A DNA stretch of 64,000 nt, from assembly GCA_023381555.1 (NCBI GenBank), contig JAMCRV010000091.1:9556-73555 (forward strand), given 5' to 3'. The notes below the pieces were generated by a model. It saw only the letters and a program-made list of their open reading frames with translations. It searched no databases and was not told the origin of the DNA. This document shows positions 1 through 64,000 of the stretch, piece by piece. Every line of letters begins with the position of its first letter. Positions within the stretch are counted from its first letter, which is position 1. The position numbers and the translations under genes are program-made. The stretch comes from Chloroflexota bacterium (GTDB lineage: Bacteria; Chloroflexota; UBA4733).

Positions 1-173
1 AGGAACAGCTGTGGCGCTACCGCGCTCTCGTCGGTGGATTCTTCATCTTCAAGCACGAGTACGTTCTGGTGTTCCAAAAGCAGTGACGGCGAACGAATGG
101 TTCGACCTGAAGACGCCAGCCGAAGTTTGTCGCCTGAAGCTCACGGCTATGCCGCGCACGGACTTGCAGAAGC

Positions 174-662
174 TCACCGCTTCACTGGGACTGAGCCCAG
201 CTGCTTGACCAACGACGCCATCTCAATCGCAGCGCTGGCCGCTTCCACCCCCTTGTTCCCGAGCTTGATGCCAGCACGGTCGAAGGCCTGTTCATGATTC
301 TCTGTCGTGATGACGCCGAAGATACACGGTACACCCGTCTGGATGCCGACCTGCTGAATCGCCGAAGTCGCCGCGGATGCCACGTGATCGTAGTGGGTGG
401 TGGCACCGCGGATGATGCAGCCCAAACACACAATCGCATCATAGTCACCCGAACGTGCCAAGCGCATGGCAACGGTTCCCAGTTCGAAGGAACCCGGTAC
501 CCAAGCAACGGTGATGCCTTCGTCGTGTACGCCGTGGCGTTGCAGAGCGTGCAGGCAGCCACCAAGGAGCTCTCTCGTGATGAGCTCGTTGAAGCGAGCC
601 ACTACAACTCCAACCCTTAGACCTGTTCCGATGAGGGACCCTTCAAGCACACGAGGCATCAA
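174..662 (-). CDS. ribH: 6,7-dimethyl-8-ribityllumazine synthase (riboflavin synthase beta subunit).
   Basis: 162 aa. The conserved lumazine synthase N-terminus is present ([18 protein letters not shown], then [15 protein letters not shown]). It is the last gene of the rib operon. Confidence 0.9.
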
Positions 663-1926
663 GGAGCTCTCTTTCTTCCTGTGACACGTGGGAGTTCGGG
701 CCAGGAAACGTGTGGACCGTGGGAAGCAAGTGGCTCATACGCTCACGTTTGGTAGCCAGGTACCGCGCGCGTTCCGGACGTGGCGACGCGATCACCGGGA
801 CCCGCTCCACGACAGCAAGACCTAGTCGTCGTAGGGCATCGACTTTGTCAGGGTTGTTCGTGAGGAGCCGGACACGCTCGACCCCAAGGCTGCGGAGTAT
901 TTGGGCAGCCACTCCGTAGTGCCGGGCATCCGGTGGAAATCCAAGGGCTAGGTTAGCCTCGAAAGTATCGAGACCACTGTCCTGGAGTGCATACGCTTGG
1001 AGCTTCGCTGCGAGTCCGATCCCCCTCCCTTCTTGACGCAGGTAAAGCAGTACGCCAGCTCCAGCGGCGGCGATGGCCTGGAGTGACTGATGAAGCTGTT
1101 CACCACAGTCACACCGGAGGGAATGGAGCGCATCCCCTGTCAGACATTCGGAATGCACCCGCACCAAGGTTGGACCAACAGTGGGCACGTCTCCGTAAAT
1201 CAGCGCCACGTGATCGCTGCCGTCTGCAGTCAGGCGAAAGTCTGTTACCCGAAACTCGCCAAACTCCGTTGGGAGTTGCGCAGTAGCCCCGCGCTCAACG
1301 ACGGTGTCGTGCTGCCACCGATACTCGACAAGATCGGCAATGGAAACTACGGCGAGTTTGTGCTGGTCTGCGAAGCGATCGATACCTCTACCACGCAGAG
1401 ATTGCCCTGCTCCGTCCAAGACCTCGCAAATCACTCCTCCAGGAGTCAGCCCGGCGAGTCGAGTGAGGTCCACGGCAGCCTCGGTGTGGCCGCGGCGCCC
1501 CAGTACACCACGAGGATCTGCCGCGAGTGGGAACACGTGCCCAGGCCGCAGTAGGTCCTCCGGCCGTGCACTTTCTTCCACGAGACAGCGAGCCGTCCGG
1601 GCACGATCCTGGGTGGAGATGCCCGTGGTCGTTCCCTCCCGAGCGTCAACACTGATCGTAAAGGCTGTGCCGTGCCTCTCGGTCGCCACACCTGGTGGCA
1701 CCATCGGCTCGAGTCCTAGTTGAGCGAGCCGTTGCTGGGGCAGGGCGACACACACGAGTCCGCGGCCAAACATCACCATGAAGTTGATGGCTTCAGAGGT
1801 GGCGAACTCGGCAGCCACCAACAGATCAACTTCATGTTCGCGATCGTGATCGTCTGTCACTAAGACGACCTTCCCTTGACGCAGGTGCGCAAGCACCTCG
1901 ACCACCCCAGAACTCTGCTCTGACAT
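643..1926 (-). CDS. ribBA: Bifunctional 3,4-dihydroxy-2-butanone-4-phosphate synthase / GTP cyclohydrolase II.
   Basis: The DHBP synthase region is present ([15 protein letters not shown]) and a GTP cyclohydrolase II half with a CxC...C zinc site ([21 protein letters not shown]) follows. The ORF track extends it to 2271, but the conserved start is [11 protein letters not shown] at ~1926; the upstream extension has no homology. Confidence 0.88.
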
Positions 1927-1972
1927 CACTGTAAGCCCTTCCTCTTGGTCACTCCCAAGAACGTCGCGATTC

Positions 1973-2581
1973 CTACGGATCGCGTCCAACGTTGACGGAT
2001 TCTCGGAATGGCGCCAGCAATCGCTCGGCATACTTTGCAAGAATGTCAACTTCGAGGTTGACCGCGACTCCCGGTTGCCACTGCCCGAATATGGTGTGGT
2101 CGATCGTGAATCGAACGAGCGACACACGGAAACCATCCGGGAGAAGGGACACAATAGTGAGGCTAGCGCCGTCCACTGCGATGAAGCCCTTCTCAACAAG
2201 GTAGCGCTGGAGATGCTGTGGACAGGAGATGTCCACAAGCAGGGCATCGCCTTCAAGGAACAAGGCGGCAACGGTGCCTACTCCATCGACGTGCCCCTGA
2301 ACTATGTGGCCGCCGAGCGGCTTTTGCAGAGTAACGGCACGCTCCAAGTTGACTGGTGATGTGCTGGCTAGCTGCCCGAGGTTCGTCCGTCGCCACGTTT
2401 CCGGCATCACGTCGCATCCAAAGCCGTCGGGCCGCAGTCTCGCCACGGTGAGACAAGCCCCATTGACCGCGACGCTGTCCCCTAGTGCCAGTGTCTCACG
2501 CACACTGGGACACACGATATCAAGCGCAGTAGCACCGATGCACCGCACCAAGCCAACCTCTTCGATGATGCCAGTGAACAT
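1973..2581 (-). CDS. ribE: Riboflavin synthase alpha subunit.
   Basis: It has the canonical MFTGIIEEVG start at internal Met11 and a duplicated lumazine-binding repeat (VAVNGACLTV / IAVDGASLTI). The ORF track start at 2611 is probably too long. Confidence 0.85.
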   Translation of the reverse strand: MFTGIIEEVGLVRCIGATALDIVCPSVRETLALGDSVAVNGACLTVARLRPDGFGCDVMPETWRRTNLGQLASTSPVNLERAVTLQKPLGGHIVQGHVDGVGTVAALFLEGDALLVDISCPQHLQRYLVEKGFIAVDGASLTIVSLLPDGFRVSLVRFTIDHTIFGQWQPGVAVNLEVDILAKYAERLLAPFRESVNVGRDP

Positions 2582-2607
2582 CCTTGCCGCTCCTGTCACA
2601 AACACGA

Positions 2608-3741
2608 TCAAGCGTCGGTCGAAGATGGGAAAGAGACGCGTCCTCGCAGTACGGCATCCTGACCCACGGCAGCTGGCGAGGACCAGTCGATGCGGGCCGC
2701 CGCTGTGAGTGCCGACACTCCAGTGCCAGCGACGGGACCGGGCGCTTCTCCGCCACCGATTACACGCGGAGCGACGAAGATCACAGCCTCATCAACCAAG
2801 CGGTGATCGAAGAAGCTCCCTAGGACTCTTCCACCTCCCTCTACGAGCACGTGGTGACAGTCCAATGCCAGCAGTTGTTGCAATACGGCAGACGGGTCTA
2901 CCTGTCCCCTTGGTGATGCGGGAACTTGGATGAGAAGGGCGCCGCGCTGCGCGATCGCGGCGGCCCGCTCCATAGGTACAGCACTCGTTGCGAGGACAAC
3001 CGTCCTGTCCACGTGATCGTCGGTGAGGATCCCACTGCAAAGCGGAAGGCGCCCGTGACTATCGAGCACTACCCTCAGGGGACGGTGGAGGCGCGGCTCT
3101 CGTCGACTGAGATGATCTGGAAGCCGGACAGTAAGCTGAGGATCATCAGCAATCACCGTCGAGACGCCCACGACAATCGCGTCTACGACATCACGAATCT
3201 CGTGAACAACCGCTCGTGACGCCTCGCTACTGATCCAGCGGGAATCACCAGCGCGAGTAGCGATCTTGCCATCTGCGGACATGGCCCACTTTGCCGTCAC
3301 GAGCGGCCTGTCGCGGGTCACGGCTGTGAAGAAAGGCGCCAGTTGCTGCAGAGCCTCCTCGGCGCCATCGCCGATCTCCACAGCGACGCCGCTTTCGCGC
3401 AGCTTGTGAAAGCCTTGCCCACAAACCAGCGGGTTGGGATCCTGCTGACTCGCGACGACTCGTCGAATACCAGCAGCGATGACTGCGTCCGCGCACGGTG
3501 GGGTGCGCCCGTAATGCGAGCAAGGCTCGAGGGTGACGTAGAGCGTTGCTTCTTGGGCACGGTCTCCTGCCGCCTGCAGCGCAACCACTTCGGCGTGTGG
3601 ACCGCTCCGAGGCTGAGTGAATCCCGCTCCCACGACGCTACCGTCGCGGACGATGACCGCTCCGACCGGTGGGCGCGGCGCAGTCCGGCCTCGCGCAAGC
3701 TCAGCGTACTCAAGAGCGAGAAGCATTGGCTTTGACGTCAC
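2608..3741 (-). CDS. ribD: Bifunctional riboflavin biosynthesis deaminase/reductase (diaminohydroxyphosphoribosylaminopyrimidine deaminase and 5-amino-6-(5-phosphoribosylamino)uracil reductase).
   Basis: A CMP/dCMP-type deaminase zinc motif is present (HAEVVAL...LEPCSHYGRTPPC), followed by a RibD reductase C-terminal domain. The ORF begins with GTG at 3741; an internal ATG at 3726 (MLLALEYAELARG) matches the RibD N-terminus better. Confidence 0.9.
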   Translation of the reverse strand: MTSKPMLLALEYAELARGRTAPRPPVGAVIVRDGSVVGAGFTQPRSGPHAEVVALQAAGDRAQEATLYVTLEPCSHYGRTPPCADAVIAAGIRRVVASQQDPNPLVCGQGFHKLRESGVAVEIGDGAEEALQQLAPFFTAVTRDRPLVTAKWAMSADGKIATRAGDSRWISSEASRAVVHEIRDVVDAIVVGVSTVIADDPQLTVRLPDHLSRREPRLHRPLRVVLDSHGRLPLCSGILTDDHVDRTVVLATSAVPMERAAAIAQRGALLIQVPASPRGQVDPSAVLQQLLALDCHHVLVEGGGRVLGSFFDHRLVDEAVIFVAPRVIGGGEAPGPVAGTGVSALTAAARIDWSSPAAVGQDAVLRGRVSFPSSTDA

Positions 3742-3852
3742 TCACCACCCCTAGTCTACACATCGGGGCACGCGAGTGCTTGCAGGCAGCGCCGCACGAC
3801 CTAGCTCACCAGGTGTACGCCCACGACCACGAGCGGCAGTGCGCCTACAACA

Positions 3853-3986
3853 TCACCTTCTTGCATCCGGACTATACCGTCGGCTCCGGAGTCTCACCGG
3901 ATCCTGCGCACCCTTGCGTGCGCTCGCGGGCTCTACCGCCGATCGGGAATTGACGCTGCGCGCCTCACCCTGCCCCGAAGGTTCAA
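3853..3986 (-). ncRNA. FMN riboswitch (RFN element) in the 5' leader of the ribD-ribE-ribBA-ribH operon.
   Basis: The reverse complement reads CTTCGGGGCAGGGTGAGGCGCGCAGCGTCAATTCCCGATCGGCGGTAGAGCCCGCGAGC...GGATCCGGTGAGACTCCGGAGCCGACGGTATAGTCCGGATGCAAGAAGG. This matches the conserved RFN cores: GGGGCAGGGTGAaATTCCC, ACCGGCGGTA, AGCCCGCGAGC, and GGTGAaATTCCgaAGCCGACaGTATAGTCtGGATG-AGAAG. Confidence 0.8.
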
Positions 3987-4101
3987 CTCTTCTCTTGTTC
4001 TGATCTTTTGTAAGGTTACCACACGATGCCCATCGCGCCATCCCTGCGGCCGCTTCGCCCAGGGTGGTTCTTCGTCCTTCGTGTTACACTCCCCAACATT
4101 G

Positions 4102-4173
4102 GGCGACGTGGCCAAGTGGTTAAGGCAGGGGTCTGCAAAACCCCTATCGGCGGTTCGATTCCGCCCGTCGCCT
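4102..4173 (+). tRNA. tRNA-Cys (anticodon GCA).
   Basis: It folds as a cloverleaf. The acceptor stem is GGCGACG/CGTCGCC, the D-arm is GCC-AAGTGGTTAA-GGC, the anticodon stem-loop is GGGGT-CTGCAAA-ACCCC, and the T-arm is GGCGG-TTCGATT-CCGCC. No CCA is encoded. Confidence 0.85.
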
Positions 4174-4223
4174 CCTCACGTTGACGCCGCTGGGTCCACC
4201 TGCCATGCTCTCTCCTGCAAACA

Positions 4224-5522
4224 TTGAACCGGAGAGAGGAAGGTTGCGTGAGTGCGGTGCCAGTGCCAGCGTCGACTACTGGTGACAGTAGCTGGTTTGT
4301 CCAAGATCGGTTTGGCCTCTTCATCCATTGGGGTATCTACGCACTACCTGCACGTCACGAGTGGGTGAAGAATCGTGAGCGTATCTCTGACGAGCAGTAC
4401 CAGCGCTACTTCAGTCATTTTGATCCAGATCTGTACGACCCCCGAGCGTGGGCCCGGATCGCGAAAGCTGCCGGTATGCGTTACGCGGTGCTCACCACGA
4501 AGCATCACGATGGGTTCTGTCTCTGGGATTCAGCGCTCACCGACTACAAAGCGACCAACACGCTAGCCGGTCGCGATCTCGTCCGGGAGTACGTCGAGGC
4601 GTTCCGTGCTGAGGGATTCCGTATCGGTTTCTACCACTCTCTCATAGACTGGCACCATCCCGAGTTCCCTGTAGATGGACTACATCCACAGCGAGACGAT
4701 GTGGAGTTTCGAGCCAAGAACGCTCACCGCGATATTACAAAGTACGCGACCTACCTCCACGGACAGGTTCGCGAGCTTCTCTCGAACTATGGCAAAGTTG
4801 ACGTTCTGTGGCTCGACTTCTCCTATTCTCAGCGAGACTGGGGCTGGTCTAAGGGCAAGGGCAAAGACGACTGGCAGTCGGAAAAGCTGGTTGCCATGAT
4901 CCGTGAGCTGCAACCGCACATTCTCATCAACAACCGGAGTGAAACTGACGGCGACTTCTACACACCCGAGCAGGTGCAGCCGCAGGGTTGGGTGACGCAC
5001 GAGGGCAGGCCCGTCGTCTGGGAAGCCTGCCAGACTCTCAACGGAAGTTGGGGGTATGACCGTGACAACCTTGATTGGAAGTCTCCAGACTTACTCGTAC
5101 GCATGCTGATCGATGCGGTGTCCAAGGGTGGAAACATGCTCCTCAACGTGGGTCCCACAGCGAGGGGAGAGTTTGATGCTCGGGCGGTGACGACGCTTGC
5201 CGCCATTGGAGAGTGGATGCGCTTACACAGCCGGGCAATCTACGGATGTACACAAAGCGCGTACAGTGCGCCACAAGACTGCCGGCTCACCCAGCGCGGA
5301 ATGCGCTTGTACCTCCACGTATTTTCCTGGCCTTTCCGGCACCTGCACTTGAACGGTCTGGGGGGCAAGGTTTCCTACGCTCAGCTCCTCAACGATGCCT
5401 CAGAGATCAAGATGACAGAGGTGAGTGAGAACGGTACTTCAGGGAATTCGACGCTCCGTCTTGAGCTTCCGATTCAACGCCCCGGTGTTCTCGTTCCGGT
5501 CGTGGAGCTTTTCTTGAAGTAG
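4224..5522 (+). CDS. Alpha-L-fucosidase (glycoside hydrolase family 29).
   Basis: GH29 N-terminal signature is present (FGLFIHWGIYALPA...YAVLTTKHHDGFCLWDS...). Confidence 0.8.
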   Translation: MNRREEGCVSAVPVPASTTGDSSWFVQDRFGLFIHWGIYALPARHEWVKNRERISDEQYQRYFSHFDPDLYDPRAWARIAKAAGMRYAVLTTKHHDGFCLWDSALTDYKATNTLAGRDLVREYVEAFRAEGFRIGFYHSLIDWHHPEFPVDGLHPQRDDVEFRAKNAHRDITKYATYLHGQVRELLSNYGKVDVLWLDFSYSQRDWGWSKGKGKDDWQSEKLVAMIRELQPHILINNRSETDGDFYTPEQVQPQGWVTHEGRPVVWEACQTLNGSWGYDRDNLDWKSPDLLVRMLIDAVSKGGNMLLNVGPTARGEFDARAVTTLAAIGEWMRLHSRAIYGCTQSAYSAPQDCRLTQRGMRLYLHVFSWPFRHLHLNGLGGKVSYAQLLNDASEIKMTEVSENGTSGNSTLRLELPIQRPGVLVPVVELFLK

Positions 5523-5706
5523 GCGGCGTAGTACCACCGCACCAGCGACAGCACCCACGCTGTCAGTGACACGGGAGTATGCTAACCGCGGTACCCTCGT
5601 TCTCCCGACCCCGGTAGGCGTTCCCCGCCAGCGATCTGGCGATCTGGGCTTCCGACGCCGACACGTCGATGGCTGGCGCTCGAGGCTTACCGTCCCACTC
5701 GCGCGG

Positions 5707-7029
5707 TCAAGCGTCGCGATCGCTCCGGCCATCCTCGATGCGCAGAAGCGAGCCAATCTCCCGGACACGTGGAAGCACTCGCAAGCGTCTCACCGCTTCC
5801 TGCACCGAGGCTTCACGCGCGCGGTGGGTGAGGAGAACGATCTCTGCCGTCCTCCGCTCCGAGTCGCTCTCCTGTTGAATGAACGCGGCGATGCTGATGG
5901 CCAGAGAGCCAAACACCGTGGCAATCTCAGCGAGGACGCCGGGTTCATCCGAGACTGTCAGGCGGAAATAGTAACGCGTATCCAGTTCCTGGATCGATAG
6001 CACGCGGTTACCAGCTTCGATGCGAGCCTGTGTACGGTTGTTGACCCCCTTCCGAATATTGCGGGCGAGGTCGATCAGGTCGCCGGCTACAGCACTGGCC
6101 GTGGGGAAGCGGCCTGCTCCGCGTCCGTAGAGCAGTACCTGTCCAACGAGGTCACCCTCGATCTCGACCGCGTTGTAGACTCCGTTGACCTCCGAGAGCA
6201 ACTGCTGATGCGGAACGAGGGTTGGGTGCACTCGTGCCTCGATGCCGGAAGGGTGCTCACGAGCAATCGCTAGCAGCTTGATGGCGTATCCTAACTCACG
6301 CGCATAGCGGAAGTCACGTGCGGTCAACGTATCGATGCCTTGATGGTAGATCTGGTCAGGCGTTACCTCGGTATGGAACGCCAGTGATGAGAGGATCGCA
6401 AGCTTATAGGCCGCATCCAGGCCGGAGATATCGTTGAATGGGTCAGCCTCAGCGTATCCCAGGCGCTGGGCCTCCGCCAGAGCGTCGCGAAAGTCGATGC
6501 CTTCTTGGGACATCCTGGTGAGGATGTAGTTCGTGGTGCCATTGATGATGGCTCTCACTGACGAGATGTGGTTCGCGACAAAGTCGCGCTTGAATGGTCC
6601 AATAAGTGGCAGCCCACCGCCGACACTCGCCTCGTAGTACACATCGACGTTGTGTTGAGCAGCGAGCTCGAGTAAGCGGCGTCCGTGTTTTGCCATCACC
6701 TCTTTGTTAGCGGTCACGAGGTGCTTGCCTGCCTGGAGCGCTGCGCCCATGTAGGTGAGCGCTGGTTCCTCTCCACCCATGACTTCGACAACGACGTCAA
6801 TCGTCGGATCGCCAAGCACGTCTTGTGGATCGGTAGTGAGCACTGAACTCGGAATCTCCACTGGTCGAGGCTTTGTACGATCCCTCACCAGCGCTCGCGC
6901 TAGCTCAAGGTGGCAATCGAACAGGCGCGTGACCCGCTCCGCGCGCGTGATGACGAACTCAGCGACACCGCCCCCTACAGTCCCCAGTCCCAAGAGACCG
7001 ATGCGTAACTGCAATGGCTTCACTTCCAC
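5707..7029 (-). CDS. hom: Homoserine dehydrogenase with a C-terminal ACT domain.
   Basis: A Rossmann GLLGLGTVGGGV motif is present, the central domain is a conserved Hom catalytic region, and the C-terminus is an ACT domain (VSDEPGVLAEIATVFGSLAISI). Confidence 0.9.
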   Translation of the reverse strand: MEVKPLQLRIGLLGLGTVGGGVAEFVITRAERVTRLFDCHLELARALVRDRTKPRPVEIPSSVLTTDPQDVLGDPTIDVVVEVMGGEEPALTYMGAALQAGKHLVTANKEVMAKHGRRLLELAAQHNVDVYYEASVGGGLPLIGPFKRDFVANHISSVRAIINGTTNYILTRMSQEGIDFRDALAEAQRLGYAEADPFNDISGLDAAYKLAILSSLAFHTEVTPDQIYHQGIDTLTARDFRYARELGYAIKLLAIAREHPSGIEARVHPTLVPHQQLLSEVNGVYNAVEIEGDLVGQVLLYGRGAGRFPTASAVAGDLIDLARNIRKGVNNRTQARIEAGNRVLSIQELDTRYYFRLTVSDEPGVLAEIATVFGSLAISIAAFIQQESDSERRTAEIVLLTHRAREASVQEAVRRLRVLPRVREIGSLLRIEDGRSDRDA

Positions 7030-8192
7030 TGTCCCAAAGAACGGATGCGTTCCATAGCCTCCTCCAAGCGCAGGTCATCGATCGTCAACGACATGCGTAC
7101 GTAATTATCTCCCTGTGAGCCATAACCGACACCGGGAGTCACGACGACACCGGTCTTTTCGAGCAAGAGGCTGGCAAAGTCGATTGACCGCATCCCCGCG
7201 GGAATCGGCGCCCAGACGTAGAACGTAGCTTGTGGCTCATCGATCGGTAGACGGAGATTGCGCCAGGTCTCGACAACGAGATCGCGACGCCTACGATAGA
7301 TCTCGACCATACGGTGGATGTTGTCCTGCGGTCCCGTAAGGGCTGCGATCCCCGCCCGCTGCACCGCTCCAAAGATACCCGAATCGGTGTTTTCTTTGAC
7401 CTTACGCAGTGCGGCGATGATATCAGCGTTGCCGACCGCCATGCCAATGCGCCACCCCGTCATATTGTAGGGCTTAGAGAGCGAGTTGAATTCAACGAGA
7501 GGTGCATCCAGAGCGCCCGAGCAAAGCAGACTCGCCGGCTGCTCACCAAAGGCGATCTCACTGTACGGGCAATCGTTGACGACGATCGTGTCGTTCGAGC
7601 GTGACCACTCCGCCACCTCCTGCCAAAAGGATGATGGAGCCATAGCCGTGGTTGGGTTGTTAGGATAGTTGAGCCAGAGAATCTTGGCCCGGCGAGCCTG
7701 GTCGGTCGGGATATCCCTCAGTGCAGGAAGCCATCCTGTCGTTGCAGAGAGAGGTATCCGGATAATCTGAGCACCTGCAAAGATAGCGCTCGCAACGTAA
7801 GCAGGATACGCGGGATCCGGAATCAACGCGACGTCTCCTGGATTGAGATACGCGAGCGCAAGGTGGTGGTTTCCTTCCTTACTACCAATGAGGGCCAGCA
7901 CTTCGCGATCAGGGTCCAGCGAGACCGCAAACCGCTTCGCGTACCACTGCGCGACCGCCTGGCGGAACGACGTCATTCCACGCTCTTCATCGGGTGGATA
8001 CACGTGCATAGCCGGGTCGCGGGCCGCTCCATTGAGCGCATCGATGATGTGCCCAGGAGTCGGATGGTCAGGGTCTCCGACACCTAGGCTGATCACGTCG
8101 ATGCCTCGGGACCTGGCTTCCCGCTCCTTCTGACGAATCTGAACGAAGAGATAGGGTGGAAGCTGTTCGACTCTACCGGCTACGTGTACCAC
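7020..8192 (-). CDS. Class I PLP-dependent aminotransferase, most similar to LL-diaminopimelate aminotransferase (DapL type).
   Basis: The N-terminal motif LPPYLF...IDVISLGVGDPDHPTP is present. Other DapL-like matches are SKEGNHHLALAYLNPGDVALIPDPAYPAY and NYPNNPTTAMA. It overlaps the hom start by 10 bp. Confidence 0.6.
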   Translation of the reverse strand: MVHVAGRVEQLPPYLFVQIRQKEREARSRGIDVISLGVGDPDHPTPGHIIDALNGAARDPAMHVYPPDEERGMTSFRQAVAQWYAKRFAVSLDPDREVLALIGSKEGNHHLALAYLNPGDVALIPDPAYPAYVASAIFAGAQIIRIPLSATTGWLPALRDIPTDQARRAKILWLNYPNNPTTAMAPSSFWQEVAEWSRSNDTIVVNDCPYSEIAFGEQPASLLCSGALDAPLVEFNSLSKPYNMTGWRIGMAVGNADIIAALRKVKENTDSGIFGAVQRAGIAALTGPQDNIHRMVEIYRRRRDLVVETWRNLRLPIDEPQATFYVWAPIPAGMRSIDFASLLLEKTGVVVTPGVGYGSQGDNYVRMSLTIDDLRLEEAMERIRSLGQWK

Positions 8193-8272
8193 GCCTGCTG
8201 CTTCTCCTCAGCGCGAATCAACCACCACGTCACAACCGTGGCGAGTGTACCCGCAGAGCTAGCAGTGCGTCA

Positions 8273-10567
8273 TCACGCTGATCCATACCCACCCGACTGG
8301 ACAGTGGTGCTACTTCTCCACACTCTGAGCAGGGGCGCCACAAGGAGAACCGTGGCAATGGCAAGTGCCGTGAATGTGATCATGCCACCATAGAGCAGGA
8401 TTCTGGGCCGGTACGTCAAGGAGATGGTATGGCGTCCCGGCCCGATCTCCACACCAGATAACGCTCCATCAACCGGGAGCAACCGGGCCCGCCTCCCATC
8501 CACCGTGACGTGCCAGCCTGGGTAGTAAATCTGACTCCACACCAACAGCCCTTCGCCGGCGGTGGAAACCTCAGCGGTCAGATGTGTTGGGCTCGACTCG
8601 TGAACTTTCACCGTCTCATTACCAGGCTGTCCGAGAGGCAGCGGCAGTGGCGAATTGACTACCGCCATCTGGCCAACGTTACTCCGTCCGAGAATGCGCC
8701 ACACGTCTTGTCCGGAGCCAACCGCAACCTGATGCACGAGCCACGCCCGAGGCAGGCTGATCACTGGTGCCAGCCGGTAGAGGTGCAGTGGGCCGTCCGA
8801 GCCTAGAAGGGTCAGCGGCGCACCTGCAGGGAAGGTCCGCTTCGTCACGATATAGCGCACATTCAGTAGCATCTGACGCCGAGTGCCGTCGAGTAATCCT
8901 TGGGGCTGGGCGGCATTCATCGCGGCGAATGAGGAGAGCTCCAGAGGCGTGCTGCCGATCACGTCCTCGAGCCCGTAGATGAGGCCTTCATTGCCATCGG
9001 CAGGCAACGTTCCCTCAGTACTGACGCGAAAGGGACCATTCTTGCCGTGCTGCATCAGAGAGATAATCGTAAGCTCTGGATACGGTTGCAGATCTCCGGG
9101 TACCAATCCCCAGTAGCGATGCGCTGTAAAGAGCTCCACAATGGCGATCCCTATCAGGGCCACCAGTACGAACCGGCCGCGCCGCCCCAGAAGCATCCCG
9201 AGACCAATGATGAGGACGCTGATGATCACGAAGGCTGACAAACGGCGCACACCCAAGAGTGCTGCCTGTTGGGATGACTCACGGAGAATGGGCACTTTCG
9301 CCATCAGCTGCGCAAGAAAGAGGCCGGCCAGGACGAGAGCGGAGATGAGGAACAATGAGACGGACGTTCTGCTAGCGCTGGCCAGCAGCTCCCACAGGGC
9401 GCACATCCCGAGACCCGCAAGACAAGCAGCGGCAAAGGACACGAGGAGGATCGAGCGCTCCTGATCACGTACGAGGTTGAACCCTGGGAACACGTGATAC
9501 GCCACTGGATAGAGCGGTCCGTGTCCACCCAGGCTCATGAGCAGACCAAACGCACCAAGAATGACGAGCATTGGCCAGGGTCGCCAGTGCCAGGCGAAAA
9601 CTGCACCGAGACTCATAAGCACGACGGATGCCCCGACGTATGCCGGTGCAGCTGCTCCGAAACCGGAGTTGAGCACCGTCCCAAGTAGCTCATGCATCCT
9701 GAAACCGCCAGCCAGAAACGAGTACGGCTCTTTGTGACGGACCGTCAGAGGTACCATTTGTAGAGTCGGAAGCAGCTGGACCGCCCCCAGAGCGATACCA
9801 AGCGCAAGTCCTAACCCTGGTCTGGCGACGCTAGCTAGCTTGACACTCCACGGCCCCTTAGTGCGAAGAGAGCCAATGACAAGCCAGAGCGCTGCAGCAT
9901 AGCCTGTGTACAGCAAAGCCTGGGGATGACCACCGAGGATCGCGAGACCGAAACACAGTGCGAGCAGACCGAGAATCCAGGTAGCACTGGAATCCAATGA
10001 CAAGTCTACGAAGAGGAGGGTCCAAGGCAGCCAGGCTGAAACCTGGAGGATATCTGTATCCTGGAGAGGATAGGTCGTGAGATATCCACTCAGCTCGAAT
10101 GCGACAGCGGCCAAGGTGGCGCCAGCGAGGCGGGCGATCCACGGCAGTGATGAAGCGCGATCTCTGGTCAAGGCCAGAAGAAAGATCAGCGTGCCGGCTC
10201 CTGCGAATGCGATGTGAGCGAGTTCATCGACCACCAACATTCGCGGTGTGAGCAGCCGCTGCCCTCCAAGGAGGACCGCAAGGAGGAGGGTGGGTGGGTA
10301 GAAGCTATCGAATTGGATATCCGCGTCAGCTGGCTGGCCGGCATTGACGGCAGCCGCCCAGAGCGGGATGTGGCCGTGCTGATAGCTCGACACCACGAAG
10401 AAGTGCATCGGAAAGTGCACTTCTGAAAAGTCACCCAGGCGAATCGACCAACGTGCCGCAGTGTCTGGCGTCACAAGTGGCCAGAAGTACGTGACTGGCA
10501 AGGCACAAACCAGATTCACTGCCGCAAAGAAGACCAGCCACTTGACTACCCTGTGAGATCGCGGCAC
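8273..10567 (-). CDS. Large polytopic membrane protein, possibly a YfhO-like GT-C membrane glycosyltransferase.
   Basis: 764 aa. It has at least 12 predicted hydrophobic helices in the N-terminal two-thirds, a roughly 250-aa soluble C-terminal domain, and a final transmembrane helix. No catalytic motif was verified. Confidence 0.35.
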   Translation of the reverse strand: MPRSHRVVKWLVFFAAVNLVCALPVTYFWPLVTPDTAARWSIRLGDFSEVHFPMHFFVVSSYQHGHIPLWAAAVNAGQPADADIQFDSFYPPTLLLAVLLGGQRLLTPRMLVVDELAHIAFAGAGTLIFLLALTRDRASSLPWIARLAGATLAAVAFELSGYLTTYPLQDTDILQVSAWLPWTLLFVDLSLDSSATWILGLLALCFGLAILGGHPQALLYTGYAAALWLVIGSLRTKGPWSVKLASVARPGLGLALGIALGAVQLLPTLQMVPLTVRHKEPYSFLAGGFRMHELLGTVLNSGFGAAAPAYVGASVVLMSLGAVFAWHWRPWPMLVILGAFGLLMSLGGHGPLYPVAYHVFPGFNLVRDQERSILLVSFAAACLAGLGMCALWELLASASRTSVSLFLISALVLAGLFLAQLMAKVPILRESSQQAALLGVRRLSAFVIISVLIIGLGMLLGRRGRFVLVALIGIAIVELFTAHRYWGLVPGDLQPYPELTIISLMQHGKNGPFRVSTEGTLPADGNEGLIYGLEDVIGSTPLELSSFAAMNAAQPQGLLDGTRRQMLLNVRYIVTKRTFPAGAPLTLLGSDGPLHLYRLAPVISLPRAWLVHQVAVGSGQDVWRILGRSNVGQMAVVNSPLPLPLGQPGNETVKVHESSPTHLTAEVSTAGEGLLVWSQIYYPGWHVTVDGRRARLLPVDGALSGVEIGPGRHTISLTYRPRILLYGGMITFTALAIATVLLVAPLLRVWRSSTTVQSGGYGSA

Positions 10568-10661
10568 GTATCCTCCCAGTTTCCCTGGCTACTCACTAAT
10601 GTATGGTATGCTTACGGAAACTTACCGCGGCGTAGTTCAGCAGTGCTCGGAGGTCACACGA

Positions 10662-11021
10662 ATGATCACCATTACCCCGGAAGCAGCAGACAAGGTTCGA
10701 GAGCTTGCGTCTCGCGACGAGCGCCCAGACTTGGCGCTGCGGCTCTTCGTGACCAGCGGTGGGTGCTCGGGATTCAGTTATGGCATGACTCTCGATGACG
10801 AGATCATGGCAGACGATGACGTGAGCTCCGACCGTGGTGTGAAGATTGTTGTCGACTCAGACAGCGTGCCGTACGTCAATGGCTCTGAGATCCATTATGT
10901 GGAAAGCATGATGGGTGCTGGGTTCGTCGTGAACAATCCGAATGCGACGGGCTCCTGTGGGTGTGGTCAGTCCTTTCGCGTAGATGGTCAGAGCGGCCAG
11001 GCGCACAGCTGCGCTCACTAG
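10662..11021 (+). CDS. iscA: Fe-S cluster assembly accessory protein of the IscA/ErpA/HesB family.
   Basis: The three IscA cysteines are present, including CGCGQSF at the C-terminus. The start is MITITPEAADKV; the ORF track begins 21 codons upstream at 10599. Confidence 0.85.
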   Translation: MITITPEAADKVRELASRDERPDLALRLFVTSGGCSGFSYGMTLDDEIMADDDVSSDRGVKIVVDSDSVPYVNGSEIHYVESMMGAGFVVNNPNATGSCGCGQSFRVDGQSGQAHSCAH

Positions 11022-11044
11022 AGCCTTTCCAGCCTACTACTAAT

Positions 11045-11082
11045 GGGAGGAGGCGGATAACCGCTTCCTCCCGTTTTTTCTT
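11045..11082 (+). terminator. Rho-independent terminator after iscA.
   Basis: The sequence is GGGAGGAGGCGG-ATAA-CCGCTTCCTCCC followed by GTTTTTTCTT. This gives a 12-bp stem with one G-U pair and a T-tract. Confidence 0.75.
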
Positions 11083-11367
11083 GAGCAAGGTCCGCTGGCA
11101 GCGTGAGGTCTAAACTCCCTTTCCATCGAGGAGTGCTAGGACCTCCGGCGCCAGACTAGGGAGAACGACCTTGGCCGTTTGTTCTCCCGTCCCAATTCGT
11201 CCGAGCTCTTTCCCGAAGAGAGTAGAGTATTGATCGGAGTCCAGTGGGAAGACTGGTGGTCCAGATGTACGCACTTCGGAGCACTGGGGAAGACATCCAT
11301 GTGGGCCGGCGGGAGACCTGGCTGGCCTATAGATAGGGAGACGAGCTGGCAAAGGAGCGATTATACG

Positions 11368-12189
11368 ATGAAAGCAGGAGTTTGCTATGGTGTCATCGAC
11401 GAAGGGCATACCTTCGAAGAAAAGCTTGCAGCCGCCCACTCTTCCGGCTATGAAGGCGTCGAGCTGGCGCTCGGTATCGATCGCGCGGATCCACTCAGCT
11501 TGGGCCTGAACTCGGAATCACTCTTCGCAGTGCGCCGGACCGTGGAGCAAGCCCAGCTCGAGATACCCAGCGTAATGGGTGGTCCCGCGTTAGCGCAGAC
11601 ACCCCTCCTCAGCTTCGATCCAGAGGTCCGTCAGCGGTCTGTCAGGAACTATGCCCTCGCATTGGAGACGGTGGCAACCCTTGGAGCTTCGACCGTACTC
11701 ATGCATCCGGGTCAACTGCGCGCTGAAACCCGATACGACCAGGCGTGGGAATGGGTCGTCCAGGCCCTTCGTGACCTCATCCCAGCATGCGAGCGCACAG
11801 GTGTCAGCATTGGCCTGGAGAACGTGTGGAACAAGTTCTTGCTGTCTCCACGTGAGTTTGCACAACTGCTCGACGAGGTCAATCACCCGTTGATCGGCTG
11901 CTATCTCGATACGGCCAACATGCTGCTCTACGGCTACGCTGAGCAGTGGGTCGAAATCATCGGTCGGAGGATCAAGAAGGTACACGTCAAGGATTTCAAG
12001 CGTGAGCGTGGCGGAGGACGCTTCTGCCAGCTTCTAAGCGGTGACTGCAACTTTCCTCGCGTCATGGCTGAGCTCCGTGCGGTGAGGTATGACGACTATC
12101 TCACGAGCGAAGTCAGTCCATCTGAGCGCAGTGATGGTGAAACCATGCGAGATACAGCAGAGCGTATCCGCGAAATCACGTTGCTGTGA
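11368..12189 (+). CDS. Sugar phosphate isomerase/epimerase (xylose isomerase-like TIM barrel).
   Basis: A conserved AP-endonuclease-2/xylose-isomerase-like TIM-barrel pattern is present (GYEGVEL...VLMHPG...GLENVWN...YLDTANM). The start was chosen at MKAGVCYG; the ORF track begins at 11179. Confidence 0.6.
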   Translation: MKAGVCYGVIDEGHTFEEKLAAAHSSGYEGVELALGIDRADPLSLGLNSESLFAVRRTVEQAQLEIPSVMGGPALAQTPLLSFDPEVRQRSVRNYALALETVATLGASTVLMHPGQLRAETRYDQAWEWVVQALRDLIPACERTGVSIGLENVWNKFLLSPREFAQLLDEVNHPLIGCYLDTANMLLYGYAEQWVEIIGRRIKKVHVKDFKRERGGGRFCQLLSGDCNFPRVMAELRAVRYDDYLTSEVSPSERSDGETMRDTAERIREITLL

Positions 12190-12245
12190 CCCGCCGTGTG
12201 CCGTGTGTAGTTGAGTGTGGATGGTGATGTCCTGGTCGTCACTGC

Positions 12246-13142
12246 CTACTCAATACCGAAGAGACGCGCTGCCGTTCCAAAGAAGATTTGGTCTTGCTCC
12301 TCGGGTGTCAAGCCGATGGCGTTGAACGCATCCATCCAAGCGCTGAGCTCGCGACTGATGTGTGGGATACCGCAATCGCTTCCAAAACAAAGCTTGAGCG
12401 GGAGGATCTCCTTGCGTATCAGCCCGCGCTCGAGGATGTGGCGACGTACGACGCTGCCCCCCGAGATGTCGAAGGACACGTTACCGCGCCAGCGTGCCAC
12501 TGCTGTCGCTTCATCGTAGAACCCGTACCCCAGGTGGGCGCCGATAATGATGAGGTCAGGGAAGGCTTGGGCAATAGTGTCGAGCAAGGCCGGTCGTAGC
12601 CCATTGGCGCTGTAGGTCTTGCCGCGCCGGCGATCTTTCCACTGGCGCTCCCAATCGTTTGGGGGAAGAGGGTGTCGGGGTGGAAAGAGTAGCCAATCGA
12701 CCATGCCGCCAGCAATTCCCGTGTGAAACAAGCACACGAGGCCTTCCTCTTCGGCTGCCTGATAGATGGGAAAGTATTCAGCTGCGTCGTAGGGCCGGAG
12801 TGACGAATGAAACTTGAGCCCCACATATCCCTGAGTCTTGAGCTGGTGGATGAGCTCGGGTTCATCCTCATCGAGAACGACCCAGGCCATGGGTAGAAAG
12901 AGGTCAGGATAGCGGTCGCGGGCACGCAGCGGCGCCTCGCGATTCTGCCCTGGGGGAGAGAGCAAGGCGATCTTCTGGATGTTCAAGATGCCGGCCGTGT
13001 ACGCCAGCATATCGATCATGAACTCCTCAGCAAGCGCTGAACTGCCTCCTGGGCCCGAGCCGGGAAAGTGTACGTGCACATCAAAGACGCGTGGCGGAGC
13101 ATCTTTGATGTAGCGATTCGGATCGGGTCGGGGTACGGTCAC
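12246..13142 (-). CDS. Amidohydrolase-2 family metal-dependent hydrolase (TIM barrel).
   Basis: It has an FDVHVHFPG metal-binding start and an amidohydrolase_2-like HxH...H...D pattern. A probable GTG start at 13142 overlaps the metG stop (GTGA), which suggests translational coupling. Confidence 0.55.
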   Translation of the reverse strand: MTVPRPDPNRYIKDAPPRVFDVHVHFPGSGPGGSSALAEEFMIDMLAYTAGILNIQKIALLSPPGQNREAPLRARDRYPDLFLPMAWVVLDEDEPELIHQLKTQGYVGLKFHSSLRPYDAAEYFPIYQAAEEEGLVCLFHTGIAGGMVDWLLFPPRHPLPPNDWERQWKDRRRGKTYSANGLRPALLDTIAQAFPDLIIIGAHLGYGFYDEATAVARWRGNVSFDISGGSVVRRHILERGLIRKEILPLKLCFGSDCGIPHISRELSAWMDAFNAIGLTPEEQDQIFFGTAARLFGIE

Positions 13143-14815
13143 CGCGCTGATTCCTCTCCACTGTCCTCTACAATCTTTTGGAAGAGTGGCACTGGCTGAC
13201 CGAGTTGATGTCCCACACTCAACCGAGGTATCTCCCATTGCGGCTGCGTGCCTTTGACCTCAATCCCAAGCTGCCGTCGCAACTGCTCTGATGAGAATGG
13301 CAAGAACGGGGTCATCAGAGTAGAGAGTGCCGCAATCATCTGCACGCACACGTGCAGAGTGCTGCCCGTGCGCAGACGATCACTGCGAATGGTGTGCCAA
13401 GGAGCACACTCATCCAGGTAGCGATTGCCGCGGGCTGCGAGCTGCATGACGCTCCGCAAGCTGTCGCGAAACTGGCAGCGCGCGATCTGCCGCCCGACAT
13501 CGGCGAAGGTTGCCGGGATGGCATCGAGCGTGTCCTGGTCGAGTTTGTTCGTTCCCTCCAACGGCGGCACGATCCCGTCAAAGTGACGCTTCGTGAACGT
13601 GAGGACACGGTGTACGAAGTTGCCGTACGTCGCCACCATCTCATCGTTCGTCAGCCGGACGAAGTCTTCGTGCGAGAGGTCCGTATCGTGGGTCTCAGGC
13701 ATCATCGCTGTGAGCGCGTAGCGCACGGCATCGGCCTGGTACTTCGGTACGTACTCGTGTAAGGGCATCACCACCCCCCGGCTCTTCGACATCTTCGTCC
13801 CGCTCATAGTCATGTACTGATTCGCTGGGATGTCATAGGGAAGAACCAGACCGCCATATCCCATGAGGACTGCGGGCCACATGATCGTGTGGAAGAAGAT
13901 ATTGTCTTTTCCGAGAAAGTAGTAGGCACGCACCTCCGTGCTCTCCCAGAAGGGCTTCCAGGCGTCAGGTTCGCCTCGATTCTGCGCCCATTCAACGCTG
14001 GCTGACAGGTAGCCGATGAAGGCATCAAACCACACGTAAATTCGCTTCTGCTCATAACCCGGCAATGGGATCGGCACACCCCATTCGATATCGCGGGTGA
14101 CCGGCCGGTCCTTGAGCCCCTCCCGCAATAGACCGGTGGCGAAGCCATACACCTCCGGCCTCCAATACGTCTTCGGAGCGACCCAGCTCGTCAGGCGGCT
14201 CGTAAATGCCGACAGCCGCAAATAGAAGTGCTCTGTTTCGCGAAACTCGGGGACTGCCCCCGACAACCTACTGTGTAGCTCGATGAGATCAGCCGGATCG
14301 AGAACTCGACCGCAGTTGTCACACTGATCGCCGCGCGCCTCTGTATAGCCGCAATGAGGGCAGGTCCCTTCGACATAGCGATCGGGCAAGAACCGCGACA
14401 CGACTGGGTCATAGGGTGCGGTCGTCGTCGCCTTGTAGATGTAGTCGCGTTCCAGCAGTCGCAGGAACATGTCTTGAACCACGCGGTGGTGAGTAGGAGT
14501 CTCTGTGTGGGTGAAGAGATCAAAGCTGATGCCGAGACTGTGGAGGTCTTCCAGAAAGAAGCGATGGTAGCGCTCGGCGATGACGGCGGGGCTCACGCCT
14601 TCACGATCAGCGACGAGCGTGATAGGGGTTCCGTGCGTGTCGCTACCTGAGACCATGAGAACTTGGCTCCCGCGCATGCGATGGAAGCGCGCAAAGATGT
14701 CCGGCGCCAGCATCGCCCCGACGACGTGGCCCAAGTGCAAGCGCCCGTTGGCATAGGGCCAAGCCACGCCGACAAAAATCGTCTCGGTCACAGGTTCCTC
14801 CCGCAGTGGCTGCAT
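13139..14815 (-). CDS. metG: Methionyl-tRNA synthetase.
   Basis: A HIGH-region motif is present (PYANGRLHLGH), the zinc knuckle is CPHCGY...CDNCG, and the KMSKS motif is present. Confidence 0.95.
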   Translation of the reverse strand: MQPLREEPVTETIFVGVAWPYANGRLHLGHVVGAMLAPDIFARFHRMRGSQVLMVSGSDTHGTPITLVADREGVSPAVIAERYHRFFLEDLHSLGISFDLFTHTETPTHHRVVQDMFLRLLERDYIYKATTTAPYDPVVSRFLPDRYVEGTCPHCGYTEARGDQCDNCGRVLDPADLIELHSRLSGAVPEFRETEHFYLRLSAFTSRLTSWVAPKTYWRPEVYGFATGLLREGLKDRPVTRDIEWGVPIPLPGYEQKRIYVWFDAFIGYLSASVEWAQNRGEPDAWKPFWESTEVRAYYFLGKDNIFFHTIMWPAVLMGYGGLVLPYDIPANQYMTMSGTKMSKSRGVVMPLHEYVPKYQADAVRYALTAMMPETHDTDLSHEDFVRLTNDEMVATYGNFVHRVLTFTKRHFDGIVPPLEGTNKLDQDTLDAIPATFADVGRQIARCQFRDSLRSVMQLAARGNRYLDECAPWHTIRSDRLRTGSTLHVCVQMIAALSTLMTPFLPFSSEQLRRQLGIEVKGTQPQWEIPRLSVGHQLGQPVPLFQKIVEDSGEESAR

Positions 14816-14882
14816 CTGGCGCTCGCTTCACGAACGCCACAGGGGGAAGGGTACCACGCGGTATACTCGGCCCAGCTTCAGG

Positions 14883-14967
14883 GCCGGAGTGGCGAAATGG
14901 CAGACGCAGCGGACTTAAAATCCGAGGCCGATGAGGCGTGCGGGTTCGACTCCCGCCTCCGGCACCA
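14883..14967 (+). tRNA. tRNA-Leu (anticodon TAA), type II with a long variable arm.
   Basis: The acceptor stem is GCCGGAG/CTCCGGC, the anticodon loop is CTTAAAA, and the T-arm is GGGTTCGACTCCC. The 3' CCA is encoded. Position 27:43 is a G:A mismatch. Confidence 0.85.
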
Positions 14968-15532
14968 GAGGGAATCACCCAGCGGCGCTACGCTACCGGG
15001 AAGTGAAACAACTCGCCGGGGCGATCGCCCAGCCGCCATTGAGCCTCACTGGCAACTGGCTCTGCCGGAGATCGTGCGAGCGCTGAACGAGCAGTTAGCA
15101 GCGTTGCATCGTGGCTGCTATCGAACAGCGGTTCACGTGGCTGGACGCTGGCACGGCGGCGTTTGGAGCGGAAAGAGCGTCTTGCGTGTGACTTGACAGC
15201 TCATTCTGGACAAGTTTGCCATTTTGCGTTGGACAGATCCCTCTGGAAGCAAGGAGACTGTATGAGGAGGGTTAGCGCGAAAATTGCCATGAAGCTTTGG
15301 ACAGAGGAATTTGCCGCTTGGGGCTAGACAAAGTCCAATCGGTTGTGACAAAGCACAGGCTGCTGCGCGTCTGGTCACTGCGGACATCACACACATCCTG
15401 AGCAGTCCGCTGCTGCGCGCCCTCGCCACGTCTGTGGTCGGGTCGGCATCGTCTTCCTCCGGCAAGAGTTTTGACGAGCCGACCCGACCGCCCGGCCACT
15501 CCCCAAATGGCCAAAGTCGAGCTGAGATTCGG

Positions 15533-17083
15533 TCAAGATTCTGTAACAGGTGCCGTCTCCGTCTGATCTTCCCGTCCGGCTCGATCGTAGGTGACAGAGA
15601 GCTCTTCGAGTGCGGCCGCGACCTCAGGGCGCAGATCCCGTTCAGTGCAGCGCCAGCGCCACCACCCGATAATCCGGCCTGGGTAGTTCATCCTGGCTCT
15701 TGAGCCTAGCCGGAGATGATCCTGCAGTGGAATGATGGCGGTGTTCGCTACAGAGCCGTAGGCTAGCCTTATGGCCGCACCAATGGGGTCGCCGTCCCAG
15801 GCCGGGCCGACGTAGCGCCGCGCGAAAGCGTCTTCGCTAGGGGAGAGCGACTGCACCCACCCCGCGGCCGTGTCGTTGTCGTGTGTCCCCGTGTATACCA
15901 CGGTGTTGGCAAGGTGGCGGTGTGGAAGGTGGTCATTATCCGGCCCACCAAAGGCAAACTGGATGACCCGCATACCAGGGAAGCCAAACTGATCGCGAAG
16001 GGCAATCACGTCTGGCGTGATGATGCCGAGGTCCTCAGCCAGGAAGGGCAGGTGTCCGAGTGCATCCGCGATGGCGTGGAAGAGTGCCGGCCCCGGACCT
16101 TCCCTCCAACTCCCCTGTTCCGCCGTAGGCGAAGATGCAGGAATGGCAAAGTATGAGACGAATCCGCGAAAATGGTCGATGCGGATCTGATCAACGTGAC
16201 GAAGCGTGTGCCGCGCACGCTCGATCCACCAAGCATAGCCGTCCGCAGCCAGCTGATCCCAACGATATACTGGATTGCCCCAGCGCTGACCTGTAGCACT
16301 GAACAGATCAGGTGGCACCCCTGCTACCTCAGTCGGATTCCCGCCTGCATCTAACGCAAAGAGATCAGGGTGACTCCATGTATCAGCGCTCTGTTGAGCG
16401 ACGTAGATTGGGATGTCTCCGATCAGTCGTACACCGTGTACTCTTGCATAGGTATGCAGACGCTGCCATTGTTGGGCAAAGAGATACTGTACGAAGCGGT
16501 GGTACCGGACCCGGTAGCTGAGTTGTTCTCCGGCAACTTTCAATACTTCCGGATCGCGTCCTGCCAGAGGCGCCGGCCACGCCGTCCACAAGCGCCCGTC
16601 TTGAGCTTCGAGTAGTGCCGCAAATAGAGCGTAGTCGTGGAGCCAGTCTGACCCGGCCGCTTCAAACTCCTCCAGCTCTGTTCTATCCTGCGATGATGCA
16701 TCCTGTTCGAAGTGCTCGAAGGCTCGTTCGAAGACGAAATGTTTCCAGCGCTTCACTTCGTCGAAATCGACACTGCGTAACGGGAACGGCTTGCCATCCT
16801 TGAGATCCTCGGGACGGAGCAGCCCCTGTTCCGCGAGGAGATCTGGACTGATGAACAGCGGGTTTCCGGCGAAGGCCGAAAGGCCTTGATACGGCGAGTT
16901 GAATTCGTCGACGGGGTTGATCGGCAACACCTGCCAGAGGTGGTGCTGTGCCACCTTCAGGAAGTCAACAAACTGGAATGCGCTGGGACCGAGGTCGCCG
17001 ATCCCCCAGCGACTGGGGAGGCTGGTAATGTGCAGCAACACCCCGCACGATCTGGACACACCGACCCTCCAATCCGCCCCCAA
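15533..17083 (-). CDS. malQ: 4-alpha-glucanotransferase (amylomaltase, GH77).
   Basis: The N-terminal motif GVLLHITSLPS is present and GH77 regions are conserved throughout. The true start is probably a few codons inside the listed ORF. Confidence 0.85.
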   Translation of the reverse strand: MGADWRVGVSRSCGVLLHITSLPSRWGIGDLGPSAFQFVDFLKVAQHHLWQVLPINPVDEFNSPYQGLSAFAGNPLFISPDLLAEQGLLRPEDLKDGKPFPLRSVDFDEVKRWKHFVFERAFEHFEQDASSQDRTELEEFEAAGSDWLHDYALFAALLEAQDGRLWTAWPAPLAGRDPEVLKVAGEQLSYRVRYHRFVQYLFAQQWQRLHTYARVHGVRLIGDIPIYVAQQSADTWSHPDLFALDAGGNPTEVAGVPPDLFSATGQRWGNPVYRWDQLAADGYAWWIERARHTLRHVDQIRIDHFRGFVSYFAIPASSPTAEQGSWREGPGPALFHAIADALGHLPFLAEDLGIITPDVIALRDQFGFPGMRVIQFAFGGPDNDHLPHRHLANTVVYTGTHDNDTAAGWVQSLSPSEDAFARRYVGPAWDGDPIGAAIRLAYGSVANTAIIPLQDHLRLGSRARMNYPGRIIGWWRWRCTERDLRPEVAAALEELSVTYDRAGREDQTETAPVTES

Positions 17084-17655
17084 ACCCTGTTTCGTCCAAC
17101 GAGGCGGATTGTAGATGAGTGTGGCCTCGAACCGCGGGCGGTCCTAGTTGCTCCTCTAGCCCTTGGCATAAGACCACCGATGCGTTGGCGGCCCGCACCT
17201 CTACGACCCCTGATGCAGCGGCCCGGTCCCAGCGACGGAGCAGTGCCGCGTTCATCTCCAGGACAGTGCGCGCTACCAGGCCCCAGCCCTGTTGACGGGC
17301 GTAGGCGGCGGTGCGCCAGGCGAAGCGTGGCGGCGTATAACAGTAGCAGACGTGAACCGCGTCCGGCCTTACCCTGACTCCCTTGGCGAAGGCGCTGGCG
17401 CTGGAGAGCACGACAGCGGCTTCTGGCCGCATGAGCCGGAAGGCCAGGGGGAAGAAGGGCAGCAGCAGTTGGTAGTAGCGCTTGCCGGGGTAGAATGGCT
17501 GCAGAAAGGAAGTCCGTACGCGCTCGCCCGGAATATCGTGATCAGTGTTCTTTGGATCGTAGAGAGACGTGTAGATCAGCGCGTCAGGATAGAGCTACGC
17601 CAGCGACAAGAAGATGCGCTCGGCGCCGCCTGGCTCAAGCTCGGACTAAGTTCAA
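16965..17655 (-). pseudogene. Remnant of a GT4 glycosyltransferase: N-terminal half only, interrupted by an in-frame TAG.
   Basis: Reverse-strand translation gives ...ERIFLSLA*LYPDALIYTSLYDPKNTDHDIPGERVRTSFLQPFYPGKRYYQLLLPFFPLAFRLMRPE...DAVHVCYCYTPPRFAWR. This has a GT4 N-domain pattern including the CY(C)HTPxRYAW motif. There is no C-terminal Rossmann half, and the sequence runs into the malQ 5' end. Confidence 0.5.
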
Positions 17656-18008
17656 GCAAATAGCAGGGCGTTCGAACCTGTATCGTCGGCCCGACGCGGC
17701 GTACACAGCTATTTAAGTACCACTGCTGCAGTAGATATCAATGCTCATCGTGAGCCAACGTTCCCAAGCGTCTTCCTGTCGGATCAAACCGCAACTGTAT
17801 CACATCATCATATGGTGTCAGTCCAGGCTCGACTTCATGTGCGCCACAAGTTCTTGCGCTGCTCAGTTGCTGTCCAGTGGAGCGATCCGCCGCGATGCAG
17901 TGCATTCGGCTACAATAGCTATGCCATTCCGTGACAAGTGGTGGATGTGCTGCCTTATAACTGGCAGTAGGAAACAGCGCTGTCTCGACTCTGCATATAT
18001 GCCGTTAG

Positions 18009-19217
18009 ATGGGTGGCGGAGCAAGTTCTGGAACGGGAGATGACGTTGCGCTCGCTGGTGGAAATAGTAGTCTGGCAGTGAACATACTCTATTGCGCCGT
18101 TGATCTGTTCGGCCTTGGTGGCGTGCAACGCTACTCTCGGTACGAAGCGAGTATTCTCGAACGAATGGTGCCGCCGGTGCGGCTGACAGCGGTGTCGCTC
18201 TTCGCGCCCCAGCAACACGACTACTTCGACCAGCCGCTTCCCAAGGAACTGACGAGCGCGCATGGCTCACGTCGCCGCTTCATGCTGGACTTGCTTGCCC
18301 AAGCTCGTTGCTCGCCCCCCGATCTGGTGATTGCCGATTACCTGCCTATGGGCCCATTCGCTCTCGCCATGGCCGCACGGTGGCGCGTCCCGTACATCAT
18401 CAACGTCTATGGACTGGAAGTATGGCGCCCCTTGCCAGCCAAATTCCGCGTCCCTTTGCTGCGCGCGACGGCCATCATGTCCGATTGCGTCTTCACGCAA
18501 CGCTACCTGCAGGCCCAGTATCGCCACCTGCCGCCTATCGCGGTGATTCAGGACCCCGTCGATTGCGATCGGTATCAACCGCGTGAGTACGACCCGGCAT
18601 ATCGCCGGCAGCTCGGTCTCAAGCATGGTCCGGTGCTGCTCACAGTATCACGCCTCAAGGCCGGGCGATCCAAGGGTCACGACGTAGTGTTGCGGGCAAT
18701 GGCGCAGTTGGTCGACACCTTTCCTTCGCTGCAGTATGTGATTGTCGGCGATGGCGATGATCGTCCGCGCCTGGAAGCGCTCGCAGTCTCCCTTGGACTG
18801 CGTGAACGCGTGGTGTTTACCGGACGACTGGATGACGGTGAGTTGCCGGCTGTCTACCACGCTTGTGATCTGTTTGTCCTGGTGAGCAGGTTCCGAGAGG
18901 GGAAGCAGGCGGCCGGCGAGGGTGTGCCGCTGGCTGTGCTTGAAGCGCAAGCCTCGGGTAGGGCGGCCATTACCAGCAAGTTGGATGGCTCTGCCGAGTC
19001 AATCGTCGACGGTGAGACTGGGCTGTTGGTTGATCCGCACAGCGTCGACGAGGTAGCTGGTGCGATCGCTCGGTTGCTTGGCGACCCGGCGTTGCTCCGC
19101 AGTATGAGTGCGCGGGCAGCCGGCGCTGCCAGACAGCGAAATGGTCTACCCGTCTTCGCAATGAAGCTGACAAGGCTCATCGAATTGGTCACATCGAAGG
19201 AAGTGCGTGTCTCGTGA
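18009..19217 (+). CDS. GT4-family glycosyltransferase (GT-B fold).
   Basis: The C-terminal domain has the GT4 signature (EGVPLAVLEAQASGRAAITSKLDGSAESIVDGETGLLVDP). It is the first gene of a glycan cluster that follows a lower-GC promoter region. Confidence 0.8.
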   Translation: MGGGASSGTGDDVALAGGNSSLAVNILYCAVDLFGLGGVQRYSRYEASILERMVPPVRLTAVSLFAPQQHDYFDQPLPKELTSAHGSRRRFMLDLLAQARCSPPDLVIADYLPMGPFALAMAARWRVPYIINVYGLEVWRPLPAKFRVPLLRATAIMSDCVFTQRYLQAQYRHLPPIAVIQDPVDCDRYQPREYDPAYRRQLGLKHGPVLLTVSRLKAGRSKGHDVVLRAMAQLVDTFPSLQYVIVGDGDDRPRLEALAVSLGLRERVVFTGRLDDGELPAVYHACDLFVLVSRFREGKQAAGEGVPLAVLEAQASGRAAITSKLDGSAESIVDGETGLLVDPHSVDEVAGAIARLLGDPALLRSMSARAAGAARQRNGLPVFAMKLTRLIELVTSKEVRVS

Positions 19218-20350
19218 GTAATGATAAGTTTATGCCGATTGCGGAACCATCGCTGTCCCATCTGGAGTTGCAGTACGTCACCGACGCGGTGCGTAGCGGC
19301 TGGGTGTCATCGAAGGGCCCGTTCGTCGACCGCTTTGAACAGAGCCTGGCCGAGTACCTGGGCGCACGGTTTGCCGTATCCACGTGCAACGGCACTGCGG
19401 CGTTGCATCTGGCTCTTGCAGCGCTCGGCGTTGGTCCGGGCGACGAGGTTATCGTACCAACCCTGACATTCATCGCGACCGCCAACGCAGTGCGCTATGT
19501 CGGCGCCACGCCTGTGCTGTGTGATGTCGATTCCAGCACCTGGTGCATGCGCGCCGCTGATGCTGCACCGCTGCTGACGTCGCGTACGAAGGCAATCATC
19601 CCAGTGCATCTTTACGGCCACCCCGCAGATATGGACGATATCTGTGCTCTGGCCGCGCATCATAACCTCCTCGTGGTGGAAGATGCAGCGGAAGCCCTTG
19701 GTGCATGCTATAAGCAACGTAAGGTAGGAACGATCGGCCATGCTAGTGTCTTCAGCTTCTATGGTAACAAAATGATTACCACGGGAGAGGGCGGCATGCT
19801 GGTCACAGATGATCCGGATCTATATCAACGAGCCAGAGTCTTGCGCGATCACGGGATGGATCCCGATCGACGCTACTGGCATCCGTGGATCGGCTTCAAC
19901 TTCCGATTGACAAACCTGCAGGCAGCGCTAGGTGTAGCGCAGCTTACCCGTATTGACGACCTGCTCGGCGCGAAGATTTCCAATGCACAGGCGTACCGCA
20001 GAATATTAGCCGGCATTCCCGGCGTGGAGCCCCAGCGGGAGCAGGAATGGGCAGCGAGCTCCTGGTGGATGTTCTCCGTGACCCTAGGCGAGGAGTTGGC
20101 AATGACTCCCAACGAGCTTGCCAGACGATTGCGTGAGCGGGGCATTGACTCGCGGCCGGTTTTTCACCCGATCCATCACATGCCGCCGTACCACCAGGAT
20201 CTGCGGCTGCCAGTGAGCGAACGCATTGCGCGTACCGGATTGAGCCTGCCCAGCGGCGCGCTATTAACTCAAGGAGATGTAGAACGGGTGTGCGTCGAGA
20301 TTGAATGCGCCCTGCGCGCAAACTCTAGCGAGAGTCTGCTAGGGTCGTGA
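19214..20350 (+). CDS. DegT/DnrJ/EryC1/StrS-family PLP-dependent sugar aminotransferase.
   Basis: DegT signature segments are present (VTDAVRSGWVSSKGPFVDRFE...FAVSTCNGTAALHLAL). The GTG start overlaps the upstream stop (GTGA); the conserved start is more likely MPIAEPSL at 19232. Confidence 0.85.
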   Translation: MSNDKFMPIAEPSLSHLELQYVTDAVRSGWVSSKGPFVDRFEQSLAEYLGARFAVSTCNGTAALHLALAALGVGPGDEVIVPTLTFIATANAVRYVGATPVLCDVDSSTWCMRAADAAPLLTSRTKAIIPVHLYGHPADMDDICALAAHHNLLVVEDAAEALGACYKQRKVGTIGHASVFSFYGNKMITTGEGGMLVTDDPDLYQRARVLRDHGMDPDRRYWHPWIGFNFRLTNLQAALGVAQLTRIDDLLGAKISNAQAYRRILAGIPGVEPQREQEWAASSWWMFSVTLGEELAMTPNELARRLRERGIDSRPVFHPIHHMPPYHQDLRLPVSERIARTGLSLPSGALLTQGDVERVCVEIECALRANSSESLLGS

Positions 20351-20368
20351 CCATTATGAGGACGGCTA

Positions 20369-21625
20369 GTGTTGAGGGCTTCCGTATTGCCTACGCTAAG
20401 GTCCACCGTAGAATGCGATAATGTGCATATTCTCCAGGTCGCTCCAGGATATACGCCATACGTCGGCGCCGCCGTAAACCTCGTGCGCTCGCTTAGAGGG
20501 CAGTGGATTAACCTTGGCCACCGCGTCACGTTAGTCGCTCCAAAGCCACACCCCAGACTGCAATGGATGCGCGAGGCGACTGCCGACAGCGGAGATGATG
20601 GATTGGGTAGAGTTGCTCGCGTGCCTCTCCTGTTTGCCAGCCGCCGTGGTGTCTGGATCGTTTCCGCGCCGCGCTTCTACCATACTATTCGTCACATCTG
20701 CCGGACCGACCGCCCTGATGTCGTTTTTGTCCACTACGTTCCCTGGAACTGCCTTGGATGGGCCGCCTATATGGCAGCTCATCCGCTCAATATTCCAGTC
20801 GTTGCGCGCGTTCATGACATTTATCGCCCAGTTGGTATGAAGGACCGCTTCTTCGATCTGGTGAATAACCGTGCATTGCTGCCCCGGCTAAGCCACATCG
20901 AGGCGACGAACCAGAGTTCGCGTTGCTACCTCTCGCGTACGTACAGTATCGCCGACAACCGCGTGCTCATCAGACCCAATGGCCTTAACCTCGACCGGTA
21001 TCGGCCTCTTGGTCAGGCGCTAGAGAGTGGGAATTGCGCACCAACAATTTGTTATGTTGGGGCGCTGAACGGGCATCGAGGACTTGAGCAAATGGCAGCA
21101 ATTTACGCCCGCGTGCGGGCGAAGGTGTCTGACTGCAAGTTGCTGATCATTGGAGATGGTGCTGGCAGGCAGCAGTTGCTCGCGGAGGCCGACCGTCTGG
21201 GCATTACCGACAGCATAGAAATCACCGGTGCATTATCTGTGCCCTTGATGGTCAATCGGTTGCGCGACGTGCATGTCGGTCTCGGTACATTCGATACTGC
21301 CAGCAACTACGCTGAGTTCCAGATGCTCACAAAAGCGCTGGACTATACCGCGATGGGCATCCCCTGGGTGTCCTTCAGCACCCCCGGCGTCCAGGATCTT
21401 TGTCACAGCGTCGGATCCGGGATAGCCGTTCCAGCCGATATCGAGGTGGCAGCCGAAACCGTGGCAGCGCTGCTCCTAAATAAAAATATGCGGCGCGACA
21501 TGGCCCATCGCGGTCTCAGCAATATCGAGCGCTACGACTGGCGGCGGCAGGCAGAACAGATCGCGGACGACATGAAGCGGGCTGTCATCTCTTCTCGGGA
21601 ACAGCGAACAAAGGAGGGGGGATAA
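20369..21625 (+). CDS. GT4-family glycosyltransferase.
   Basis: Conserved GT4 Rossmann halves are present, including LLIIGDGAGRQQLLAEADRLGITDSIEITG. Confidence 0.75.
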   Translation: MLRASVLPTLRSTVECDNVHILQVAPGYTPYVGAAVNLVRSLRGQWINLGHRVTLVAPKPHPRLQWMREATADSGDDGLGRVARVPLLFASRRGVWIVSAPRFYHTIRHICRTDRPDVVFVHYVPWNCLGWAAYMAAHPLNIPVVARVHDIYRPVGMKDRFFDLVNNRALLPRLSHIEATNQSSRCYLSRTYSIADNRVLIRPNGLNLDRYRPLGQALESGNCAPTICYVGALNGHRGLEQMAAIYARVRAKVSDCKLLIIGDGAGRQQLLAEADRLGITDSIEITGALSVPLMVNRLRDVHVGLGTFDTASNYAEFQMLTKALDYTAMGIPWVSFSTPGVQDLCHSVGSGIAVPADIEVAAETVAALLLNKNMRRDMAHRGLSNIERYDWRRQAEQIADDMKRAVISSREQRTKEGG

Positions 21626-21630
21626 CAGCG

Positions 21631-22773
21631 GTGATTCACGTCGTCATCGCTTCGAAAAGTTATACATTGCGGACATTTCAGGAGCAGCTGGCCTGTGTGG
21701 CAGAGGCACCGGATATCCGCATCACGCTGCTCAGCCCGGCTGGGTGGCCAAGCATGCCACTTGAGTCCCTTATGACACATCACCCGAGAGTCGATATCCA
21801 GTTGCTGCCGTCGCTCTTCCTTGGGAAGCACGCCTTGTGGTCTATGCCGAGTTGCTATCCGGCTCTACGACGCTTGCGACCGGACATTTTACACTTCGAT
21901 GAGTTCTACACCGTTCATTCGTTTCTCTCTTCTTTTAGCGGCATGCTGTATGGGATTCCCTCTATTTTCAGCACCTATCAGAACATCTACCGGCAATATC
22001 CACTCCCGTTCTCTGCGATCGAGCGCTTTGTGCTGAGGCATTCTTCCGGCGCTATCGCACATAGCGAGGGTGCCGCCTCCGTTCTCCGGCGGAAGGGGTT
22101 CAAAGGGAGGACGGTGATAACGCAGGATCTTGGGGTAGATACGGCGCTTTTTACACCAGGTCCACGCAGGCAAATGGCACTGCCGTACGAACAACTCAGA
22201 GTGGGCTTTGCCGGCCGGTTGGTCCGTGCCAAGGGCGTGGACGTGCTGGTTGACGCGTTCGCGCGCCTGGCTCCCGGGCCCCATCTCTATCTTGCCGGTG
22301 ACGGCCCCCTTGGGGCGGAGCTCCAACAGATCATCGCGAGACTGCACACCGAAGGACGCGTGCATTTGTTTGGTCATCAGCCGTCAAGTAGAATGGCAGT
22401 GTTTATGAACGAAGTTGACGTCCTCGTGTTGCCGTCGCGGACGACCCTAACCTGGAAAGAGCAATTCGGACGGGTTCTGGTGGAGGCGATGGCAACCGGC
22501 ATGCCGGTTCTTGGATCAGATAGCGGTGAGATCCCGGCGGTTATTGGCGATGCAGGACTCATCCACCGCGAAGGAGATGCTGAACAACTCGCGGCGCAGC
22601 TCGCGGGTGTCCTGCAAGATGATGCGCTGCGCCGGAGTCTGGGGGATGCGGCACGACGGCGCGCGACCGAGAATTACGATACGCGCCATCTGGCACACCG
22701 GCGTGCGGCGTTCTATCGATCTGTTGTAGGCACTCCCACGCCGTCAAAGGGGGTGCCGCCAGTTGCGCCATAG
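21631..22773 (+). CDS. GT4-family glycosyltransferase.
   Basis: A GT4 C-domain signature is present (GRLVRAKGVDVLVDAF...LAGDGPLGAELQ...EQFGRVLVEAMATGMPVLGSDSGEIP). It has a GTG start with a strong AAGGAGGGGGG ribosome-binding site. Confidence 0.8.
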   Translation: MIHVVIASKSYTLRTFQEQLACVAEAPDIRITLLSPAGWPSMPLESLMTHHPRVDIQLLPSLFLGKHALWSMPSCYPALRRLRPDILHFDEFYTVHSFLSSFSGMLYGIPSIFSTYQNIYRQYPLPFSAIERFVLRHSSGAIAHSEGAASVLRRKGFKGRTVITQDLGVDTALFTPGPRRQMALPYEQLRVGFAGRLVRAKGVDVLVDAFARLAPGPHLYLAGDGPLGAELQQIIARLHTEGRVHLFGHQPSSRMAVFMNEVDVLVLPSRTTLTWKEQFGRVLVEAMATGMPVLGSDSGEIPAVIGDAGLIHREGDAEQLAAQLAGVLQDDALRRSLGDAARRRATENYDTRHLAHRRAAFYRSVVGTPTPSKGVPPVAP

Positions 22774-23011
22774 GGAATACCGGCTATCTGCTGATAATTT
22801 GGTGGGCCTGCTGCGGTTCTTGGCGTTCCGTTTCAGGCATCCGGGACGGGCCGCCGGAGACCTGGTGTATTTGGGATCAGGGGCCCACATCGTCTTTGAG
22901 CGGTCAGGGCGGCTTGAGATCGGGCAAGGCGCCTATATCGGCCGCGACTTTGATGCCTACTGTGGCGGCAAACTCCGGAACGGAAGGACGTGCCGGCCGT
23001 CTTGCACATAG
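22763..23011 (+). pseudogene. N-terminal fragment of a hexapeptide-repeat (LbH) acyl/acetyltransferase, in the WcaF / maltose O-acetyltransferase-like family.
   Basis: The sequence LVGLLRFLAFRFRHPGRAAGDLVYLGSGAHIVFERSGRLEIGQGAYIGRDFDAY has the characteristic LbH N-terminal pattern. It stops after ~80 aa and is directly fused to the next fragment. Confidence 0.45.
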
Positions 23012-23322
23012 CGGACTACGTCCTCGTCCCGTCGTGGCAAGAGCCATTCGGCCTGGTCGTCATCGAGGCGATGGCTGCCGGCAAGGTGGTCATCGCAACC
23101 AACGTCGGCGGGCCGAGCGAGGTCATACGAGATGGAGAGACGGGCTTTCTCATCTCTCCCCACTCGGGAGACGCAATCGCCGCGGCCGTCGTGCGCTGCA
23201 TTCAGCAACCCGCGCAAGCCAGCCAGATCGCCCGAGCCGCACAGCGGGACGTGGCGCAGCGCTTCAGCTTGGACGCCTTCGCGGGCGCGCTGATCCGGGT
23301 ATACGCATCGGCTATGGCGTGA
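22990..23322 (+). pseudogene. C-terminal ~110-aa fragment of a GT4 glycosyltransferase.
   Basis: ADYVLVPSWQEPFGLVVIEAMAAGKVVIATNVGGPSEVIRDGETGFLISP is the GT4 C-terminal E-x7-E region. No N-terminal domain is present. Confidence 0.55.
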
Positions 23323-23344
23323 TAATGGAAAGGGAAGCTGCCTG

Positions 23345-24505
23345 ATGGCGGCCGGTGGTGAGCGTACGCTCACGTACTCATTCCTCAGCAAGCTCGGCGG
23401 CAAGAGCATGTCGGCAGCGGCCCACGTCGACGTGTCTACTTTGATCCGTGACGGATGGCGCGGAGAAGTACTGGCTCCCTCTTTTGCGCGGCCGGTGCAG
23501 GGCGCGTGGCGCCAGCGCTCTACCATGCCGGGCTTCGCACCGATCGTGTACCGCATGCCCAACTTCAAACAGGATTGGGGTGGCTTTGTGCGTGACACGC
23601 TGCACGACGCACTGGCGGCACGACTGATGACCGGTTCGGCTGTCTTCCACGGTTGGGCCAGGGGGTCATCCCGCTCACTTGAGCGTGCGCGTGCGTTCGG
23701 CGCTTTCTGCATCATCGAGATCGCCACGTCCCACGCCGCCGAGCAGAACGCGCTGCTCAACCGGGAGCGGCGGGAGTTTGGCTACACCGAGCGTCCGGAG
23801 CATCATCCGTGGAGCCTCAAGCGACACGAGGCGGAGTATGCAGCGGCCGACGCTGTCCTGGTCTGGTCAACGGCGGCGCGGGACTCGTTTCTAGCGCGCG
23901 GTATGGCGGCTGGGAAGGTCTTCCTGCATCCTCCGCGCTACAGCTTTCGTGCCCGTGCTAGCAGCGAGCGCGCACCGGCCAGTCCTCTGCGCGTGCTGTT
24001 CGTCGGCCAGGTCTGTCTCCGTAAGGGCGTACATTACCTCCTCCAGGCTTGGGAGTTGCTGCGCCATCCCTCGGCAGAACTCTGGCTCTGCGGCGATGTA
24101 GGAGCTGACATCCAGCCCTATCTGCGTAGCCATCCTCTACCCGGTAGTGTGAAGTTGACCGGTTTTGTGCAGGATCCTTCGCCCCTCTTCGAAGCGGCTA
24201 CGGTGTTCGTCTTGCCGTCGATTGAGGACGGATTTGGACTCGTTGTGGCCGAGGCGATGAGCTACGGAGTACCCGTTGTTGTGAGCGAGAACGTCGGCGC
24301 GCGCGATCTCGTGCGCGATGGCGAGTCCGGTGTGGTGGTGCCGATCCGGAACGCCGCTGCTCTGGCCCAGGCGCTGGAGCGATTGCTTTCGGCGCCCGAC
24401 GCGGCGCTGGGGATGGGAGCAAGAGGGCGGGATCTGTTAGCCGAACGCGCCGCGCGCAGCCCATCGATCGCCGGTATTTACGACAAACTGCTTCACCAGA
24501 GGTGA
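23345..24505 (+). CDS. GT4-family glycosyltransferase.
   Basis: A GT4 signature is present (LRVLFVGQVCLRKGVHYLL...VFVLPSIEDGFGLVVAEAMSYGVPVVVSENVGARDLVRDGESGVVVP). Confidence 0.8.
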   Translation: MAAGGERTLTYSFLSKLGGKSMSAAAHVDVSTLIRDGWRGEVLAPSFARPVQGAWRQRSTMPGFAPIVYRMPNFKQDWGGFVRDTLHDALAARLMTGSAVFHGWARGSSRSLERARAFGAFCIIEIATSHAAEQNALLNRERREFGYTERPEHHPWSLKRHEAEYAAADAVLVWSTAARDSFLARGMAAGKVFLHPPRYSFRARASSERAPASPLRVLFVGQVCLRKGVHYLLQAWELLRHPSAELWLCGDVGADIQPYLRSHPLPGSVKLTGFVQDPSPLFEAATVFVLPSIEDGFGLVVAEAMSYGVPVVVSENVGARDLVRDGESGVVVPIRNAAALAQALERLLSAPDAALGMGARGRDLLAERAARSPSIAGIYDKLLHQR

Positions 24506-24586
24506 GGCTCCGGAGCATTTCATGACCCCTGCCGAACAGTTTGGCGTATCACGATTGGAAGCCGTTCTCAGCAAGAAGGGGTGTAT

Positions 24587-25573
24587 ATGACGACCCGGAC
24601 GGGACTGGACACTCTCGAGGAGGCATTGAAGTGCGTGGTCGACTACGGGCTGCACATCGGCTTGCTCGTCCCACCGCTCTGGTCATTTTTGGAAGGCGCC
24701 ACGGTGTGGGCCGGCCACCGCTGGCCCGACTCCCGAATCACAGGAGCGCTGGCATTTCGTCTAAGGGAAGTATCGCTTCGCTGGTCGCCTTCGGCCATTT
24801 CAAGAGTGGCCATGCTACCAACCGGCGCTCGCTTGGCTCTGTCCCTGCAAGACTATTATCACTACCGTCTGTACTTCACAGGCCTGTTCGAACCTGGCAC
24901 AACGGCGCTGGTGAGGAAACTGCTTCGACCTAACGATGTCTTCATCGATATTGGCGCGAACATCGGTTTCTATTCCTGCACCGCTGCTGCACTTCAGGCC
25001 CGCGTCCACGCCTTCGAGCCGAACCCGTCCCTCTCCCGGTTTCTCGAACAGTCCCGAGTTCTCAACGGCTGGGGCGAGCGGCTGACGGTCAACACGTGCG
25101 CAGTTGCGTCCACTGCAGGCCGGGCCGAGTTCTTCTTGAGCACAAACCAGGAGAACAGCGGGCTCTCTTCCTTACTCCCCCTAGATCACCTGTCGACTGC
25201 CGAAAAGCTCGTTGTGCCGACAACGACGCTCGACGCCTATTGCTCCGCGCATGGCATCGATCACGTCCGACTCATCAAGATAGATGTCGAAGGCGGCGAG
25301 CGGGACGTCCTAACCGGCGCTGCGCGGGTCCTGCAAGACGTCCGGCCGGACGCCGTCATCTGTGAGCTCAGCAGCTTCGGCGGCGGTAGCAAACCCGCTG
25401 ACGTCTTGCATCTTCTCGAGGAGGCCGGCTACGTTCCCTACGAGATCGCTGAAAATGGAAACGGTCTACTGCGCACCTACTCGGGCATGGAAACGGAGAC
25501 GAACTGGGGACCACCCAACCTGTGCTTCCTTAGGGGCAGCCCCGCCGAGCTTGGGCTGATCAGCGCTTGCTGA
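24587..25573 (+). CDS. FkbM-family SAM-dependent methyltransferase.
   Basis: An FkbM-family glycine-rich SAM motif is present (VFIDIGANIGFYS) along with downstream FkbM-family features. The ATG at 24587 has a ribosome-binding site; the ORF track begins at 24581 (GTG). Confidence 0.8.
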   Translation: MTTRTGLDTLEEALKCVVDYGLHIGLLVPPLWSFLEGATVWAGHRWPDSRITGALAFRLREVSLRWSPSAISRVAMLPTGARLALSLQDYYHYRLYFTGLFEPGTTALVRKLLRPNDVFIDIGANIGFYSCTAAALQARVHAFEPNPSLSRFLEQSRVLNGWGERLTVNTCAVASTAGRAEFFLSTNQENSGLSSLLPLDHLSTAEKLVVPTTTLDAYCSAHGIDHVRLIKIDVEGGERDVLTGAARVLQDVRPDAVICELSSFGGGSKPADVLHLLEEAGYVPYEIAENGNGLLRTYSGMETETNWGPPNLCFLRGSPAELGLISAC

Positions 25574-25646
25574 GCGTAGCATACAGCGCGGCGACCTGGG
25601 CAGCAGTGGCTTGCACTGTGAATTGTTCCTGAACTCGACGCCGGCC

Positions 25647-25697
25647 CGCGCGATCTCGTGCGCGATGGCGAGTCCAGTGTGGTGGTGCCGTCCGCGA
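25647..25697 (+). repeat. Near-exact duplicate (~50 bp) of an internal segment of the GT4 gene at 24300-24350.
   Basis: The segment CGCGCGATCTCGTGCGCGATGGCGAGTCC(A/G)GTGTGGTGGTGCCG occurs at both loci with 2-3 mismatches. The second copy lies outside any GT reading frame, at the junction with a transposase fragment. Confidence 0.7.
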
Positions 25698-25699
25698 CG

Positions 25700-25995
25700 G
25701 TACCGGCCAACATCTGGTAGTCGATGGGCACGCCACCCGCTGCCGTCACCGTCGCGGCGATCTCCACCTGCTGGCAGTCGGGACGGTGATCCCGGCTGTA
25801 GCCATAGGTCATGAGCTCCGCCTCCTCGTAGGCGCCAAAGAAGCTGATGGAGGTGAGGTCATAGCAGAGTTGCGACCGGTCCAGGTCAAACGTCACGATC
25901 GCCCGCAGGACCACCTCCTGCCACAGCTCGTCGCGGTGCGGGACCAGGGCATCAAGCGTCCGCGCCAGCCGGTCATCGTTCGCCTGCCCCGCCAT
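25700..25995 (-). mobile_element. Fragment of an IS1634/IS4-family DDE transposase.
   Basis: ...LTSISFFGAYEEAELMTYGYSRDHRPDCQQVEIAATVTAAGGVPIDYQ matches the conserved IS1634 G(Y/H)SKDHRPDLKQ region. Only about 100 aa are recognisable; the rest of the listed ORF (25477-25700) is antisense of unrelated sequence. Confidence 0.45.
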
Positions 25996-26059
25996 CGAAA
26001 AGCCACGGCTCGAACCGCACCTTGTCCGCAGAACTAGTGCGCTCGGTCCCTTGTAAGCC

Positions 26060-26608
26060 CTATTTTGTCACAATCTGCTGTTGCAATTCAGCCTCCGAAA
26101 GCGTCGCGGGAAGATCTGGTGATTCGGGATCTAGACGCTTCAGCGTGCCGTTCTGGTCAAGGTACAACCCTGGACTGCCACCAACAGGGATGTACTGGTC
26201 CGTGTCCCGGCCTGGCCCGAAAGTGAAGCGTTGGAGGAACACGACGTAAGAGCTACCGGACTGTACCAGTGGGGCTGAGTCCGTCAACCTGACATTGCCG
26301 CTCAGACTCCCCATCTGCCGCAGCTTGATCGACGGTCCATTCACGGATCCACGCAGAAATTGGTCCACCCTTACCACGGTGACCGTGTAGGGAATGGTAC
26401 CAATCGGTTCAACCGAGCGTGTATTGGTCGCGGTGACGCGAGCGACCGCCACCGCCTCGCTGTTCAGCTCTTGAAGCGAATGATAGTTCTTGAGCCTACT
26501 TGCCTCGATGAACTGGGGCGGCGTGCTGCCCGTAGCACTCTGACTACACGCGGCAAGTGAGATAATGGACGCAAATAGGAGGGCAAAAAGGACACGGGAG
26601 CGCCACAT
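26060..26608 (-). CDS. Hypothetical secreted lipoprotein.
   Basis: It has a signal peptide with a lipobox (LFALLFASIISLAAC). No recognisable domain was found. It is followed by an unusually AT-rich 50-bp upstream region at 26609-26660. Confidence 0.4.
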   Translation of the reverse strand: MWRSRVLFALLFASIISLAACSQSATGSTPPQFIEASRLKNYHSLQELNSEAVAVARVTATNTRSVEPIGTIPYTVTVVRVDQFLRGSVNGPSIKLRQMGSLSGNVRLTDSAPLVQSGSSYVVFLQRFTFGPGRDTDQYIPVGGSPGLYLDQNGTLKRLDPESPDLPATLSEAELQQQIVTK

Positions 26609-26642
26609 ATGATCCGCCTTTCCTCACTAATATATAGAGTTT

Positions 26643-27296
26643 ATGCCGTTGATATCATCTTGTTGGCCAGATATGGTCGCTGTTTCCTTCTCCGACCGCG
26701 TCGCTCCCCTGCGCGCCTTCGTCGAGGCAGGCCTTATCCTCGACCCCTGGCTGGCAGGGCTGGGCGAGGACTACTTTGCCTTCGGCAGCCAGGAGCTACT
26801 CTACCAGTTCAACCACTTCGCTGACTGGGACACGCAAGCGGCCAAGATCGCACCCGCTGCCGGCGACTATCGTCGTGCCTTCACCGCCTTCACCGGCATC
26901 GGACCAGGCATGCACGTGCTGGAGGCCGTCGTCAGCCTGGCCTATTGGGCCGGCCTGCGCATCAGCGAGATCGCCGCGCTGCGCAGCGCCGACTGCGACC
27001 TCAACCAGCGCGCCGGTGCGCTGCGGTTGGTCGACGCCAAAGGCGGCAAGACGCGCACCATCGACCTGCACAACCAGGCCCGCCGAGCACTCTTGGCCTA
27101 CTTACACGCGCCGGCCGGCACCTCCGATAGCCGGGATCCGGAAAGCGGGTACGTCTTCACGAGCCAGCGCGCGGCCTGGTTGCGCCAACAGGGCCGGCCA
27201 GACCATCTCTCGATGCGCGGCATCGAGCACCTCTGGCGTGGTCTCACGGCGCAGGCCACGCACGAAGAGTGGGCGGCGCTCCAGGGCGCGCTCTAG
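26643..27296 (+). pseudogene. Degenerate tyrosine recombinase (phage integrase/Xer-like), catalytic-domain fragment.
   Basis: The phage-integrase catalytic domain pattern is present through box I and the K region (LAYWAGLRISEIAALRSADCDLNQRAGALRLVDAKGGKTRTIDLHNQARRALLAYL...VFTSQRA). The N-terminal core-binding domain is missing, and the C-terminal HxxR...Y region is poorly conserved. Confidence 0.5.
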
Positions 27297-27299
27297 AAT

Positions 27300-27311
27300 G
27301 AAGTGCAACAC
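27300..27311. repeat. Left 12-bp inverted repeat (GAAGTGCAACAC), paired with 28057-28068.
   Basis: The reverse complement of AGTGTTGCACTTC (28056-28068) matches GAAGTGCAACACC (27300-27312) at 12 of 13 positions. Together they bracket the partial IS30 transposase ORF with ~770 bp between them. Confidence 0.5.
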
Positions 27312-28076
27312 CTCCGGTCCAAGGATGGCGGAGGTGAGCGAATGGGGGTAAGGAAGTGGTCACCAGAGCAGGTGGCCGGGAGGTCGCGGATGGGCTATCC
27401 CGAGGACAAGCAGTGGCACGTCTCCCATGAGACCATCTACCAGTTCATTTATGCCTATCCGGTGGGCGAGCTGCGCAGGGCGCTGGTAGCGGCGCTGCGC
27501 AAAGGCCACTCGAAGCGCAAGCCCAGGAGCCGTGGACAAGACCGGCGGGGGCAACTGCGGAATATGCGTTCCATCCGGGAACGTCCGGAGGAGGCCCAGG
27601 ACCGCGAGATACCGGGCCACTGGGAAGGTGACTTCATCAAGGGGGCATACAACGGCAGCGCCATTGGCACCCTGGTGGAACGCAGCAGCCGTTTTGTGCT
27701 TCTGGCCAGGATGGAGGGCACCGATGCCGACGCGGCCCTGGAGGGGTTCACCAGACGCCTGCGCAGCTTGCCCAAATCCGTCTTGCATACCCTCACCTAT
27801 GACCAGGGCAAGGAGATGGCGCGGCACGAGGAGCTGGAGCGCAAGGCTGACCCGCATAGTCCCTGGCAGCGCCCGACCAATGAGAATACCAATGGTCTGT
27901 TACGCCAGTATTTCCCCAAGGGAACGGATTTATCGGGATATTCGCAGCGGCACTTGACGCAGGTGGCGGAGGAACTCAATAATCGCCCAAGGAAATCCTT
28001 GGGATTCCGAACACCAGCCGAAGTAATGGCGCAACAAATCAGGCAGTTAAACAGCAGTGTTGCACTTCAAATTTGA
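27303..28076 (+). mobile_element. Partial IS30-family transposase gene; the N-terminal HTH region is missing.
   Basis: The DDE region is present (HWEGDFI...TYDQGKEMARH...SPWQRPTNENTNGLLRQYFPKGTDLSGYS). At 257 aa it is shorter than full-length IS30 transposases (~320-380 aa), and it starts at GTG inside the left inverted repeat. Confidence 0.8.
28057..28068. repeat. Right inverted repeat of the IS30-like element.
   Basis: See the left repeat. It is adjacent to the palindrome TTCAAATTTGAA (28066-28077), which overlaps the transposase stop. Confidence 0.5.
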
Positions 28077-28106
28077 AACCGCCCCCTCAAAAAATGCCGG
28101 CTCCCC

Positions 28107-29561
28107 ATGAGCAGCTCAAGACGGACCCCCATGACCCCGGCGCAGAAGCGCGTGCGCCGGGCAGTGCTTGCCGGCATCGCTGCATCAGGACTAGCCGTTG
28201 GCGGTGCCGCAGCGCACATCGCCCTCCCCGTTCTCGACCGGTTCTTCGGCCGCCGCAATGGAGACTACTCCACTGGTCCCACACCCGTTCCCACCGCATT
28301 TGTGGATACCGGTCCGACACTCGTCCGCGCCGCCGCTACGCCGACTCCAGTGACTCCAGGGAAAAACGGCACTCTCACGTTCTGGTATTCGATCCCAGAT
28401 CTCGGTAAAGAGCGCACTGCGCACGCGGCCGTGTGGCAGAGCCTACGTGAGCAAAAAGGTATAGGGCTTGCCGCATCATCCATCGCTTCAACGCCACAAC
28501 ACGACCTCGAGCAAGTGCTGGCAGCGGCGGTGGCCGCACAACAACCTCCAGATATCGTCTGCGTACCGCGGTATTTTGCAGGCAGCTTGAGCTGGCGCCA
28601 GTTGCTGACAGATGTATCGACACTGGCGCGCAAGAATAGCATCAGTGCCACGCAGTTCTACCCAGCCAGCTGGGCCGAATCTACTCTCGACCGCCAGCTG
28701 TATGGTCTACCGTTTGGTGCGGACGCGCGGGCCGTCTGGGCTAAAATCAGCTTCTATGCGGGCGAGCGCAACCCACCTTTCGACCTCAACACCGGCCCGA
28801 CCACCCTGCAGCAACTCGTGGCAGCAGGCGGTAAGCCGCGACCTTCCGGTAACGGATCGCTCTGGGGTTACTCTCCCTTCGGAGGTGAAAATCACCCCTA
28901 CACATGGGGCATACCTTTTGGGGCCCGCTGGTACCAGGAGCAGACCCATCGCTACGTATCGTCCGCCTCCGCTGAAACAACGACACTCGGCTGGGTCCAG
29001 CAGTTTCTCGCTGATGGGCGGCCTCCGCAAGCTCCCGGTGCCCTTCCTCCTGTGTTGACTTCGCGCTTGAACGTGCTGGTCTACTCTCAATCCCTGCTCG
29101 CCGACCTAGGTCTCGACGAGCGGTCTCCAGACTGGAAAGTCACGCCCTTGCCCAATGCCGATGCTCCTGGCACCGCCGCAGTATGGTCGAGCGGCTATTT
29201 GCTAAGCCTCGCCAGCGGTGCCAAGAGGCTAGAAGCAGCATGGTCAGCCATCCAGCTCTACGCCAGCGCTGCCAGCTTCCTCATCTACGTGAGAGCAGGC
29301 GGGCGGAGAGTGCTCCCAGCGCTCCCTTCGCTCGCTACCAATAAGGAGATTCTCAAGATCGCTCCTTACACATCGCTGTTCCTGTCGCTCCTTCCCTCAG
29401 CTTGGGCCCTTCCAACAACGTCGGAGAGCTGGCTCGCCTACCGGACACTCGGAAACGCCGCCTACGCGCTGGGCCTCGGTGCCGGTTCGCCAGCCCGGCT
29501 CTTCACCGAGGCCGACGCAACGATCGACGCGGCGCTCCGCCACGATGGCTGGAGCGGCTGA
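28107..29561 (+). CDS. Putative secreted extracellular solute-binding protein (SBP_bac_1-like), orphan.
   Basis: The N-terminus has RR and a hydrophobic anchor (RRAVLAGIAASGLAVGGAAA). It has LTFWYSIP, DIVCVP and LYGLPFGADA patterns typical of family-1 sugar-binding proteins. No permease genes are adjacent. Confidence 0.4.
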   Translation: MSSSRRTPMTPAQKRVRRAVLAGIAASGLAVGGAAAHIALPVLDRFFGRRNGDYSTGPTPVPTAFVDTGPTLVRAAATPTPVTPGKNGTLTFWYSIPDLGKERTAHAAVWQSLREQKGIGLAASSIASTPQHDLEQVLAAAVAAQQPPDIVCVPRYFAGSLSWRQLLTDVSTLARKNSISATQFYPASWAESTLDRQLYGLPFGADARAVWAKISFYAGERNPPFDLNTGPTTLQQLVAAGGKPRPSGNGSLWGYSPFGGENHPYTWGIPFGARWYQEQTHRYVSSASAETTTLGWVQQFLADGRPPQAPGALPPVLTSRLNVLVYSQSLLADLGLDERSPDWKVTPLPNADAPGTAAVWSSGYLLSLASGAKRLEAAWSAIQLYASAASFLIYVRAGGRRVLPALPSLATNKEILKIAPYTSLFLSLLPSAWALPTTSESWLAYRTLGNAAYALGLGAGSPARLFTEADATIDAALRHDGWSG

Positions 29562-29738
29562 ACGCCGCGACTACTTCAGTAGTGGACCCGTGCAAGGCTG
29601 CGGTGTGTCATGACAGTCGATCGGCAACTGTAGCACGCCAATCCGCCGGGTTTCAGAAACTCCAGTAATCACCGCACAACCGTCTGACAGCACGCGTGCT
29701 AGCTTGGTTCCCAAGCGTGGCCGGCACGCTCCGCCAGC

Positions 29739-31211
29739 TCAAAACTCTGGAGCTGGGGCCTCTTCCGCCACTGAATCTGCCGCAAGCTGAGCACGCAGCT
29801 GGGTCGCGAAAGCGAGCGCTCGCTCCGGCGCGGTACCGACGTGTCCAGACGGATCGAGCAGGCGGGCCACTTCGGCACGTACCGTGGGATACGACTCCTC
29901 GAACCGGCCAGATTCCAGCGCACGCACCGCAATACGGTCGACTAACGGGTTCGGCTCACCCCCCTGCAGCGCACCCCACGCCTCCAGCGCTGCATGCCGG
30001 ATCAGCTCGTGTAGCTCTTGCCTACTGAAGCCGCGCTGCTGCACCCACGCCATGAGAAGCCGCTCCGTGCCGGCGAACGGGCCGAAGCGATCAAGATTCC
30101 GCTGCAAGGCATCGCGGTGCACGTCGAGGTGCGAGACGACATAGCGCAAGCCGATGAGCACTTCATCCACCGCGAGAAAGGCTTCGGGAAACACGAGTCT
30201 CCGTGCAGCCGAATCATCCAGCGTCCGCTCTAGAAGGCTATGCGCTGCGTTGCCATACGCCACGGCCGGAAGGGCCATCACATAGCGAGCCAGCGAACAT
30301 ACACGCTCCGTCGTGCGCGGATTGCGCTTGAACGGCATTGCCGAAGACCCGACTTGACCCGCGCCGAACGGTTCCGCCACTTCACCGAATCCGGGAGACT
30401 GCAGCACCCGGACATCGAACGCAAAGCGGTACGCTGACTGCGCGATTCCGGCGAGAGTGTTGATCACCAGCACATCTTGCTTCCGCGGATACGTTTGACC
30501 ATCGATCAAGAACGCAGGTAAACCCAGGCGGTTCAGCACCCCCTCTTCGAGCGCTGATGCACCACCGTCCCGGCCTTCCAGAAGAAATGCGTAACTCGCT
30601 GCTGTCCCCACAGCGCCTTTGAGGCCCTTACCGCGCAATGACGATGTGAGCCAGTGCAGCTGCTGGAGATCAACCAGGAAGTCTTGAGCGTAGAGGGCCA
30701 GGCGGTACCCGAGCGTGGTCGGCTCAGCAGGTTGAAGATGCGTGTACGCCATGCACACGGTGCGGGCATACCGTTCGATGAGAGCCGCGAGGTCACTGAG
30801 CAGCCCTTCCACTTTCTTCGCAATCACATTCAGCGATTCGCGCTCTCGGAGTACATCAGCATTGTCTTCAATGTCAGCCGACGTAGCCCCAAGATGGATC
30901 TTGCCTCCGCCGACGGAGGCCTGCTCAGCGAACGCGCGAATTTCGGCCATCACATCGTGGCGTGTCTCTCGCTCAATGGCGTGCGCCCGTTCGAGGTCGA
31001 TCTCCTCTGCATGTGCCTCAATATCTTGGAGCTCCTCGGCCGTGACCAGCCCGAATCGGTGTTGCTCACGGGCCAGCGCTACCCAGATGCGGCGCCAGAG
31101 CAGACGGTAGTGTTCTTCAGACCAAATCCGGCGAAGCTCCGCACTTCCGTAACGCCAGGTGAATGGCGACAAGTAATCGTGGTGTGTGAAACTCTCGCCG
31201 GAGCCAGCCAT
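29739..31211 (-). CDS. purB: Adenylosuccinate lyase.
   Basis: Fumarate-lyase family signatures are present (HLGATSADIEDNADVL, GSSAMPFKRNP), and the PurB N-terminus is FTWRYGSAELRRIWSEE. Confidence 0.9.
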   Translation of the reverse strand: MAGSGESFTHHDYLSPFTWRYGSAELRRIWSEEHYRLLWRRIWVALAREQHRFGLVTAEELQDIEAHAEEIDLERAHAIERETRHDVMAEIRAFAEQASVGGGKIHLGATSADIEDNADVLRERESLNVIAKKVEGLLSDLAALIERYARTVCMAYTHLQPAEPTTLGYRLALYAQDFLVDLQQLHWLTSSLRGKGLKGAVGTAASYAFLLEGRDGGASALEEGVLNRLGLPAFLIDGQTYPRKQDVLVINTLAGIAQSAYRFAFDVRVLQSPGFGEVAEPFGAGQVGSSAMPFKRNPRTTERVCSLARYVMALPAVAYGNAAHSLLERTLDDSAARRLVFPEAFLAVDEVLIGLRYVVSHLDVHRDALQRNLDRFGPFAGTERLLMAWVQQRGFSRQELHELIRHAALEAWGALQGGEPNPLVDRIAVRALESGRFEESYPTVRAEVARLLDPSGHVGTAPERALAFATQLRAQLAADSVAEEAPAPEF

Positions 31212-31301
31212 GCCCGTCCCCTCGCCTTGCCTGTACTAACAACGGTCATTGTACGGCGGCAGCGTGAATGACCCGGACGGTATTTACGATAATCAGAAGA
31301 A

Positions 31302-32549
31302 TCAATCCGTGGCGTGCCAAACGATGCTCGCACCTTGTGCCGGAGTCGTGATGAATGTCCTGGGGATACGGCCGAAGTGCTGCCGGAATACGTCTCGAAC
31401 CGTACGGCTCCAATGGTTCACCGCACGTTGCTCCACGAGCGTCACAGTAGAACCGCCAAATCCACCGCCCGTCATACGGCTGCCAACAACGCCACGTACA
31501 CCCCGTCCTGCCTCGACGAGGGTATCAAGCTCGGGAATACTCACCTCGTAGTCGTCGCGCAAGCTCGTGTGAGAGGCATACATCAGCTCGCCCACACGAT
31601 CCAGCGCTTCTGCACGCAGCGCCGCCACCGTCTCCAGCACGCGCGCATTTTCGGTAACTACGTGCCGGCAGCGCCTTCGCACTGGATCTATGAGCGTGTG
31701 CTCATGCCGCACAAAGTCTTCAACAGACACATCTCGGAGAGCGCGAATGCCGGGCAGCACAGCCGCTAAGGCGGCAACCCCTAGCTCACACTCAGCTCGG
31801 CGACGGTTGTACTCTGATGCCACCAGCCCGTGCTCCACCCCTGTGTCTGCGACGCCGATGACGAAGCCATCGGGTAGCGGCACGTACTCATAAGCCTGAG
31901 TGCGGCAATCCAGCAACAGCAAGTGCTGCGCTTGCGCCAGGCCACTCACAAACTGGTCCATAATTCCTGTACGCACACCAACGAACTCGTTCTCGACTCG
32001 TTGACATAAGAGAGCGAGTGTCGTGGTGGCGCGGCTCGTCTCCGCCAGGCTCAGTAATGCTGTACCCGTTGCCATTTCCAGGGCTGCCGAGCTCGACACA
32101 CCAGCTCCAAGTGGGACCGTGCTGGCGATTGCGAGGTCTGCGCCGGCGATTGGCACTCCCGCTTCAGGAAGCAGCTTTGTGAGCCCGCGCAGATAGTTGC
32201 TCCACGGTTGATCGGCAGATTGCTCGACGTCACGGAGATACCACTGAGCGCCGCTGCGGAGAGTCGCTGAGTACGCTCGCACCTGCCCATCTACGCGCGC
32301 TCGCGCAGCAACCAGGGTATCTCGCTGGATGGCAAGCGGGAGAACAAAGCCGTCATTGTAGTCCGTGTGCTCGCCGATGAGGTTGACACGCCCCGGAGCC
32401 CGCGTTATGACGGATGGTGCAACACCGAACTGCCGGGTGAAGACGCGCTGCAAGTGCGCCACCCGCTCCTCGAGAGGCTGGGGCATGCCTCTCCCTAGAT
32501 CCCGGACACCGGCTCGGCTTCCACGCTCGTTCACCGTCACTGTTCCCAT
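31302..32549 (-). CDS. galK: Galactokinase (GHMP kinase).
   Basis: The GalK signature APGRVNLIGEHTDYNDGFVLP is present, along with the GHMP ATP motif region PLGAGVSSSAALE. Confidence 0.9.
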   Translation of the reverse strand: MGTVTVNERGSRAGVRDLGRGMPQPLEERVAHLQRVFTRQFGVAPSVITRAPGRVNLIGEHTDYNDGFVLPLAIQRDTLVAARARVDGQVRAYSATLRSGAQWYLRDVEQSADQPWSNYLRGLTKLLPEAGVPIAGADLAIASTVPLGAGVSSSAALEMATGTALLSLAETSRATTTLALLCQRVENEFVGVRTGIMDQFVSGLAQAQHLLLLDCRTQAYEYVPLPDGFVIGVADTGVEHGLVASEYNRRRAECELGVAALAAVLPGIRALRDVSVEDFVRHEHTLIDPVRRRCRHVVTENARVLETVAALRAEALDRVGELMYASHTSLRDDYEVSIPELDTLVEAGRGVRGVVGSRMTGGGFGGSTVTLVEQRAVNHWSRTVRDVFRQHFGRIPRTFITTPAQGASIVWHATD

Positions 32550-32661
32550 CTGCAGCCTGATCCGTGCCCATCTCCTAGAGCGTATCTGTAGCGATTACCA
32601 GTGCAGCCAGCGTACCCTCACAGGCTTGTTGGGAGTGCTCTCGAGCGTCAGGACCTGGGGA

Positions 32662-32904
32662 TCACCAGGAAAGATGTCGAGCATGTTGTCGCTCCACCTT
32701 GCCTCGGAGTCTGTCATCACCTAGATCCTCGTTCCGTCCCACGAATGGGTCTGGAATGGCCCGAGCCGCTACGAGGTCCTGGTATACCGTGCCGGGTACC
32801 TGGGCAGGGATCCAACCATCGGGCTGGCTTAAGTCAGCGACGACGTGGCGCTCCCCTGTCTGCTGTTTCAGCGACCATCCAGTGTGTAGATAACGCCGAA
32901 GCAT
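32662..32904 (-). pseudogene. N-terminal ~80-aa remnant of a GH2-family glycoside hydrolase (beta-galactosidase/beta-mannosidase-like).
   Basis: WSLKQQTGERHVVADLSQPDGWIPAQVPGTVYQDLVAARAIPDPFVGRNEDL matches the GH2 N-terminal sugar-binding domain start. It terminates after ~80 aa, only 110 bp upstream of galK. Confidence 0.5.
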
Positions 32905-33019
32905 CCCAATGGCTCCTTCTCTCGGCGACAGTGCGGCTACAACCCTCGTCCCGAAGTGCCGGCCCCGGCCAATAACCGGCGGTCGCACGTACGTGCCGTC
33001 CGGACCGGCAACCAAGGTC

Positions 33020-33718
33020 TTAGTTCCCACGGTCCTTCCCGACACCCAGCGCCACAGAATCTGGAGACTCCTGTGGCCGTGCCGCGACGTAGAAGACAGC
33101 AACCGCTGCGACGAGCTGACTCTGGACGTCAGCGATCGAGCCACGCCCATCGACGAATTCCACTAACCCCCGGCTGAGATACCACTGAACGACGGGCTCA
33201 CTGCGTTTGACGTAGACCTTCAGTCTATGCTGCACTGTCGCCGGTGCATCGTCGAGCCGCTGTGCCAGACCATTGCCACACACATCGCAAATCCACGGCA
33301 CCTTCGGTGGATCGATCGTGAGACTGAAAATTGCACCACACTGAGGACACGTCAACCGCTCTGCTGCACGTTGGAGCAGGTCCGCCTCTGGCACGTTCAG
33401 CACCAACACTCGGTCTACACGGATGCCAAGGTCCTCGAGCGTCTCGGCTTGGGCCACCGTGCGTGGATAGCCATCAAGCAGGACGTCGTGCGCATTCATA
33501 CGCTCGATGACGAGATTCGTCACAAGGTCGTCTGGTACGTATTCGCCTCGAGCAAGAAAATCGCTAACCTTACGTCCCCGTTCAGAGTGCTCTTGAGAGA
33601 TTTCCCGAAGCAGGTTGCCCGTTGCGAGATGCAAGAGAGAGAAACGTTCAGCGAGCAACTGGGCCTGCGTGCCCTTCCCTGCCTGCGGAGGTCCCATAAT
33701 GAGGAAGTGTCGGGGCAT
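33020..33718 (-). CDS. adk: Adenylate kinase (long type with zinc lid).
   Basis: The P-loop GPPQAGKGTQA is present and the LID domain has CPQCG...CDVCG. Confidence 0.95.
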   Translation of the reverse strand: MPRHFLIMGPPQAGKGTQAQLLAERFSLLHLATGNLLREISQEHSERGRKVSDFLARGEYVPDDLVTNLVIERMNAHDVLLDGYPRTVAQAETLEDLGIRVDRVLVLNVPEADLLQRAAERLTCPQCGAIFSLTIDPPKVPWICDVCGNGLAQRLDDAPATVQHRLKVYVKRSEPVVQWYLSRGLVEFVDGRGSIADVQSQLVAAVAVFYVAARPQESPDSVALGVGKDRGN

Positions 33719-33842
33719 GTCTCTGACTCTGTCCCTTCTGCACCCACGAAGGCGGCGGCACTGACGCCTCCCGCAGGAGAGCTCAGCGGTAGTCTAACAG
33801 CCGTACCGCCTCGCACAGTGTGAAGACGATACGGCACACATC

Positions 33843-35033
33843 TCAGTCTGTGAGTTCCACCCCACCTTGATATGCTCCTAAGAACTCCTGCTCATACTCA
33901 TCAAGACGCCCTTGTACGATCGCGCTCCGGATATCCCGAACCAGGCGTACACAGAAGTGCACGTTGTGCACTGTGGCAAGGTGCGGCCCGAGGGCTTCCT
34001 CGGCTTTGAACAAGTGACGCAAGTACGCTCGTGAAAACGAACAACAAGTGTAGCAGTTGCACGAAGAATCAGGCGGCCGGCTGTCTGCCGTCCACGCTGC
34101 GCTCGCGAGACGAAGGCGACCACGTCGTGTGAAGAGCGTACCGTGCCGTGCCAGACGCGTGGGGAGCACACAGTCGAACATATCGATACCGCGGCGAACA
34201 ACCATGAAGAAACTCTCAGGGTCACCGACCCCCATTGCGTAGTGCGGCCTGTCATGAGGCAGCAAGGGCCCGATCCAGTCCAGAATAGTTGCAGTCATGC
34301 CGCGTGAGTAGCCGATAGACTCCCCACCCACAGCGACTCCAGGAAGGTCAAGCCCCGTCACGAAGCGAGCGCTCTCCTCCCGCAGCCTGCGGCTATTACC
34401 GCCCTGAATGATTCCGAACAATGCTTGGGGGGGCTGATCGTGCTTGTTCGATTCCTGCTCGTGCCACCGTGCGACGCATCGCTCCAGCCACGCATGGGTC
34501 CGGCGCAACGACCGCTCTGCCTCTTCTTCATCGTTATCATCGCGAGAGCACTCGTCAAGCGCCATGATGATGTCAGCTCCGATGAGCGTCTGCACGTCGA
34601 CCGAACGCTCAGGGCTGATGAACTGACGCGACCCGTCTATTGGCGAAGTAAACCAGACTCCCTCGTCGGTGACTTTGACCAGGCTCCCTTGGGCACCTTC
34701 GCGCCTACGTGGGTTCGCCAGACTAAAGATCTGGAAGCCACCGCTGTCGGTGAGGAGTGACCGGCTCCATCCCATGAACTGATGAAGGCCACCGTGCTCC
34801 CGCAGAGCCTCTGCCCCTGGCCGGAGCGTTAGATGATAGGCATTCGCTAGAAGAATCTGCACCGCCGAGTCCACGAGATCCCGGGGAGTCAACGTCTTGA
34901 CCGTTGCTTGCGTGCCCACGGGCATGAAGACCGGTGTCTCGATGGCACCGTGGGGGGTCCATAAGGTGCCCGCGCGGGCCAGTGCTCCGGGAGCACGTGC
35001 TTCTACAGTGAAGCGAAACAGTGAAGGGTCCAC
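33843..35033 (-). CDS. tgt: Queuine tRNA-ribosyltransferase.
   Basis: Tgt signatures are present (HGAIETPVFMPVGTQATVK, LLANAYHL, zinc site CNCYTCCSF...H). The conserved start is probably a GTG at ~35033; the ORF track extends to 35198 and overlaps proS. Confidence 0.88.
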   Translation of the reverse strand: MDPSLFRFTVEARAPGALARAGTLWTPHGAIETPVFMPVGTQATVKTLTPRDLVDSAVQILLANAYHLTLRPGAEALREHGGLHQFMGWSRSLLTDSGGFQIFSLANPRRREGAQGSLVKVTDEGVWFTSPIDGSRQFISPERSVDVQTLIGADIIMALDECSRDDNDEEEAERSLRRTHAWLERCVARWHEQESNKHDQPPQALFGIIQGGNSRRLREESARFVTGLDLPGVAVGGESIGYSRGMTATILDWIGPLLPHDRPHYAMGVGDPESFFMVVRRGIDMFDCVLPTRLARHGTLFTRRGRLRLASAAWTADSRPPDSSCNCYTCCSFSRAYLRHLFKAEEALGPHLATVHNVHFCVRLVRDIRSAIVQGRLDEYEQEFLGAYQGGVELTD

Positions 35034-35061
35034 CTCGTTGCTAGCTTCCCGTCGAGATCCT

Positions 35062-36495
35062 CTAGTAAGCCTTCGCGACAGCCACGCGATGCTGCGGCTG
35101 TCCGCCACATACTGCGCACCGCCCAGTCGGTGTCGACAGTGTCTCGTCGAGCGGGATGCACCGGATGGTCGCTTTGAAATCTGCCAGCCGGAGCTCACAT
35201 TCCTCGCCCCCGCACCAGTTCATCAAGTAGAAGCCTGATTGCTCATCGAGCTTTTCGAGATCGGCCAGAGTTGTCGCCGCGAACGTGTGCTCGTCGCGGA
35301 ACCGCAGAGCTCGTTGAAACAAGCCGATCTGAATCTCTTCGAGTAGCGCCGGGATCGATGCTTTCAACGTTTCGAGACTCAGCGGCGCCTTTTCCGCTGT
35401 ATCTCGCCGTGCTGCCACGACCTGATGCCGTTGGATGTCGCGCGGTCCCAGCTCAAGGCGGAGCGGAACGCCACGCAACTCCCAATCGTTGAACTTGAAT
35501 CCCGGGGTGACTTCCTCGCGCGAATCGACCTGAACGCGCACACCAGCTACCTTGAGATCAGCTGCTATTCCACCGGCCGCTGCGAGAATCTGCGCCCGCT
35601 GCTCATCGGAGCGTGCAATAGGAACGATGACTACTTGGATCGGTGCCAGGCGCGGTGGCAAGAGCAGCCCCTTACGATCGCCGTGCGCGAGCACTAGCGC
35701 ACCGAGCAGGCGCGTTGTGACTGCCCAGCTGGTCGACCAGGGCCACCGTCGCACGCCATCCCGATCGAGGAACCAGACGTCAAACGCCTGGGCAAAGTTC
35801 TGGCCAAGATCGTGACTGGTGCCCATCTGCAACGCTTTACCGTCCCTCATGAGCGATTCGACAGTGTACGTATCCCGTGCTCCAGCGAAGCGCTCCCGCG
35901 GTGACTTGCGCCCAGGAAGAACCGGGATGGCAAGCAGGTCCTGGATGAGATGCGTGTAGATATCGAGAATCAGCCGGGCCTCAGCGACTGCCTCGTCCGG
36001 CGTGGCGTGGGCGGTATGACCCTCTTGCCACAGGAACTCCATGGACCGCAGAAATGGACGGGTCCGAAGCTCCCAGCGGACCACGTTACACCACTGATTG
36101 ATGAGTAAAGGCAGATCGCGGTAGCTCTGCACCCAGCTGCGGTAGGTATCGTAGATGATTGTCTCTGACGTTGGCCGCACGACCAGAGGCTCAGCCAGCT
36201 CCTGACCTCCTCCGTGGGTCACCACAGCCAGTTGAGGCGCAAAGCCCTCAACGTGCTCTTTCTCTTTCTGGATGAAGCTCAGTGGAATGAAAAGGGGAAA
36301 GTACGCATTCTGGTGGTTGGTCGCCTTGAGACGATCATCGAGCCAACGCTGCATATTCTCCCAGATGCTGTAGGCGTAGGGGCGAATCACTACACACCCG
36401 CGCACCGCCGAGTAGTCGGCTAGCTGGGCCTTCACAATGACGTCGCTGTACCACTCCGCTATATCCCCCTCTTGCAGTTCCTCGAGTTCCGCCAC
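35062..36495 (-). CDS. proS: Prolyl-tRNA synthetase, archaeal/eukaryotic-like type.
   Basis: 477 aa. The N-terminus is typical of archaeal-type ProRS (EWYSDVIVKAQLADYSAVRGCVVIRPYAYSIWENMQ...NAYFPLFIP) and it has a C-terminal zinc-binding domain. There is no bacterial insertion domain. Confidence 0.9.
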   Translation of the reverse strand: MAELEELQEGDIAEWYSDVIVKAQLADYSAVRGCVVIRPYAYSIWENMQRWLDDRLKATNHQNAYFPLFIPLSFIQKEKEHVEGFAPQLAVVTHGGGQELAEPLVVRPTSETIIYDTYRSWVQSYRDLPLLINQWCNVVRWELRTRPFLRSMEFLWQEGHTAHATPDEAVAEARLILDIYTHLIQDLLAIPVLPGRKSPRERFAGARDTYTVESLMRDGKALQMGTSHDLGQNFAQAFDVWFLDRDGVRRWPWSTSWAVTTRLLGALVLAHGDRKGLLLPPRLAPIQVVIVPIARSDEQRAQILAAAGGIAADLKVAGVRVQVDSREEVTPGFKFNDWELRGVPLRLELGPRDIQRHQVVAARRDTAEKAPLSLETLKASIPALLEEIQIGLFQRALRFRDEHTFAATTLADLEKLDEQSGFYLMNWCGGEECELRLADFKATIRCIPLDETLSTPTGRCAVCGGQPQHRVAVAKAY

Positions 36496-36815
36496 CGATT
36501 CTCCGTTCTTCGGCTACCAATGCTGCTCTATTGTGCCACGCCTCCAGCTCGTCAGCGCCGGCCACAGCCACATCTCTAGGCTTCACGCCGTGGTCCCGTC
36601 ATCGTGTGGTGACTGCCAGATGACTGACGTTCCAAGGTGGTCTCAAAGGTAGATCCCCGTCTTCCTATCGCTGGCTATGCATCTCTGTTTCGACACTCTA
36701 CTCCTGTGCGCACCGCTCCTGCCGTGGCCAGCATTGTAGAGGCACCGGGCTGTGCGACAGGAGGTAGCATAATAAGAAGAGCCGGTCGTGCGATCATAGG
36801 AAGAGTGAGCAACCA

Positions 36816-37358
36816 GTGCGCTGGCGGGTCATTCGAGCTATTCTGTTGGGCTGCGCCGCCTTTCTGCTCGCCTTTGGCGCAGTTCTAGTCGTCGGCGCCC
36901 ACCAACGTGCAGCCCTCAGCGCCCCCGTGACGGTGCCAAGCCAGCTTACCGATCATCCTGCCCCTGGCTGGGTGCTCACAGGCACACAGGGACAAACCAT
37001 CACCCTGTCGAGCTTCTCTGGGGGGCCACTCCTCATCAACTTCTGGGCGACGTGGTGCCATCCTTGCAAGCAAGAGCTTCCGCTTCTGCAACGCTATGCC
37101 GCCCACGCTAGATCAGCTCGAGTAGTAGGCATCGACGAGCTCGAAGGCATCAGCCTCGTTGCTCCATTCGTGCACGACGCTGGCATCAGCTACCCCATCG
37201 CTCTCGACAAAGATGGCAGCGTTGGCAGGAGCTACGGAGTTGCTGGTCTGCCGACCACTATCGCGATTGATCGACACGGCATCGTGCGCGCCGTGCATCT
37301 CGGACAGCTCACTGAGAACGATCTGATAACACTGGCGCGGCTAGCGACGAGCTCCTAA
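36816..37358 (+). CDS. TlpA/ResA-like thiol-disulfide oxidoreductase (thioredoxin fold), membrane-anchored.
   Basis: It has an N-terminal transmembrane helix and an LINFWATWCHPCKQELP active site (WCxxC). Confidence 0.8.
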   Translation: MRWRVIRAILLGCAAFLLAFGAVLVVGAHQRAALSAPVTVPSQLTDHPAPGWVLTGTQGQTITLSSFSGGPLLINFWATWCHPCKQELPLLQRYAAHARSARVVGIDELEGISLVAPFVHDAGISYPIALDKDGSVGRSYGVAGLPTTIAIDRHGIVRAVHLGQLTENDLITLARLATSS

Positions 37359-37626
37359 TCCTACAGTCGCACTTATTTTCCCGTCCTCTGTTGAAGGTTG
37401 GTCATCGAAGCGATCTGGTGCTGCTGCTTCCTCTGGCGCGCCCGGGCGTCGTGGACCAAGTGAGACTGTTAGGACTAACCAACAGTGCAACGCCGTCCGT
37501 CCAGCACCTCGACGAATTGAGCGCGATCGTTGAGTCTAGCTTTCATGATGTTGTTGCTACGCGCCTTTACCGTGGATTGGAGGCTGCACCTCCATCCAGA
37601 GAGGAGCCTGCTCTCCACGGCGAATG

Positions 37627-38802
37627 CTACCTCGGCCCAAGCTGACGCTCTTCCTCGGTGACCGGTACGGCGTAGAGACCAGCACCTCGTCGCCGGCTGC
37701 GCGGAGGAGACGGAGACCGAGGATGTTCCTGCGTCTCTCGCTCGAGCGCCGCAAGCTTCTCCTCATCGATCGTGATCCCCAGCCCGGGGGAGTCTCCCAG
37801 GACGATGAAACCATTCTCAATATGATTGTCAGCGTGCCAGCATACTTCTCGACCAGCTTCCACCACCTCCATCATCATATGGTTGGGGAGAGCCGCCGCT
37901 ACATGGGCCATAACGTTGCCCGGACAGTTCATCATCGCGACTGGGAGCTCGAACCCAGCCGCCATATGCGCTACTTGGAGTGCACCGGTGATGCCCGTGG
38001 TACCCATCCCAATCTCCACAACGTCCACCGCCTCGTTGAGGATGAGCGGGGAGAAGTCACTCGCATCATTGAGGTTTTCACCCGTGGCAACAGCGGCGCG
38101 CACCGACTGCGACACTTTGCGGAGACCGCGGTAATCCCAGCGGCGCGCCGGCTCTTCGACCCAGGTAAGATCGAACCGCTCTTCAAACTGCCGGATGGCG
38201 CGAATAGCCTGCTTAGGAGACCAGTATTCGTTCGAATCAATCATGAGAGATGGGCGGGGCTGAACGAGGGACAGCTCCTCCTGAACGATCGCAAGCCTCC
38301 GAAGGTCAGCATCCATGTCAAGACCAACTTTGAGTTTGCCGGCGTCAACACCACGCCCGGCCATCCGCCGGTAGAAGGCACGCAGCTCAGCATCCGTGAG
38401 GCACATGTCGATGCCACTGGCATATGCCTTACAGCGCCCATCGAGTGCGCCGAGAGTCTTCCACAACGGCTCGAGGTTGATCTTTGCTTTCAGATCCCAG
38501 AGCGCGATGTCCAACGCACTGATTGCAGCTTTCCACTCACCTTCGTTGCCGCCCTTGAAGACGGCAGCGATCATGCTCTGCCACAGGCCAACGACTCCTC
38601 GCGGGTCCAGGCCGATGAGCAACGGAGCCAGACTGGGCACCGCACTTCCACCCAGCGGGGCCACACCAGTGATACCCTCATCAGTCTCTATGAATGTGAA
38701 ACCGCCAGTCATATCGTCAAACCCGAGCGGCCAGTTCGCATCGCCAATCTTCCGCGCACTCCGGTAGCGATAGCTTCTCTGGGAAACGTTGACGATTCTC
38801 AT
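37627..38802 (-). CDS. Enolase-superfamily enzyme (mandelate racemase/muconate-lactonizing enzyme family).
   Basis: An MR/MLE N-terminal capping domain and a TIM-barrel with KLKVGLD and metal-ligand Asp/Glu positions are present. The long antisense ORF at 37624..38838 (+) was rejected. Confidence 0.7.
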   Translation of the reverse strand: MRIVNVSQRSYRYRSARKIGDANWPLGFDDMTGGFTFIETDEGITGVAPLGGSAVPSLAPLLIGLDPRGVVGLWQSMIAAVFKGGNEGEWKAAISALDIALWDLKAKINLEPLWKTLGALDGRCKAYASGIDMCLTDAELRAFYRRMAGRGVDAGKLKVGLDMDADLRRLAIVQEELSLVQPRPSLMIDSNEYWSPKQAIRAIRQFEERFDLTWVEEPARRWDYRGLRKVSQSVRAAVATGENLNDASDFSPLILNEAVDVVEIGMGTTGITGALQVAHMAAGFELPVAMMNCPGNVMAHVAAALPNHMMMEVVEAGREVCWHADNHIENGFIVLGDSPGLGITIDEEKLAALERETQEHPRSPSPPRSRRRGAGLYAVPVTEEERQLGPR

Positions 38803-38940
38803 AAGCCTCTTTCTCGCACCGTGGCCTCAGCCAACTAACCCTCTAGCATCCAGTGACGCTGCCATCACGTCGCGCTCCAGCGAGCACCTGAGGATGTAGC
38901 ACACTGGTGTTAGCAGGTCAAAGTGGCAAGCACGATAGCA

Positions 38941-38977
38941 AGCAGAGCTGGACCTAATGCGTAGGTCCAGCTCTGCT
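38941..38977. terminator. Perfect 15-bp-stem hairpin 14 nt downstream of the copZ stop.
   Basis: AGCAGAGCTGGACCT-AATGCGT-AGGTCCAGCTCTGCT. There is no clear U-tract, so it could be a terminator or a protein-binding palindrome. Confidence 0.5.
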
Positions 38978-38990
38978 TCCTCCGGCTACC

Positions 38991-39206
38991 TTAGCGCACG
39001 GCAGCGACGGGATACTCCTCTTCAGCAAGAGCCGCTTTGAGTGCATCTACACCGACCCTACTGGTATCGTAGGTCACAGTCACGAGTTTCTGGGGAATGC
39101 TGACTTCGACCTGGGCGACTCCCGCGAGCTTGCCGAGCGCACTTTTCACAGTCCGCTCACAGTGCTCACAGCTGATGTCTGGGACAACGAGGATACTGGT
39201 CACCAT
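38991..39206 (-). CDS. copZ: Heavy-metal-associated (HMA) domain copper chaperone.
   Basis: 71 aa with a ferredoxin-like HMA fold and a metal-binding CxxC (ISCEHC). Confidence 0.75.
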   Translation of the reverse strand: MVTSILVVPDISCEHCERTVKSALGKLAGVAQVEVSIPQKLVTVTYDTSRVGVDALKAALAEEEYPVAAVR

Positions 39207-39346
39207 CTCTAAATTCTCCTTAGAAAACTCATCTCACCGTGACCACCTGCCCCCCGCTTGTGACGAGGGCATTGCAGTCTCACGTGCTCAACCCTGTGAG
39301 TTACTTGAGTGGGAAGGTGTTCTTGGAGTGGACACTTGCGCGCTCC

Positions 39347-39727
39347 TTAGCTATTCTCCACAGCGCAGCAGCTCGATGCACCCAGCACTTCCACCGAGCT
39401 CAGGTCAGCATCACTCCCGGTGAAGCCGCCGCTGTATTTCAGAGCGGCCATAAGCTCATCGATCTTCTGCTCACCCTGACCAGCACGAATGGCCTCGGCC
39501 ACACACGTCGAGAGATGGTTACGCAGGATCGCCCTGTTGACACGTTCAAGCTGGGCCTGCACAGCCGATAGCTGTTTCATGAGGTCGACGCAGTAGACCC
39601 CTTGATCGACCATGCGCCGTACTGCCTCGAGCTGGCCTGCCGCTACCTTCAACCCAATCTCGACGTCTCGCTGAACACCAGCACGCATTCGTAAACCTTC
39701 CCAACCCCACCCCTGGTGGGGTGACAT
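39347..39727 (-). CDS. csoR: CsoR/RcnR-family metal-sensing transcriptional repressor.
   Basis: It carries the CsoR-family helical bundle with the C-H-C copper ligand pattern. It lies upstream of copZ. The real start is probably an internal Met (MRAGVQRD, ~39688). Confidence 0.75.
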   Translation of the reverse strand: MSPHQGWGWEGLRMRAGVQRDVEIGLKVAAGQLEAVRRMVDQGVYCVDLMKQLSAVQAQLERVNRAILRNHLSTCVAEAIRAGQGEQKIDELMAALKYSGGFTGSDADLSSVEVLGASSCCAVENS

Positions 39728-39949
39728 CAGTCTACCAGATCATGATTCGTGTCACATCAACCGTCGTGCTACGCTCTGCCGCAGCAAGCCAGAGGAGAAG
39801 CACAGTGAAAATCCGCGACATCACTCTGCCCGTGCGGTCCTAGCCGATTCTCTGCCACGATGTGCGCTGGAGCCTACAGAGACGCCTTGATGGCTGCAGC
39901 TTCTCCGTGCGGCGCGTCGCACTTGGTACCCCTGGTTCCTGGAGCAGGT

Positions 39950-40405
39950 TCATCGCGCATCGCGACCGGAGTGCTGCGCCAGCGACTCAAACTCATCCCG
40001 CGACAGTGAGAGCTTGATCCGCTCCGGCGAGACGCTCTGAACCACCCGGCTGGGAACATCCGTTAGCTGCTCGCCGAAAACGCTACCGTGGCGTACGACG
40101 AGGCGTTGTACCGTACCATCAGCATCCACCTCGATCTCTTCAACACGTCCAAGTCGCCCATCCTTGCCCTCCACCGGGGTCTGGGGGCTAATGGCCGTCT
40201 CACCAGCCGGAATGAATTCTTGGGTAACAGGAGTGGGAATCGTAGGCGCCCCGATGGGACCCAGCAGAGCCTCGATAGCAGCAAAGAGATATTGCTGTGG
40301 TAGATAACCGAGCGTCGGATGAGGCTGATCCGGCAATAGGAAAACTCGTTGATCGAACAGCGCCATCTGCTCGAGCTCTGCGAGCGAACACGACAGTACC
40401 AGCAC
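39950..40405 (-). CDS. Hypothetical protein, possibly with a PRC-barrel-like domain.
   Basis: GKDGRLGRVEEIEVDADGTVQRLVV resembles a PRC-barrel core. Weak evidence. Confidence 0.3.
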   Translation of the reverse strand: MLVLSCSLAELEQMALFDQRVFLLPDQPHPTLGYLPQQYLFAAIEALLGPIGAPTIPTPVTQEFIPAGETAISPQTPVEGKDGRLGRVEEIEVDADGTVQRLVVRHGSVFGEQLTDVPSRVVQSVSPERIKLSLSRDEFESLAQHSGRDAR

Positions 40406-40794
40406 GCCCTGCTCAATGCCACGTACCTGCGCAAGAGGGACGAGGCGGTGCTCACGATGGTGAGTGGCCGTTTCCGTCTCCTTGCGCTACACTGCGAGGA
40501 GCGAGGCAATGAGCAGGCCTTCCACACCCACCGCCCGAGCCGCTCGCATTGCTCCGCAAGCACGTGTCGGACAGAACCCCGGTGAGGCTGTGCTCCGCGC
40601 TCCCATCCAGAGGTAAGAATGACAAGCCGGAAAAATACGTGGCACGGCTGGTCGCATTCATTCGTGTGGATCAACACGAAGACCCGCTAGACCAAGCGAG
40701 CTCTGTGGGAGGATCACCCGTTCGCTACTCTAAAGGGCTACACTCATCACCGCTGTGTGAATGCCCGCGTCACGAGCACGAACGGAGTAGATCG

Positions 40795-42174
40795 TTGAGC
40801 TCATCCCGGCCAAATATCGTCTTCATCGCGGCGGATACGCTTCGTCCGGACCACCTGTCGGCCTACGGCTACACGCGTCCTACCAGCCCCAACATTGATC
40901 GTCTTGCTGAGGAGGGCGCACTCTTCAGTGACTATCAGGCCGCCCAGATCCCGACGCATCCTGCGTTTACGACCCTCCTGACTGGCGTCGACCCGCTCTA
41001 CCACGGCATCCTATCGCACTCTGGCACGCGCCAGCTTCGCCCGTCAGTGCCCATGCTGCCGCAGCGGTTGCAAGCGGCCGGATATATCACGGGTGGCGTC
41101 GACAACATGATGGCAATGCAGACCGGGCCGAGCTGGTTCGCACGCGGCTTCGACTATTTCCGTATCTACCGCTATACACCAGGGACTGGCGAGGCAGCGC
41201 GTGTTACCAACTGGGCGCTGAGCTTGCTCGACTTGCTCACTCAAGAGCAACGGCCATTCTTCCTGTTCCTGCACTACTTCGATCCCCACACTCCCTACGC
41301 CCCTCCGGCGGAATTTCAGCGGCGCTTCTACTCGGGAGACGAATGCGATCCAGCGAACACATCCTTGCACAATGCCATCCCAGAAGATGACCGGCTCACG
41401 CCGCTGCTCCTTGGTAACCTCACGACCCGCGGCGTCACCGACTTCAACTACGTCATAGCTCAATACGACGGTGAGATTGCCTTCATGGATCGCGAGATTG
41501 GCCGTCTACTGAACGAGCTTGACGCCCGCTCCCTGTCCCGCAACACTCTGGTGGTCTTGCTCTCCGACCATGGGGAAGCCTTCGGCGAAGGTGGCTTGGT
41601 GTTCGATCACCACACTATTCATAATGCCGTGACCAGGTGCGCATTGCTCCTCAGACTCCCGGGAGAGATTCCAGAGGGACTGAGAGTTTCGAGTCTGGCA
41701 TCCAGTATGGACGTCACGCCAACAATTCTCGACCTCTGTGAGCTGCCACTCATCCAGCCCACAGAGGTCGCTGGAGTCAGTCTCACGCCTCTGTTGAGAG
41801 GTGCTCCTAGCGTGCGCCTGTCAGCGCCGATCGGCGAAGCCTCCCGCCAGGTGAGTCACGGCGTCGTCACGCCCGAATGGCGCCTCATCGAGCCGGTCAC
41901 GGCTCGCACCGATGGCACCCCGCTGCCCGATTTCCTCGGCCGGCCGCGCGATCCGCATATTCAGCTCTTCGACCGGCGCAGCGATCCTCACGAGCAACAT
42001 AACGTCGCTACACAGCACCCGCAGATGGTCGCAGTACTGCAACGCCTCATGCGAGAGCGCCTGGAACGGCTTCACCCCTACACTGGAGTAGATGACCCGT
42101 TCCGTCACTGCTCGCTGACACTGGACTTCGAGACGATGGTGGCACGGCATAACACCCGGGCCACGTCCGCATGA
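40795..42174 (+). CDS. Alkaline-phosphatase-superfamily 'sulfatase' domain protein, with Thr in place of the formylglycine Cys/Ser.
   Basis: The N-terminal sulfatase-fold metal-binding region PNIVFIAADTLRPDHLSAYGY is present, as is downstream GLVFDHH. The expected C/S-x-P-x-R motif reads T-H-P-A-F (QIPTHPAFTTLLTG). The start is reassigned to TTG at 40795, which has a GGAG ribosome-binding site 8 nt upstream; the ORF track start at 40549 gives an 80-aa extension with no homology. Confidence 0.75.
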   Translation: MSSSRPNIVFIAADTLRPDHLSAYGYTRPTSPNIDRLAEEGALFSDYQAAQIPTHPAFTTLLTGVDPLYHGILSHSGTRQLRPSVPMLPQRLQAAGYITGGVDNMMAMQTGPSWFARGFDYFRIYRYTPGTGEAARVTNWALSLLDLLTQEQRPFFLFLHYFDPHTPYAPPAEFQRRFYSGDECDPANTSLHNAIPEDDRLTPLLLGNLTTRGVTDFNYVIAQYDGEIAFMDREIGRLLNELDARSLSRNTLVVLLSDHGEAFGEGGLVFDHHTIHNAVTRCALLLRLPGEIPEGLRVSSLASSMDVTPTILDLCELPLIQPTEVAGVSLTPLLRGAPSVRLSAPIGEASRQVSHGVVTPEWRLIEPVTARTDGTPLPDFLGRPRDPHIQLFDRRSDPHEQHNVATQHPQMVAVLQRLMRERLERLHPYTGVDDPFRHCSLTLDFETMVARHNTRATSA

Positions 42175-42355
42175 ACCCTGTGCTGGAACTGCGCCCTAGT
42201 GGTCAGAGGTCAATCCATTGGCCGGGACGATGCCCGTTCGAAGCTACAGCAGCATTCTGTCGAAGATAACTATCTGGTGCACTTCTACAAGGGGATGGCA
42301 TAGCGTGTTCAGCGCTGTGCAGTTCTCTCTCGATAAGTAAGGATTCCTACGAGGG

Positions 42356-43534
42356 CTAGCGGGTAGCTGGTGTCGAGCGTAACTCTTCAACCTTATGCGC
42401 TGTTTCAACAAGCAGCTTGTTGAAAGCCTCTTCAAACAGCCTGACGCCATCGTTCTCGAGCTCATCGGTCAACTCTTCAAAACTGATGTTGAGGTCTGCC
42501 AGGAGCTGAATCCGAGCACGCGCGGCGTCTACGTTTTCCTTCGCGGTCAAACCGCGCACGACACCATGGTCGCGAAAAGCATCAATGGTCTGCGGTGGCA
42601 TAGTGTTGACGGTCTGCTCCGCAATGAGCTCCTCCACATAGAGAACATCACGCCGCTTCGGATCCTTCATACTGGTGCTGGCCCATAGAGGCCGCTGCAC
42701 TTGAGCCCCTTGTGGCGCGAGCGCTGCGAAGCGCGGATTCGCTGAGCTGAAAATCTCCTCGAAGCGCGCATAAGCGAGCTTCGCATTGGCTATCGCGATA
42801 GTGCCCAACAGACTCTCGAGCTGGGCTCGCTCAGTATCACTTGTTGAGGCTTCGATCCTGCCACGTAAGGTCTTGTCCACGATGGTGTCCACACGGCTTA
42901 CGAAGAAGCTTGCGACCGAGGCCAGATCCCGAACCGGAAGACCCGCCTTCACGCGCGCTTCCATCGCCTCGATGAAAGCCCAGGCTACCGCCTCGTAGTG
43001 ATCCAAGGAGAATAGCAGGGTCACGTTGATGTTGATGCCCTCGCTCAGGCACCGCCGGATTGCCGGGACGCCCTCAACCGTACCCGGAATCTTGACCATC
43101 ACGTTCGGCCGGCCCACAGCCTGCCACAAGCGCCTCGCTTCAGTGATCGTCTCCTCTGTATTACGAGCGAGGTTCGGCGCGACTTCGATGCTTACGAAGC
43201 CATCGCGATGCCCCGTCGCTTCCCATGTAGGGCGAAGCACGTCGGCGGTACTTCGAATGTCCTCAAGCATGAGCGCATCGAGAATTGCAGGGGCCTCCTG
43301 ACCCTCACCGAGGAGTTGGCGGATCGCACCGTCGTACTCGCCCCCTGAGCCAATAGCCTTCTCGAAGATGGATGGGTTCGACGTCACCCCGCTGATGCCA
43401 TCCTCTTCGACGAGCTGCTTGAGCTGACCAGTTTGGAGTTGCCTTCGCGTGATATTGTCTTGCCAGACGCTCTGCCCCAACCCCTCCAACTTGCGCAGGC
43501 GATTCGTAGAGGCGTTCTGTGCGACCGAAGCCAC
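42356..43534 (-). CDS. tal: Transaldolase.
   Basis: The signature is QSVWQDNITRRQL...GISGVTSNPSIFEKAI, with an ~390-aa architecture. Confidence 0.85.
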   Translation of the reverse strand: MASVAQNASTNRLRKLEGLGQSVWQDNITRRQLQTGQLKQLVEEDGISGVTSNPSIFEKAIGSGGEYDGAIRQLLGEGQEAPAILDALMLEDIRSTADVLRPTWEATGHRDGFVSIEVAPNLARNTEETITEARRLWQAVGRPNVMVKIPGTVEGVPAIRRCLSEGININVTLLFSLDHYEAVAWAFIEAMEARVKAGLPVRDLASVASFFVSRVDTIVDKTLRGRIEASTSDTERAQLESLLGTIAIANAKLAYARFEEIFSSANPRFAALAPQGAQVQRPLWASTSMKDPKRRDVLYVEELIAEQTVNTMPPQTIDAFRDHGVVRGLTAKENVDAARARIQLLADLNISFEELTDELENDGVRLFEEAFNKLLVETAHKVEELRSTPATR

Positions 43535-43893
43535 GGTGCTACTCCTTATACTCTGCAGTGTCCATCGCGCCGCTGCAATGAGCTAGCGCACGTTGCGGCG
43601 GTACTCCTATAGGCATTGTCCCAGAAACTTGAACCTTCTGCCAGTTACTTCCAGCAGTGATCGTACATCGTGAGCACCAGGCAGGATGAAGACGATCTGA
43701 CAACGCTGTCGCAGGACGGCAAACTCAGGGTGTTGGCCTCTCTAGGGCAGCCGGCAGTGCGGACAGCGCCAGTGCCAACCTGGGGACGGAGACACCGCCG
43801 TGGTAGCTTCCTCGAAGGAAGAATGACATCTCTGCTCGAAACCAACGTCGTGTACAATGGTAACAATGGCAACTCGTTGGGAAAGGCTGCTTC

Positions 43894-45240
43894 ATGGTGG
43901 CGCTGCCACTGTCTCGCCGCACCGTCATCAAGTCCCTCGGCTCAGCGTCTCTCAGTTTCACAGTCGCAAGCATTCTCGCCAGTTGTGGGCTAACCGGAAG
44001 GCCGGCTGCTGCTAAGGTGAAGTTCGAATACTGGCACAGCTGGTCGAATCCGCCCATCATCACAGCGGTAGCGGGGGCGTGTGATCAGTACAACGCCCAG
44101 CATCCCGACCAGGAAGTTATTCCACGCTGGGGCATACCTGCAACTCGCGGTCTACTGGCTGCTGCAGGAGGGCAGCCACCCGCCGTGTTCACCCTCTATC
44201 CCGGCGGCACACTTTCAGCATGGGCCAGTAACGGCGCGCTGCGCGGCCTCAACGAATATGTGAAGGCTAGCCACTACGACCTCAACCGTTTCGTCCAGTC
44301 CCAGATCGTCCACGCGATCTTCCAGGGGCAGCTCTATGCGTTGCCTCTGGGAATGGGCGCGTATATGCTCTACTATAATCGCAAGATCTTTGCGGAAGAA
44401 GGTATCGCCTCTCCACCACAGACTCTTCAAGAAGCATTCGACCTCAGCAACAAGATCAGCAAGAAATCAACCGCGGGCTACAGCCGCATCGGTTTCCTTC
44501 CATTCTCCGGCTTTGCTGGAAACGGATCAGGCTTTGGTCTCTACGCCTATCTCTTCGGTGGCAAGCTCTGGAGCGGGAAGAGGCAACAGTTCACGATCGA
44601 TGCACCCCAGAACCTGGTTGCTCTCAAATGGCTACAAGAATACTATCAGCACTATGGTGCCACGAGTGTTGATGAATTCACGGCAGGTTTCGGTAGCCAG
44701 GCGCAGGACCCGTTCTTCGCAGGAAAGCTCGTCTTCGAGATCAACGGACAGTGGGAAGTCTTCAATGCTCATAACTTCAAACCAAACCTCGACTATGACG
44801 TCGCGCCGATCCCCTACGATGAGCAGCACCCCGAGTTCAAGAACTCAACACAGACTCGAGGAAACTCTCTGGTGCTCCCAAAGGGGTCAATGCATCCCGA
44901 GCACGGCTGGAGCTTCATCACGTGGATGCAAACGGGAGACGCCCCCGTTATTATGGCCCGAGCTGTCAACAACATGCCAGCGGTGAAGTCGTATCTCACC
45001 AACAAGCAGCTCACCTCGATAGACCCGCGCTACGCTCACTTCTTGGAATACCTCCGCTCGGGGAATATCCAGCCACAGTGGCCAGCAACGCCGGTTACAA
45101 GCCTGCTAGCGAACACGCTTCAGACTGGCGTCGATGCTGCGACACACGGAAGTGAAACAGCCCCAGCGGCACTCGCTCATGCTCAGAGCGTCATGGAGCA
45201 GAACCTTGCTCAGGCCCAACTTCGTCAGCGCCAGCCCTAA
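43894..45240 (+). CDS. ABC transporter substrate-binding lipoprotein (carbohydrate, SBP family 1).
   Basis: A lipoprotein signal (LASCG) and an SBP_bac_1 pattern are present. It is followed by two permease genes. Confidence 0.85.
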   Translation: MVALPLSRRTVIKSLGSASLSFTVASILASCGLTGRPAAAKVKFEYWHSWSNPPIITAVAGACDQYNAQHPDQEVIPRWGIPATRGLLAAAGGQPPAVFTLYPGGTLSAWASNGALRGLNEYVKASHYDLNRFVQSQIVHAIFQGQLYALPLGMGAYMLYYNRKIFAEEGIASPPQTLQEAFDLSNKISKKSTAGYSRIGFLPFSGFAGNGSGFGLYAYLFGGKLWSGKRQQFTIDAPQNLVALKWLQEYYQHYGATSVDEFTAGFGSQAQDPFFAGKLVFEINGQWEVFNAHNFKPNLDYDVAPIPYDEQHPEFKNSTQTRGNSLVLPKGSMHPEHGWSFITWMQTGDAPVIMARAVNNMPAVKSYLTNKQLTSIDPRYAHFLEYLRSGNIQPQWPATPVTSLLANTLQTGVDAATHGSETAPAALAHAQSVMEQNLAQAQLRQRQP

Positions 45241-45437
45241 ATCAAACCAGAATGGCGTTGCGAAGGAGGTCCTCTCCCCCTGCCCCTCACCCCAAGCTTG
45301 GGGGAGGGGTGGCGAGCCTTAGCGAGCCGGGGTGAGGGCTTCGCCTTTCGCAACACCACCGTGGAAGGACTTAGCAGTGAGAGCTGGCGCGCCCGAGATA
45401 CAATCTCGCTGCTAAACCAAACTAAAGGAGTAAGCCT

Positions 45438-46370
45438 GTGGCAACGATAGCCAGAAGCCGCGCTGAGGCTTCTGCCCCGGTCTCGGTCGCGATGCGACGG
45501 CGCAACACACGGGTCGGTGTACTCTTTGCCCTGCCATTCCTCATCGGGTTCCTTACCTTGCAGGTCTATCCACTCATCGCCTCCTTCTACTACAGCTTCA
45601 CACAGTTCAACGTCTTCCAGTCACCGATCTGGATCGGCGGACAGAACTACGCTCAGCTCATCCACGATCCTCTCTTCTGGACCTCGCTGCAAGATACGTT
45701 CTTCATGGTGGTCATCGGCATTCCCATTCAGCTCGTCCTGGCGTTCCTGGTGGCACTGCTACTCAATAGCAAAGTGAAGGGAATCGCTGTCTTCCGCACC
45801 TTTGTCTATCTCCCAACCGTCACTCCGATTGTGGCCTCCTCGCTCCTGTGGCTGTGGTTGCTCAATCCGGTGTACGGCCCCATCAACTTTGTGTGGGTAC
45901 ACCTGCTGCATACACAAGGCCCCGGCTGGTTCGCGACAGCGGCATGGGCGAAGCCAGCCATGATCGTTATGGGCCTGTGGGGTATCGGGACGGCAATGAT
46001 CGTATTCCTGGCAGCCCTTCAGGGCGTACCAGAGCAACTGTACGAAGCAGCACGGATCGACGGTGCGAACGGCTGGCAACGAGCGCTCCGTGTCACCCTC
46101 CCACTCATCTCACCAGCAACTTTCTTTCTACTCATCACACACGTGATAGACACGCTGCAGATCTTCGCAAGTGCGTACATCGTCGCCAGTGGCGGCGGCG
46201 GACCGCAGAACGCACTGCTCTTCTATGCAGTCTATCTCTACCAGAATGCGTTCAACTACCTGAAGATGGGATACGCATCAGCAATGGCCTGGCTTCTATT
46301 CATCGTCATCGTGTTCCTGACGCTACTCATCTTTCGCTCCGGTCGCCGCTGGGTGTACTACGAAGGGTAA
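45438..46370 (+). CDS. ABC sugar transporter permease (MalF/UgpA-like).
   Basis: It has six transmembrane helices and an EAA loop (EAARIDGANGWQRALRVTLPL). Confidence 0.85.
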   Translation: MATIARSRAEASAPVSVAMRRRNTRVGVLFALPFLIGFLTLQVYPLIASFYYSFTQFNVFQSPIWIGGQNYAQLIHDPLFWTSLQDTFFMVVIGIPIQLVLAFLVALLLNSKVKGIAVFRTFVYLPTVTPIVASSLLWLWLLNPVYGPINFVWVHLLHTQGPGWFATAAWAKPAMIVMGLWGIGTAMIVFLAALQGVPEQLYEAARIDGANGWQRALRVTLPLISPATFFLLITHVIDTLQIFASAYIVASGGGGPQNALLFYAVYLYQNAFNYLKMGYASAMAWLLFIVIVFLTLLIFRSGRRWVYYEG

Positions 46371-46375
46371 ACGCA

Positions 46376-47251
46376 TTGTCTCAACGCACACTTGCATTCG
46401 ACGCACCTACGATCCGGCGTCACCATTCCAGGTCTTCTCTTACGCCAGCGTTGCGCTATCTGATACTCACCATTATTGGGCTGCTCTTCGCCTTCCCTTT
46501 CCTCTGGATGGTGAGTACATCGCTCAAGACAACGCAAGCCGTCTTCAAAGTGCCGCCTCAGATCCTTCCGATCCCACCGCAGTGGTCTAACTACGCCGTA
46601 GCGTTCACACAAGTACCTTTTCTGCTCTATCTCCGGAATACGCTCATCATTGCCGTGTTCGGAACCATTGGTGCACTCTTCTGTGCCTCTCTGGTGGGCT
46701 ACTCGCTCAGTCGCGTCGATTGGTGGGGAAGACGCTGGCTCCTGCCACTAGTACTGGTGAGCATGATGCTGCCATTCCAGGTGAAGATGGTGCCAACGTT
46801 CCTGATCTTCACCTGGATCCACTGGATCGGGACATTCCTCCCGCTCATTGTGCCCAGCTTCATCAACGTGCCGCTCTTCATTTTCCTCATGCGGCAGTTC
46901 TATCTCACACTCCCCTTTGAGCTGGCTGATGCAGCGCGTGCCGATGGGGCAAATGAATGGCAGGTGTTCTGGTCAATCGTCCTCCCGCTCACACGGCCAG
47001 CTCTCGCCAGTGTGGCCATCTTCTCTTTTCTGGGCCACTGGAACGACTTTCAAGGGCCGCTAATCTACCTCACGCACCAGAATGATTTCACGCTCTCTAT
47101 CGGTTTGCAGGCATTTCAGTCTGATCATGCCACCGAGTGGGCGCCCCTGATGGCTGCGGCCACAGTCTTCACGCTCCCGGTCGTTATCCTGTTCTTCGCA
47201 TTGCAGCGCTATTTCGTCCAAGGATTGGCAGTGACGGGGCTCAAAGGCTAG
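46376..47251 (+). CDS. ABC sugar transporter permease (MalG/UgpE-like).
   Basis: An EAA loop is present (DAARADGANEWQVFWSIVLPLTRP). The start was chosen at TTG 46376, just after the upstream stop. The 467-aa ORF listed from 45848 is a frame artefact that overlaps the first permease. Confidence 0.85.
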   Translation: MSQRTLAFDAPTIRRHHSRSSLTPALRYLILTIIGLLFAFPFLWMVSTSLKTTQAVFKVPPQILPIPPQWSNYAVAFTQVPFLLYLRNTLIIAVFGTIGALFCASLVGYSLSRVDWWGRRWLLPLVLVSMMLPFQVKMVPTFLIFTWIHWIGTFLPLIVPSFINVPLFIFLMRQFYLTLPFELADAARADGANEWQVFWSIVLPLTRPALASVAIFSFLGHWNDFQGPLIYLTHQNDFTLSIGLQAFQSDHATEWAPLMAAATVFTLPVVILFFALQRYFVQGLAVTGLKG

Positions 47252-47262
47252 GGACGGAGGGC

Positions 47263-48039
47263 TCAGTCGCCTCGAAACTCGCGCGCAGCTGTCACCACAG
47301 CTTGGGCCGCGCCGGTCATCAGCGCAGCATCACTGCCAATCGCAATGAGCCGGAACCCCTGCTCCCAGCGCTGCCGGGCTGTAGAGGCTGTACCGGTGAG
47401 GATACCTGCCACTTTCTCATGCCGCTGAGCAACAGTCACGATGTATTGCAGCGCGGCCTCATAGGTCGGATAGGTGGGCTCGAGCAGGGGAGGCAGGCCG
47501 AGCGACGCGCATAAGTCGTTTGGCCCGACGAAGAGGCAGTCGAAGCCGGGCAAGGCGGCGATCTCCTCGAGTCGAGAAAGGGTATCGGTATGCTCGACTT
47601 GCAGCGCCACCAGCACTTCGTGATTGGCTTCGGCAAGATACTCCGCTCGAGGGACACCAAAACTCAACGGCGGGCGTAGGCCCCCAACACTCCTCACCCC
47701 CTGTGGCGGATAACGGCAGGATGCGATGGCACGGCGAGCCTCGTCAGGAGTATTCACCATCGGAATGACGATGCCATGGACACCAGCGTCAAGCACGCGC
47801 TTGATGAGGTTGACGTCGTTCCCCATCACCCGTGCGAGTGGCGCTACGGGCGTTCCCTGCATTGCCTGAAGCATCTGAATCAGCGTCTCAGTATCGGTAG
47901 GCGAGTGTTCGGTATCGACGACGAGGAAGTCGAACCCAGTGTGAGCGAGCAGTTCCGTGGCGATGGGACTCGCAAGATTGAGCCACGATCCGATGACGCC
48001 ACGCCTGGTTCGCAATCGAGAAAGCAACTGGTTCTGCAC
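47263..48039 (-). CDS. HpcH/HpaI-family 2-keto-3-deoxy-acid aldolase.
   Basis: The family pattern is conserved throughout (FDFLVVDTEHSP...GVHGIVIPMVNTPDEARR...YPPQGVRSVGG...). Confidence 0.8.
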   Translation of the reverse strand: MQNQLLSRLRTRRGVIGSWLNLASPIATELLAHTGFDFLVVDTEHSPTDTETLIQMLQAMQGTPVAPLARVMGNDVNLIKRVLDAGVHGIVIPMVNTPDEARRAIASCRYPPQGVRSVGGLRPPLSFGVPRAEYLAEANHEVLVALQVEHTDTLSRLEEIAALPGFDCLFVGPNDLCASLGLPPLLEPTYPTYEAALQYIVTVAQRHEKVAGILTGTASTARQRWEQGFRLIAIGSDAALMTGAAQAVVTAAREFRGD

Positions 48040-48449
48040 GTTTTAGCCCTCTTTCTCAGAAAGCACCGCCGGCGGGTGCCCAATCGTTCCCGCTCACGAC
48101 TGCGACGAAGGAGACTGATCCCGCGGACCTGGCCGTCGTCGCCCCAAGCCCTGCGCGCGCCGGTGGACCGCGAGCACATACTGCTGCATCTCGAACATCA
48201 CTCGCGCTGACCGCACCTCAGGATGTTCGGGACCGAATCCCCAGCTCTGGAGATGAGCAATACGCCGCTCTGCAGATTCCACCACAACCTGCAGCACGCG
48301 ATCGAGGTCACTCTCGGGAACAGGCTTGCTTGCGCGCATTGAACCTCACTGACTCGACTTCACTTCTGGCGCGAGTCGACAGAGTGACCGAGACCGCCGT
48401 TACCTTACCATAGATAGACGTCACGAAGACAGGAAGGAAGAGCGCCAAG

Positions 48450-49556
48450 GTGACGCTGCCATCCACCCCGTATCAACGGTTTGCCTACCCGGTGCTTCGC
48501 AGCCTTGATGCTGAAGCAGCGCATCACCATGCGCTCACTGCCCTCCAGACTCTGCAACGCAACTCGCTCGCCCTTGCTATACTGCGACAGCTCTATACAG
48601 TTCGCCACCCTCGCCTCGAGCGGACGCTGTTTGGCGTTCGCTTTGCCAACCCTGTAGGCGTGGCTGCCGGCTTCGACAAGAATGGAGTCGCCGTCGAGGC
48701 GCTTGCAGCACTCGGCTTCGGCCACATCGAAGTGGGCACGGTCACTCCCCGCCCACAGCGCGGCAATGAGCGTCCACGGCTAGTCCGTCTCATACGTGAC
48801 GAGGCCCTCATCAATCGTCTTGGCTTTCCGAATGAGGGTATGCACGCCATCATTCCGCACTTGCCCCCCCGCGGCACGCGCACCTTTGTGCTCGGCATCA
48901 ACATCGGCCCCAACAAGACCAGCGTCACGGCAGGCCGCGCAATCGACGACTACTTGGCGGCGCTCGACTACTGCGCTCCAGTGGCCGACTACTTCGCCAT
49001 CAACATCTCTTCGCCGAACACTCCAGGGCTGCGCAGCTTGCAACAGGCGCAGAGCCTCGACGATCTCCTGACCTCGATTTTCCGGCACACATCCAATGAA
49101 CGTATTTCCACACCAATCGCGGTGAAGCTTGGACCTGACCTCACTCGTGACGACCTGTGCGAGCTCGTGCGAGTGCTTATGGCCCATCCAGTCGCCGCCG
49201 TCATCGCGACAAACACCACGTCTTCCCGTCCAGCATCGCTACGGGATCCTCTAGCCACGGAGAGCGGCGGCTTGAGCGGGCGGCCCCTCCGTGACCTGGC
49301 CACTGCGGTGATTCGGACCATCAGCGACGCCAGCGCCGGAAAGCTCCCGGTCATCGGCGTCGGGGGGGTTTTCTCTGCACGTGATGCACACGAGAAGCTG
49401 GAAGCCGGGGCTACGCTCGTCCAGCTCTACACTGGGTTCGTCTACATCGGTCCATCCACAGCACGACGCATCAATGAAGGTCTGCTCTCGATGAAACGCA
49501 TCCGCCAGCGTGACACCAAAGCGGTCGCACGTAGCCCTTTGCCCCAGGACGGGTGA
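48450..49556 (+). CDS. pyrD: Dihydroorotate dehydrogenase (quinone), class 2.
   Basis: A class-2 N-terminal extension is present, along with GVAAGFDKNG, GFGHIEVGTVTP and NRLGFPNEG. Confidence 0.9.
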   Translation: MTLPSTPYQRFAYPVLRSLDAEAAHHHALTALQTLQRNSLALAILRQLYTVRHPRLERTLFGVRFANPVGVAAGFDKNGVAVEALAALGFGHIEVGTVTPRPQRGNERPRLVRLIRDEALINRLGFPNEGMHAIIPHLPPRGTRTFVLGINIGPNKTSVTAGRAIDDYLAALDYCAPVADYFAINISSPNTPGLRSLQQAQSLDDLLTSIFRHTSNERISTPIAVKLGPDLTRDDLCELVRVLMAHPVAAVIATNTTSSRPASLRDPLATESGGLSGRPLRDLATAVIRTISDASAGKLPVIGVGGVFSARDAHEKLEAGATLVQLYTGFVYIGPSTARRINEGLLSMKRIRQRDTKAVARSPLPQDG

Positions 49557-49760
49557 TCAGTACAGCCCCTTCGCTCAACATCAACATCACCGGACCAACT
49601 ACTGGCAGCAACGTCACACTCGACGATATCGCCACGCACGTCGTAAAGGGGAGAAAGTGGTGTTTCGAGAGCCCGCACGCCGGTATCCCGGCACAGTGAT
49701 CGAACAATCGCGCGAGCAGGAGGCGGTTTGAGCACGTGTCTCACTAAGATAGCAGTGGGC

Positions 49761-50507
49761 TCAGTACGTGGCCCGTCCACCGCTGATGTCAAAACACTGA
49801 CCGGTGCTGAAGCTGACTTCATCGGAAGCAAGCCAGCAGATGAGCGCCGCCACTTCGGTCGCCTTGCCCGTGCGTCCCATCGGGATGCGCTCGACCATGT
49901 AATCCACCTGCTGTGGTGTCAGCTGCTCGAGGATGGCAGTTTCGATCACTGCTGGGCTTACAGCATTCACCAAGATGCCATCTCTAGCCACCTCTTTGGC
50001 AAGTGCCTTCGTCAGCCCGATGACCCCGGCCTTGGCGGTCGAATAGGGAATCATATTGGGATTGCCTTCTTTGCCAGCAATCGAGGCAACATTAACGATC
50101 CGGCCATAGCGACGAGCCTTCATCCCAGGGATCGCAGCCCGACAGCAATAGAACACGCTCTGCAGGTCTACTGCCATCATCGTCTCCCAGTCCTCATCGG
50201 TTACACGTTCGATGGGGGCAGCACGGCCTGCGATGCCAGCGTTGTTCACGAGAATGTCCACCTTCCCGTGTTGACGCTCCGTTCCTCCAATGAGCGCCTC
50301 GACGTCGCTCTGCACCGTCACGTCAGTCACCATCGACACCACAGCCAGTCCAGCAGCTCTCAGCGCAGTCACCACGCTGGCCAGAGCGGTAGCATCGCGA
50401 TCTGCGAACACGACGAGTGCCCCTTCCCGTGCGAGCCGCTCCGCCGCCGCCGCTCCGATGCCTCGCGCTGCTCCTGTGACAACCGCGACCTTACCCTCCA
50501 GCAGCAT
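49761..50507 (-). CDS. Short-chain dehydrogenase/reductase (FabG-like).
   Basis: Classical SDR motifs are present: TGAARGIGAA, NNAG and YSTAKAG (Y-x3-K). The true start is MLLEGKVAVVTG; the 130-codon Cys/Arg-rich N-terminal extension in the ORF track was rejected. Confidence 0.85.
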   Translation of the reverse strand: MLLEGKVAVVTGAARGIGAAAAERLAREGALVVFADRDATALASVVTALRAAGLAVVSMVTDVTVQSDVEALIGGTERQHGKVDILVNNAGIAGRAAPIERVTDEDWETMMAVDLQSVFYCCRAAIPGMKARRYGRIVNVASIAGKEGNPNMIPYSTAKAGVIGLTKALAKEVARDGILVNAVSPAVIETAILEQLTPQQVDYMVERIPMGRTGKATEVAALICWLASDEVSFSTGQCFDISGGRATY

Positions 50508-50585
50508 TATGAACGCCCCCCTATATATATCCTCGCAAATACGGTAATCTTCGCACTTCTGCGCGAATGTGTCACAGGTACAGGT

Positions 50586-50627
50586 AAAACGCAAAGTGCG
50601 GGAGCGTACCAGTCCATCGCTCCCGCA
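50586..50627 (-). terminator. Putative intrinsic terminator downstream of the SSF symporter gene.
   Basis: TGCGGGAGCG-(11 nt)-CGCTCCCGCA is a perfect 10-bp inverted repeat. On the minus-strand RNA it is followed by ACUUUGCGUUUU. Confidence 0.5.
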
Positions 50628-50647
50628 CCTGTAATGAGAACTACGCG

Positions 50648-52177
50648 CTATGCAGCGCTCGCAGCGGCCTCGAATTCTATCTCGACACCACGGCCGCGGG
50701 CCACACCGAGCGCATCGAAGATAATGGTAAACACGACCGCAACTACAATGTTGAGCGCCAGGGCAAGCACGGCAGCGTAAGCACTGTAAGTAAACCCACC
50801 AAGGTGGAGCGCATACACCGACCCCGCAAACTTGTTGGCAACAGCCATGGCGATGCCCGCGACGATCCCGGCAGCCCAGCCGAGCAGCAGTGCCCACCGG
50901 TGGAACCAGCGCGTGTAGAGCGAAAAGACGACCGCGGGGAACGTCTGCGAGATGAGGATACCGCCCAGGAGCTGAAAGTTGATGGCATATTGCTGTGGCA
51001 AGAAGATCACGAAAATGAGCGCACCGAACTTCACGACGAAGGAAGTGATCTTGGCTGCACGCGCTTCCTCGCCCGTCGAGCAGTTCGGCCTGAAGTACGT
51101 CTTATAGATGTTGCGCGTAAACAGGTTTGCCGCCGCAATCGACATGACCGCGGAGGGAACGAGAGCGCCAATGACGATGGCCGCGAAGGTCACACCGACA
51201 AACCACGACGGGAACATCGCAACGAATAGGGCCGGAACGGCAAAGTTCGGTGTCTTTGGCGTGACGTGGGCAGCGAGCGCAAAGTACCCCAACAATGCCA
51301 TGAAGGCGAGCAACAGCGAGTACAGACCGAGCATCGCTGAGTTACGCCGGATCACTCCGCCACTCTTGGAGCTGAACACTGCGGTGATCGCGTGCGGGTA
51401 CATGTACAGAGCAAGCGCAGAGCCCAGTGCAAGAGTACCGTAAGCGCTGAAGGCGCCTGGCGGGAGAATGAGTGGGGATGGCGGCTTGTGCGCCTTGAGC
51501 GCAAGATCGGCCGCCTGGAAGATGTGTCCATAGCCACCGAGCTTGATAGGGATGTAGATCGCAGCCACGATACAGGTGATGTAGATGAGGCAATCCTTCA
51601 CGATTGCTGTGAGCGCCGGTGCCCGCAAGCCGCTTGAGTAGGTGTAGAGAGCAAGCACCAGGAAAGCGACGATGAGTGGGAGATCACCGGCCAGTCCTAA
51701 TCCAGTGAAACCCAGAGATGCGATGACCACCTGCATACCGACGAGCTGAAGAGCGATGTAAGGCATGGTGGCCACGATTCCGGTAACAGCAATGGCCAGC
51801 GCGAGTAAGCCGCTATCCGTGCGGTGATGAATCCAATCTGCTGCGGTGATGTAACCGTGCTTCTTCGCGATCACCCATAGGCGCGGCATGATAAAGAACA
51901 CTAACGGCCAGACGACGACGGTATAGGGAACTGCAAAGAAACCAACTGCGCCAGCCCCGTAGAGCGTTCCCGGCACTGCCACAAACGTGTACGCGGTAAA
52001 GAGGTCGCCACCGACGAGAAACCACGACACGATCGTCCCGAACTGTCTGTTCGCAAGACCCCATTCAGTAATGTGACTCAAGTCGCCGCGCCGCCACCGC
52101 GCCGCTGCGAACCCCACATAGGTGACAACCACAAACAACGCTAGAAAGACAATGGTTGCTACCCAGTCGATATGCAT
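50648..52177 (-). CDS. Sodium:solute symporter family (SSF) transporter.
   Basis: 509 aa with ~13 transmembrane helices and an SSF N-terminal region (WGLANRQFGTIVSWFLVGGDLFTAYTFVAVPG). Confidence 0.85.
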   Translation of the reverse strand: MHIDWVATIVFLALFVVVTYVGFAAARWRRGDLSHITEWGLANRQFGTIVSWFLVGGDLFTAYTFVAVPGTLYGAGAVGFFAVPYTVVVWPLVFFIMPRLWVIAKKHGYITAADWIHHRTDSGLLALAIAVTGIVATMPYIALQLVGMQVVIASLGFTGLGLAGDLPLIVAFLVLALYTYSSGLRAPALTAIVKDCLIYITCIVAAIYIPIKLGGYGHIFQAADLALKAHKPPSPLILPPGAFSAYGTLALGSALALYMYPHAITAVFSSKSGGVIRRNSAMLGLYSLLLAFMALLGYFALAAHVTPKTPNFAVPALFVAMFPSWFVGVTFAAIVIGALVPSAVMSIAAANLFTRNIYKTYFRPNCSTGEEARAAKITSFVVKFGALIFVIFLPQQYAINFQLLGGILISQTFPAVVFSLYTRWFHRWALLLGWAAGIVAGIAMAVANKFAGSVYALHLGGFTYSAYAAVLALALNIVVAVVFTIIFDALGVARGRGVEIEFEAAASAA

Positions 52178-52241
52178 CGCATGAGCCTCTCTTCAGCTTC
52201 ACGCTTGTTCTCCACGTCAACGGACCTCGGGCGCTGAGTCG

Positions 52242-52448
52242 CTACCGAGTGATGAAATACACCGTGGTGCATACGATTCCACCGAGAATGACCCAGAGAA
52301 TCTGCCACCAGTAGTAGAACGGAAAGCCGAAAAGCTCAGGAGTCTGCGAAGCATAAATCTGCGGGAAGAGCGTAAAGATGAAAGGAATGATGAGGAGAAT
52401 CTGCCAGCCCTTATGACGGCGGGCCCCTCCCTCAGCAGGATCGTCCAC
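52242..52448 (-). CDS. Small two-helix membrane protein, DUF3311/DUF485-like partner of the SSF symporter.
   Basis: 68 aa from a GTG start at 52448, with a GAGAGGAAGG ribosome-binding site ~9 nt upstream. It has two hydrophobic helices and a PFYYWWQ motif. It sits immediately upstream of the symporter, which is a conserved arrangement for this family. Confidence 0.4.
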   Translation of the reverse strand: MDDPAEGGARRHKGWQILLIIPFIFTLFPQIYASQTPELFGFPFYYWWQILWVILGGIVCTTVYFITR

Positions 52449-52791
52449 GAGCGCCTTCCTCTCTGCGCACTTCTGCGACACGCTCTGCAACTGTCCGGAT
52501 ACAGACGGAATGGAAGTACGGGAACCTCGGCCACTCCGAGACGGTGCAACTATAGCAAGCTCGCCACGAAGGGACAAGAATCCATCGAGATTCCTAGTCA
52601 AACTGGGAAGTGGCGGAGAGATCACGTCGTGCCCCAATCGGCTCCACGTGGCCTATCGCAACTGTTCGGAGCGCGCTGGTAGGTAGTAAGAGGCTCCGCC
52701 ACCAGACGTCTGGCCGGGATGCTGACTCGTCCACTGTCCCAAGCCGGCACGCGCTGCAGCACACCCTGGCTTGGGACGCACTACCCGCAGA

Positions 52792-53745
52792 CTAGAGTGT
52801 CAGACGATCTATCTCCGCAAGCTCTTCTGGGCTGAATTCGAGCTTGTCTAGGGCACTGACGTTCTCCTCGATCTGCTCCACCTTGGAAGCGCCAATCAGG
52901 GCACTCGTCACTGTAGGGAGCCGCAGAATCCAGGCAAGCGCCATCTGGGCGAGTGTCTGTCCTCGCCGGCCGGCAAGGCTGTTGAGGGCCCTTAGCTGTT
53001 CGAGACGCTCGGGCGTGAGGCGCCGCCTAGTCTGCTCTTCACCCCACCACAGGGCGGCTCGGGAATCGGCCGGGATCTCCCCTGAAAGGTATTTTCCCGT
53101 CAGCAGGCCGCTCGCGAGCGGGACAAAGGCAATGACGCCCGCTCCTGCGCGCTCGGTCTGCGGCAGCAAGTCGCGCTCGATGCCGCGATTGAGCAGATTG
53201 TACGCAGGCTGATGTATCGTGATCGGAGCCCAGTCGTGGCGCTCGCCCACCCTCACTGCATCGGCAAAATGAGCCCCATTGAAACTGCTCACACCTCCAT
53301 AGAGCACTTTTCCTTGGCGAATGAGCATGTCAATCGCACCCAAGCTCTCCTCAAGTGGTGTGTGCGAGTCAGGTCGGTGGAGATAGAAGATGTCGAAGTA
53401 GTCCAGGCCCATCCGCTTCAAGCTCTGCTCGCAGCTCGCCACGATGTACTTCTTCGAGAGCCATTCCCCATACGGACCGGGCCACATGCGATAGCCCGCC
53501 TTCGAGCTGATGATCAGCTCGTCGCGCGGCAGCTCGCCGCGGATGATCTCACCACACACAAGCTCCGAGTTGCCTGGAGGGCGCCCATAGTTGTTGGCAA
53601 AGTCAAAGTGCGTGATGCCGAGATCGAAGGCCCGGCGCAAGCACGCCCGCGCAATCTCCGGACCCCGATATCCGCCGAACGTCTCCCATCCCCCAAGGGA
53701 GATGACGGGGAGCAGCAAGCCACTGCGTCCACACCGACGGTAGAC
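52792..53745 (-). CDS. Aldo/keto reductase (YghZ/Tas-like).
   Basis: An AKR pattern is present (LGGWETFG...GITHFDFANNYG). The start was chosen at MVYRRCGRSGLLLPVISLG; the ORF track starts 33 codons upstream. Confidence 0.85.
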   Translation of the reverse strand, partial: VYRRCGRSGLLLPVISLGGWETFGGYRGPEIARACLRRAFDLGITHFDFANNYGRPPGNSELVCGEIIRGELPRDELIISSKAGYRMWPGPYGEWLSKKYIVASCEQSLKRMGLDYFDIFYLHRPDSHTPLEESLGAIDMLIRQGKVLYGGVSSFNGAHFADAVRVGERHDWAPITIHQPAYNLLNRGIERDLLPQTERAGAGVIAFVPLASGLLTGKYLSGEIPADSRAALWWGEEQTRRRLTPERLEQLRALNSLAGRRGQTLAQMALAWILRLPTVTSALIGASKVEQIEENVSALDKLEFSPEELAEIDRLTL

Positions 53746-54048
53746 CATATGGTCGTACCGGTCGGCAGCGAAAACGTCCTCGACTCCACGCGCGATTCGC
53801 GTCGCGCGCAGCTGAAGATCTCCCTCTTGACCCATTCTCTGCACCTTTTCTGCTGCACCCTAGAACTGCGGACGGCATTACCGCACCGGCAAGAGCTTAG
53901 AGGATAACCTTCCTGACACGCAACGCCAGCGCCGGGGTTGGCACTGATGTTGCAACAGGTCATTCATGGAGAGTAAGCTAACGATGCAGGGCCTTTCAAT
54001 ATGGGTGGCTCGTTTCCCCGATATCGGCAGCCGAAAGGGGTAAAAACA

Positions 54049-54810
54049 ATGGCTACAGCGCAACTGCTCCAAACCGTCGTGCGCGGTTTGAATGAGGTTC
54101 AAAAGCGCACCGACGAGTCGTCCCGTCAGACGGCTCGACTGCGTGCTGACTTCCTGGAGCGTATTGAAAAGGCCACCGAGCAGCTTCAAGATAGCGCTGT
54201 CTATCTCCGGCAGCTGGGCAGACTCGTCGAGGAGGAGATCAGTCCTCTGACGGCGACCGCTCGTGATATGATGTCTGCGATACCTCAGTTCACCGAGGAG
54301 GGAGGTCGCTACATCAAAAAACAGGCCAGCGCAACGCTACACTCTCAGTCGCTCTCTCTAATCAACCGGCTGTCACGCGGGCTGCCGCGCCTTCAGGTCA
54401 CCCTGTCACGGCCTTTCCTGCAGCGCGCTCGTCCCTCACCCTGGCAACTCGCAGCAAGACGCCGGTTCTCCTTCCTCTCACGAGCAAGCATGTTCAGCTT
54501 CGGCAGTCTGCTGAGCTTTAGCAGCTTCTGCAGTGTCCTAAGTGTCAATAGCGCGGGCAGCGTCTTGAGCATCGGGAGCGCTGGGAGCATCCTCAGCATC
54601 GGAAGTGTCGGGAGTATCCTCAGTATCCGAAGTACTCAGAGCATCCTCAGTATTGGGGGGAAACGCACGGTACTGCATCGCCGCAACCGGGCAGGATCCA
54701 CACTAGGCACTGCAGCAGACCAACCGCAATCAGCAACTACCGCTGACACCGACGGTGACCAGGCGGCCAAGGGTAACAACGACTCGCCGGTCACAGACAC
54801 AGCCAGCTAG
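54049..54810 (+). CDS. Hypothetical protein with an N-terminal predicted coiled coil and a C-terminal Ser/Ile/Gly-rich nonapeptide tandem repeat.
   Basis: The ATG at 54049 has a GAAAGGGG ribosome-binding site. The protein contains SVLSVNSA-GSVLSIGSA-GSILSIGSV-GSILSIRST-QSILSIGG, encoded by an imperfect 27-bp tandem repeat (~54527-54665). Confidence 0.4.
   Translation: MATAQLLQTVVRGLNEVQKRTDESSRQTARLRADFLERIEKATEQLQDSAVYLRQLGRLVEEEISPLTATARDMMSAIPQFTEEGGRYIKKQASATLHSQSLSLINRLSRGLPRLQVTLSRPFLQRARPSPWQLAARRRFSFLSRASMFSFGSLLSFSSFCSVLSVNSAGSVLSIGSAGSILSIGSVGSILSIRSTQSILSIGGKRTVLHRRNRAGSTLGTAADQPQSATTADTDGDQAAKGNNDSPVTDTAS
54527..54665 (+). repeat. Imperfect 27-bp tandem repeat, ~5 copies, in-frame within the hypothetical CDS.
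   Basis: The copies are GGCAGCGTCTTGAGCATCGGGAGCGCT, GGGAGCATCCTCAGCATCGGAAGTGTC, GGGAGTATCCTCAGTATCCGAAGTACT, CAGAGCATCCTCAGTATTGGGGGG ... Confidence 0.65.
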
Positions 54811-56414
54811 ACGGCTGTCGTGCGTGGCCAGGATAGCTCAAACCCCTGTGCGGCACAGAGCCGCTGGAAGTCCTGCAGATACTCCTGTGACTCCCGCACA
54901 GCATGCGGACTGTGCCTGGCGACGAGGCAGTGCGCCGCCAACAGCCCTGCTGCTTCACCGATGTTCCACTCGACCGGGTGCAGGCGGTAGCATCCAGTGG
55001 TGATGTGGGTCACGCCGAGGTTCTTGCACGCTGGTAGAAGATTACGGACACGCACCGGAAGCAGCGCACCGAGTGGAATGCGGAAGGGTAGAGAGTCGAT
55101 GTCGACGTAGTTGACGTGCGTCGATGAGGGGTGGAGATCGATGCGATAGCAGCCCACTCCAACACTGTCAACAAATGGTTCACCTTCTCCCGGTTGGCCC
55201 CGCCCGATTCCCCGCGCCCTGGCTCCCACGTGCTGCTCGGTTACCGTGAAGACCGCGCGGATGCGCCTGCTCTCCCGAATGTAGGGATACTTTGCCAGAC
55301 CATCGTCCGTATCGACGAGATCTGGTCTCAGGTAGAGCCCAGGGTAACCGGCGCCGCCGTCAGGACGAGGAGCCTCGGTCTGGAGCCAGTACATCAGGCT
55401 GAGGGAAAGCTGTCGTGCCTCCTCGAGGTAGCGCTGTCGCTCCTCTTCCGGCTTGTCGATAATGTTCCCCTCAAAGTAGTCGTTCTGAGGCCAGTTGACG
55501 AGCGTTACCTCGTGCGGAACAACGTCCCCCACGTAGTGACCGCTGTGTACGATTCTGCGGTAGAGCCAGAGTGACTGGCGCGTCTCTTCCCCTGGGAAGA
55601 GCACTCGCTGGCGTGGTCTGAGTGTGATGGGATCAGGATGCGTCCAGCTGAGCAGCGGGCCCGTCCACGCTGGTGTGAGATCAGGAACGTAGTTGCGCCA
55701 GCACGCATACTGTGGCGGCCGGTCGATGACGTGGTTAGCGCCCGGCGCCGGATCATACGCCATTGGGAAGCACCAGGTGATGCCCTGCACATTATCCGGT
55801 TGCGGCGGACCTTCGACCGCGTGGGGCTCGCCGGTCTCGGCCTGACTTTCGGCCCCTGAGACATACTCCACAGCAGCAAGCGGCAGGAGATCTCCGAGCT
55901 CGGTCGCATCGAGGACATAGCGGGCTGCGACCACGATCTCCTCGTTCGTGACACTGTTGCGAACCGTCACCGACCGGATGGCATCCCCATCGACCTCTGC
56001 GGCTACCGGCACAGTGTTGAGCATCACGCGGAGGAGCCCCGACATTCGAGCGAAGGACAGCATCTCCTCTAATACTGCGTGACCAATGCGGAAATCGTGA
56101 CACAGGCGCGAGACACCACCCTGGCCGGGGTTTAGGTAAGGGTCACGTAGCGCGTCGGCGATGAGTGGGTGATGATGGCGGTAGTAGGCCCGCACTCCGG
56201 TGCGATAAGCGCGATAGCGCCGGGTGCTTCCAAACTGCTCGATCCAGCGGTGCTCATCTGGTGGAACCGCCTGGGATGTCAGCTGCCCGCCGATCCACGA
56301 CGTCTCCTCAGTCAGCACCACACGCTGGCCCAAGCTGGTCGCTGCCATTGCGGCGGCGACGCCACCAGTGCCTCCTCCCACGACCACAACATCGGTCTGA
56401 ACTTCCTTGACCAC
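54807..56414 (-). CDS. FAD-dependent oxidoreductase (PF12831-like).
   Basis: A GxGxxG dinucleotide fold is present (DVVVVGGGTGGVAAAMAA) and there is a PF12831-like C-terminus (NIGEAAGLLAAHCL). Confidence 0.75.
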   Translation of the reverse strand: MVKEVQTDVVVVGGGTGGVAAAMAATSLGQRVVLTEETSWIGGQLTSQAVPPDEHRWIEQFGSTRRYRAYRTGVRAYYRHHHPLIADALRDPYLNPGQGGVSRLCHDFRIGHAVLEEMLSFARMSGLLRVMLNTVPVAAEVDGDAIRSVTVRNSVTNEEIVVAARYVLDATELGDLLPLAAVEYVSGAESQAETGEPHAVEGPPQPDNVQGITWCFPMAYDPAPGANHVIDRPPQYACWRNYVPDLTPAWTGPLLSWTHPDPITLRPRQRVLFPGEETRQSLWLYRRIVHSGHYVGDVVPHEVTLVNWPQNDYFEGNIIDKPEEERQRYLEEARQLSLSLMYWLQTEAPRPDGGAGYPGLYLRPDLVDTDDGLAKYPYIRESRRIRAVFTVTEQHVGARARGIGRGQPGEGEPFVDSVGVGCYRIDLHPSSTHVNYVDIDSLPFRIPLGALLPVRVRNLLPACKNLGVTHITTGCYRLHPVEWNIGEAAGLLAAHCLVARHSPHAVRESQEYLQDFQRLCAAQGFELSWPRTTAV

Positions 56415-56498
56415 CGGATCTCCGCCTCTTACTAACTCGGAATACGCGGCGCAGTGAGCCGCATCTGTGACTGGGACTTGCCCGTTCTCTTCAGTCCT

Positions 56499-56720
56499 TC
56501 ATCCCTGCGCAGCGAAACGAGGTCCCAAGAACGCCCCCTGGCGTACCAACGTCCGCTGTAGCTCCTGAACTGGAATGGCCCGCGGTGGGCACCCCATCCG
56601 GACGGCGATAGCTGCCGCAGTGCCGGCTGCCTGTCCCATGGCATACCCGGAGGGCTGTACTCGGATAGCGCCAGCGGTGCCGCTGCCGTAAGGCACAACC
56701 GCTGATTATCGGCCTCTGCC
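56499..56720 (-). pseudogene. C-terminal remnant (~65 aa) of a second PF12831-type FAD-dependent oxidoreductase.
   Basis: SGTAGAIRVQPSGYAMGQAAGTAAAIAVRMGCPPRAIPVQELQRTLVRQGAFLG parallels the C-terminus of the intact paralog at 54807-56414. There is no upstream catalytic domain. Confidence 0.45.
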
Positions 56721-56758
56721 ATCGCGGCGGTACACTGCAGAAGTGAAAGGCAGTACCC

Positions 56759-57445
56759 GTGCCCGACAAGCATGACCCCCTTGATGAACGAGGCCTTCAA
56801 TCCCATGGCCCGGCGGAGCCTGCGGACCCGGCCGAGGAGCATACCGACGAGCAACGTGCGGACCAACCGGAGGATACCATCGATATTCGCCCGCTCGCTG
56901 ACGAAGAAGAAAGCGAGCTGGACGCCTTCTACGCGTTGCATTTCACCCCCTTACCGATGGGGTGGGGGGCGGAGATCATCGGCAGTGGAGACAGCCCCAT
57001 GGCTGCACTCCAAGAAGCCTACCTCTCCCTGGACCGCAGCCGGCCGCTGCGCATGCTGGTGCTGGAATCTATGCCTGCGCTGGGAGCCATCGCGAGCATA
57101 CTCGGTACTGATCTGCACAATCTGACCTCAGGTGGTATCACCATTGCCCCGAGTGCCCCCGAGCCTTTCGAGATTCGACAAGTCGCTCAGTATCTCAACC
57201 ACCTTGTCTCGACCCTTGAGGACCTCAAGGCCGCTGGTCGCGAGACGACATCCGGAGCAGAGCTTGGATCCATCTTGGGGCCAGTCGACCTTGGGCTCTG
57301 GCTGGTGATTCACATTTACCTCACTGACGGCGACGAAGAGTGGGACCCGAACTCACTGACCATCGCTGAAGCACTGACGATGGCCCGGCAGGCTGCTATC
57401 CACGCTGAGATGGATACCCTCCCCTTTTCTCGAACCGTGCACTGA
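56759..57445 (+). CDS. Hypothetical acidic protein.
   Basis: 228 aa with a very acidic N-terminus and no recognisable domain. The true start may lie downstream. Confidence 0.25.
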   Translation: MPDKHDPLDERGLQSHGPAEPADPAEEHTDEQRADQPEDTIDIRPLADEEESELDAFYALHFTPLPMGWGAEIIGSGDSPMAALQEAYLSLDRSRPLRMLVLESMPALGAIASILGTDLHNLTSGGITIAPSAPEPFEIRQVAQYLNHLVSTLEDLKAAGRETTSGAELGSILGPVDLGLWLVIHIYLTDGDEEWDPNSLTIAEALTMARQAAIHAEMDTLPFSRTVH

Positions 57446-57917
57446 GCGCGCGCCAGCTTGCACAGCTACACGAGTGTGCGCCGGCGCAGTGCTTGCACAC
57501 CAATGGGCAGCGTCACGGTTACAGTAATGGTGAGTACAGCTAGCTTCCGGCTGCCAAGATACGTAGTCGCGGATCGCTCACCGGTGACGGTGCAGTGGCT
57601 CTGTACGTAGCGTGCAGCGGTGCGCCTTAGCTGACGCGGCCTTACCCGATGGATCTCACGGTGCCCTGAGCTTTCCGGGTTCACGCTGCTCTGACGAGTA
57701 CGAGAAGGAAGGGCCGGGAGAGCAGGAAGCAAAGGAGAATCCGCATGTCGCCACATCTCATCATTAGAGCGTTTCGCCCCCTCACTCTTTCAATCGGTCA
57801 TCGTGAGGCTGTGTTGGCACGAACAGTGCTCTCTGTCGAACAATGGGGTAGCGCATGGCTGTCTGGACGATACCGCTCACTCAGTCGTACGTTAATACGG
57901 GGCAGGGAGAGCAATAA

Positions 57918-58355
57918 ATGAGATGGTGTAGCGCACCTGCTGATCGCGTCCTCGGTGATGTCGACCTGCCTAGCCCTAGGCCCTGTCCAAGGCGCACGCG
58001 GGAACGCCCAATCAGGACGGGCAAGCCGCTCATTGGTGAGGAAGGCGAGGTGGTGCTCAGGGCTGTGACGTACTCGTACCATGCGCTCACACGGAGCTGC
58101 CAGAGAGCGCTCACTCCCGACCAAATTGCCTACGTGCTCATCTACGGCACTCCGGTGTTTCGCGCAGGAGCGCTCTTCTACGTGCTGCGCCGGCGTGACA
58201 TCACGCCCGGAGATCTGCGTTCCGATGAAGTTGCCAAGCTCGAAGGTGCCGTCGTCTTAGTCAGCGAAGGTGTCATTACGACGGTGTATCGCAACCGTCG
58301 CGCGCTGCGGAGCATCCGCAAGAAGCAGAAGTATTTCCGAGGCTCAGCGGCGTAA
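57918..58355 (+). CDS. Hypothetical protein, DUF4258-like.
   Basis: The C-terminal ~90 aa (VVLRAVTYSYHALTRS...TPDQIAYVL...VVLVSEGVITTVYRNR) resemble DUF4258 small proteins. The start is uncertain. It is convergent with the helicase-nuclease gene, with a 7-bp gap. Confidence 0.3.
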   Translation: MRWCSAPADRVLGDVDLPSPRPCPRRTRERPIRTGKPLIGEEGEVVLRAVTYSYHALTRSCQRALTPDQIAYVLIYGTPVFRAGALFYVLRRRDITPGDLRSDEVAKLEGAVVLVSEGVITTVYRNRRALRSIRKKQKYFRGSAA

Positions 58356-58362
58356 CCCTGCG

Positions 58363-61300
58363 CTACTGTGTACTGGCCTCATTCGCCGTAACAGCACTCT
58401 CCACTGCGCCTGACGCTCCGGGACGCTTGGGACAGATGAAGAGCTGTGCGCACTCCGAGCAGTGCTGCCCTGGGCTTGGCAGGAACCTCTTCGAGGCAAT
58501 CATCTGTGCTGTGGAATCGAAGGTGTTGAGTCGTGCTTGTTCATGGCGCTTCTGCGGTGGCCACACTTCAATCAATATGTTGTCGAGTGGGTAGAAAAGC
58601 TCTACTCGAGCTGTCTCATCCGCCGCATACTGACTGAGAGCGAGGCGGTAGAGCGACAACCGGTCTTCACGTGGATGCTCGTCCGACCTCCTGCCGAACC
58701 GGATGCGTCGCAACACAAGGCCGCTGCCGGTCCGTTTGCTCTCGTCGAAGTCTACGCGGATGACCGAGTGCGGGAGGTCAACCCACAGGGAGTGGCACCA
58801 TACCTGGAACGCTCCGTCACGTTGCTCGCGATCGTAGAGGCTCCGCAGCATCGTCTCCGCCCGTTGACGGTAGTACTGCTCATAGGTAGACCCAACAGGC
58901 CCGCCAGCCGCCCACTTGTCCTCAAATTCCGAAAGCGTGGCCTTCCAGGAAGGTAGCACACCCGCGGCTATGCTGTTCCGTAGCCATTCTCCCGTCTGGG
59001 ACACAACGCTCGTGTACCGGCGCTGCGGGTTCTGCTGAGAACCACTGTCCAGCAACAATACGCGTTGGTAGTAGAACTGGAGCGGGCAGCGCAGATAGTG
59101 CTCGATGGCATAGGCAGAGTGCCGTGGTTTGTCGCTCTTGATGGCCGGTAGCGAAGGCTCTACGATGGCCGCGCCGCTCATCCAGCTATCATTAGCCCTC
59201 TCAGCCGTGCCAAGTCGTTGAGGATGGACGCCAAGCCGTTCGCAATACGGAAGCACGAGGTCGACAAAGGGCGAAGGCTTCTCCTCACGTTTGAGATAGC
59301 GCTTCGACCAGCTCAGCACGAGCACGTCGCGCGCCCGGCTTATCGCTACGAAGAAGAGAAAGGCTTCATCGGAGGTGTCAGCGCTGGGTATCGCCGAGAG
59401 CAAGCCAGGCGGTGGTGGGCAGGGTTCTCCCTTACTTGACGCTGGAAATCGGCCCTTCGTCAGGTGAGGCACCGCGACTACGGGGAATTCGAGTCCCTTA
59501 CTCGCGTGCACCGTGAGGATGCGGATCGCGTCCACTCTTTCCAAGCTGGGAGGAAGCCCGATGCGCCCTTCGCCCATCTGGAAGAGGCGCCGTGCGTAGT
59601 CGACGAACGTCAAGCGACCGAATCCTGGCACACCCGCTGTCTTGCGCACCTGGAAGCTGCGCGCGAGCAGCACGAGCTCTCCGAGCGTCACAAGCTCAAG
59701 CTGCGCTTCAATGCCACCATCACGCAACAGTGTCTGGAGATGTGCCGGAGCAGAGAATAGGTACCGGGCCAATCCTTTGGCTGGGTCGCCATCGCGAAAG
59801 CACGTGGCCAGAAGCTCTCCAAGACGCTGGAACTGGATGGCGTCATCTGGTGCAATCCCTGCGATCTCGCCTGCTCTCCTAAGCGCGTCAGGAAAAGGGA
59901 TTCCGCAGAGACGCGCGTTGGTCACGAGGGTATGAGCCGCCTCCGGATGCAGCGAAGGATCTACAAGGCGCGCGAGACCGAAGAGATCACCGCCGTCACC
60001 TTCCTCCGTCAAGGACAGGAGCGACAGGAGCTCTTTCACTTCTGGGCGGGTGAAGAGATTTCCCAGATAGGCTACGGGCACGCCACACTGCTTCAACGCC
60101 TGGGCGATAGCTTCCGCCTGGGAGTTCGTCCGGCACAGCACGGCCATATCGCGGAAAGGGCGCCCCGCCGTGTGCTCATCGTGCAGCGCTGCTGCCAGGG
60201 CAGCATGCTCACTCGCGCCATCGCTACTCTCAAACAGCCGCACCGCAGGCCTCATTGCCCTTGCCAGGTCGCCGCGCTCACTCCCCCACGGCGCTATCGG
60301 ATCGTCCGGGAGAATCTGATTGGCAACGTCTGAGAAGAGACCGACCAGTGGTGCAACGGACCGGTAGTTGCGGGCGAGGTGAATACGGCTTGCTTCCCGG
60401 AAGTCTTGCTCGAACTGACCGACGTTGGCCGGAGAGGCCCCACGGAACTGGTAGATCGACTGGCGCAAGTCTCCTACCGCCCACAATCCACGGCCTTCGC
60501 TCGCCAGTAGCTTGAGCAGGTAGGCACTCGCTCGGTTGACATCCTGATACTCATCCACAAGCACGTGCTGGTACTGCGCCTGAAGCTCATTCCGGACATC
60601 CTCGTACTCTTCGAGCAGATGAACCACCTTCACCAGCAAGTCACCGTAGTCCACCATAGTCAAGCTGTTGAGAAGAGCGTCGTAGTAAGCATAGAAATCC
60701 GCCACCTCCATAGCCTTGGCTGCCGCCAGCTGTTCCGCGTCCTTGTGCGCCGCATCCCACTGCCGCTCCGCAAGCCGGCGATAGTCCCGAGGCGTCTTGA
60801 GCTCATCCTTGGCACGCGACACCGCTCTCAGAAGGTCCGGTAGATAGAGCCCTGGCTCTCCCGGATGCGCATAGTGCTGCAGCGGCAACGAGGCGATTCG
60901 CTCGTCAAGCATGAGGTAGGCATCGACCGTGTCGATGATGCGCACATCCGGCCGCAGACCCGCTCGCAGGCTGTAGCGCCGTAGGAGCTCGAGGGAAAAG
61001 GAATGAAACGTCTCTATAGTGAGACCCGTAGCCGCATCGCCGGCGGCGGAAGCAAGGCGATCGCGCAGCTCCTGTGCCGCCTTGTTCGAGAACGTCAGCA
61101 CGAGAATACTGCGAGCTGGAACGTGCTGCTCACGGAGCAAATACTGCACCCTACCACTCAAGGCACGCGTCTTTCCCGTGCCCGGACCTGCTGCGACAAG
61201 GAGGGCCCGGCCCTTCCAACGAGCGGCTTGATCTTGCGAGAGGTCTAGAGTGACGGGTTGAGCTTCCACGGCGGCAGCTACCGGCTCATTACCGGGAGCC

Positions 61301-61863
61301 TGTTCAACAGGAGGCTCAGCCGTCAACACCCCAGCAATGAGCTGATTGATGACGGCGCTTTCGGGCAGCTCCAATCGCTCTACGAGTTGAGCCAGGGTTG
61401 CGCCTTCCCGAATGAGCGCTCGGAGCAGCAACTGCGGGGCCAGAAGCTCAGCAGCGAAGACGCTCGCCTCCATCTCAGTGCGCTGTCGTGGATTGTAGGT
61501 GGCGAGCTTACTCGTCGAGGATAGCGAAGACTCGTCTGGCAGCGCTTCGACATCACCATCACCACAGTTAGTGGCTGCACCGTGCTGGTGACCGAGCACG
61601 AAGTGACCGATTTCGTGAGCGACGGCAAAGTTCTGCGCCGCCAGGCTGAGCGACCTATCGACGGAGATCCATTCGTCAACCAGTCTAGCCCGCGCACCGT
61701 CGAGCGCCGGGTCGTCTGGACCGAGGGGCAATAAGCCGAGGTCCGTCTGGGCAAGCGCGGCAGCGACCACGAGCGAGCCCCAGGTACAGCCATCGTCGTC
61801 AGAGCAGCAAATGTTTGTGCGGAAGGTCTGGGCCCGCAGACGCACCTGTGCCCAGGTATCCAC
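58363..61863 (-). CDS. Three-domain fusion: M78-family (ImmA/IrrE-like) zinc metallopeptidase, UvrD/Rep-type SF1 helicase, and Cas4/AddB-like PD-(D/E)XK Fe-S nuclease.
   Basis: 1166 aa. The N-terminus has HEXXH (AVAHEIGHFVLGH) plus a downstream Glu (EASVFAAELLAP), which is the ImmA/IrrE pattern. The helicase carries motif I AAGPGTGKT, motif II LVDEYQD, motif III DLRQSIYQFRGA, ARNYRS, VLCRTN and motif V/VI TVHASKGLEFPVV. The C-terminus has YAIEHYLRCPLQFYYQR (the Cas4-like N-terminal Cys), VDFDE, and a terminal C-x2-C-x5-C (HCSECAQLFIC). The GTG start is 3 nt after the upstream gene's stop. Confidence 0.8.
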   Translation of the reverse strand: MDTWAQVRLRAQTFRTNICCSDDDGCTWGSLVVAAALAQTDLGLLPLGPDDPALDGARARLVDEWISVDRSLSLAAQNFAVAHEIGHFVLGHQHGAATNCGDGDVEALPDESSLSSTSKLATYNPRQRTEMEASVFAAELLAPQLLLRALIREGATLAQLVERLELPESAVINQLIAGVLTAEPPVEQAPGNEPVAAAVEAQPVTLDLSQDQAARWKGRALLVAAGPGTGKTRALSGRVQYLLREQHVPARSILVLTFSNKAAQELRDRLASAAGDAATGLTIETFHSFSLELLRRYSLRAGLRPDVRIIDTVDAYLMLDERIASLPLQHYAHPGEPGLYLPDLLRAVSRAKDELKTPRDYRRLAERQWDAAHKDAEQLAAAKAMEVADFYAYYDALLNSLTMVDYGDLLVKVVHLLEEYEDVRNELQAQYQHVLVDEYQDVNRASAYLLKLLASEGRGLWAVGDLRQSIYQFRGASPANVGQFEQDFREASRIHLARNYRSVAPLVGLFSDVANQILPDDPIAPWGSERGDLARAMRPAVRLFESSDGASEHAALAAALHDEHTAGRPFRDMAVLCRTNSQAEAIAQALKQCGVPVAYLGNLFTRPEVKELLSLLSLTEEGDGGDLFGLARLVDPSLHPEAAHTLVTNARLCGIPFPDALRRAGEIAGIAPDDAIQFQRLGELLATCFRDGDPAKGLARYLFSAPAHLQTLLRDGGIEAQLELVTLGELVLLARSFQVRKTAGVPGFGRLTFVDYARRLFQMGEGRIGLPPSLERVDAIRILTVHASKGLEFPVVAVPHLTKGRFPASSKGEPCPPPPGLLSAIPSADTSDEAFLFFVAISRARDVLVLSWSKRYLKREEKPSPFVDLVLPYCERLGVHPQRLGTAERANDSWMSGAAIVEPSLPAIKSDKPRHSAYAIEHYLRCPLQFYYQRVLLLDSGSQQNPQRRYTSVVSQTGEWLRNSIAAGVLPSWKATLSEFEDKWAAGGPVGSTYEQYYRQRAETMLRSLYDREQRDGAFQVWCHSLWVDLPHSVIRVDFDESKRTGSGLVLRRIRFGRRSDEHPREDRLSLYRLALSQYAADETARVELFYPLDNILIEVWPPQKRHEQARLNTFDSTAQMIASKRFLPSPGQHCSECAQLFICPKRPGASGAVESAVTANEASTQ

Positions 61864-61866
61864 TCG

Positions 61867-62484
61867 TCACTCCGCCGCGGCAGTATTGATAGCGGACCAG
61901 CGTTCCTCCGCCAGCCAGACTCTCATCTCCGGAGTTGTCTTCGCCCGTTCGAGCGCAGCGTCGAAGGACTCCTGCAGGGGCTCAATGGGGACGGTGCGGG
62001 CGTAGTGCGCCCCTTGCGGCTGCGGCTGTTGGAGATAAGCGATGACCTGGGCGACGCTCAAGTCAAGAACGTCCGCCAAGCGACTAATGAGCTTGACCGG
62101 CAATGAGCCGAGACTGAGCCCGCGCATATCTATCTTGCCAAAAACCTCGAGGGGTATCCCTATCGCACCGGCTATGGCACTCTTGCACTTTCCGAGCTCT
62201 CGCCCGCGCGCAGAAAGCGTCTTGGGCATCCTCCGGAGGGCCTGTGCCATGGTTTCTGTCAGGATGCGCTCGAGTTCAGGATACTGATCGTTCTCCAGAA
62301 CATCCTCGTCGGCATCGACCGTCGCTTCGTAGAGCTCGGCAAATTCTAGGAGCCCACTTGCATGTTGCGGATACTGCTCGAGAAGGTCGAAGAGGGTGGG
62401 ACCTGTGCGCCGCTCTCGCCCCTCGACGTAGAGCATGAGAACGCTGTCCAACTCAGCTTCGGAACGCTCGGGGGTAGTCATCAT
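61867..62484 (-). CDS. XRE-family helix-turn-helix protein, the putative repressor partner of the peptidase fusion.
   Basis: The start was chosen at MMTTPE; its ATG overlaps the sigma-factor TGA (ATGA). A central HTH is present (LSARGRELGKCKSAIAGAIGIPLEVFGKI...LSVAQVIAYL). It lies directly upstream of the M78 peptidase domain, mirroring ImmR-ImmA/DdrO-IrrE gene pairs. Confidence 0.6.
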   Translation of the reverse strand: MMTTPERSEAELDSVLMLYVEGRERRTGPTLFDLLEQYPQHASGLLEFAELYEATVDADEDVLENDQYPELERILTETMAQALRRMPKTLSARGRELGKCKSAIAGAIGIPLEVFGKIDMRGLSLGSLPVKLISRLADVLDLSVAQVIAYLQQPQPQGAHYARTVPIEPLQESFDAALERAKTTPEMRVWLAEERWSAINTAAAE

Positions 62485-63338
62485 CGGGAGTACTCCTCTT
62501 GTGAGCCAAGTAACTGCCTGAGCCACCTCAGCGCCCTGTTCCGGATGTTTCTCACCGTGCGATCGGTCACGCCTAGCACACTGCATACCGTCCTCTCAGA
62601 TGGATCCTGCGAGGTGACCTTGAGCTTCTCCTCGAACAGCAAGATGAGGACCTGTTGCTCTTGATACGGCAGCCTCAGCAAGGCATCTCGTAGCTTTGCG
62701 CTCTCCACACTGGCAAGAACCTGAGCGTCAGGCGTGGGAGCCGGATCAACGGGCTCCCACTCCCTGTCGTCGCCCTGGCTGTTTGTGCTGTTGAACCTCT
62801 CTTCGTGCTGCTGGCGGTTGTCGCGCGCAGAACCGGCCCCGCGCGCCGCGGAGATCACGATTCGCCTGAGTGCTTCCTGAAAGTTTGCTTCCCAAAACTC
62901 CCGTTGGGGATCCAGTATATGTTGCCAGAGCGTGACGCTCACTTTTTGAAGGAAGTCGCTGCTCTCCGGAGAGTGACGCCACCTATCCACAGCTCTCGCG
63001 TACCGGAGAATGAGGGGTTTGGTCCGCAGCACGAGCAGCTCCGCTGCCTGGTCCCTTTCCTCTTGATTGCCGTGCCGCACGAAGTAGCGCACTGCCATCA
63101 CGAGCACCTCAGACGCGACGTAGCGTTGACTCCCTTGGTTTGCCTCGCGGAGGTAGTCCCAGAACGCACGGGTATGCACTGGCGGCAGCTTGCGAAGCTG
63201 CTCCGCAACGGTCTCGTTGAGCGTGTACTGGCGTGTCGCACGCACATCCAGCGTGTGAAGACTTCCTTGGCGTCCCGCTGTTGCCATCCCCGAACTCCCA
63301 CCCAGGACCAGTAGCTTCTCCTGACGGGAGTGTGGCAT
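62481..63338 (-). CDS. Sigma-70-family RNA polymerase sigma factor (ECF-like/divergent), first gene of the three-gene operon.
   Basis: The C-terminal region 4 HTH is clear (LPYQEQQVLILLFEEKLKVTSQDPSERTVCSVLGVTDRTVRNIRNRALRWLRQ). A region-2-like helical segment lies upstream (YVASEVLVMAVRYFVRHG). Confidence 0.65.
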   Translation of the reverse strand: MPHSRQEKLLVLGGSSGMATAGRQGSLHTLDVRATRQYTLNETVAEQLRKLPPVHTRAFWDYLREANQGSQRYVASEVLVMAVRYFVRHGNQEERDQAAELLVLRTKPLILRYARAVDRWRHSPESSDFLQKVSVTLWQHILDPQREFWEANFQEALRRIVISAARGAGSARDNRQQHEERFNSTNSQGDDREWEPVDPAPTPDAQVLASVESAKLRDALLRLPYQEQQVLILLFEEKLKVTSQDPSERTVCSVLGVTDRTVRNIRNRALRWLRQLLGSQEEYSR

Positions 63339-63452
63339 GAATACAGCACTTGAGTGAAATTGACCGCCGGCGCATGCCAGAGAACCACCGTGTTGCCCCT
63401 CTCACCATGCCTACTCGCCGCAGCCAGCTCCAGGCGGAAGTACCGCTGGCAG

Positions 63453-63495
63453 TTGTCAGCCGCAGAATCGTGACAATATAGTGTCTTGAAGACAC
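63453..63495 (+). promoter_or_regulatory. Putative sigma-70 promoter (TTGTCA, 18 nt spacer, TATAGT) with an overlapping palindrome GTGTCTT-G-AAGACAC.
   Basis: A -35/-10 pair with 18-nt spacing is present. A perfect 7-bp-arm inverted repeat lies immediately downstream at 63481-63495, in the divergent region between DUF488 and the sigma operon. Confidence 0.35.
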
Positions 63496-63515
63496 AGAGA
63501 GTAGGAGGTGGGCAC

Positions 63516-63884
63516 ATGGTGAAGACAAAGCGCGTCTACGACCTCCCAGTAAAGGACGATGGCTATCGCGTGCTCATCGAGAGACTCTGGCCCCGCGGCC
63601 TGTCGAAGGACCGCGCCCAGATTGATGAGTGGTGCAAGGATGTCGCACCATCGACAGCGCTACGCACTTGGTATGCACACGACCCCACCAAGTGGGAAGA
63701 GTTCAGCCACCGCTACCGTGCCGAGCTCGCCCAGGCACTGGCACAACGTGCCCTGACTACTCTCGTCCAGAGGGCCCGCCAAGAGCACGTCACGCTCCTC
63801 TTTTCAGCACGCAATCCTGAGCTGACCAGCGCACGTATCCTTGCTGAAGAAATCGAGCAGCGGCTTGCGTTGCCCTCAACATAG
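63516..63884 (+). CDS. DUF488-family protein.
   Basis: The conserved DUF488 core is present (YDLPVKDDGYRVLIERLWPRGLSKDRAQIDEWCKDVAPSTALRTWYAHDPTKWEEF). The start was chosen at MVKTKRVYD, with a GGAGGTGGG ribosome-binding site. Confidence 0.7.
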   Translation: MVKTKRVYDLPVKDDGYRVLIERLWPRGLSKDRAQIDEWCKDVAPSTALRTWYAHDPTKWEEFSHRYRAELAQALAQRALTTLVQRARQEHVTLLFSARNPELTSARILAEEIEQRLALPST

Positions 63885-64000
63885 GCTGGGGGGCCATCCC
63901 TGAGTCTACTTCGAAGTAACGACGATACCGCTCAAGATGAAGCGCTGTCCGAAGAAGAACAAGAGAATCGGCACGAGAGCTACGGTCAGCGAGGCGGCCA

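Follow-up and report, generated by a model that had tools for sequence, protein, structure and literature searches.

In the 64-kb stretch of Chloroflexota DNA analysed here (the window), a segment of an intact family-4 glycosyltransferase gene (GT4a) occurs a second time between the stop of an FkbM-family methyltransferase gene (25573) and a minus-strand fragment of an IS1634-family transposase gene. This arrangement raises the question of how the second copy came to lie there. A reading made from the DNA letters and their translations (the sequence-only reading) had proposed that a paralogous GT4 gene once extended to this point and was truncated by an IS-mediated event. The features that define the left part of the locus are as follows.

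23345..24505, plus strand: GT4a, an intact gene for a family-4 glycosyltransferase in which the donor site is located (PF00534, Glycos_transf_1, E = 3e-31; PF13692, E = 2e-34)
24291..24343, plus strand: donor site in GT4a, with left arm 24291-24305, core 24306-24333 and right arm 24334-24343
24587..25573, plus strand: intact FkbM-family methyltransferase gene (PF05050, E = 4e-23; TIGR01444, E = 1e-28)

Extent and uniqueness of the repeat

The core of the repeat, CGCGCGATCTCGTGCGCGATGGCGAGTCC[G/A]GTGTGGTGGTGCCG, comprises 44 nt with one differing base and was found at 24300-24343 and at 25647-25690. The string and the start positions given in the sequence-only reading were correct, while the ends that it gave (24350 and 25697) were 7 nt too far to the right. 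Gapless extension led to a match of 24291-24343 with 25638-25690 in which 50 of 53 positions were identical (94%), in agreement with the earlier estimate of approximately 94% over 50 bp; the longest run of exact identity between the copies was 29 nt. When 340 nt around each copy were aligned pairwise, the match persisted and similarity broke off sharply on the left as well as on the right. Copy 1 is located in frame within GT4a, where the encoded peptide is NVGARDLVRDGESGVVVP, and copy 2 begins exactly one 1347-bp unit after copy 1.

A search of both strands of the window, allowing up to three mismatches, yielded two copies in total. Self-blastn of the pair gave an E-value of 1.6e-18 and none of 100 dinucleotide-preserving shuffles of the window contained a match to the repeat, in line with the earlier judgement that chance was a very unlikely source. 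Logan contig L001 (SRR10244963), an independent assembly, was 100% identical to the window over 20000-27314 and contained both copies. This identity, together with an exact shared run of just 29 nt, makes an assembly chimera unlikely.

Four intact GT4 genes and one C-terminal relic are located at 18-24.5 kb of the window. Besides the GT4b stump described below, a second GT4 relic was observed at 22972-23322.

Synteny with a relative

The FkbM protein showed an exact match in an NCBI MAG and in a Logan contig. Its closest homologue (P0021, 73% identity) is encoded on two contigs, L008 (Logan) and L009 (NCBI GCA_021801045.1), both of which show a GT4a ortholog (84% amino acid identity in L008), the FkbM ortholog (73% amino acid identity) and, directly thereafter, an intact GT4 gene in convergent orientation (minus strand) that encodes a 371-aa protein (GT4b). 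At the corresponding position, the window contains a short remnant.

25560..25652, minus strand: GT4b relic, consisting of the last 30 codons plus stop and reading RAGRRRVQEQFTVQATAAQVAALYATLSKR up to the stop (synteny with L008, BLASTP and DNA homology)

Identification of this tail was achieved via synteny with the contig that carries the FkbM ortholog. The minus-strand reading RAGRRRVQEQFTVQATAAQVAALYATL aligned with residues 342-368 of the 371-aa GT4b of the relative (16/27; BLASTP E = 4e-8), whose C-terminus is ...RLGRAGRLRVLDQFAVSMTASQVIALYESVRRS followed by the stop, and the distance to the stop was equal in both. At the DNA level, 25615-25652 of the window matched 2235-2272 of L008 and homology stopped exactly at 25652; neither the remainder of GT4b nor the four L008 genes that follow it were found in the window. 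The stump resembles the C-terminal helix of a GT4 enzyme. Among its best non-trivial tblastn matches within the window were the C-terminal ends of two further GT4 genes, and its only natural-protein match in the PDB corresponded to residues 405-428 of the 437 residues of the GT4 enzyme MshA. A search of a 5.8-billion-protein index with the tail returned no word candidates, and a Pfam scan of the 58-aa minus-strand ORF gave no match, the tail lying beyond the domain models.

On the basis of this synteny, GT4b was shown to be a convergent minus-strand GT4 gene that, apart from its stump, appears to have been deleted from this locus. The earlier proposal that a GT4 gene once extended here was therefore right in so far as a lost GT4 gene existed, but this gene was on the opposite strand and convergent with FkbM, as in L008 and L009. 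The view that the repeat itself is what was left of the lost gene did not hold: copy 2 has the wrong orientation and is located approximately 85-130 nt from the GT4b stop, versus the approximately 160-215 nt expected for this motif.

Left junction and probable templated patch

Comparison of the stump with GT4a and with GT4b of the relative defined two adjoining segments within copy 2.

25638..25652, no strand: junction J1, extended microhomology ACGCCGGCCCGCGCG, native GT4b sequence (relative: AAGCCGGCCCGCGCG), 13/15 to GT4a 24291-24305
25653..25680, plus strand: templated patch of 28 nt with GT4a 24306-24333 as its sole source, 27/28 (A at 25676, G in GT4a)

In a three-way alignment, the window read GAACTCGACGCCGGCCCGCGCG before the breakpoint and ATCTCG... 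after it, the relative's GT4b read GAACTCGAAGCCGGCCCGCGCG and then GCCGAG..., and GT4a read GAGAACGTCGGCGCGCGCG and then ATCTCG.... The hexamer CGCGCG (25647-25652) is exactly common to the GT4b tail and GT4a. At 25641 and 25646, in the left part of the 53-nt repeat, the window carries C; these two 'mismatches' corresponded to GT4b bases seen in the relative, rather than to mutated GT4a bases. When the native GT4b 15-mer was compared with both strands of the 64 kb at up to two mismatches, one other site was found, which was the left arm of the donor site (24291-24305; 13/15) and directly abuts the donor core. As judged from these alignments, J1 was shown to coincide with a microhomology between donor and recipient.

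Because copy 2 consists of native GT4b over its left 15 nt and overlaps conserved transposase codons over its right 10 nt, the part attributable to GT4a alone amounts to 28 nt. The 38 nt at 25653-25690 matched the window's GT4a (24306-24343) at 37 of 38 positions, versus 29 of 38 for the GT4a ortholog of the relative, which indicates that the patch was copied within the window lineage after its split from the relative. Within the 64-kb window covered by the donor search, the patch was thereby shown by sequence similarity to derive from this lineage's own GT4a, a closer GT4a-like donor elsewhere in the genome being a possible alternative. Since both GT4a orthologs carry G, the A at 25676 represents the derived state. 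Retention of this A from GT4b was considered in view of GAGTCCAG nearby in the relative's GT4b, and was rejected because the next 13 nt correspond exactly to GT4a and not to GT4b.

Right junction and IS1634-family relic

On the right, copy 2 runs into the transposase gene fragment.

25681..25993 (approximate), minus strand: internal relic of an IS1634-family transposase gene, approximately 105 codons (NF033559, E = 1.7e-24; 12 homologues aligned)
25681..25690, no strand: junction J2 GGTGGTGCCG, common to GT4a 24334-24343 and transposase codons 102-105 (minus strand)

Residues 6-107 of the ORF matched profile positions 89-196 of the 483 positions of NF033559. The score of 86.8 bits was below the 100-bit cut-off for full-length proteins because no more than about 22% of the protein is left. 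Neither end of the IS is present, and the transposase lacks its N-terminal DUF4277 part and its catalytic C-terminal part; homologues of the relic have DUF4277 N-termini, as in the IS1634 family. Alignment with 12 homologues (50-69% identity) gave the consensus ...GGVPxDYRxLAGNVAD-x-TTPVENL..., where the window reads ...GGVPIDYQMLAGTVADGTT and then TLDSPSRTRS. Homology to the transposase thus stops at about codon 105, near 25681 and inside the right end of the repeat. An 8-mer, CAACATCT, and GCGAC, which a MAFFT alignment indicated as common to the IS relic and the relative's GT4b, were dismissed as chance, the stretch encoding the conserved transposase sequence YQMLAGTVAD. Further to the right, a 182-aa lipoprotein-like ORF, a partial tyrosine recombinase gene and an N-terminally truncated IS30 transposase gene were observed.

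Transposase codons 102-105 at J2 specify Thr-Thr, Gly and the first base of Asp. The IS homologues read GAC GTC ACC ACC (L014) and GAC CGC ACC ACG (L015), versus GAC GGC ACC ACC in the window, and diverged directly thereafter; as far as the junction, the pattern common to the homologues was GAC-GxC/xGC-ACC-ACC. The right arm of the donor site matched the IS junction at 10 of 10 positions, and within the window this 10-mer occurs only at the donor and junction sites. Based on IS homologues with 60-70% amino acid identity, the overlap at J2 was estimated at 7-10 nt (GGTGGTG[CCG]); the codon for Gly-103 varies in the family and 7 of the 10 nt were supported. The databases searched yielded no near-identical IS copy but only partial homologues with at most 70% amino acid identity; the microhomology at J2 is accordingly one that we infer.

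These results supported the earlier description of the site as a rearrangement junction beside a transposase fragment. They did not support its attribution to an IS-mediated event, as the break is inside the transposase gene. Its position near codon 105, along with the loss of both IS ends, rules out transposase action at an IS terminus as the origin of this junction. The event damaged the IS rather than being brought about by it.

Proposed origin of the second copy

From left to right, the locus consists of the GT4b stump (minus), J1, 28 nt from GT4a (plus), J2 and the internal IS relic (minus). Copy 2 is probably a non-functional scar of repair or replication, in which a GT4a-templated patch flanked by microhomologies occupies a deletion junction. 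The ancestral order would have been GT4a (plus), FkbM (plus) and GT4b (minus), and an IS1634-family element would have landed in or past GT4b. Illegitimate recombination would have deleted all of GT4b except its last 30 codons, along with the 3' two-thirds of the transposase gene, and the ends of the deletion would have been bridged by a short copy of GT4a from a donor 1.35 kb upstream in the same orientation. A double template switch would be the most likely mechanism. Annealing at one microhomology, either of a 3' end or of a single strand derived from GT4a, may have been followed by copying of approximately 30-40 nt of GT4a, after which synthesis or ligation would have resumed at the second microhomology. 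The direct orientation of both switches would fit serial slippage along one template strand. We infer that patch and deletion arose together, as one event in one lineage whose ancestral state was read from the relative (L008/L009) and not from the window lineage itself.

An identical sequence would result from tandem duplication of the 1347-bp unit (24306-25652) at the 13/15 microhomology, followed by a separate deletion. The duplication would have placed a second 3' end of GT4a and a second FkbM gene after the GT4b tail, and the deletion would have extended from 38 nt into the second unit to the middle of the IS. Such a course accounts for the spacing of the copies by exactly one unit and for the position of J1 on a microhomology; tandem duplications and deletions are both common, and the single mismatch in the patch permits some age. 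However, the second deletion would have had to start, by chance, no more than 38 nt from the duplication junction (approximately 3% of the unit) and its other end would have had to fall on 7-10 nt that match the GT4a bases at its start, and a second FkbM or GT4a 3' end has left no trace in the window. Duplication followed by deletion is regarded as unlikely, although it carries an appreciable share of the probability.

The remaining explanations have to account for the flanks of copy 2. In the form assessed here, the model of the sequence-only reading would have a third GT4 paralog on the plus strand, close to GT4a, that lost both of its ends, one or both of them through the IS. The abundance of GT4 genes in the window and the adjoining mobile-element debris fit this model, but its left flank would have to be reconciled with an orthologous GT4b tail on the minus strand that lies right against FkbM, as in the relative, so that the 5' 950 nt of a plus-strand gene could not be accommodated. 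Moreover, the right flank is internal transposase sequence without an IS end, plus-strand stops occur within nine codons on either side, GT4 similarity is absent there, and ORF 25611-25814 (plus strand) had no Pfam match. Two independent breaks, 28-44 nt apart and both on microhomologies, would also be needed. Synteny with the relative largely refutes this model, which is very improbable. A long target-site duplication has a precedent in the same IS family, since the direct repeats of IS1634 and IS1549 are long and variable (8-514 bp; PMC2266710) and the 44-53 nt found here are within that range. Copies of a target site should, however, flank the IS termini, whereas here the IS relic is located outside the pair and the 3' end of GT4a, FkbM and the GT4b tail are located between its members. 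In addition, copy 2 abuts the interior of the transposase gene at about codon 105 instead of an inverted repeat, and 15 nt of it are native GT4b. Target-site duplication, which this anatomy refutes, was consequently given next to no credence. Finally, a chance or convergent GC-rich motif, a genome-wide repeat or an assembly chimera might be invoked on account of the GC-rich composition of the motif region and the recurrence of an exact 24-mer in six unrelated public contigs, one from 185,579 species genomes and five from 241 million metagenome records. These six matches (24-38 nt) are the reverse complement of a histidine-kinase G2 box, GLGLAIAHEI, on the opposite strand and never occur together with GTGTGGTGGTGCCG; no other GT4 gene with the exact 24-mer was found in the same two collections. 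Together with the count of two copies in the 64 kb scanned, the shuffled sequences, the identical locus in L001 and the 29-nt exact run, this makes such explanations very unlikely as judged from the window and these collections. Derivation of copy 2 itself from a histidine-kinase gene was rejected, as its 37/38 match to GT4a includes the part that is not kinase-like.

Comparison with known systems

Templated 'filler' insertions at deletion junctions are the subject of the FoSTeS/MMBIR and SD-MMEJ models, which invoke serial template switching or synthesis-dependent microhomology-mediated end joining and have been established chiefly in eukaryotes. The scar proposed here would resemble such insertions in its direct-orientation copy from 1.35 kb away, in the microhomology at both switch points and in the accompanying deletion. 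In IS-disrupted GT pseudogenes of polysaccharide clusters, a counterpart can be seen to GT4b, of which 30 codons remain next to IS debris at the margin of a cluster rich in GT4 genes, with the difference that the repeated segment in the window stems from the intact neighbour GT4a and not from the disrupted gene.

[quoted passage not shown] As to mechanism, SPDIR involves annealing of single strands at the replication fork and is suppressed by RecA, DprA, RecJ and ExoX (bioRxiv 10.1101/2023.11.22.568220). The 28-44 nt at the present locus would constitute an ectopic patch from the same genome within this size range that was joined through a microhomology on each side, one of the two at least being 'extended' and containing mismatches (13/15). 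In contrast to laboratory events, which are microindels of a few to tens of bases, at least approximately 1 kb of GT4b (more than 1 kb by comparison with the relative) and at least approximately 0.9 kb of the IS were lost here, unless already gone, and the total loss seems to exceed 2 kb. We tentatively suggest, with somewhat less than even confidence, that the locus is a naturally preserved case of SPDIR in an uncultivated Chloroflexi genome, for which it is possible to reconstruct the donor, the microhomologies at both crossovers and the ancestral order of the genes. If so, it would join a small number of examples from outside laboratory Acinetobacter, and such patches would be able to bridge kilobase-scale deletions.

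Annotation and biological meaning

A single ORF extends across the scar.

25477..25995, minus strand: chimeric 172-aa ORF, NCBI hypothetical protein M1296_05465, which reads through the IS relic and the patch and then, out of frame, through the GT4b relic before it enters the antisense strand of the FkbM 3' end

No Rfam match was found in the scar region, its predicted RNA structure showed no excess over shuffled sequence (z = -0.26), and no promoter-like or terminator-like site was detected at the scar. By these sequence analyses, no sign of function was found. The annotation of M1296_05465 as a 'hypothetical protein' can be corrected to an IS relic fused to out-of-frame junk.

As a clean worked example, from an environmental genome, of an apparently templated patch bounded by microhomologies at a deletion junction, the locus may help those who catalogue mutation signatures. 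The scar is of an ordinary, known kind and is of little importance for the biology of the organism itself. From its polysaccharide gene cluster, the convergent GT4b and downstream genes that have been kept in the relative are missing.

Stop codons and microhomology at the junction

In the window, the stop codon of the GT4b relic (25560-25562), the remaining tail of a convergent family-4 glycosyltransferase gene, falls within the 3' end of the FkbM methyltransferase gene, resulting in a tail-to-tail frame overlap of 14 nt (25560-25573). On the contig of the related lineage that carries an intact GT4b (L008), 9 nt (2172-2180) separate the stop codon of FkbM from that of the convergent GT4b.

Within the microhomology J1, shared by the GT4b tail and the intact glycosyltransferase gene GT4a, position 25639 is a C in both the window and GT4a and an A in the relative's GT4b, which places Arg (window) versus Leu (relative) in the GT4b tail. 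This C could represent ordinary lineage divergence, or it could be a donor base fixed from heteroduplex.

The scar is spanned by an annotated reading frame:

25477-25995, minus strand, 172-aa ORF (NCBI hypothetical protein M1296_05465), chimera

M1296_05465 begins with approximately 105 codons of the IS1634 transposase relic, then reads through the patch copied from GT4a, the GT4b stump (out of frame) and the antisense FkbM 3' end. 

Histidine-kinase matches of the copied motif

Translated as its reverse complement, the DNA of the GT4a motif (24306-24329; copy at 25653-25676) gives GLAIAHEI, which is the sensor histidine kinase G2 box. Exact matches to this 24-mer in public genome and metagenome collections were all histidine-kinase genes, read on the other strand (6/6), and none were GT4 genes (0/6). 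The match between the GT4a motif and the G2 box is a chance similarity of GC-rich coding sequences.

Flanking remnants

Mobile-element remnants are clustered at 26060-28076; at this place L008 carries GT4b, a further GT4 and two methyltransferases. The remnants include:

26643-27296, partial tyrosine recombinase (Phage_integrase profile positions 24-124 of 172)
27303-28076, IS30 transposase without its N-terminus

A lipoprotein-like ORF of 182 aa also belongs to the cluster, together with its terminator-like hairpin at 26004-26019 (minus strand).

Another relic lies between a GT4 gene (21631-22773) and GT4a:

22972-23322, plus strand, second GT4 relic, C-terminal ~115 aa left

Its 110-aa ORF (22990-23322) matches PF00534 at profile positions 87-171 of 172. 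Since only the C-terminal part is present, the 5' portion of a further glycosyltransferase gene has been lost from the cluster.

Follow-up and report, generated by a model that had tools for sequence, protein, structure and literature searches.

The DNA analysed here, a stretch of 64,000 nt from a Chloroflexota bacterium (hereafter the window), carries a cluster of glycan genes that ends among broken recombinase and transposase genes, which raises the question of what these genes are the remains of and whether they delivered the cluster. The original prediction had described the region as a mobile-element graveyard, and this was right and even understated: between 25.57 and 28.11 kb at least six genes have left remnants, a further transposon end is present, and the single intact gene is that of a lipoprotein. 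The predicted items were all in place, far beyond chance, and each piece was identified independently by separate searches. All three of the incomplete recombinase or transposase genes that had been proposed were there, but the details of each (the extent of the IS1634 fragment, the C-terminus of the recombinase and the ends of the IS30 element) needed correction. We consider it very probable that the region, lying between the end of the glycosyltransferase/FkbM cluster and a solute-binding-protein gene, is inactive debris, built up as one transposon insertion or deletion followed another. Genomic scars of this kind, with several mobile elements nested in one another, are ordinary. The sequence was taken from a MAG that is heterogeneous at the strain level.

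The ORF at 26643-27296(+) matched the Pfam Phage_integrase profile (E=1.3e-10, profile positions 24-124 of 172), with real recombinase homology confined to 26918-27285(+). Alignment with the L093 gene identified this part as an internal fragment of a TnpI-like tyrosine recombinase gene, covering codons ~139-260 of 323; its 368 nt aligned without gaps to nt 414-781 of 972 at about 89% nucleotide identity, and only 38% of tnpI is present. The fragment, which is 84-89% identical to P0122 at the amino acid level, keeps the Arg-I (LRISE) and Lys (KGGKTR) regions and lacks the HxxR, H/W and Tyr residues, everything from the FHDLRH box to the Tyr being gone. It had been read as a Xer/integrase domain without its N-terminus and with a degenerate C-terminal Tyr region; the recombinase fragment is real, but its C-terminus is absent rather than degenerate, cut exactly at the left end of the IS30 element, just before the catalytic HxxR box.

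The first ~90 codons of the same ORF are not recombinase but a SAM-methyltransferase gene in two pieces. Using phmmer, Pfam and tblastn, we assigned 26688-26917(+) to a class-I SAM-methyltransferase gene (~495 aa) whose two pieces are joined in frame. A phmmer search against 1.8 billion representatives returned P0250 (E=2.8e-16) in two matched stretches, and the proteins matching this N-terminal part carry Pfam methyltransferase domains. By tblastn, aa 13-50 of P0250 were placed at 26688-26801 and aa 227-~270 at 26799-26917. These pieces are fused in frame to the internal piece of the recombinase. One deletion would have taken out the middle of the methyltransferase gene, and another would have fused what was left of it to an internal part of tnpI, where the 8-nt GCTGGAGG is found at the joint. 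The database entry P0121, annotated as 'tyrosine-type recombinase/integrase', is a chimeric pseudogene in which a methyltransferase gene is fused to a tnpI gene.

The gene neighbourhoods of the full-length relatives indicate what the recombinase once did. Such relatives score as XerC/XerD-like and have an N-terminal SAM-like domain. The closest of them, P0122, lies 20 nt upstream of a transposase with DUF4158 and DDE_Tnp_Tn3 domains, in the same direction, and together with this tnpA it lies within 40-nt inverted repeats that start with GGGG and end with TAAG. Its relative P0159 likewise lies directly upstream, by 20 nt, of a Tn3 transposase gene, and the same layout of recombinase and Tn3 transposase is annotated on the Rubrobacter plasmid NZ_CP007517, where a class-I SAM methyltransferase gene lies directly upstream of the recombinase gene. 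As this lineage sits directly upstream of Tn3 transposases, the recombinase is best read as a TnpI-type cointegrate resolvase and not as an island integrase.

A second trace of the same kind lies at 28084-28106(-), directly after the right end of the IS30 element. These 23 nt (GGGGAGCCGGCATTTTTTGAGGG) are the outer part of a Tn3-family terminal inverted repeat and differ at one position from the 40-nt inverted repeat in L093; the match is the only one in the window, with 0 expected from 100 shuffles. The annotated solute-binding-protein gene starts 24 nt beyond its end at 28106. We take this repeat to be the right end of the transposon to which the recombinase belonged. Judged from these sequence comparisons, the evidence shows that a Tn3-family transposon with a TnpI-like tyrosine recombinase as its resolvase once lay here. 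Its resolution module is now reduced to the recombinase fragment, and its terminal repeats to one end of 23 nt; tblastn with the L093 TnpA returned nothing in the window at E<0.05, and no left end of the transposon was found in the window. With the left end absent, we infer rather than observe the original extent and cargo of the element.

Because the IS30 element lies between the recombinase remnant and the 23-nt repeat, it is nested in what is left of a single Tn3-family transposon. About 3.3 kb were lost at this point; tnpA is missing entirely, tnpI has no 3' part and the repeat no inner part. This loss would have come about by an IS30-mediated adjacent deletion or by recombination between two IS30 copies. 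Further deletions would also have trimmed the remaining genes.

The nested element, at 27284-28084(+), is an internally deleted, IST3091-like member of the IS30 family (801 bp vs 1080 bp), as defined by NF033563 and by comparison with full-length copies. Both of its terminal inverted repeats are intact (IRL, 27284-27311; IRR, 28057-28084), and its ends fall where three independent full-length copies (L085, L087 and L088) cease to share flanking sequence. The ORF at 27303-28076(+) matched NF033563 with E=4.3e-80 (profile positions 52-267 of 267; 269 bits vs a cut-off of 80); the native ATG at 27342 is in frame, and the ORF ends at 28076, inside the right repeat. A global alignment to full-length copies showed 91% identity and two deletions, both in frame. 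The first, of 258 nt (joint 27347/27352), removed the HTH region, codons ~3-90, and the second, of 21 nt (joint 27845/27846), removed the residues VGIRIYF before the second catalytic Asp. Full-length relatives carry PF13936/PF13384; in the product here HTH_38 was not found, and Pfam showed only rve. The element had been taken for a partial IS30 whose transposase lacks the HTH region. That region is indeed missing, but the element was deleted internally and its ends were not cut.

The transposase is 91% identical in amino acid sequence to P0001 and 88% to that of IST3091 from A. ferrooxidans, and over its whole length the remnant is 86% identical at the nucleotide level to copies on Acidithiobacillus ferrooxidans plasmids. 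The differences are distributed over the three codon positions as 11/9/46. Since substitutions fall mostly at third positions, this copy would have diverged as a working gene and broken later. No 2-3-nt target-site duplication matched around the element (left flank, CAG; right flank, CCC), which fits a deletion or recombination between two copies. With both terminal repeats intact, the remnant could still be moved in trans by a full-length copy. An IS30 element in a Chloroflexi genome with 86-91% DNA identity to copies in Acidithiobacillus and in other Proteobacteria-like contexts points to a fairly recent inter-phylum transfer of insertion sequences, probably within one community.

Since an IS30 element is repeated DNA, the neighbourhood itself has to be weighed: the contig could be a chimera joined across the repeated IS30, in which case the flanks of the element would not be real neighbours in any genome. 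The sequence comes from a MAG, and strain mixing in the source assembly is real, as the same assembly holds a second contig of 23 kb with the right-flank genes at 95-96% identity. A k=31 Logan unitig ends 30 nt into the left repeat of the element, the first 44 nt of which are identical to other copies, and the missing target-site duplication would also suit a false join. However, the two flanks match one and the same element in L093, the left by its tnpI fragment and the right by its terminal repeat, which makes a random mis-join unlikely, and the copy itself is ~9% divergent from the other known copies and has two private deletions, so that long k-mers would not collapse it. The Logan unitig itself, an independent sequence with 100% identity to the window over 17502-27314, reproduces the junction between the left flank and the left repeat. 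We therefore regard a chimeric contig as unlikely, and keep to the reading of an IS30 element that is nested in the Tn3-family remains.

The region contains four internal deletion joints, all of them in frame, for which the chance is ~1 in 81, a figure calculated post hoc. The in-frame state of all four joints is unexplained by the decay model, and it would suit a reading of the debris as functional, in which the in-frame, HTH-less IS30 product would inhibit related transposases in trans, much as the Tn5 Inh protein does, and/or the methyltransferase-recombinase chimera would be expressed. The IS30 product has kept its native start codon in frame along with the native frame at the joints, but it also lacks 7 residues beside the second catalytic Asp, and these joints are absent from the other HTH-less IS30 proteins of the database. 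The chimera is annotated by NCBI as a protein (P0121), and a promoter-like site is located at 26649-26677(+); against this, it has lost all the recombinase catalytic residues that follow the Lys, and of the methyltransferase fold it keeps only the beginning, as far as 'VLE'. No second copy is available for testing selection. A function of this kind seems very improbable, and we retain the reading of inactive debris. The recombinase has lost its catalytic residues, and the IS30 product its HTH domains and 7 catalytic-core residues; nothing in the stretch can move by itself.

The lipoprotein gene embedded among these elements was correctly predicted: it is intact at 26060-26608(-), as established from the ORF and homolog alignment, and encodes 182 aa with the lipobox LAAC. 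A search of 5.8 billion proteins yielded nine homologs. The AlphaFold2 model (pLDDT 74.5) had as its top Foldseek matches the agrin NtA domain, TIMP-1/2/3 and the PCOLCE NTR domain (E from 2.7e-4 to 4e-3). TM-scores reached only 0.36-0.39 when normalised to the query and about 0.4-0.5 when normalised to the target, and an NTR/TIMP-like OB fold is predicted tentatively. Sequence searches found no similarity to TIMPs or to any solved structure. Only one Cys is conserved, so the Cys1-Cys70 inhibitory ridge of TIMPs is not reproduced.

The short AT-rich stretch that had been noticed among the elements was borne out, with 38% GC at 26609-26674 vs 60% for the window. It consists of the tail of a Peptidase_M10 gene and a short spacer before the lipoprotein start. 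At 26627-26674(-), the last ~15 codons and the stop of this matrixin-like gene remain (ending in QQDDINGINSIY), 18 nt upstream of the lipoprotein start, where tblastn queries with the L090 and L092 M10 proteins matched 13 aa at 85% identity (E=0.001). In L090, L091 and L092 the lipoprotein homolog is preceded by an M10 gene at a distance of 13 nt; no M10 neighbour was found beside two other homologs (L178 and L179). The tail is what is left of the lipoprotein's upstream operon partner, and the lipoprotein is orphaned here, by a deletion that would have left only 15 codons of the peptidase gene. Likewise, the M10 protease gene of L090 is frameshifted and its lipoprotein gene intact.

The rib operon of L090 is 89-98% identical at the protein level to window 195-3701, whereas its lipoprotein is only 64% identical to the copy here, which argues that the window lipoprotein is not a syntenic copy. 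Another homolog adjoins a different Tn3 module. It is probable that the methyltransferase gene and the M10-lipoprotein pair are not native but travelled as cargo of the transposon or transposons. More tentatively, the lipoprotein with a TIMP/NTR fold may normally work with a secreted matrixin-like (M10) peptidase of ~195 aa, as a two-gene module that is Tn3-family cargo in Chloroflexota and a distant counterpart of the Listeria mtz-tim pair, orphaned here by loss of the protease gene.

On the side of the glycan cluster, a 58-nt remnant of a GT4 glycosyltransferase gene lies at 25638-25695(+) and translates to a peptide that includes DAGPRDLVRDGESSVVVPS; over 53 nt it shows 94% identity to 24291-24343, a part of the intact GT4 gene at 23345-24505. 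The remnant abuts an IS1634-family transposase fragment, which indicates that the glycan cluster was formerly longer and was truncated there. This fragment, an internal piece of 0.3 kb at 25675-25995(-), had been recognised by its GYSRDHRPD motif as IS1634/IS4-type, in line with the match of the ORF at 25477-25995(-) to the NCBIfam profile NF033559 for IS1634 transposases (E=1.7e-24, profile positions 89-196 of 483). The match spans aa 6-107 of the ORF (about 25675-25980), and its 86.8 bits lie under the curated cut-off of 100 for a full-length transposase. The fragment is ~40% identical to annotated IS1634-family transposases on plasmids, and the remainder of the ORF is antisense to the end of the FkbM gene and to the GT4 remnant. 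An IS1634 copy may have inserted into another GT4 gene or beside it, and deletions would have cut it to the present piece. The mobile elements have eroded the distal edge of the cluster; as the distal boundary of a glycan island, the region qualifies only in the limited sense that the GT4 remnant marks a truncated edge.

Whether the elements also brought the cluster is another matter. The original prediction saw in them the vehicle that had brought in or reshuffled the glycan island, that is, the recombinase and IS elements would be the remains of an integrase-borne island or composite transposon that imported the cluster at 17-28 kb. This was not supported: the recombinase is of the Tn3-associated resolvase type, and the debris, which does lie exactly at the end of the cluster with the GT4 remnant embedded, has no partner, as a second IS30, IS1634 or Tn3 end on the far side of the cluster is absent throughout the 64-kb window. 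A tRNA-Leu gene is located upstream (14883-14967), but no copy of its 3' end was found, and the repeat scan of 14.5-29 kb gave no att-like direct repeat around the block. The G+C content of the cluster, 0.603, is like that of its flanks (0.596 and 0.599). The cluster proteins have no counterpart at >=90% identity in any other genome of the collection, but neither have the housekeeping proteins of the left flank (MetRS and MalQ), so this lack says nothing specific about the cluster. Import by such a vehicle is very unlikely. The block lacks the marks of an integrase-borne genomic island, the recombinase being a resolvase-type fragment, with no att-like repeats in the scan and no deviating composition. 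The elements truncated the glycan cluster, and there is no sign that they delivered it. What looks like an 'integrase next to a glycan island' is here the remnant of a transposon resolvase and does not count as evidence of island integration.

Among known systems, Tn4430 and Tn5401 are Tn3-family transposons with a tyrosine-recombinase resolvase, in which TnpI resolves cointegrates at the IRS (PMC2847244). The recombinase lineage here resembles this type in gene layout, being upstream of and codirectional with a Tn3 transposase between 40-nt GGGG...TAAG repeats, whereas the window has no tnpA, resolution site or left end. The GYSRDHRPD region fits the profile of the IS1634 family of IS4-related DDE transposases, but the fragment lacks the N-terminus and the entire DDE domain, and no ends were identified. 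With the IST3091/ISCARN114 group of Acidithiobacillus ferrooxidans and A. thiooxidans, the IS30 element shares a transposase core that is 88% identical to IST3091 and the terminal repeats of L085, L087 and L088. In contrast to that group, its host is a Chloroflexi MAG and not a member of the Acidithiobacillia, and the copy lacks the HTH region, 21 nt of the catalytic core and a target-site duplication, and is not self-transposing.

The lipoprotein has its counterparts in Listeria monocytogenes mtz-tim, a secreted metzincin with a TIMP-like lipoprotein of mobile-element origin (PMC8235301), and in the potempin lipoproteins of Tannerella, whose genes adjoin KLIKK peptidase genes (PMC9890683). 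As in both, the window protein has a lipobox, and its homologs directly follow a small metzincin (M10) gene with no promoter gap. As in mtz-tim, the pair is associated with transposon modules, and the predicted fold may resemble TIMP/NTR modules, at the structure level only. The differences from mtz-tim are that the protease gene here is cut to 15 codons and that the lipoprotein has no sequence match to TIMPs. The lipoprotein family is rare, with nine members found. Its predicted TIMP-like fold, its genetic pairing with a small M10 peptidase and its association with transposons take the theme of Listeria mtz-tim to another phylum.

The stretch between 25.57 and 28.11 kb amounts to a transposon graveyard, ordinary in kind although unusually layered, and is composed of new members of known families: an IST3091-like IS30, a TnpI-type Tn3-family transposon, and an IS1634 element. 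The ORFs described in the original prediction exist, and family profiles confirmed the IS1634, Phage_integrase, and IS30 pieces. The ORF at 27303–28076 matched the profile of IS30 transposases (E = 4.3e-80) from profile position 52 through the last one, and its closest relatives were transposases of 337 aa. The nearest full-length one (P0001) was 91% identical, that of IST3091 of Acidithiobacillus ferrooxidans was 88% identical, and the remnant DNA shared 86% identity with IST3091 copies on A. ferrooxidans plasmids. Upon alignment, the boundaries of the copy (GGGCGCGCTCTAGAATGAAGTGCAACAC ... GTGTTGCACTTCAAATTTGAAACCGCCC) coincided with the points where the flanks of three independent full-length copies diverge, indicating that both terminal inverted repeats (27284–27311 and 28057–28084) are intact. 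Unlike IST3091, the window element carries two internal deletions and thus measures 801 bp instead of 1080 bp. The first (258 nt) lies right after codon 2 of the native ORF and removes both HTH domains, so the transposase does lack its HTH region, as predicted, in an element that is incomplete internally with both ends preserved. The second (21 nt), which takes out VGIRIYF immediately ahead of the second catalytic Asp, kept the reading frame, as did the first. Compared with a full-length copy, there were 66 substitutions, distributed 11/9/46 by codon position, so the copy diverged while it was a functional gene and was inactivated only afterward. A conserved HTH-less IS30 derivative was considered and rejected, as database proteins of this kind differ in their N-termini, which resemble gene-caller truncations, and do not share the joints of the window copy. 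No 2–3-nt duplication was found around the IS30, which has CAG on its left flank and CCC on its right.

The ORF at 26643–27296 contains part of the Phage_integrase catalytic domain (profile positions 24–124 of 172, E = 1.3e-10). Its full-length homologs are XerC/D-like proteins of 318–330 aa, and the aligned share of the query was only 53–59%. In the DNA alignment, homology was confined to 26918–27285, corresponding to nt 414–781 of the gene for the closest full-length recombinase, P0122, in locus L093. The protein alignment stops at ...EEWAALQ, where the homolog goes on with ACTFHDLRH, the HxxR box. Because the alignment ends just before this box, the left end of the IS30 has cut away the whole catalytic C-terminus; the partial catalytic domain noticed originally stands, but its C-terminus is missing rather than degenerate. 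We rejected the recombinase as an island integrase, since its relatives adjoin Tn3-family transposases. In L093, P0122 is followed 20 nt downstream by a 1010-aa transposase (DUF4158 + DDE_Tnp_Tn3), and the pair is enclosed by 40-nt inverted repeats (GGGG start, TAAG end) in a 4.35-kb Tn3-family transposon. A relative of P0122 in a Ktedonobacteraceae MAG, P0159, likewise adjoins a Tn3 transposase, as does the tyrosine recombinase of an annotated transposon in Rubrobacter radiotolerans. Tn4430-type elements have this arrangement, and their cointegrates are resolved by the tyrosine recombinase TnpI (PMC2847244).

The 23 nt directly after the right end of the IS30 (28084–28106) differ by a single mismatch from the outer end of the repeat of the L093 transposon. 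The window has no other match, and none occurred in 100 shuffles. With a tnpI fragment on the left and a terminal repeat on the right, the IS30 sits inside what is left of a single Tn3-family transposon, of which about 3.3 kb (scaled on L093) is missing between the two. From general IS30 biology, we infer that this DNA might have been lost through an adjacent deletion mediated by the IS30, or because two IS30 copies within the transposon recombined; either would account for both the loss and the absent target duplication. For the left end of the transposon, nothing in the window reached at least 24 of 40 matches, and tblastn found no remnants there of the Tn3 transposase or the 417-aa L093 neighbor. 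The L093 inverted repeat was not found at the other lipoprotein or recombinase loci. On the right, 24 nt separate the end of the transposon from the annotated start (28131) of the solute-binding-protein (SBP) gene, whose native upstream region the transposon end has displaced. A promoter-like site in the 3ʹ end of the IS30 (27954–27983, plus strand; TTGACG, 18 nt, AATAAT; 10/12 matches) points toward this gene.

The window derives from a Chloroflexi metagenome-assembled genome (MAG). The recombinase fragment and the lipoprotein were 100% identical to NCBI MAG proteins on a 73.6-kb contig, whereas neither the IS30 ORF nor the long form of the SBP ORF had an exact match among recorded proteins. 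The same MAG holds a 23,287-nt contig on which the right-flank genes recur (MCL4508655–660; P0264, P0266, P0271, and P0274), encoding a solute-binding protein, adenylosuccinate lyase, galactokinase, and NMP kinase. These copies were 95–96% identical in protein by cluster look-ups, as measured for the solute-binding protein and adenylosuccinate lyase. The second right-flank allele proves strain mixing in the bin, which combines two related strains or species, and leaves a small risk that the contig was mis-joined at the IS30; however, both IS30 flanks derive from one kind of transposon, which speaks for a genuine junction. A Logan unitig from run SRR10244963 was identical to window 17502–27314. 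We rejected its break as a sign of several IS30 copies in this genome, because the run is a metagenome also holding a related organism and the shared 31-mers may stem from other genomes.

No recombinase homologs exist for the initial ~90 codons of the recombinase ORF. In an exhaustive search these codons matched class-I SAM methyltransferases of ~495 aa, in two separate stretches (aa 13–50 and 227–274 of the homolog P0250) that share their frame with the recombinase piece. The joint with tnpI carries the 8-nt GCTGGAGG, with which the tnpI homology block begins and which codes for the LE residues ending the methyltransferase match. All four internal deletion joints of the debris are in frame; the chance of this, a post hoc figure, is about 1 in 81, and we leave it without explanation as a curiosity.

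At the other end of the debris, the ORF at 25477–25995 (minus strand) covers only positions 89–196 of the 483 in the IS1634 transposase profile (E = 1.7e-24). A GT4 gene has left a 58-nt remnant, with 94% identity to 24291–24343, between it and the FkbM gene, so the glycan cluster once reached further and was truncated there. A second decayed glycosyltransferase lies within the cluster. It is a 110-aa ORF (22990–23322, plus strand; ...EPFGLVVIEAMAAG...) that retains just the C-terminal half of a GT4 protein; a full GT4 gene stands on either side, and the ORF has 75% nucleotide similarity to 22453–22508. In this limited sense the debris is the distal edge of the cluster, as originally proposed, but it marks erosion of that edge, not delivery. 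For the proposal that the elements were the vehicle of the cluster, no support was found: a repeat scan of 14.5–29 kb gave no att-like direct repeats enclosing the cluster, its other side has no second end of an IS or Tn3 element, and the G+C of the cluster (0.603) equals that of its flanks. The tRNA-Leu(UAA) gene (14883–14967, plus strand) was rejected as an att site, there being no second copy of its 3ʹ end; ~560 nt of non-coding DNA separates it from malQ. The window also contains tRNA-Cys(GCA) (4102–4175, plus strand) and a near-perfect 20-nt hairpin at 38937–38981 (arms 95% complementary, 5-nt loop). Cluster look-ups gave no counterparts of at least 90% identity for the glycan proteins or left-flank housekeeping proteins. 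Among GTDB species representatives, the best relative by adenylosuccinate lyase was 69% identical, on a contig that ends 100 nt past the gene and offers no synteny; among JGI metagenome contigs, the best FkbM match (39% identical) was of no use for the ancestral cluster end.

As predicted, an AT-rich stretch and a lipoprotein gene lie among the remnants. The lipoprotein ORF (26060–26608, minus strand) has a canonical lipobox, LAAC. Adjacent to it, 26627–26674 (minus strand) encodes the C-terminus of a Peptidase_M10 protein (...QQDDINGINSIY, then stop), so that the stretch 26609–26674 (38% G+C vs 60% for the window) is the tail of a lost protease gene together with the spacer of the operon. In the related loci L090, L091, and L092, the M10 gene precedes that of the lipoprotein homolog with a gap of 13 nt, and tblastn detected no remnant of the N-terminal part of M10 in the window. 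In L090 (9407–9984) and L091 (1810–2387), the M10 gene is split over three frames by two frameshifts beside an intact lipoprotein gene, a second case of lipoprotein kept and protease lost.

The rib operon (ribD-ribE-ribBA-ribH; 195–3701, minus strand), preceded by an FMN riboswitch (3851–3986, minus strand; 95 bits), shares 89–98% protein identity with L090 (GCA_023381895.1), where the M10-lipoprotein locus adjoins it. As the lipoproteins are only 64% identical despite this closeness, the copy at 26 kb is a second, divergent one in a different place. Another lipoprotein homolog adjoins a different Tn3-type recombinase/transposase module. In Rubrobacter radiotolerans plasmid 3, an annotated transposon carries a class-I SAM methyltransferase, a tyrosine recombinase, and a Tn3 family transposase in that order. 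Taken together, these observations point to transposon cargo as the likely origin of both the methyltransferase and the M10-lipoprotein pair. The plasmid element, a cargo-bearing Tn3-family transposon (NZ_CP007517, 634–9012), is bounded by 29-nt inverted repeats and encodes ArsR, a P-type ATPase, a ZIP transporter, the SAM methyltransferase, a TnpI-like recombinase, and TnpA.

The lipoprotein family comprises only nine proteins, and a sequence-profile search against the PDB gave no match even at E = 10. The best PDB matches of an AlphaFold2 model (pLDDT 74.5, pTM 0.71) were NTR/TIMP-fold modules (agrin NtA, TIMP-1/2/3, PCOLCE NTR, and complement C345C), with E values down to 2.7e-4 and modest TM-scores. 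The lipoprotein would be a new member of a known theme of peptidases with lipoprotein partners. Listeria pairs a secreted metzincin with a TIMP-like lipoprotein of mobile-element origin (PMC8235301), and Tannerella encodes lipoprotein inhibitors beside peptidase genes (PMC9890683); the window copy is orphaned.

Follow-up and report, generated by a model that had tools for sequence, protein, structure and literature searches.

What purpose is served by joining a sigma factor, a helix-turn-helix (HTH) protein and a peptidase-helicase-nuclease fusion in a single operon? This question is raised by a minus-strand locus in the 64-kb stretch of DNA analysed here (the window), for which the initial annotation had proposed an undescribed DNA-sensing or defence module.

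Organization of the three-gene operon

By ORF calling, we confirmed three minus-strand ORFs in the window, encoding the sigma factor, the middle HTH protein and the fusion protein (Table 1). Re-reading the junctions showed the tight packing and start/stop overlaps to be as first described: the sigma stop overlaps the middle-gene start in an ATGA at 62484-62481, and TGA-CGA-GTG at 61869-61861 leaves a gap of 3 nt between the middle gene and the fusion gene. To these we add Shine-Dalgarno (SD)-like sequences, GAGGAG and GGAG, ahead of the two downstream starts. The proposed translational coupling is upheld. The sigma ORF (62481-63338) also stands, but its start has to be revised, probably to 63287, where NCBI annotates a 268-aa sigma-70 family protein with a GGGAG SD. 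A scan for sigma-70 promoters and terminators around the triad gave nothing on the minus strand above shuffled expectation.

Table 1. Features of the triad and their positions in the window
Feature	Position	Strand	Remarks
ECF-type sigma gene	62481..63287	-	268 aa from SD-preceded ATG at 63287; maximal ORF to 63338
Sigma region 4 (-35-binding HTH)	62514..62684	-	Carries family-specific insertion KVTSQDPSERT; read from translation
Middle gene	61867..62484	-	205 aa from ATG of ATGA overlap; CapH-like XRE/Cro-C1 HTH protein
N-terminal four-helix domain of middle protein	62230..62484	-	Residues 1-85; conserved YPxxA motif
Five-helix HTH DNA-binding domain of middle protein	62029..62217	-	Residues 90-152
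C-terminal segment of middle protein	61870..62007	-	Flexible linker, then two helices; KP...SFE..L motif conserved
Fusion gene	58363..61863	-	GTG start, 1166 aa; CapP-like peptidase, UvrD-type helicase, degenerate Fe-S nuclease-fold domain
CapP/IrrE-type M78 zinc peptidase and HTH-like helical linker	61309..61863	-	Fusion residues 1-185
Peptidase HEIGH motif	61603-61617	-	Zinc peptidase active site
Predicted cysteine-switch Cys100	61564-61566	-	Aligns with CapP C113
Third zinc ligand E130	61474-61476	-	Invariant in relatives
UvrD/PcrA-type SF1A helicase core	59293..61248	-	Fusion residues 206-857
Walker A GPGTGKT	61168-61188	-	Within SF1A core
DEYQD	60541-60555	-	Within SF1A core
AdnA/AddB/Cas4-like PD-(D/E)XK-fold domain	58423..59130	-	Fusion residues 912-1147; four Fe-S cysteines
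Fe-S Cys C926	59086-59088	-	First of four cysteines
Fe-S CxxCx5C	58432-58461	-	C1135, C1138, C1144
Motif II Asp	58744-58746	-	Retained
Motif III R-I-R (R1053-I-R1055)	58699-58707	-	D-x-K expected

Domains of the fusion protein

The fusion protein, which is identical to NCBI MCL4508987.1, gave a confident AlphaFold2 (AF2) model (pLDDT 83.7, pTM 0.83), and HMM searches returned the domain composition of the initial annotation: Peptidase_M78 (PF06114, 32.7 bits versus a cut-off of 22), UvrD-helicase (PF00580, 211 bits), UvrD_C (PF13361, 110.6 bits) and PDDEXK_1 (25.4 bits versus a cut-off of 22). That the N-terminal domain is a HEXXH peptidase of the ImmA/IrrE class is also borne out by the invariance of its zinc-site residues H83, E84, H87 and E130 in all 49 fusion relatives and by the best PDB matches of its profile, which are CapP (7t5t, E 1.5e-9) and then IrrE (3dte, E 1.6e-8). 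The inhibitory cysteine switch of CapP, an internal loop found in about a third of CapPs, is predicted to be retained: the HMM alignment places Cys100, on a predicted beta-strand (residues 98-100), opposite CapP C113, and the switch cysteine is present in 33 of the 49 relatives. That the second His and this Cys lie 13 residues apart in both CapP and the window protein was dropped as evidence in favour of the HMM alignment, since most relatives have a spacing of 10.

The helicase is complete and UvrD-like, as claimed, with Walker A, DExx, Q-motif, arginine finger and the 1A/1B/2A/2B fold all present. Its core matches UvrD (4c2t, E 2e-61) and PcrA among PDB sequences and PcrA/UvrD by Foldseek (E 2e-34), and K231, D437, E438, Q440, K789 and R843 are invariant (49/49). 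PADLOC identified no specific system, giving only generic helicase-core matches (GajB and DRT-associated UvrD models) for the fusion and none for the sigma factor or the middle protein.

For the C-terminal domain, read at first as a Cas4/AddB-type Fe-S PD-(D/E)XK nuclease, the comparison upholds the fold and all four cysteines but does not support an active nuclease. C926, C1135, C1138 and C1144 are invariant in 49/49 relatives, the domain profile finds the AdnA nuclease domain as its best PDB match (E 6e-8), and AddA and AdnA/AdnB are full-length fold matches of the fusion in Foldseek. In that profile alignment a family RlRTG lies opposite the AdnA DLKTG. The motif III acid position, aligned with AdnA D934, is D or E in none of the 49 relatives and Arg in 37; it is the very position engineered in the D934A mutant of the matched cryo-EM entries. 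The catalytic Lys position is Arg in 33/49 and Lys in only 6/49, while the motif II Asp is kept in 45/49. Because the motif III acid is missing throughout, the domain is probably not a nuclease, and with the catalytic D-x-K lost, the suggested role as a DNA-degrading effector resembling Nhi or Gabija becomes unlikely. No GajA-like gene lies near the window triad, and, unlike Gabija, the triad has no such partner and shares with it only the helicase core seen by PADLOC.

The sigma factor and the XRE protein

The first gene encodes a sigma-70-family factor, in agreement with the initial annotation. The match to TIGR02937 (sigma70-ECF) spans residues 98-277 and reaches 57.7 bits (cut-off 42.9), and in profile comparison the family can be aligned with both sigma2 and sigma4 of the ECF sigmas SigE (2q1z, E 2.5e-5) and SigL (6dv9, E 5.7e-5). 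An N-terminal extension of about 60-90 aa without a known domain is followed by sigma2-like and sigma4 regions. The two-domain ECF composition (sigma2 and sigma4 only) is recovered by TIGR02937 and the profile, with Pfam Sigma70_r2 reached by none of the 23 family members; Sigma70_r4 and r4_2 are sub-threshold in the window sigma and matched in 16 of the 23 (best E 5.7e-10).

Searched as a single sequence, the middle protein recovers only itself and has no HMM match. A family profile built from syntenic ORFs collected 973 representatives at 50% identity, and HTH_31 is matched by 3 of 23 family members (best E 8.4e-8). These family-level matches and the fold of the AF2 model (pLDDT 78.6) support its assignment as an XRE-type HTH protein: the best fold matches of the HTH domain are all Cro/C1 HTH domains, with NGO0477 closest, followed by CapH, DdrO and ImmR. 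No anti-sigma fold was detected by fold comparison of this model. The N-terminal four-helix domain is a candidate sigma-binding or oligomerisation domain. In the C-terminal motif P166 is invariant across the family alignments, and the pLDDT drops to 54 at residues 160-170; by analogy with CapH, which is cleaved within its C-terminal dimerisation domain, and with DdrO, this segment is a candidate cleavage or dimerisation region. The suggestion that the adjacent HTH protein is a target of the peptidase also fits, because the peptidase is nearest to CapP and IrrE and the closest HTH folds include CapH, DdrO and ImmR, which are known substrates of such peptidases.

Conservation and genomic context

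When surveying the neighbourhoods of fusion homologues, we found that sigma, HTH and fusion genes keep their order and orientation in 22 of the 23 genome loci with a fusion, spanning at least five phyla, compared with 0 of about 57 generic UvrD loci, which is far more than chance would give. The triad has a patchy distribution and has clearly spread horizontally: it is present on about 87 plasmid records and in Salmonella and Klebsiella, including ICEKp14, with family members on at least 1000 Salmonella contigs and an IS630 transposase as a neighbour, whereas complete E. coli genomes, 5426 in all, lack it almost entirely.

In 19 of 22 loci the triad is immediately followed by a cassette of ubiquitin-like E1/E2/Ubl genes with DUF6527 (Bub-type, putatively immune), and such cassettes are the sole recurrent neighbours. 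Because the triad is thus the front end of a larger operon with ubiquitin-like conjugation genes in most genomes, this context suggests that it regulates rather than acts as an effector. Regulator columns are blank for Salmonella, Klebsiella and Collimonas in a published table of Bub operons; among the genomes compared here, relatives of these hosts carry the triad directly upstream. The larger operon had been overlooked in the initial annotation.

Two other roles can be weighed against these neighbourhoods. The helicase-nuclease might be an autonomous anti-phage effector that unwinds and degrades foreign DNA in the manner of Nhi, Gabija or AddAB-like systems, with the peptidase, XRE protein and sigma factor controlling its expression. 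It has a PD-(D/E)XK fold with an Fe-S cluster and a helicase resembling GajB and DRT-associated UvrD helicases, BREX genes adjoin one relative, and the clade of the window has no other candidate effector. Set against this are the degenerate motif III, the confinement of the PADLOC matches to the generic helicase core with no match for the partner genes, and the fact that in 19/22 loci the triad is followed by an effector-like cassette distinct from it, which has a promoter-like element of its own, and we regard an autonomous effector as quite unlikely. We give very little weight indeed to an ImmR/ImmA-type switch, in which the triad would govern excision, transfer or replication of a mobile element upon DNA damage or the arrival of incoming DNA: across the 22 loci no integrase, relaxase or conjugation genes recur beside the triad, only the ubiquitin-like cassettes do, and the full-length fusion was found in none of 50,697 phage records.

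The window copy is chromosomal and lies amid metabolic genes. It has no co-oriented cargo downstream, where a convergent ORF ending 7 nt past the fusion stop is followed by metabolic genes, and Bub genes (Ubl, E2, E1 (ThiF) and DUF6527) are absent from the 64-kb window. These features, together with the lack of a recognisable promoter-like motif (see below), would suit a remnant, decaying or orphaned, whose Bub-type cargo has been lost and which no longer functions. We consider this very improbable given that all three genes have intact reading frames and remain tightly coupled, with no catalytic residue of the peptidase or helicase missing; in addition, at least four independent relatives at 39-43% identity share this layout without cargo, which argues for selection on a stand-alone triad. 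With neither co-oriented cargo nor recognisable motif, the window copy is either a stand-alone version acting in trans or through the sigma factor itself, or a module that has lost its cargo.

A promoter-like motif in other clades

Examination of the region downstream of the fusion gene, and only this, revealed a bipartite ECF-like motif, TTwCCGG-N15-17-CGATT, which at the family level is located, in most genomes, right after the fusion gene and before the Bub-type cassette, with a second copy within the sigma gene or ahead of it. Neither k-mer counting nor alignment of the regions upstream of the sigma genes found a shared promoter. A PWM scan gave only background-level scores in the window triad and its clade and elsewhere in the 64-kb window, and alignment of the sigma 3' regions of the window and of loci L082 and L083 revealed no shared DNA element. 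A tRNA-like 3' end past the L083 triad was discarded as unconfirmed by ARAGORN. Operator-like perfect inverted repeats are not enriched in cargo leaders (40% versus 27% in shuffles). The motif could in principle be a binding site of the XRE protein instead of a sigma promoter.

The location of the motif also bears on whether the triad is a host DNA-damage regulator of the IrrE/DdrO type, in which lesions processed by the helicase would activate the peptidase and the sigma factor would drive a chromosomal repair or stress regulon in trans. We judge this unlikely: in other clades the motif sits beside the module itself, the rest of the window holds no copies above background, and the patchy, horizontal spread described above is at odds with such a role, even though IrrE is the next-best peptidase match, DdrO is among the best HTH folds, the window copy is chromosomal and cargo-less, and IrrE/PprI (PMC10904395), like CapP, is activated by ssDNA.

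Comparison with known regulatory systems

The two-gene regulator CapH+CapP is well described (Lau et al. 2022, bioRxiv 10.1101/2022.04.27.489752; mechanism preprint PMC13228613), and a sigma-70 gene beside capH/capP has been noted in passing for 24 CBASS systems. The statement that this is not a described system therefore has to be qualified; searchable papers make no mention of the helicase fusion and do not analyse the sigma factor. In our reading, the triad is an undescribed variant of the DNA-damage- and phage-responsive CapH+CapP regulators, set apart by its helicase and sigma factor. It shares with them an M78 (PF06114) peptidase with HExxH and a downstream Glu ligand and an adjacent XRE-type HTH protein as candidate substrate. 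Unlike CapP, the fusion has no match to the ssDNA-sensing GAF domain by HMM or in the AF2 model, and about 960 residues of UvrD helicase and Fe-S nuclease fold stand in its place. Additional N- and C-terminal domains are present in the HTH protein, whose length is double that of CapH. A third component, the sigma factor, is obligate and translationally coupled; the genes run in the order sigma-HTH-peptidase; and the associated promoter is ECF-type in appearance rather than a repressed sigma-70 promoter. A location upstream of an immune operon is seen in the family (the 19/22 loci with Bub-type cassettes), whereas the window copy has no adjacent operon to control.

The other relatives are more partial. 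In IrrE/PprI+DdrO and ImmA+ImmR an M78 peptidase likewise cleaves the neighbouring XRE repressor upon DNA damage, and IrrE is the second-best sequence match of the triad peptidase, with DdrO and ImmR among the best HTH fold matches; these systems, however, lack a helicase, nuclease fold or sigma factor and govern a host regulon or mobile element rather than an adjacent cassette. AdnAB and AddAB likewise combine a UvrD-like SF1 motor with a RecB/Cas4-type PD-(D/E)XK domain at the C terminus that contains a four-Cys Fe-S cluster, AdnA being the best solved relative of that domain, but the fusion is a single polypeptide without a partner subunit, adds an N-terminal peptidase, has R-x-R in motif III instead of D-x-K, and is closer in its helicase core to UvrD/PcrA than to AddA/RecB. 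CapW/BrxR and CapK+CapS are found in the same genomic position, ahead of operons such as Bub, CBASS and BREX, and respond to DNA damage via ssDNA, yet they belong to unrelated families (a WYL repressor, and a GHKL kinase with STAS-wHTH) and act by de-repression without a sigma factor or motor protein. The triad resembles ECF sigma/anti-sigma pairs in several respects: its sigma factor has two domains (sigma2 and sigma4), is coupled in translation to the gene that follows and is predicted to be transcribed together with it; at the family level, a conserved bipartite promoter-like motif with its halves 15-17 nt apart lies near the sigma gene itself; and release is proposed here to occur through regulated proteolysis. 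The triad departs from such pairs in that the partner is a cytoplasmic XRE HTH protein without a recognisable anti-sigma domain, the protease is a soluble M78-helicase fusion rather than a membrane site-1/site-2 protease or ClpXP, and the sigma factor has an unusual N-terminal extension and a region 4 insertion.

Proposed mechanism

On balance, we think it probable that the triad is a proteolytic signalling switch akin to CapH+CapP, with a helicase sensing DNA and a sigma factor as output. The fusion would be the sensor-transducer, its CapP-type zinc peptidase held off by the internal cysteine switch, and the helicase motor and degenerate Fe-S nuclease fold would stand in for the GAF domain of CapP, the latter fold probably just binding or threading DNA. 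Once loaded on aberrant DNA, be it ends, gaps, forks or intermediates of phage replication, and generating or tracking ssDNA, the helicase would release the peptidase, which may then cleave the neighbouring CapH-like XRE protein, most likely in its C-terminal region. Loss of the XRE protein, which would restrain the sigma factor either as an anti-sigma factor or as a promoter-occluding repressor, would free the co-encoded ECF-type sigma to transcribe from TTwCCGG-N15-17-CGATT, serving the Bub-type cassette in most genomes and feedback at the sigma gene. For the window this switch is extrapolated from other clades, because the window copy and its closest relatives have no cargo and the window has no motif match. 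An ATPase of 1166 aa is also a costly sensor, so the helicase may play an effector part itself.

Significance

The means by which bacteria switch on their immune operons are under active study. To our knowledge, three families of regulators are established so far (CapW/BrxR, CapH+CapP and CapK+CapS), all of them passive ssDNA sensors, and we know of no assigned regulator for a large share of Bub operons. It is possible, and we put this forward tentatively, that the triad is a fourth family of such 'controllers of associated pathways', and the first to use an ATP-driven, DNA-translocating helicase as danger sensor and a dedicated ECF sigma factor as output: on engaging phage or damaged DNA, the helicase would open the cysteine-switched peptidase, which would destroy the XRE protein, an unconventional cytoplasmic anti-sigma factor, and the sigma factor so freed would activate Bub-type immune operons; in cargo-less copies, the sigma would then act in trans or be itself the effector, competing for RNA polymerase. 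The abundance of the family (973 clusters and at least 1000 contigs in Salmonella) makes these ideas easily testable in model enterobacteria, and the compact sigma/promoter pair could serve as an orthogonal expression switch inducible by DNA damage or phage. If true, the switch would add an active, motor-based DNA sensor to immune-operon regulation, with positive control through a private sigma factor and its portable promoter, and would offer a case of a nuclease fold reused for DNA binding without catalysis.

Gene organization and domain content of the triad

The sigma, middle and fusion genes occupy the minus-strand ORFs at which the initial annotation had placed them. The coupling that it described is also present: the ATGA at 62484-62481 is common to the sigma stop and the middle-gene start, and the middle-gene TGA is followed by three bases and then the fusion GTG, with Shine-Dalgarno-like sequences preceding both internal starts. 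The sole correction to its gene coordinates concerns the sigma start, for which 63287 is favoured over 63338; a GGGAG ribosome-binding site precedes the ATG at 63287, which is also the start used in the public annotation (268-aa ‘sigma-70 family RNA polymerase sigma factor’, MCL4508989.1). The source of the sequence is a Chloroflexi/Chloroflexota MAG, and the fusion is 100% identical to MCL4508987.1, a ‘UvrD-helicase domain-containing protein’. When domains were called with Pfam and NCBIfam, the M78, UvrD and PDDEXK_1 domains proposed for the fusion all scored above the curated cut-offs.

Features of the triad and its flanks (nucleotide positions in the window; domain positions in residues; scores and curated cut-offs in bits)
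Feature	Position	Strand	Score	Cut-off	Remark
Fusion gene	58363-61863	minus			GTG start, 1166 aa
Peptidase_M78	fusion 63-174		32.7	22	
UvrD-helicase	fusion 209-488		211	23	
UvrD_C	fusion 778-854		110.6	25.6	best stretch
PDDEXK_1	fusion 916-1145		25.4	22	
Middle gene	61867-62484	minus			ORF
Sigma gene	ends 62481	minus			maximal ORF from 63338
Sigma70-ECF (TIGR02937)	sigma 98-277		57.7	42.9	
228-aa ORF	within 56415-58362	plus			hypothetical M1296_05625; no family match
145-aa ORF	within 56415-58362	plus			convergent with fusion, ends 7 nt from its stop; no family match
Sigma-70-like promoter	63453-63482	plus			-10 TATAGT
Palindrome	63481-63495				GTGTCTT-C-AAGACAC

The middle protein alone matched no Pfam or NCBIfam domain model and, with 5.8 billion proteins searched by word index, remained an orphan; its relatives were gathered through synteny. 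Three of 23 family members reached HTH_31 (best E 8.4e-8), others grazed HTH_26, HTH_25, HTH_19 and HTH_3, and the nearest folds of the middle protein include all three known M78-peptidase substrates. Together, the family-level HTH_31 and fold matches uphold the XRE-HTH identity originally assigned to it. Among the 23 sigma family members, Pfam region 4 was detected in 16 and Pfam region 2 in none. The family profile nevertheless aligns with Rhodobacter sphaeroides SigE (2q1z, E 2.5e-5, chain residues 14-181) and Mycobacterium tuberculosis SigL (E 5.7e-5), spanning almost the full length of solved ECF sigmas. With an N-terminal extension of ~60-90 residues and an insertion inside region 4, the triad sigma is, as judged from these profiles, a divergent yet complete ECF type.

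Peptidase, helicase and nuclease-fold domains of the fusion

When a profile of the N-terminal 185 residues of the fusion was searched against solved structures, the best relative was CapP (7t5t, E 1.5e-9), the M78 peptidase of the two-gene CapH+CapP regulator, followed by IrrE (E 1.6e-8). Across 49 relatives H83, E84, H87 and E130 are invariant, and the family-conserved Cys100 (kept in 33 of the 49) aligns with CapP Cys113, the ‘cysteine switch’ that sits in the zinc site and holds CapP inactive. By sequence, the fusion peptidase is CapP-like. The alignment with CapP and IrrE extends into the fusion's helical HTH-like linker, after which CapP and IrrE have a GAF domain whereas the fusion has its helicase at the same place.

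Both sequence (UvrD 4c2t, E 2e-61) and fold (PcrA, E 2e-34) place the helicase nearest to UvrD/PcrA, and its Walker A, DExx, Q motif and arginine finger are invariant in all 49 relatives, a conservation by which the motor is judged intact. The C-terminal-domain profile matches the nuclease domain of AdnA from mycobacterial AdnAB (E 6e-8), and the family's ‘R-l-R-T-G’ aligns on AdnA ‘D-L-K-T-G’, the Asp there being D934, which is replaced by Ala in the AdnA(D934A) cryo-EM entries. None of the 49 relatives has D/E at this catalytic acid position (37 have Arg), and at the catalytic Lys position 33 have Arg and six have Lys; motif III of the window's fusion reads R1053-I-R1055. All 49 relatives keep the four cysteines, and 45 keep the motif II Asp. 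An active Cas4/AddB-type nuclease, as in the initial annotation, is therefore not supported, and we infer that the nuclease fold and Fe-S cluster are retained for structure or DNA binding with the canonical active site missing. This loss takes away the main support for a DNA-degrading effector, and an autonomous helicase effector is quite unlikely.

Distribution of the triad

The matches listed for the fusion include more than 120 that are full-length, with the same Pfam architecture and 33-42% identity. A scan of one genome per species gave 23 loci with a peptidase-bearing fusion, from Acidobacteria, Chloroflexi and Roseiflexus, Alphaproteobacteria (Sphingomonas, Caulobacter, Phenylobacterium, Lichenicoccus and Rhizobiaceae), Betaproteobacteria (Nitrosomonas and Collimonas), Gammaproteobacteria (Pseudomonas, Kluyvera, Aeromonas and Methylococcaceae) and Verrucomicrobia (Opitutaceae and Oleiharenicola). 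This neighbourhood survey confirmed conservation of the triad, with sigma-like and middle genes directly upstream in the same order and strand at 22 of the 23 loci, usually with overlapping genes; the pair was upstream in none of ~57 generic UvrD loci. Four metagenomic relatives (39-43% identity) carry the same triad, and for the middle protein, which is triad-specific, clustering at 50% identity gives 973 representatives at E <= 1e-3 and 274 at E <= 1e-10. The one fusion-bearing locus without a separate sigma match (L006:4715-5872) has an unusually long 385-aa ORF matching the middle protein, possibly a fused sigma and HTH protein or else an artefact of ORF calling; the fusion homolog there (P0077, 1276 aa) is without a precomputed M78 match.

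Full-length fusions also occur in ~87 plasmid records, such as large Acinetobacter plasmids, and an enterobacterial version is found in Salmonella (members on at least 1000 contigs), Citrobacter and Klebsiella ICEKp14. The fusion or triad is nearly absent from the complete E. coli genomes searched, and the fusion is nearly absent from the phage genomes searched. We give hardly any credence to the triad being a mobile-element switch. On the A. johnsonii plasmid pXBB1-9 (L081, 514-7351), a mer operon and an IS1008 transposase directly adjoin the triad and a Type II Bub cassette, a ubiquitin-like E1/E2/Ubl operon; this position shows that the module travels with resistance transposons on large Acinetobacter plasmids.

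Ubiquitin-like cargo and cargo-less copies

Downstream of the triad, 0.7-1.6 kb away and on the same strand, 19 of 22 genome or plasmid loci have a ThiF-type E1 gene, its partners being either Multi_ubiq, Prok-E2_E and JAB-ThiF or multiubiquitin, DUF6791-ThiF and DUF6527. Control of a host DNA-damage regulon by the triad is an unlikely reading. A published survey found CapW or CapH+CapP adjoining 219 of 544 Bub operons and CapK+CapS adjoining 59 further operons; some of its ‘CapP’ entries may be fusions of the triad type. The Type II Bub rows of Salmonella, Klebsiella and Collimonas in its table list no regulator. At the Kluyvera and Collimonas rhizosphaerae loci the triad is directly upstream of Type II Bub-like cassettes, and the Salmonella, Citrobacter and Klebsiella proteins share 90% clusters with those of Kluyvera. 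In Roseiflexus, telomere-like heptamer or octamer repeats of the GGTTAGGG type form a run ~4 kb downstream of the triad (L015:11629-11665).

No Bub cassette was found around the triad in the window, and its nearest relatives are also cargo-less, one being followed by an IS630-type transposase and another by non-coding DNA. Beyond the fusion stop and the convergent ORF end are two hypothetical plus-strand genes, then metabolic genes for an FAD oxidoreductase, an aldo/keto reductase and a solute symporter, and a DUF488 gene lies divergently upstream of the triad. The ~2 kb between the fusion and the FAD oxidoreductase, where the 228-aa and 145-aa ORFs are the only ones, may have been left behind by lost cargo or may represent a small cassette with no relation to the triad. 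Because every catalytic residue of the peptidase and helicase and the gene coupling are intact, we read the cargo-less triad as a functional form and not debris, which is the weakest part of our account; an orphaned remnant is very unlikely. At the metagenome locus of P0010, another of these nearest relatives, a triad 39-40% identical to that of the window stands back-to-back with BrxE, BrxA and BrxB of BREX and is followed by an ADP-ribosylglycohydrolase gene, so the cargo-less clade does occur in defence-island settings.

A candidate promoter of the triad sigma

Directly after the fusion stop codon, loci of different phyla have TT(T/A)CCGG, a 15-17-nt spacer and (C/G)GATT(A/G), a motif that stands out in 11 loci and is weaker in four or more others; a loose regular expression of it gave only 21 matches in 664 kb of control loci, both strands counted. 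A second copy is located ~215 nt before the sigma-gene end in 11 loci; in the five loci that have no such internal copy, it precedes the sigma gene by 70-310 nt. At the internal copies the encoded Ala-Ile is always GCG-ATT, GC-rich Sphingomonas included, a sign that the DNA itself is under selection. The motif is unlike the sigma-70 consensus, and given its ECF-promoter geometry and its association with the sigma gene across phyla, we infer a candidate cognate promoter of the triad sigma, one copy of which would drive the cargo while the other would give feedback on the module. Alternatively, the motif could bind the XRE protein. No promoter-motif match above background was found in the window.

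Cargo leaders in nine loci (L003, L004, L007, L010, L016-L018, L021 and L081) have a similarly placed stem-loop, 15-45 nt past the -10-like element that follows the fusion gene, often with an AATTCC-like loop and with varying stems (CTGC/GCAG, CCGC/GCGG, CCAGAA/TTCTGG, GGCGAA/TTCGCC). This stem-loop might act as an operator bound by the XRE protein or as an RNA element of the 5' UTR; perfect inverted repeats in cargo leaders showed no enrichment relative to shuffled sequences (40% against 27%). An acidobacterial locus (L001:9391-9425) has four tandem ATTTCGG copies after the fusion stop, an array in which the -35-like TTTCGG of the family motif runs together with its -10-like GGATT. In the window, a perfect palindrome at the start of the divergent DUF488 gene abuts the -10 of the sole sigma-70-like promoter found in the region; it lies ~195 nt upstream of the annotated sigma start and ~145 nt from the start of the maximal ORF, and may serve as an operator.

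Proposed mechanism

CapP is activated by ssDNA and cuts CapH between F82 and R83 in the C-terminal dimerisation domain (bioRxiv 10.1101/2022.04.27.489752; PMC13228613), and IrrE/PprI acts similarly (PMC10904395). A sigma-70 gene beside capH/capP has been mentioned once, unanalysed, for 24 CBASS systems, the CapPs of which appear to be of the ordinary cysteine-switch type. In the full-text literature searched, which leaves subscription journals mostly outside, a helicase, UvrD or helicase fusion is never linked to CapP, and the triad, its promoter and the degenerate nuclease domain have no description. Thus the suggestion that this is not a described system holds, within that literature, for the helicase fusion and the triad, but not for CapH+CapP, which was already known.

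By analogy, the triad is probably a proteolytic switch of the CapH+CapP type with a helicase sensor and a private-sigma output, in which the passive ssDNA-binding GAF would have been exchanged for a helicase motor and a non-catalytic nuclease fold. The middle protein would restrain the sigma either as an anti-sigma or as a promoter repressor; the fold search found no anti-sigma fold in it. Engagement of DNA by the motor would lead the fusion to cut the middle protein within the conserved C-terminal region, as CapP and IrrE/PprI do with their substrates, and the output would be the private sigma factor.
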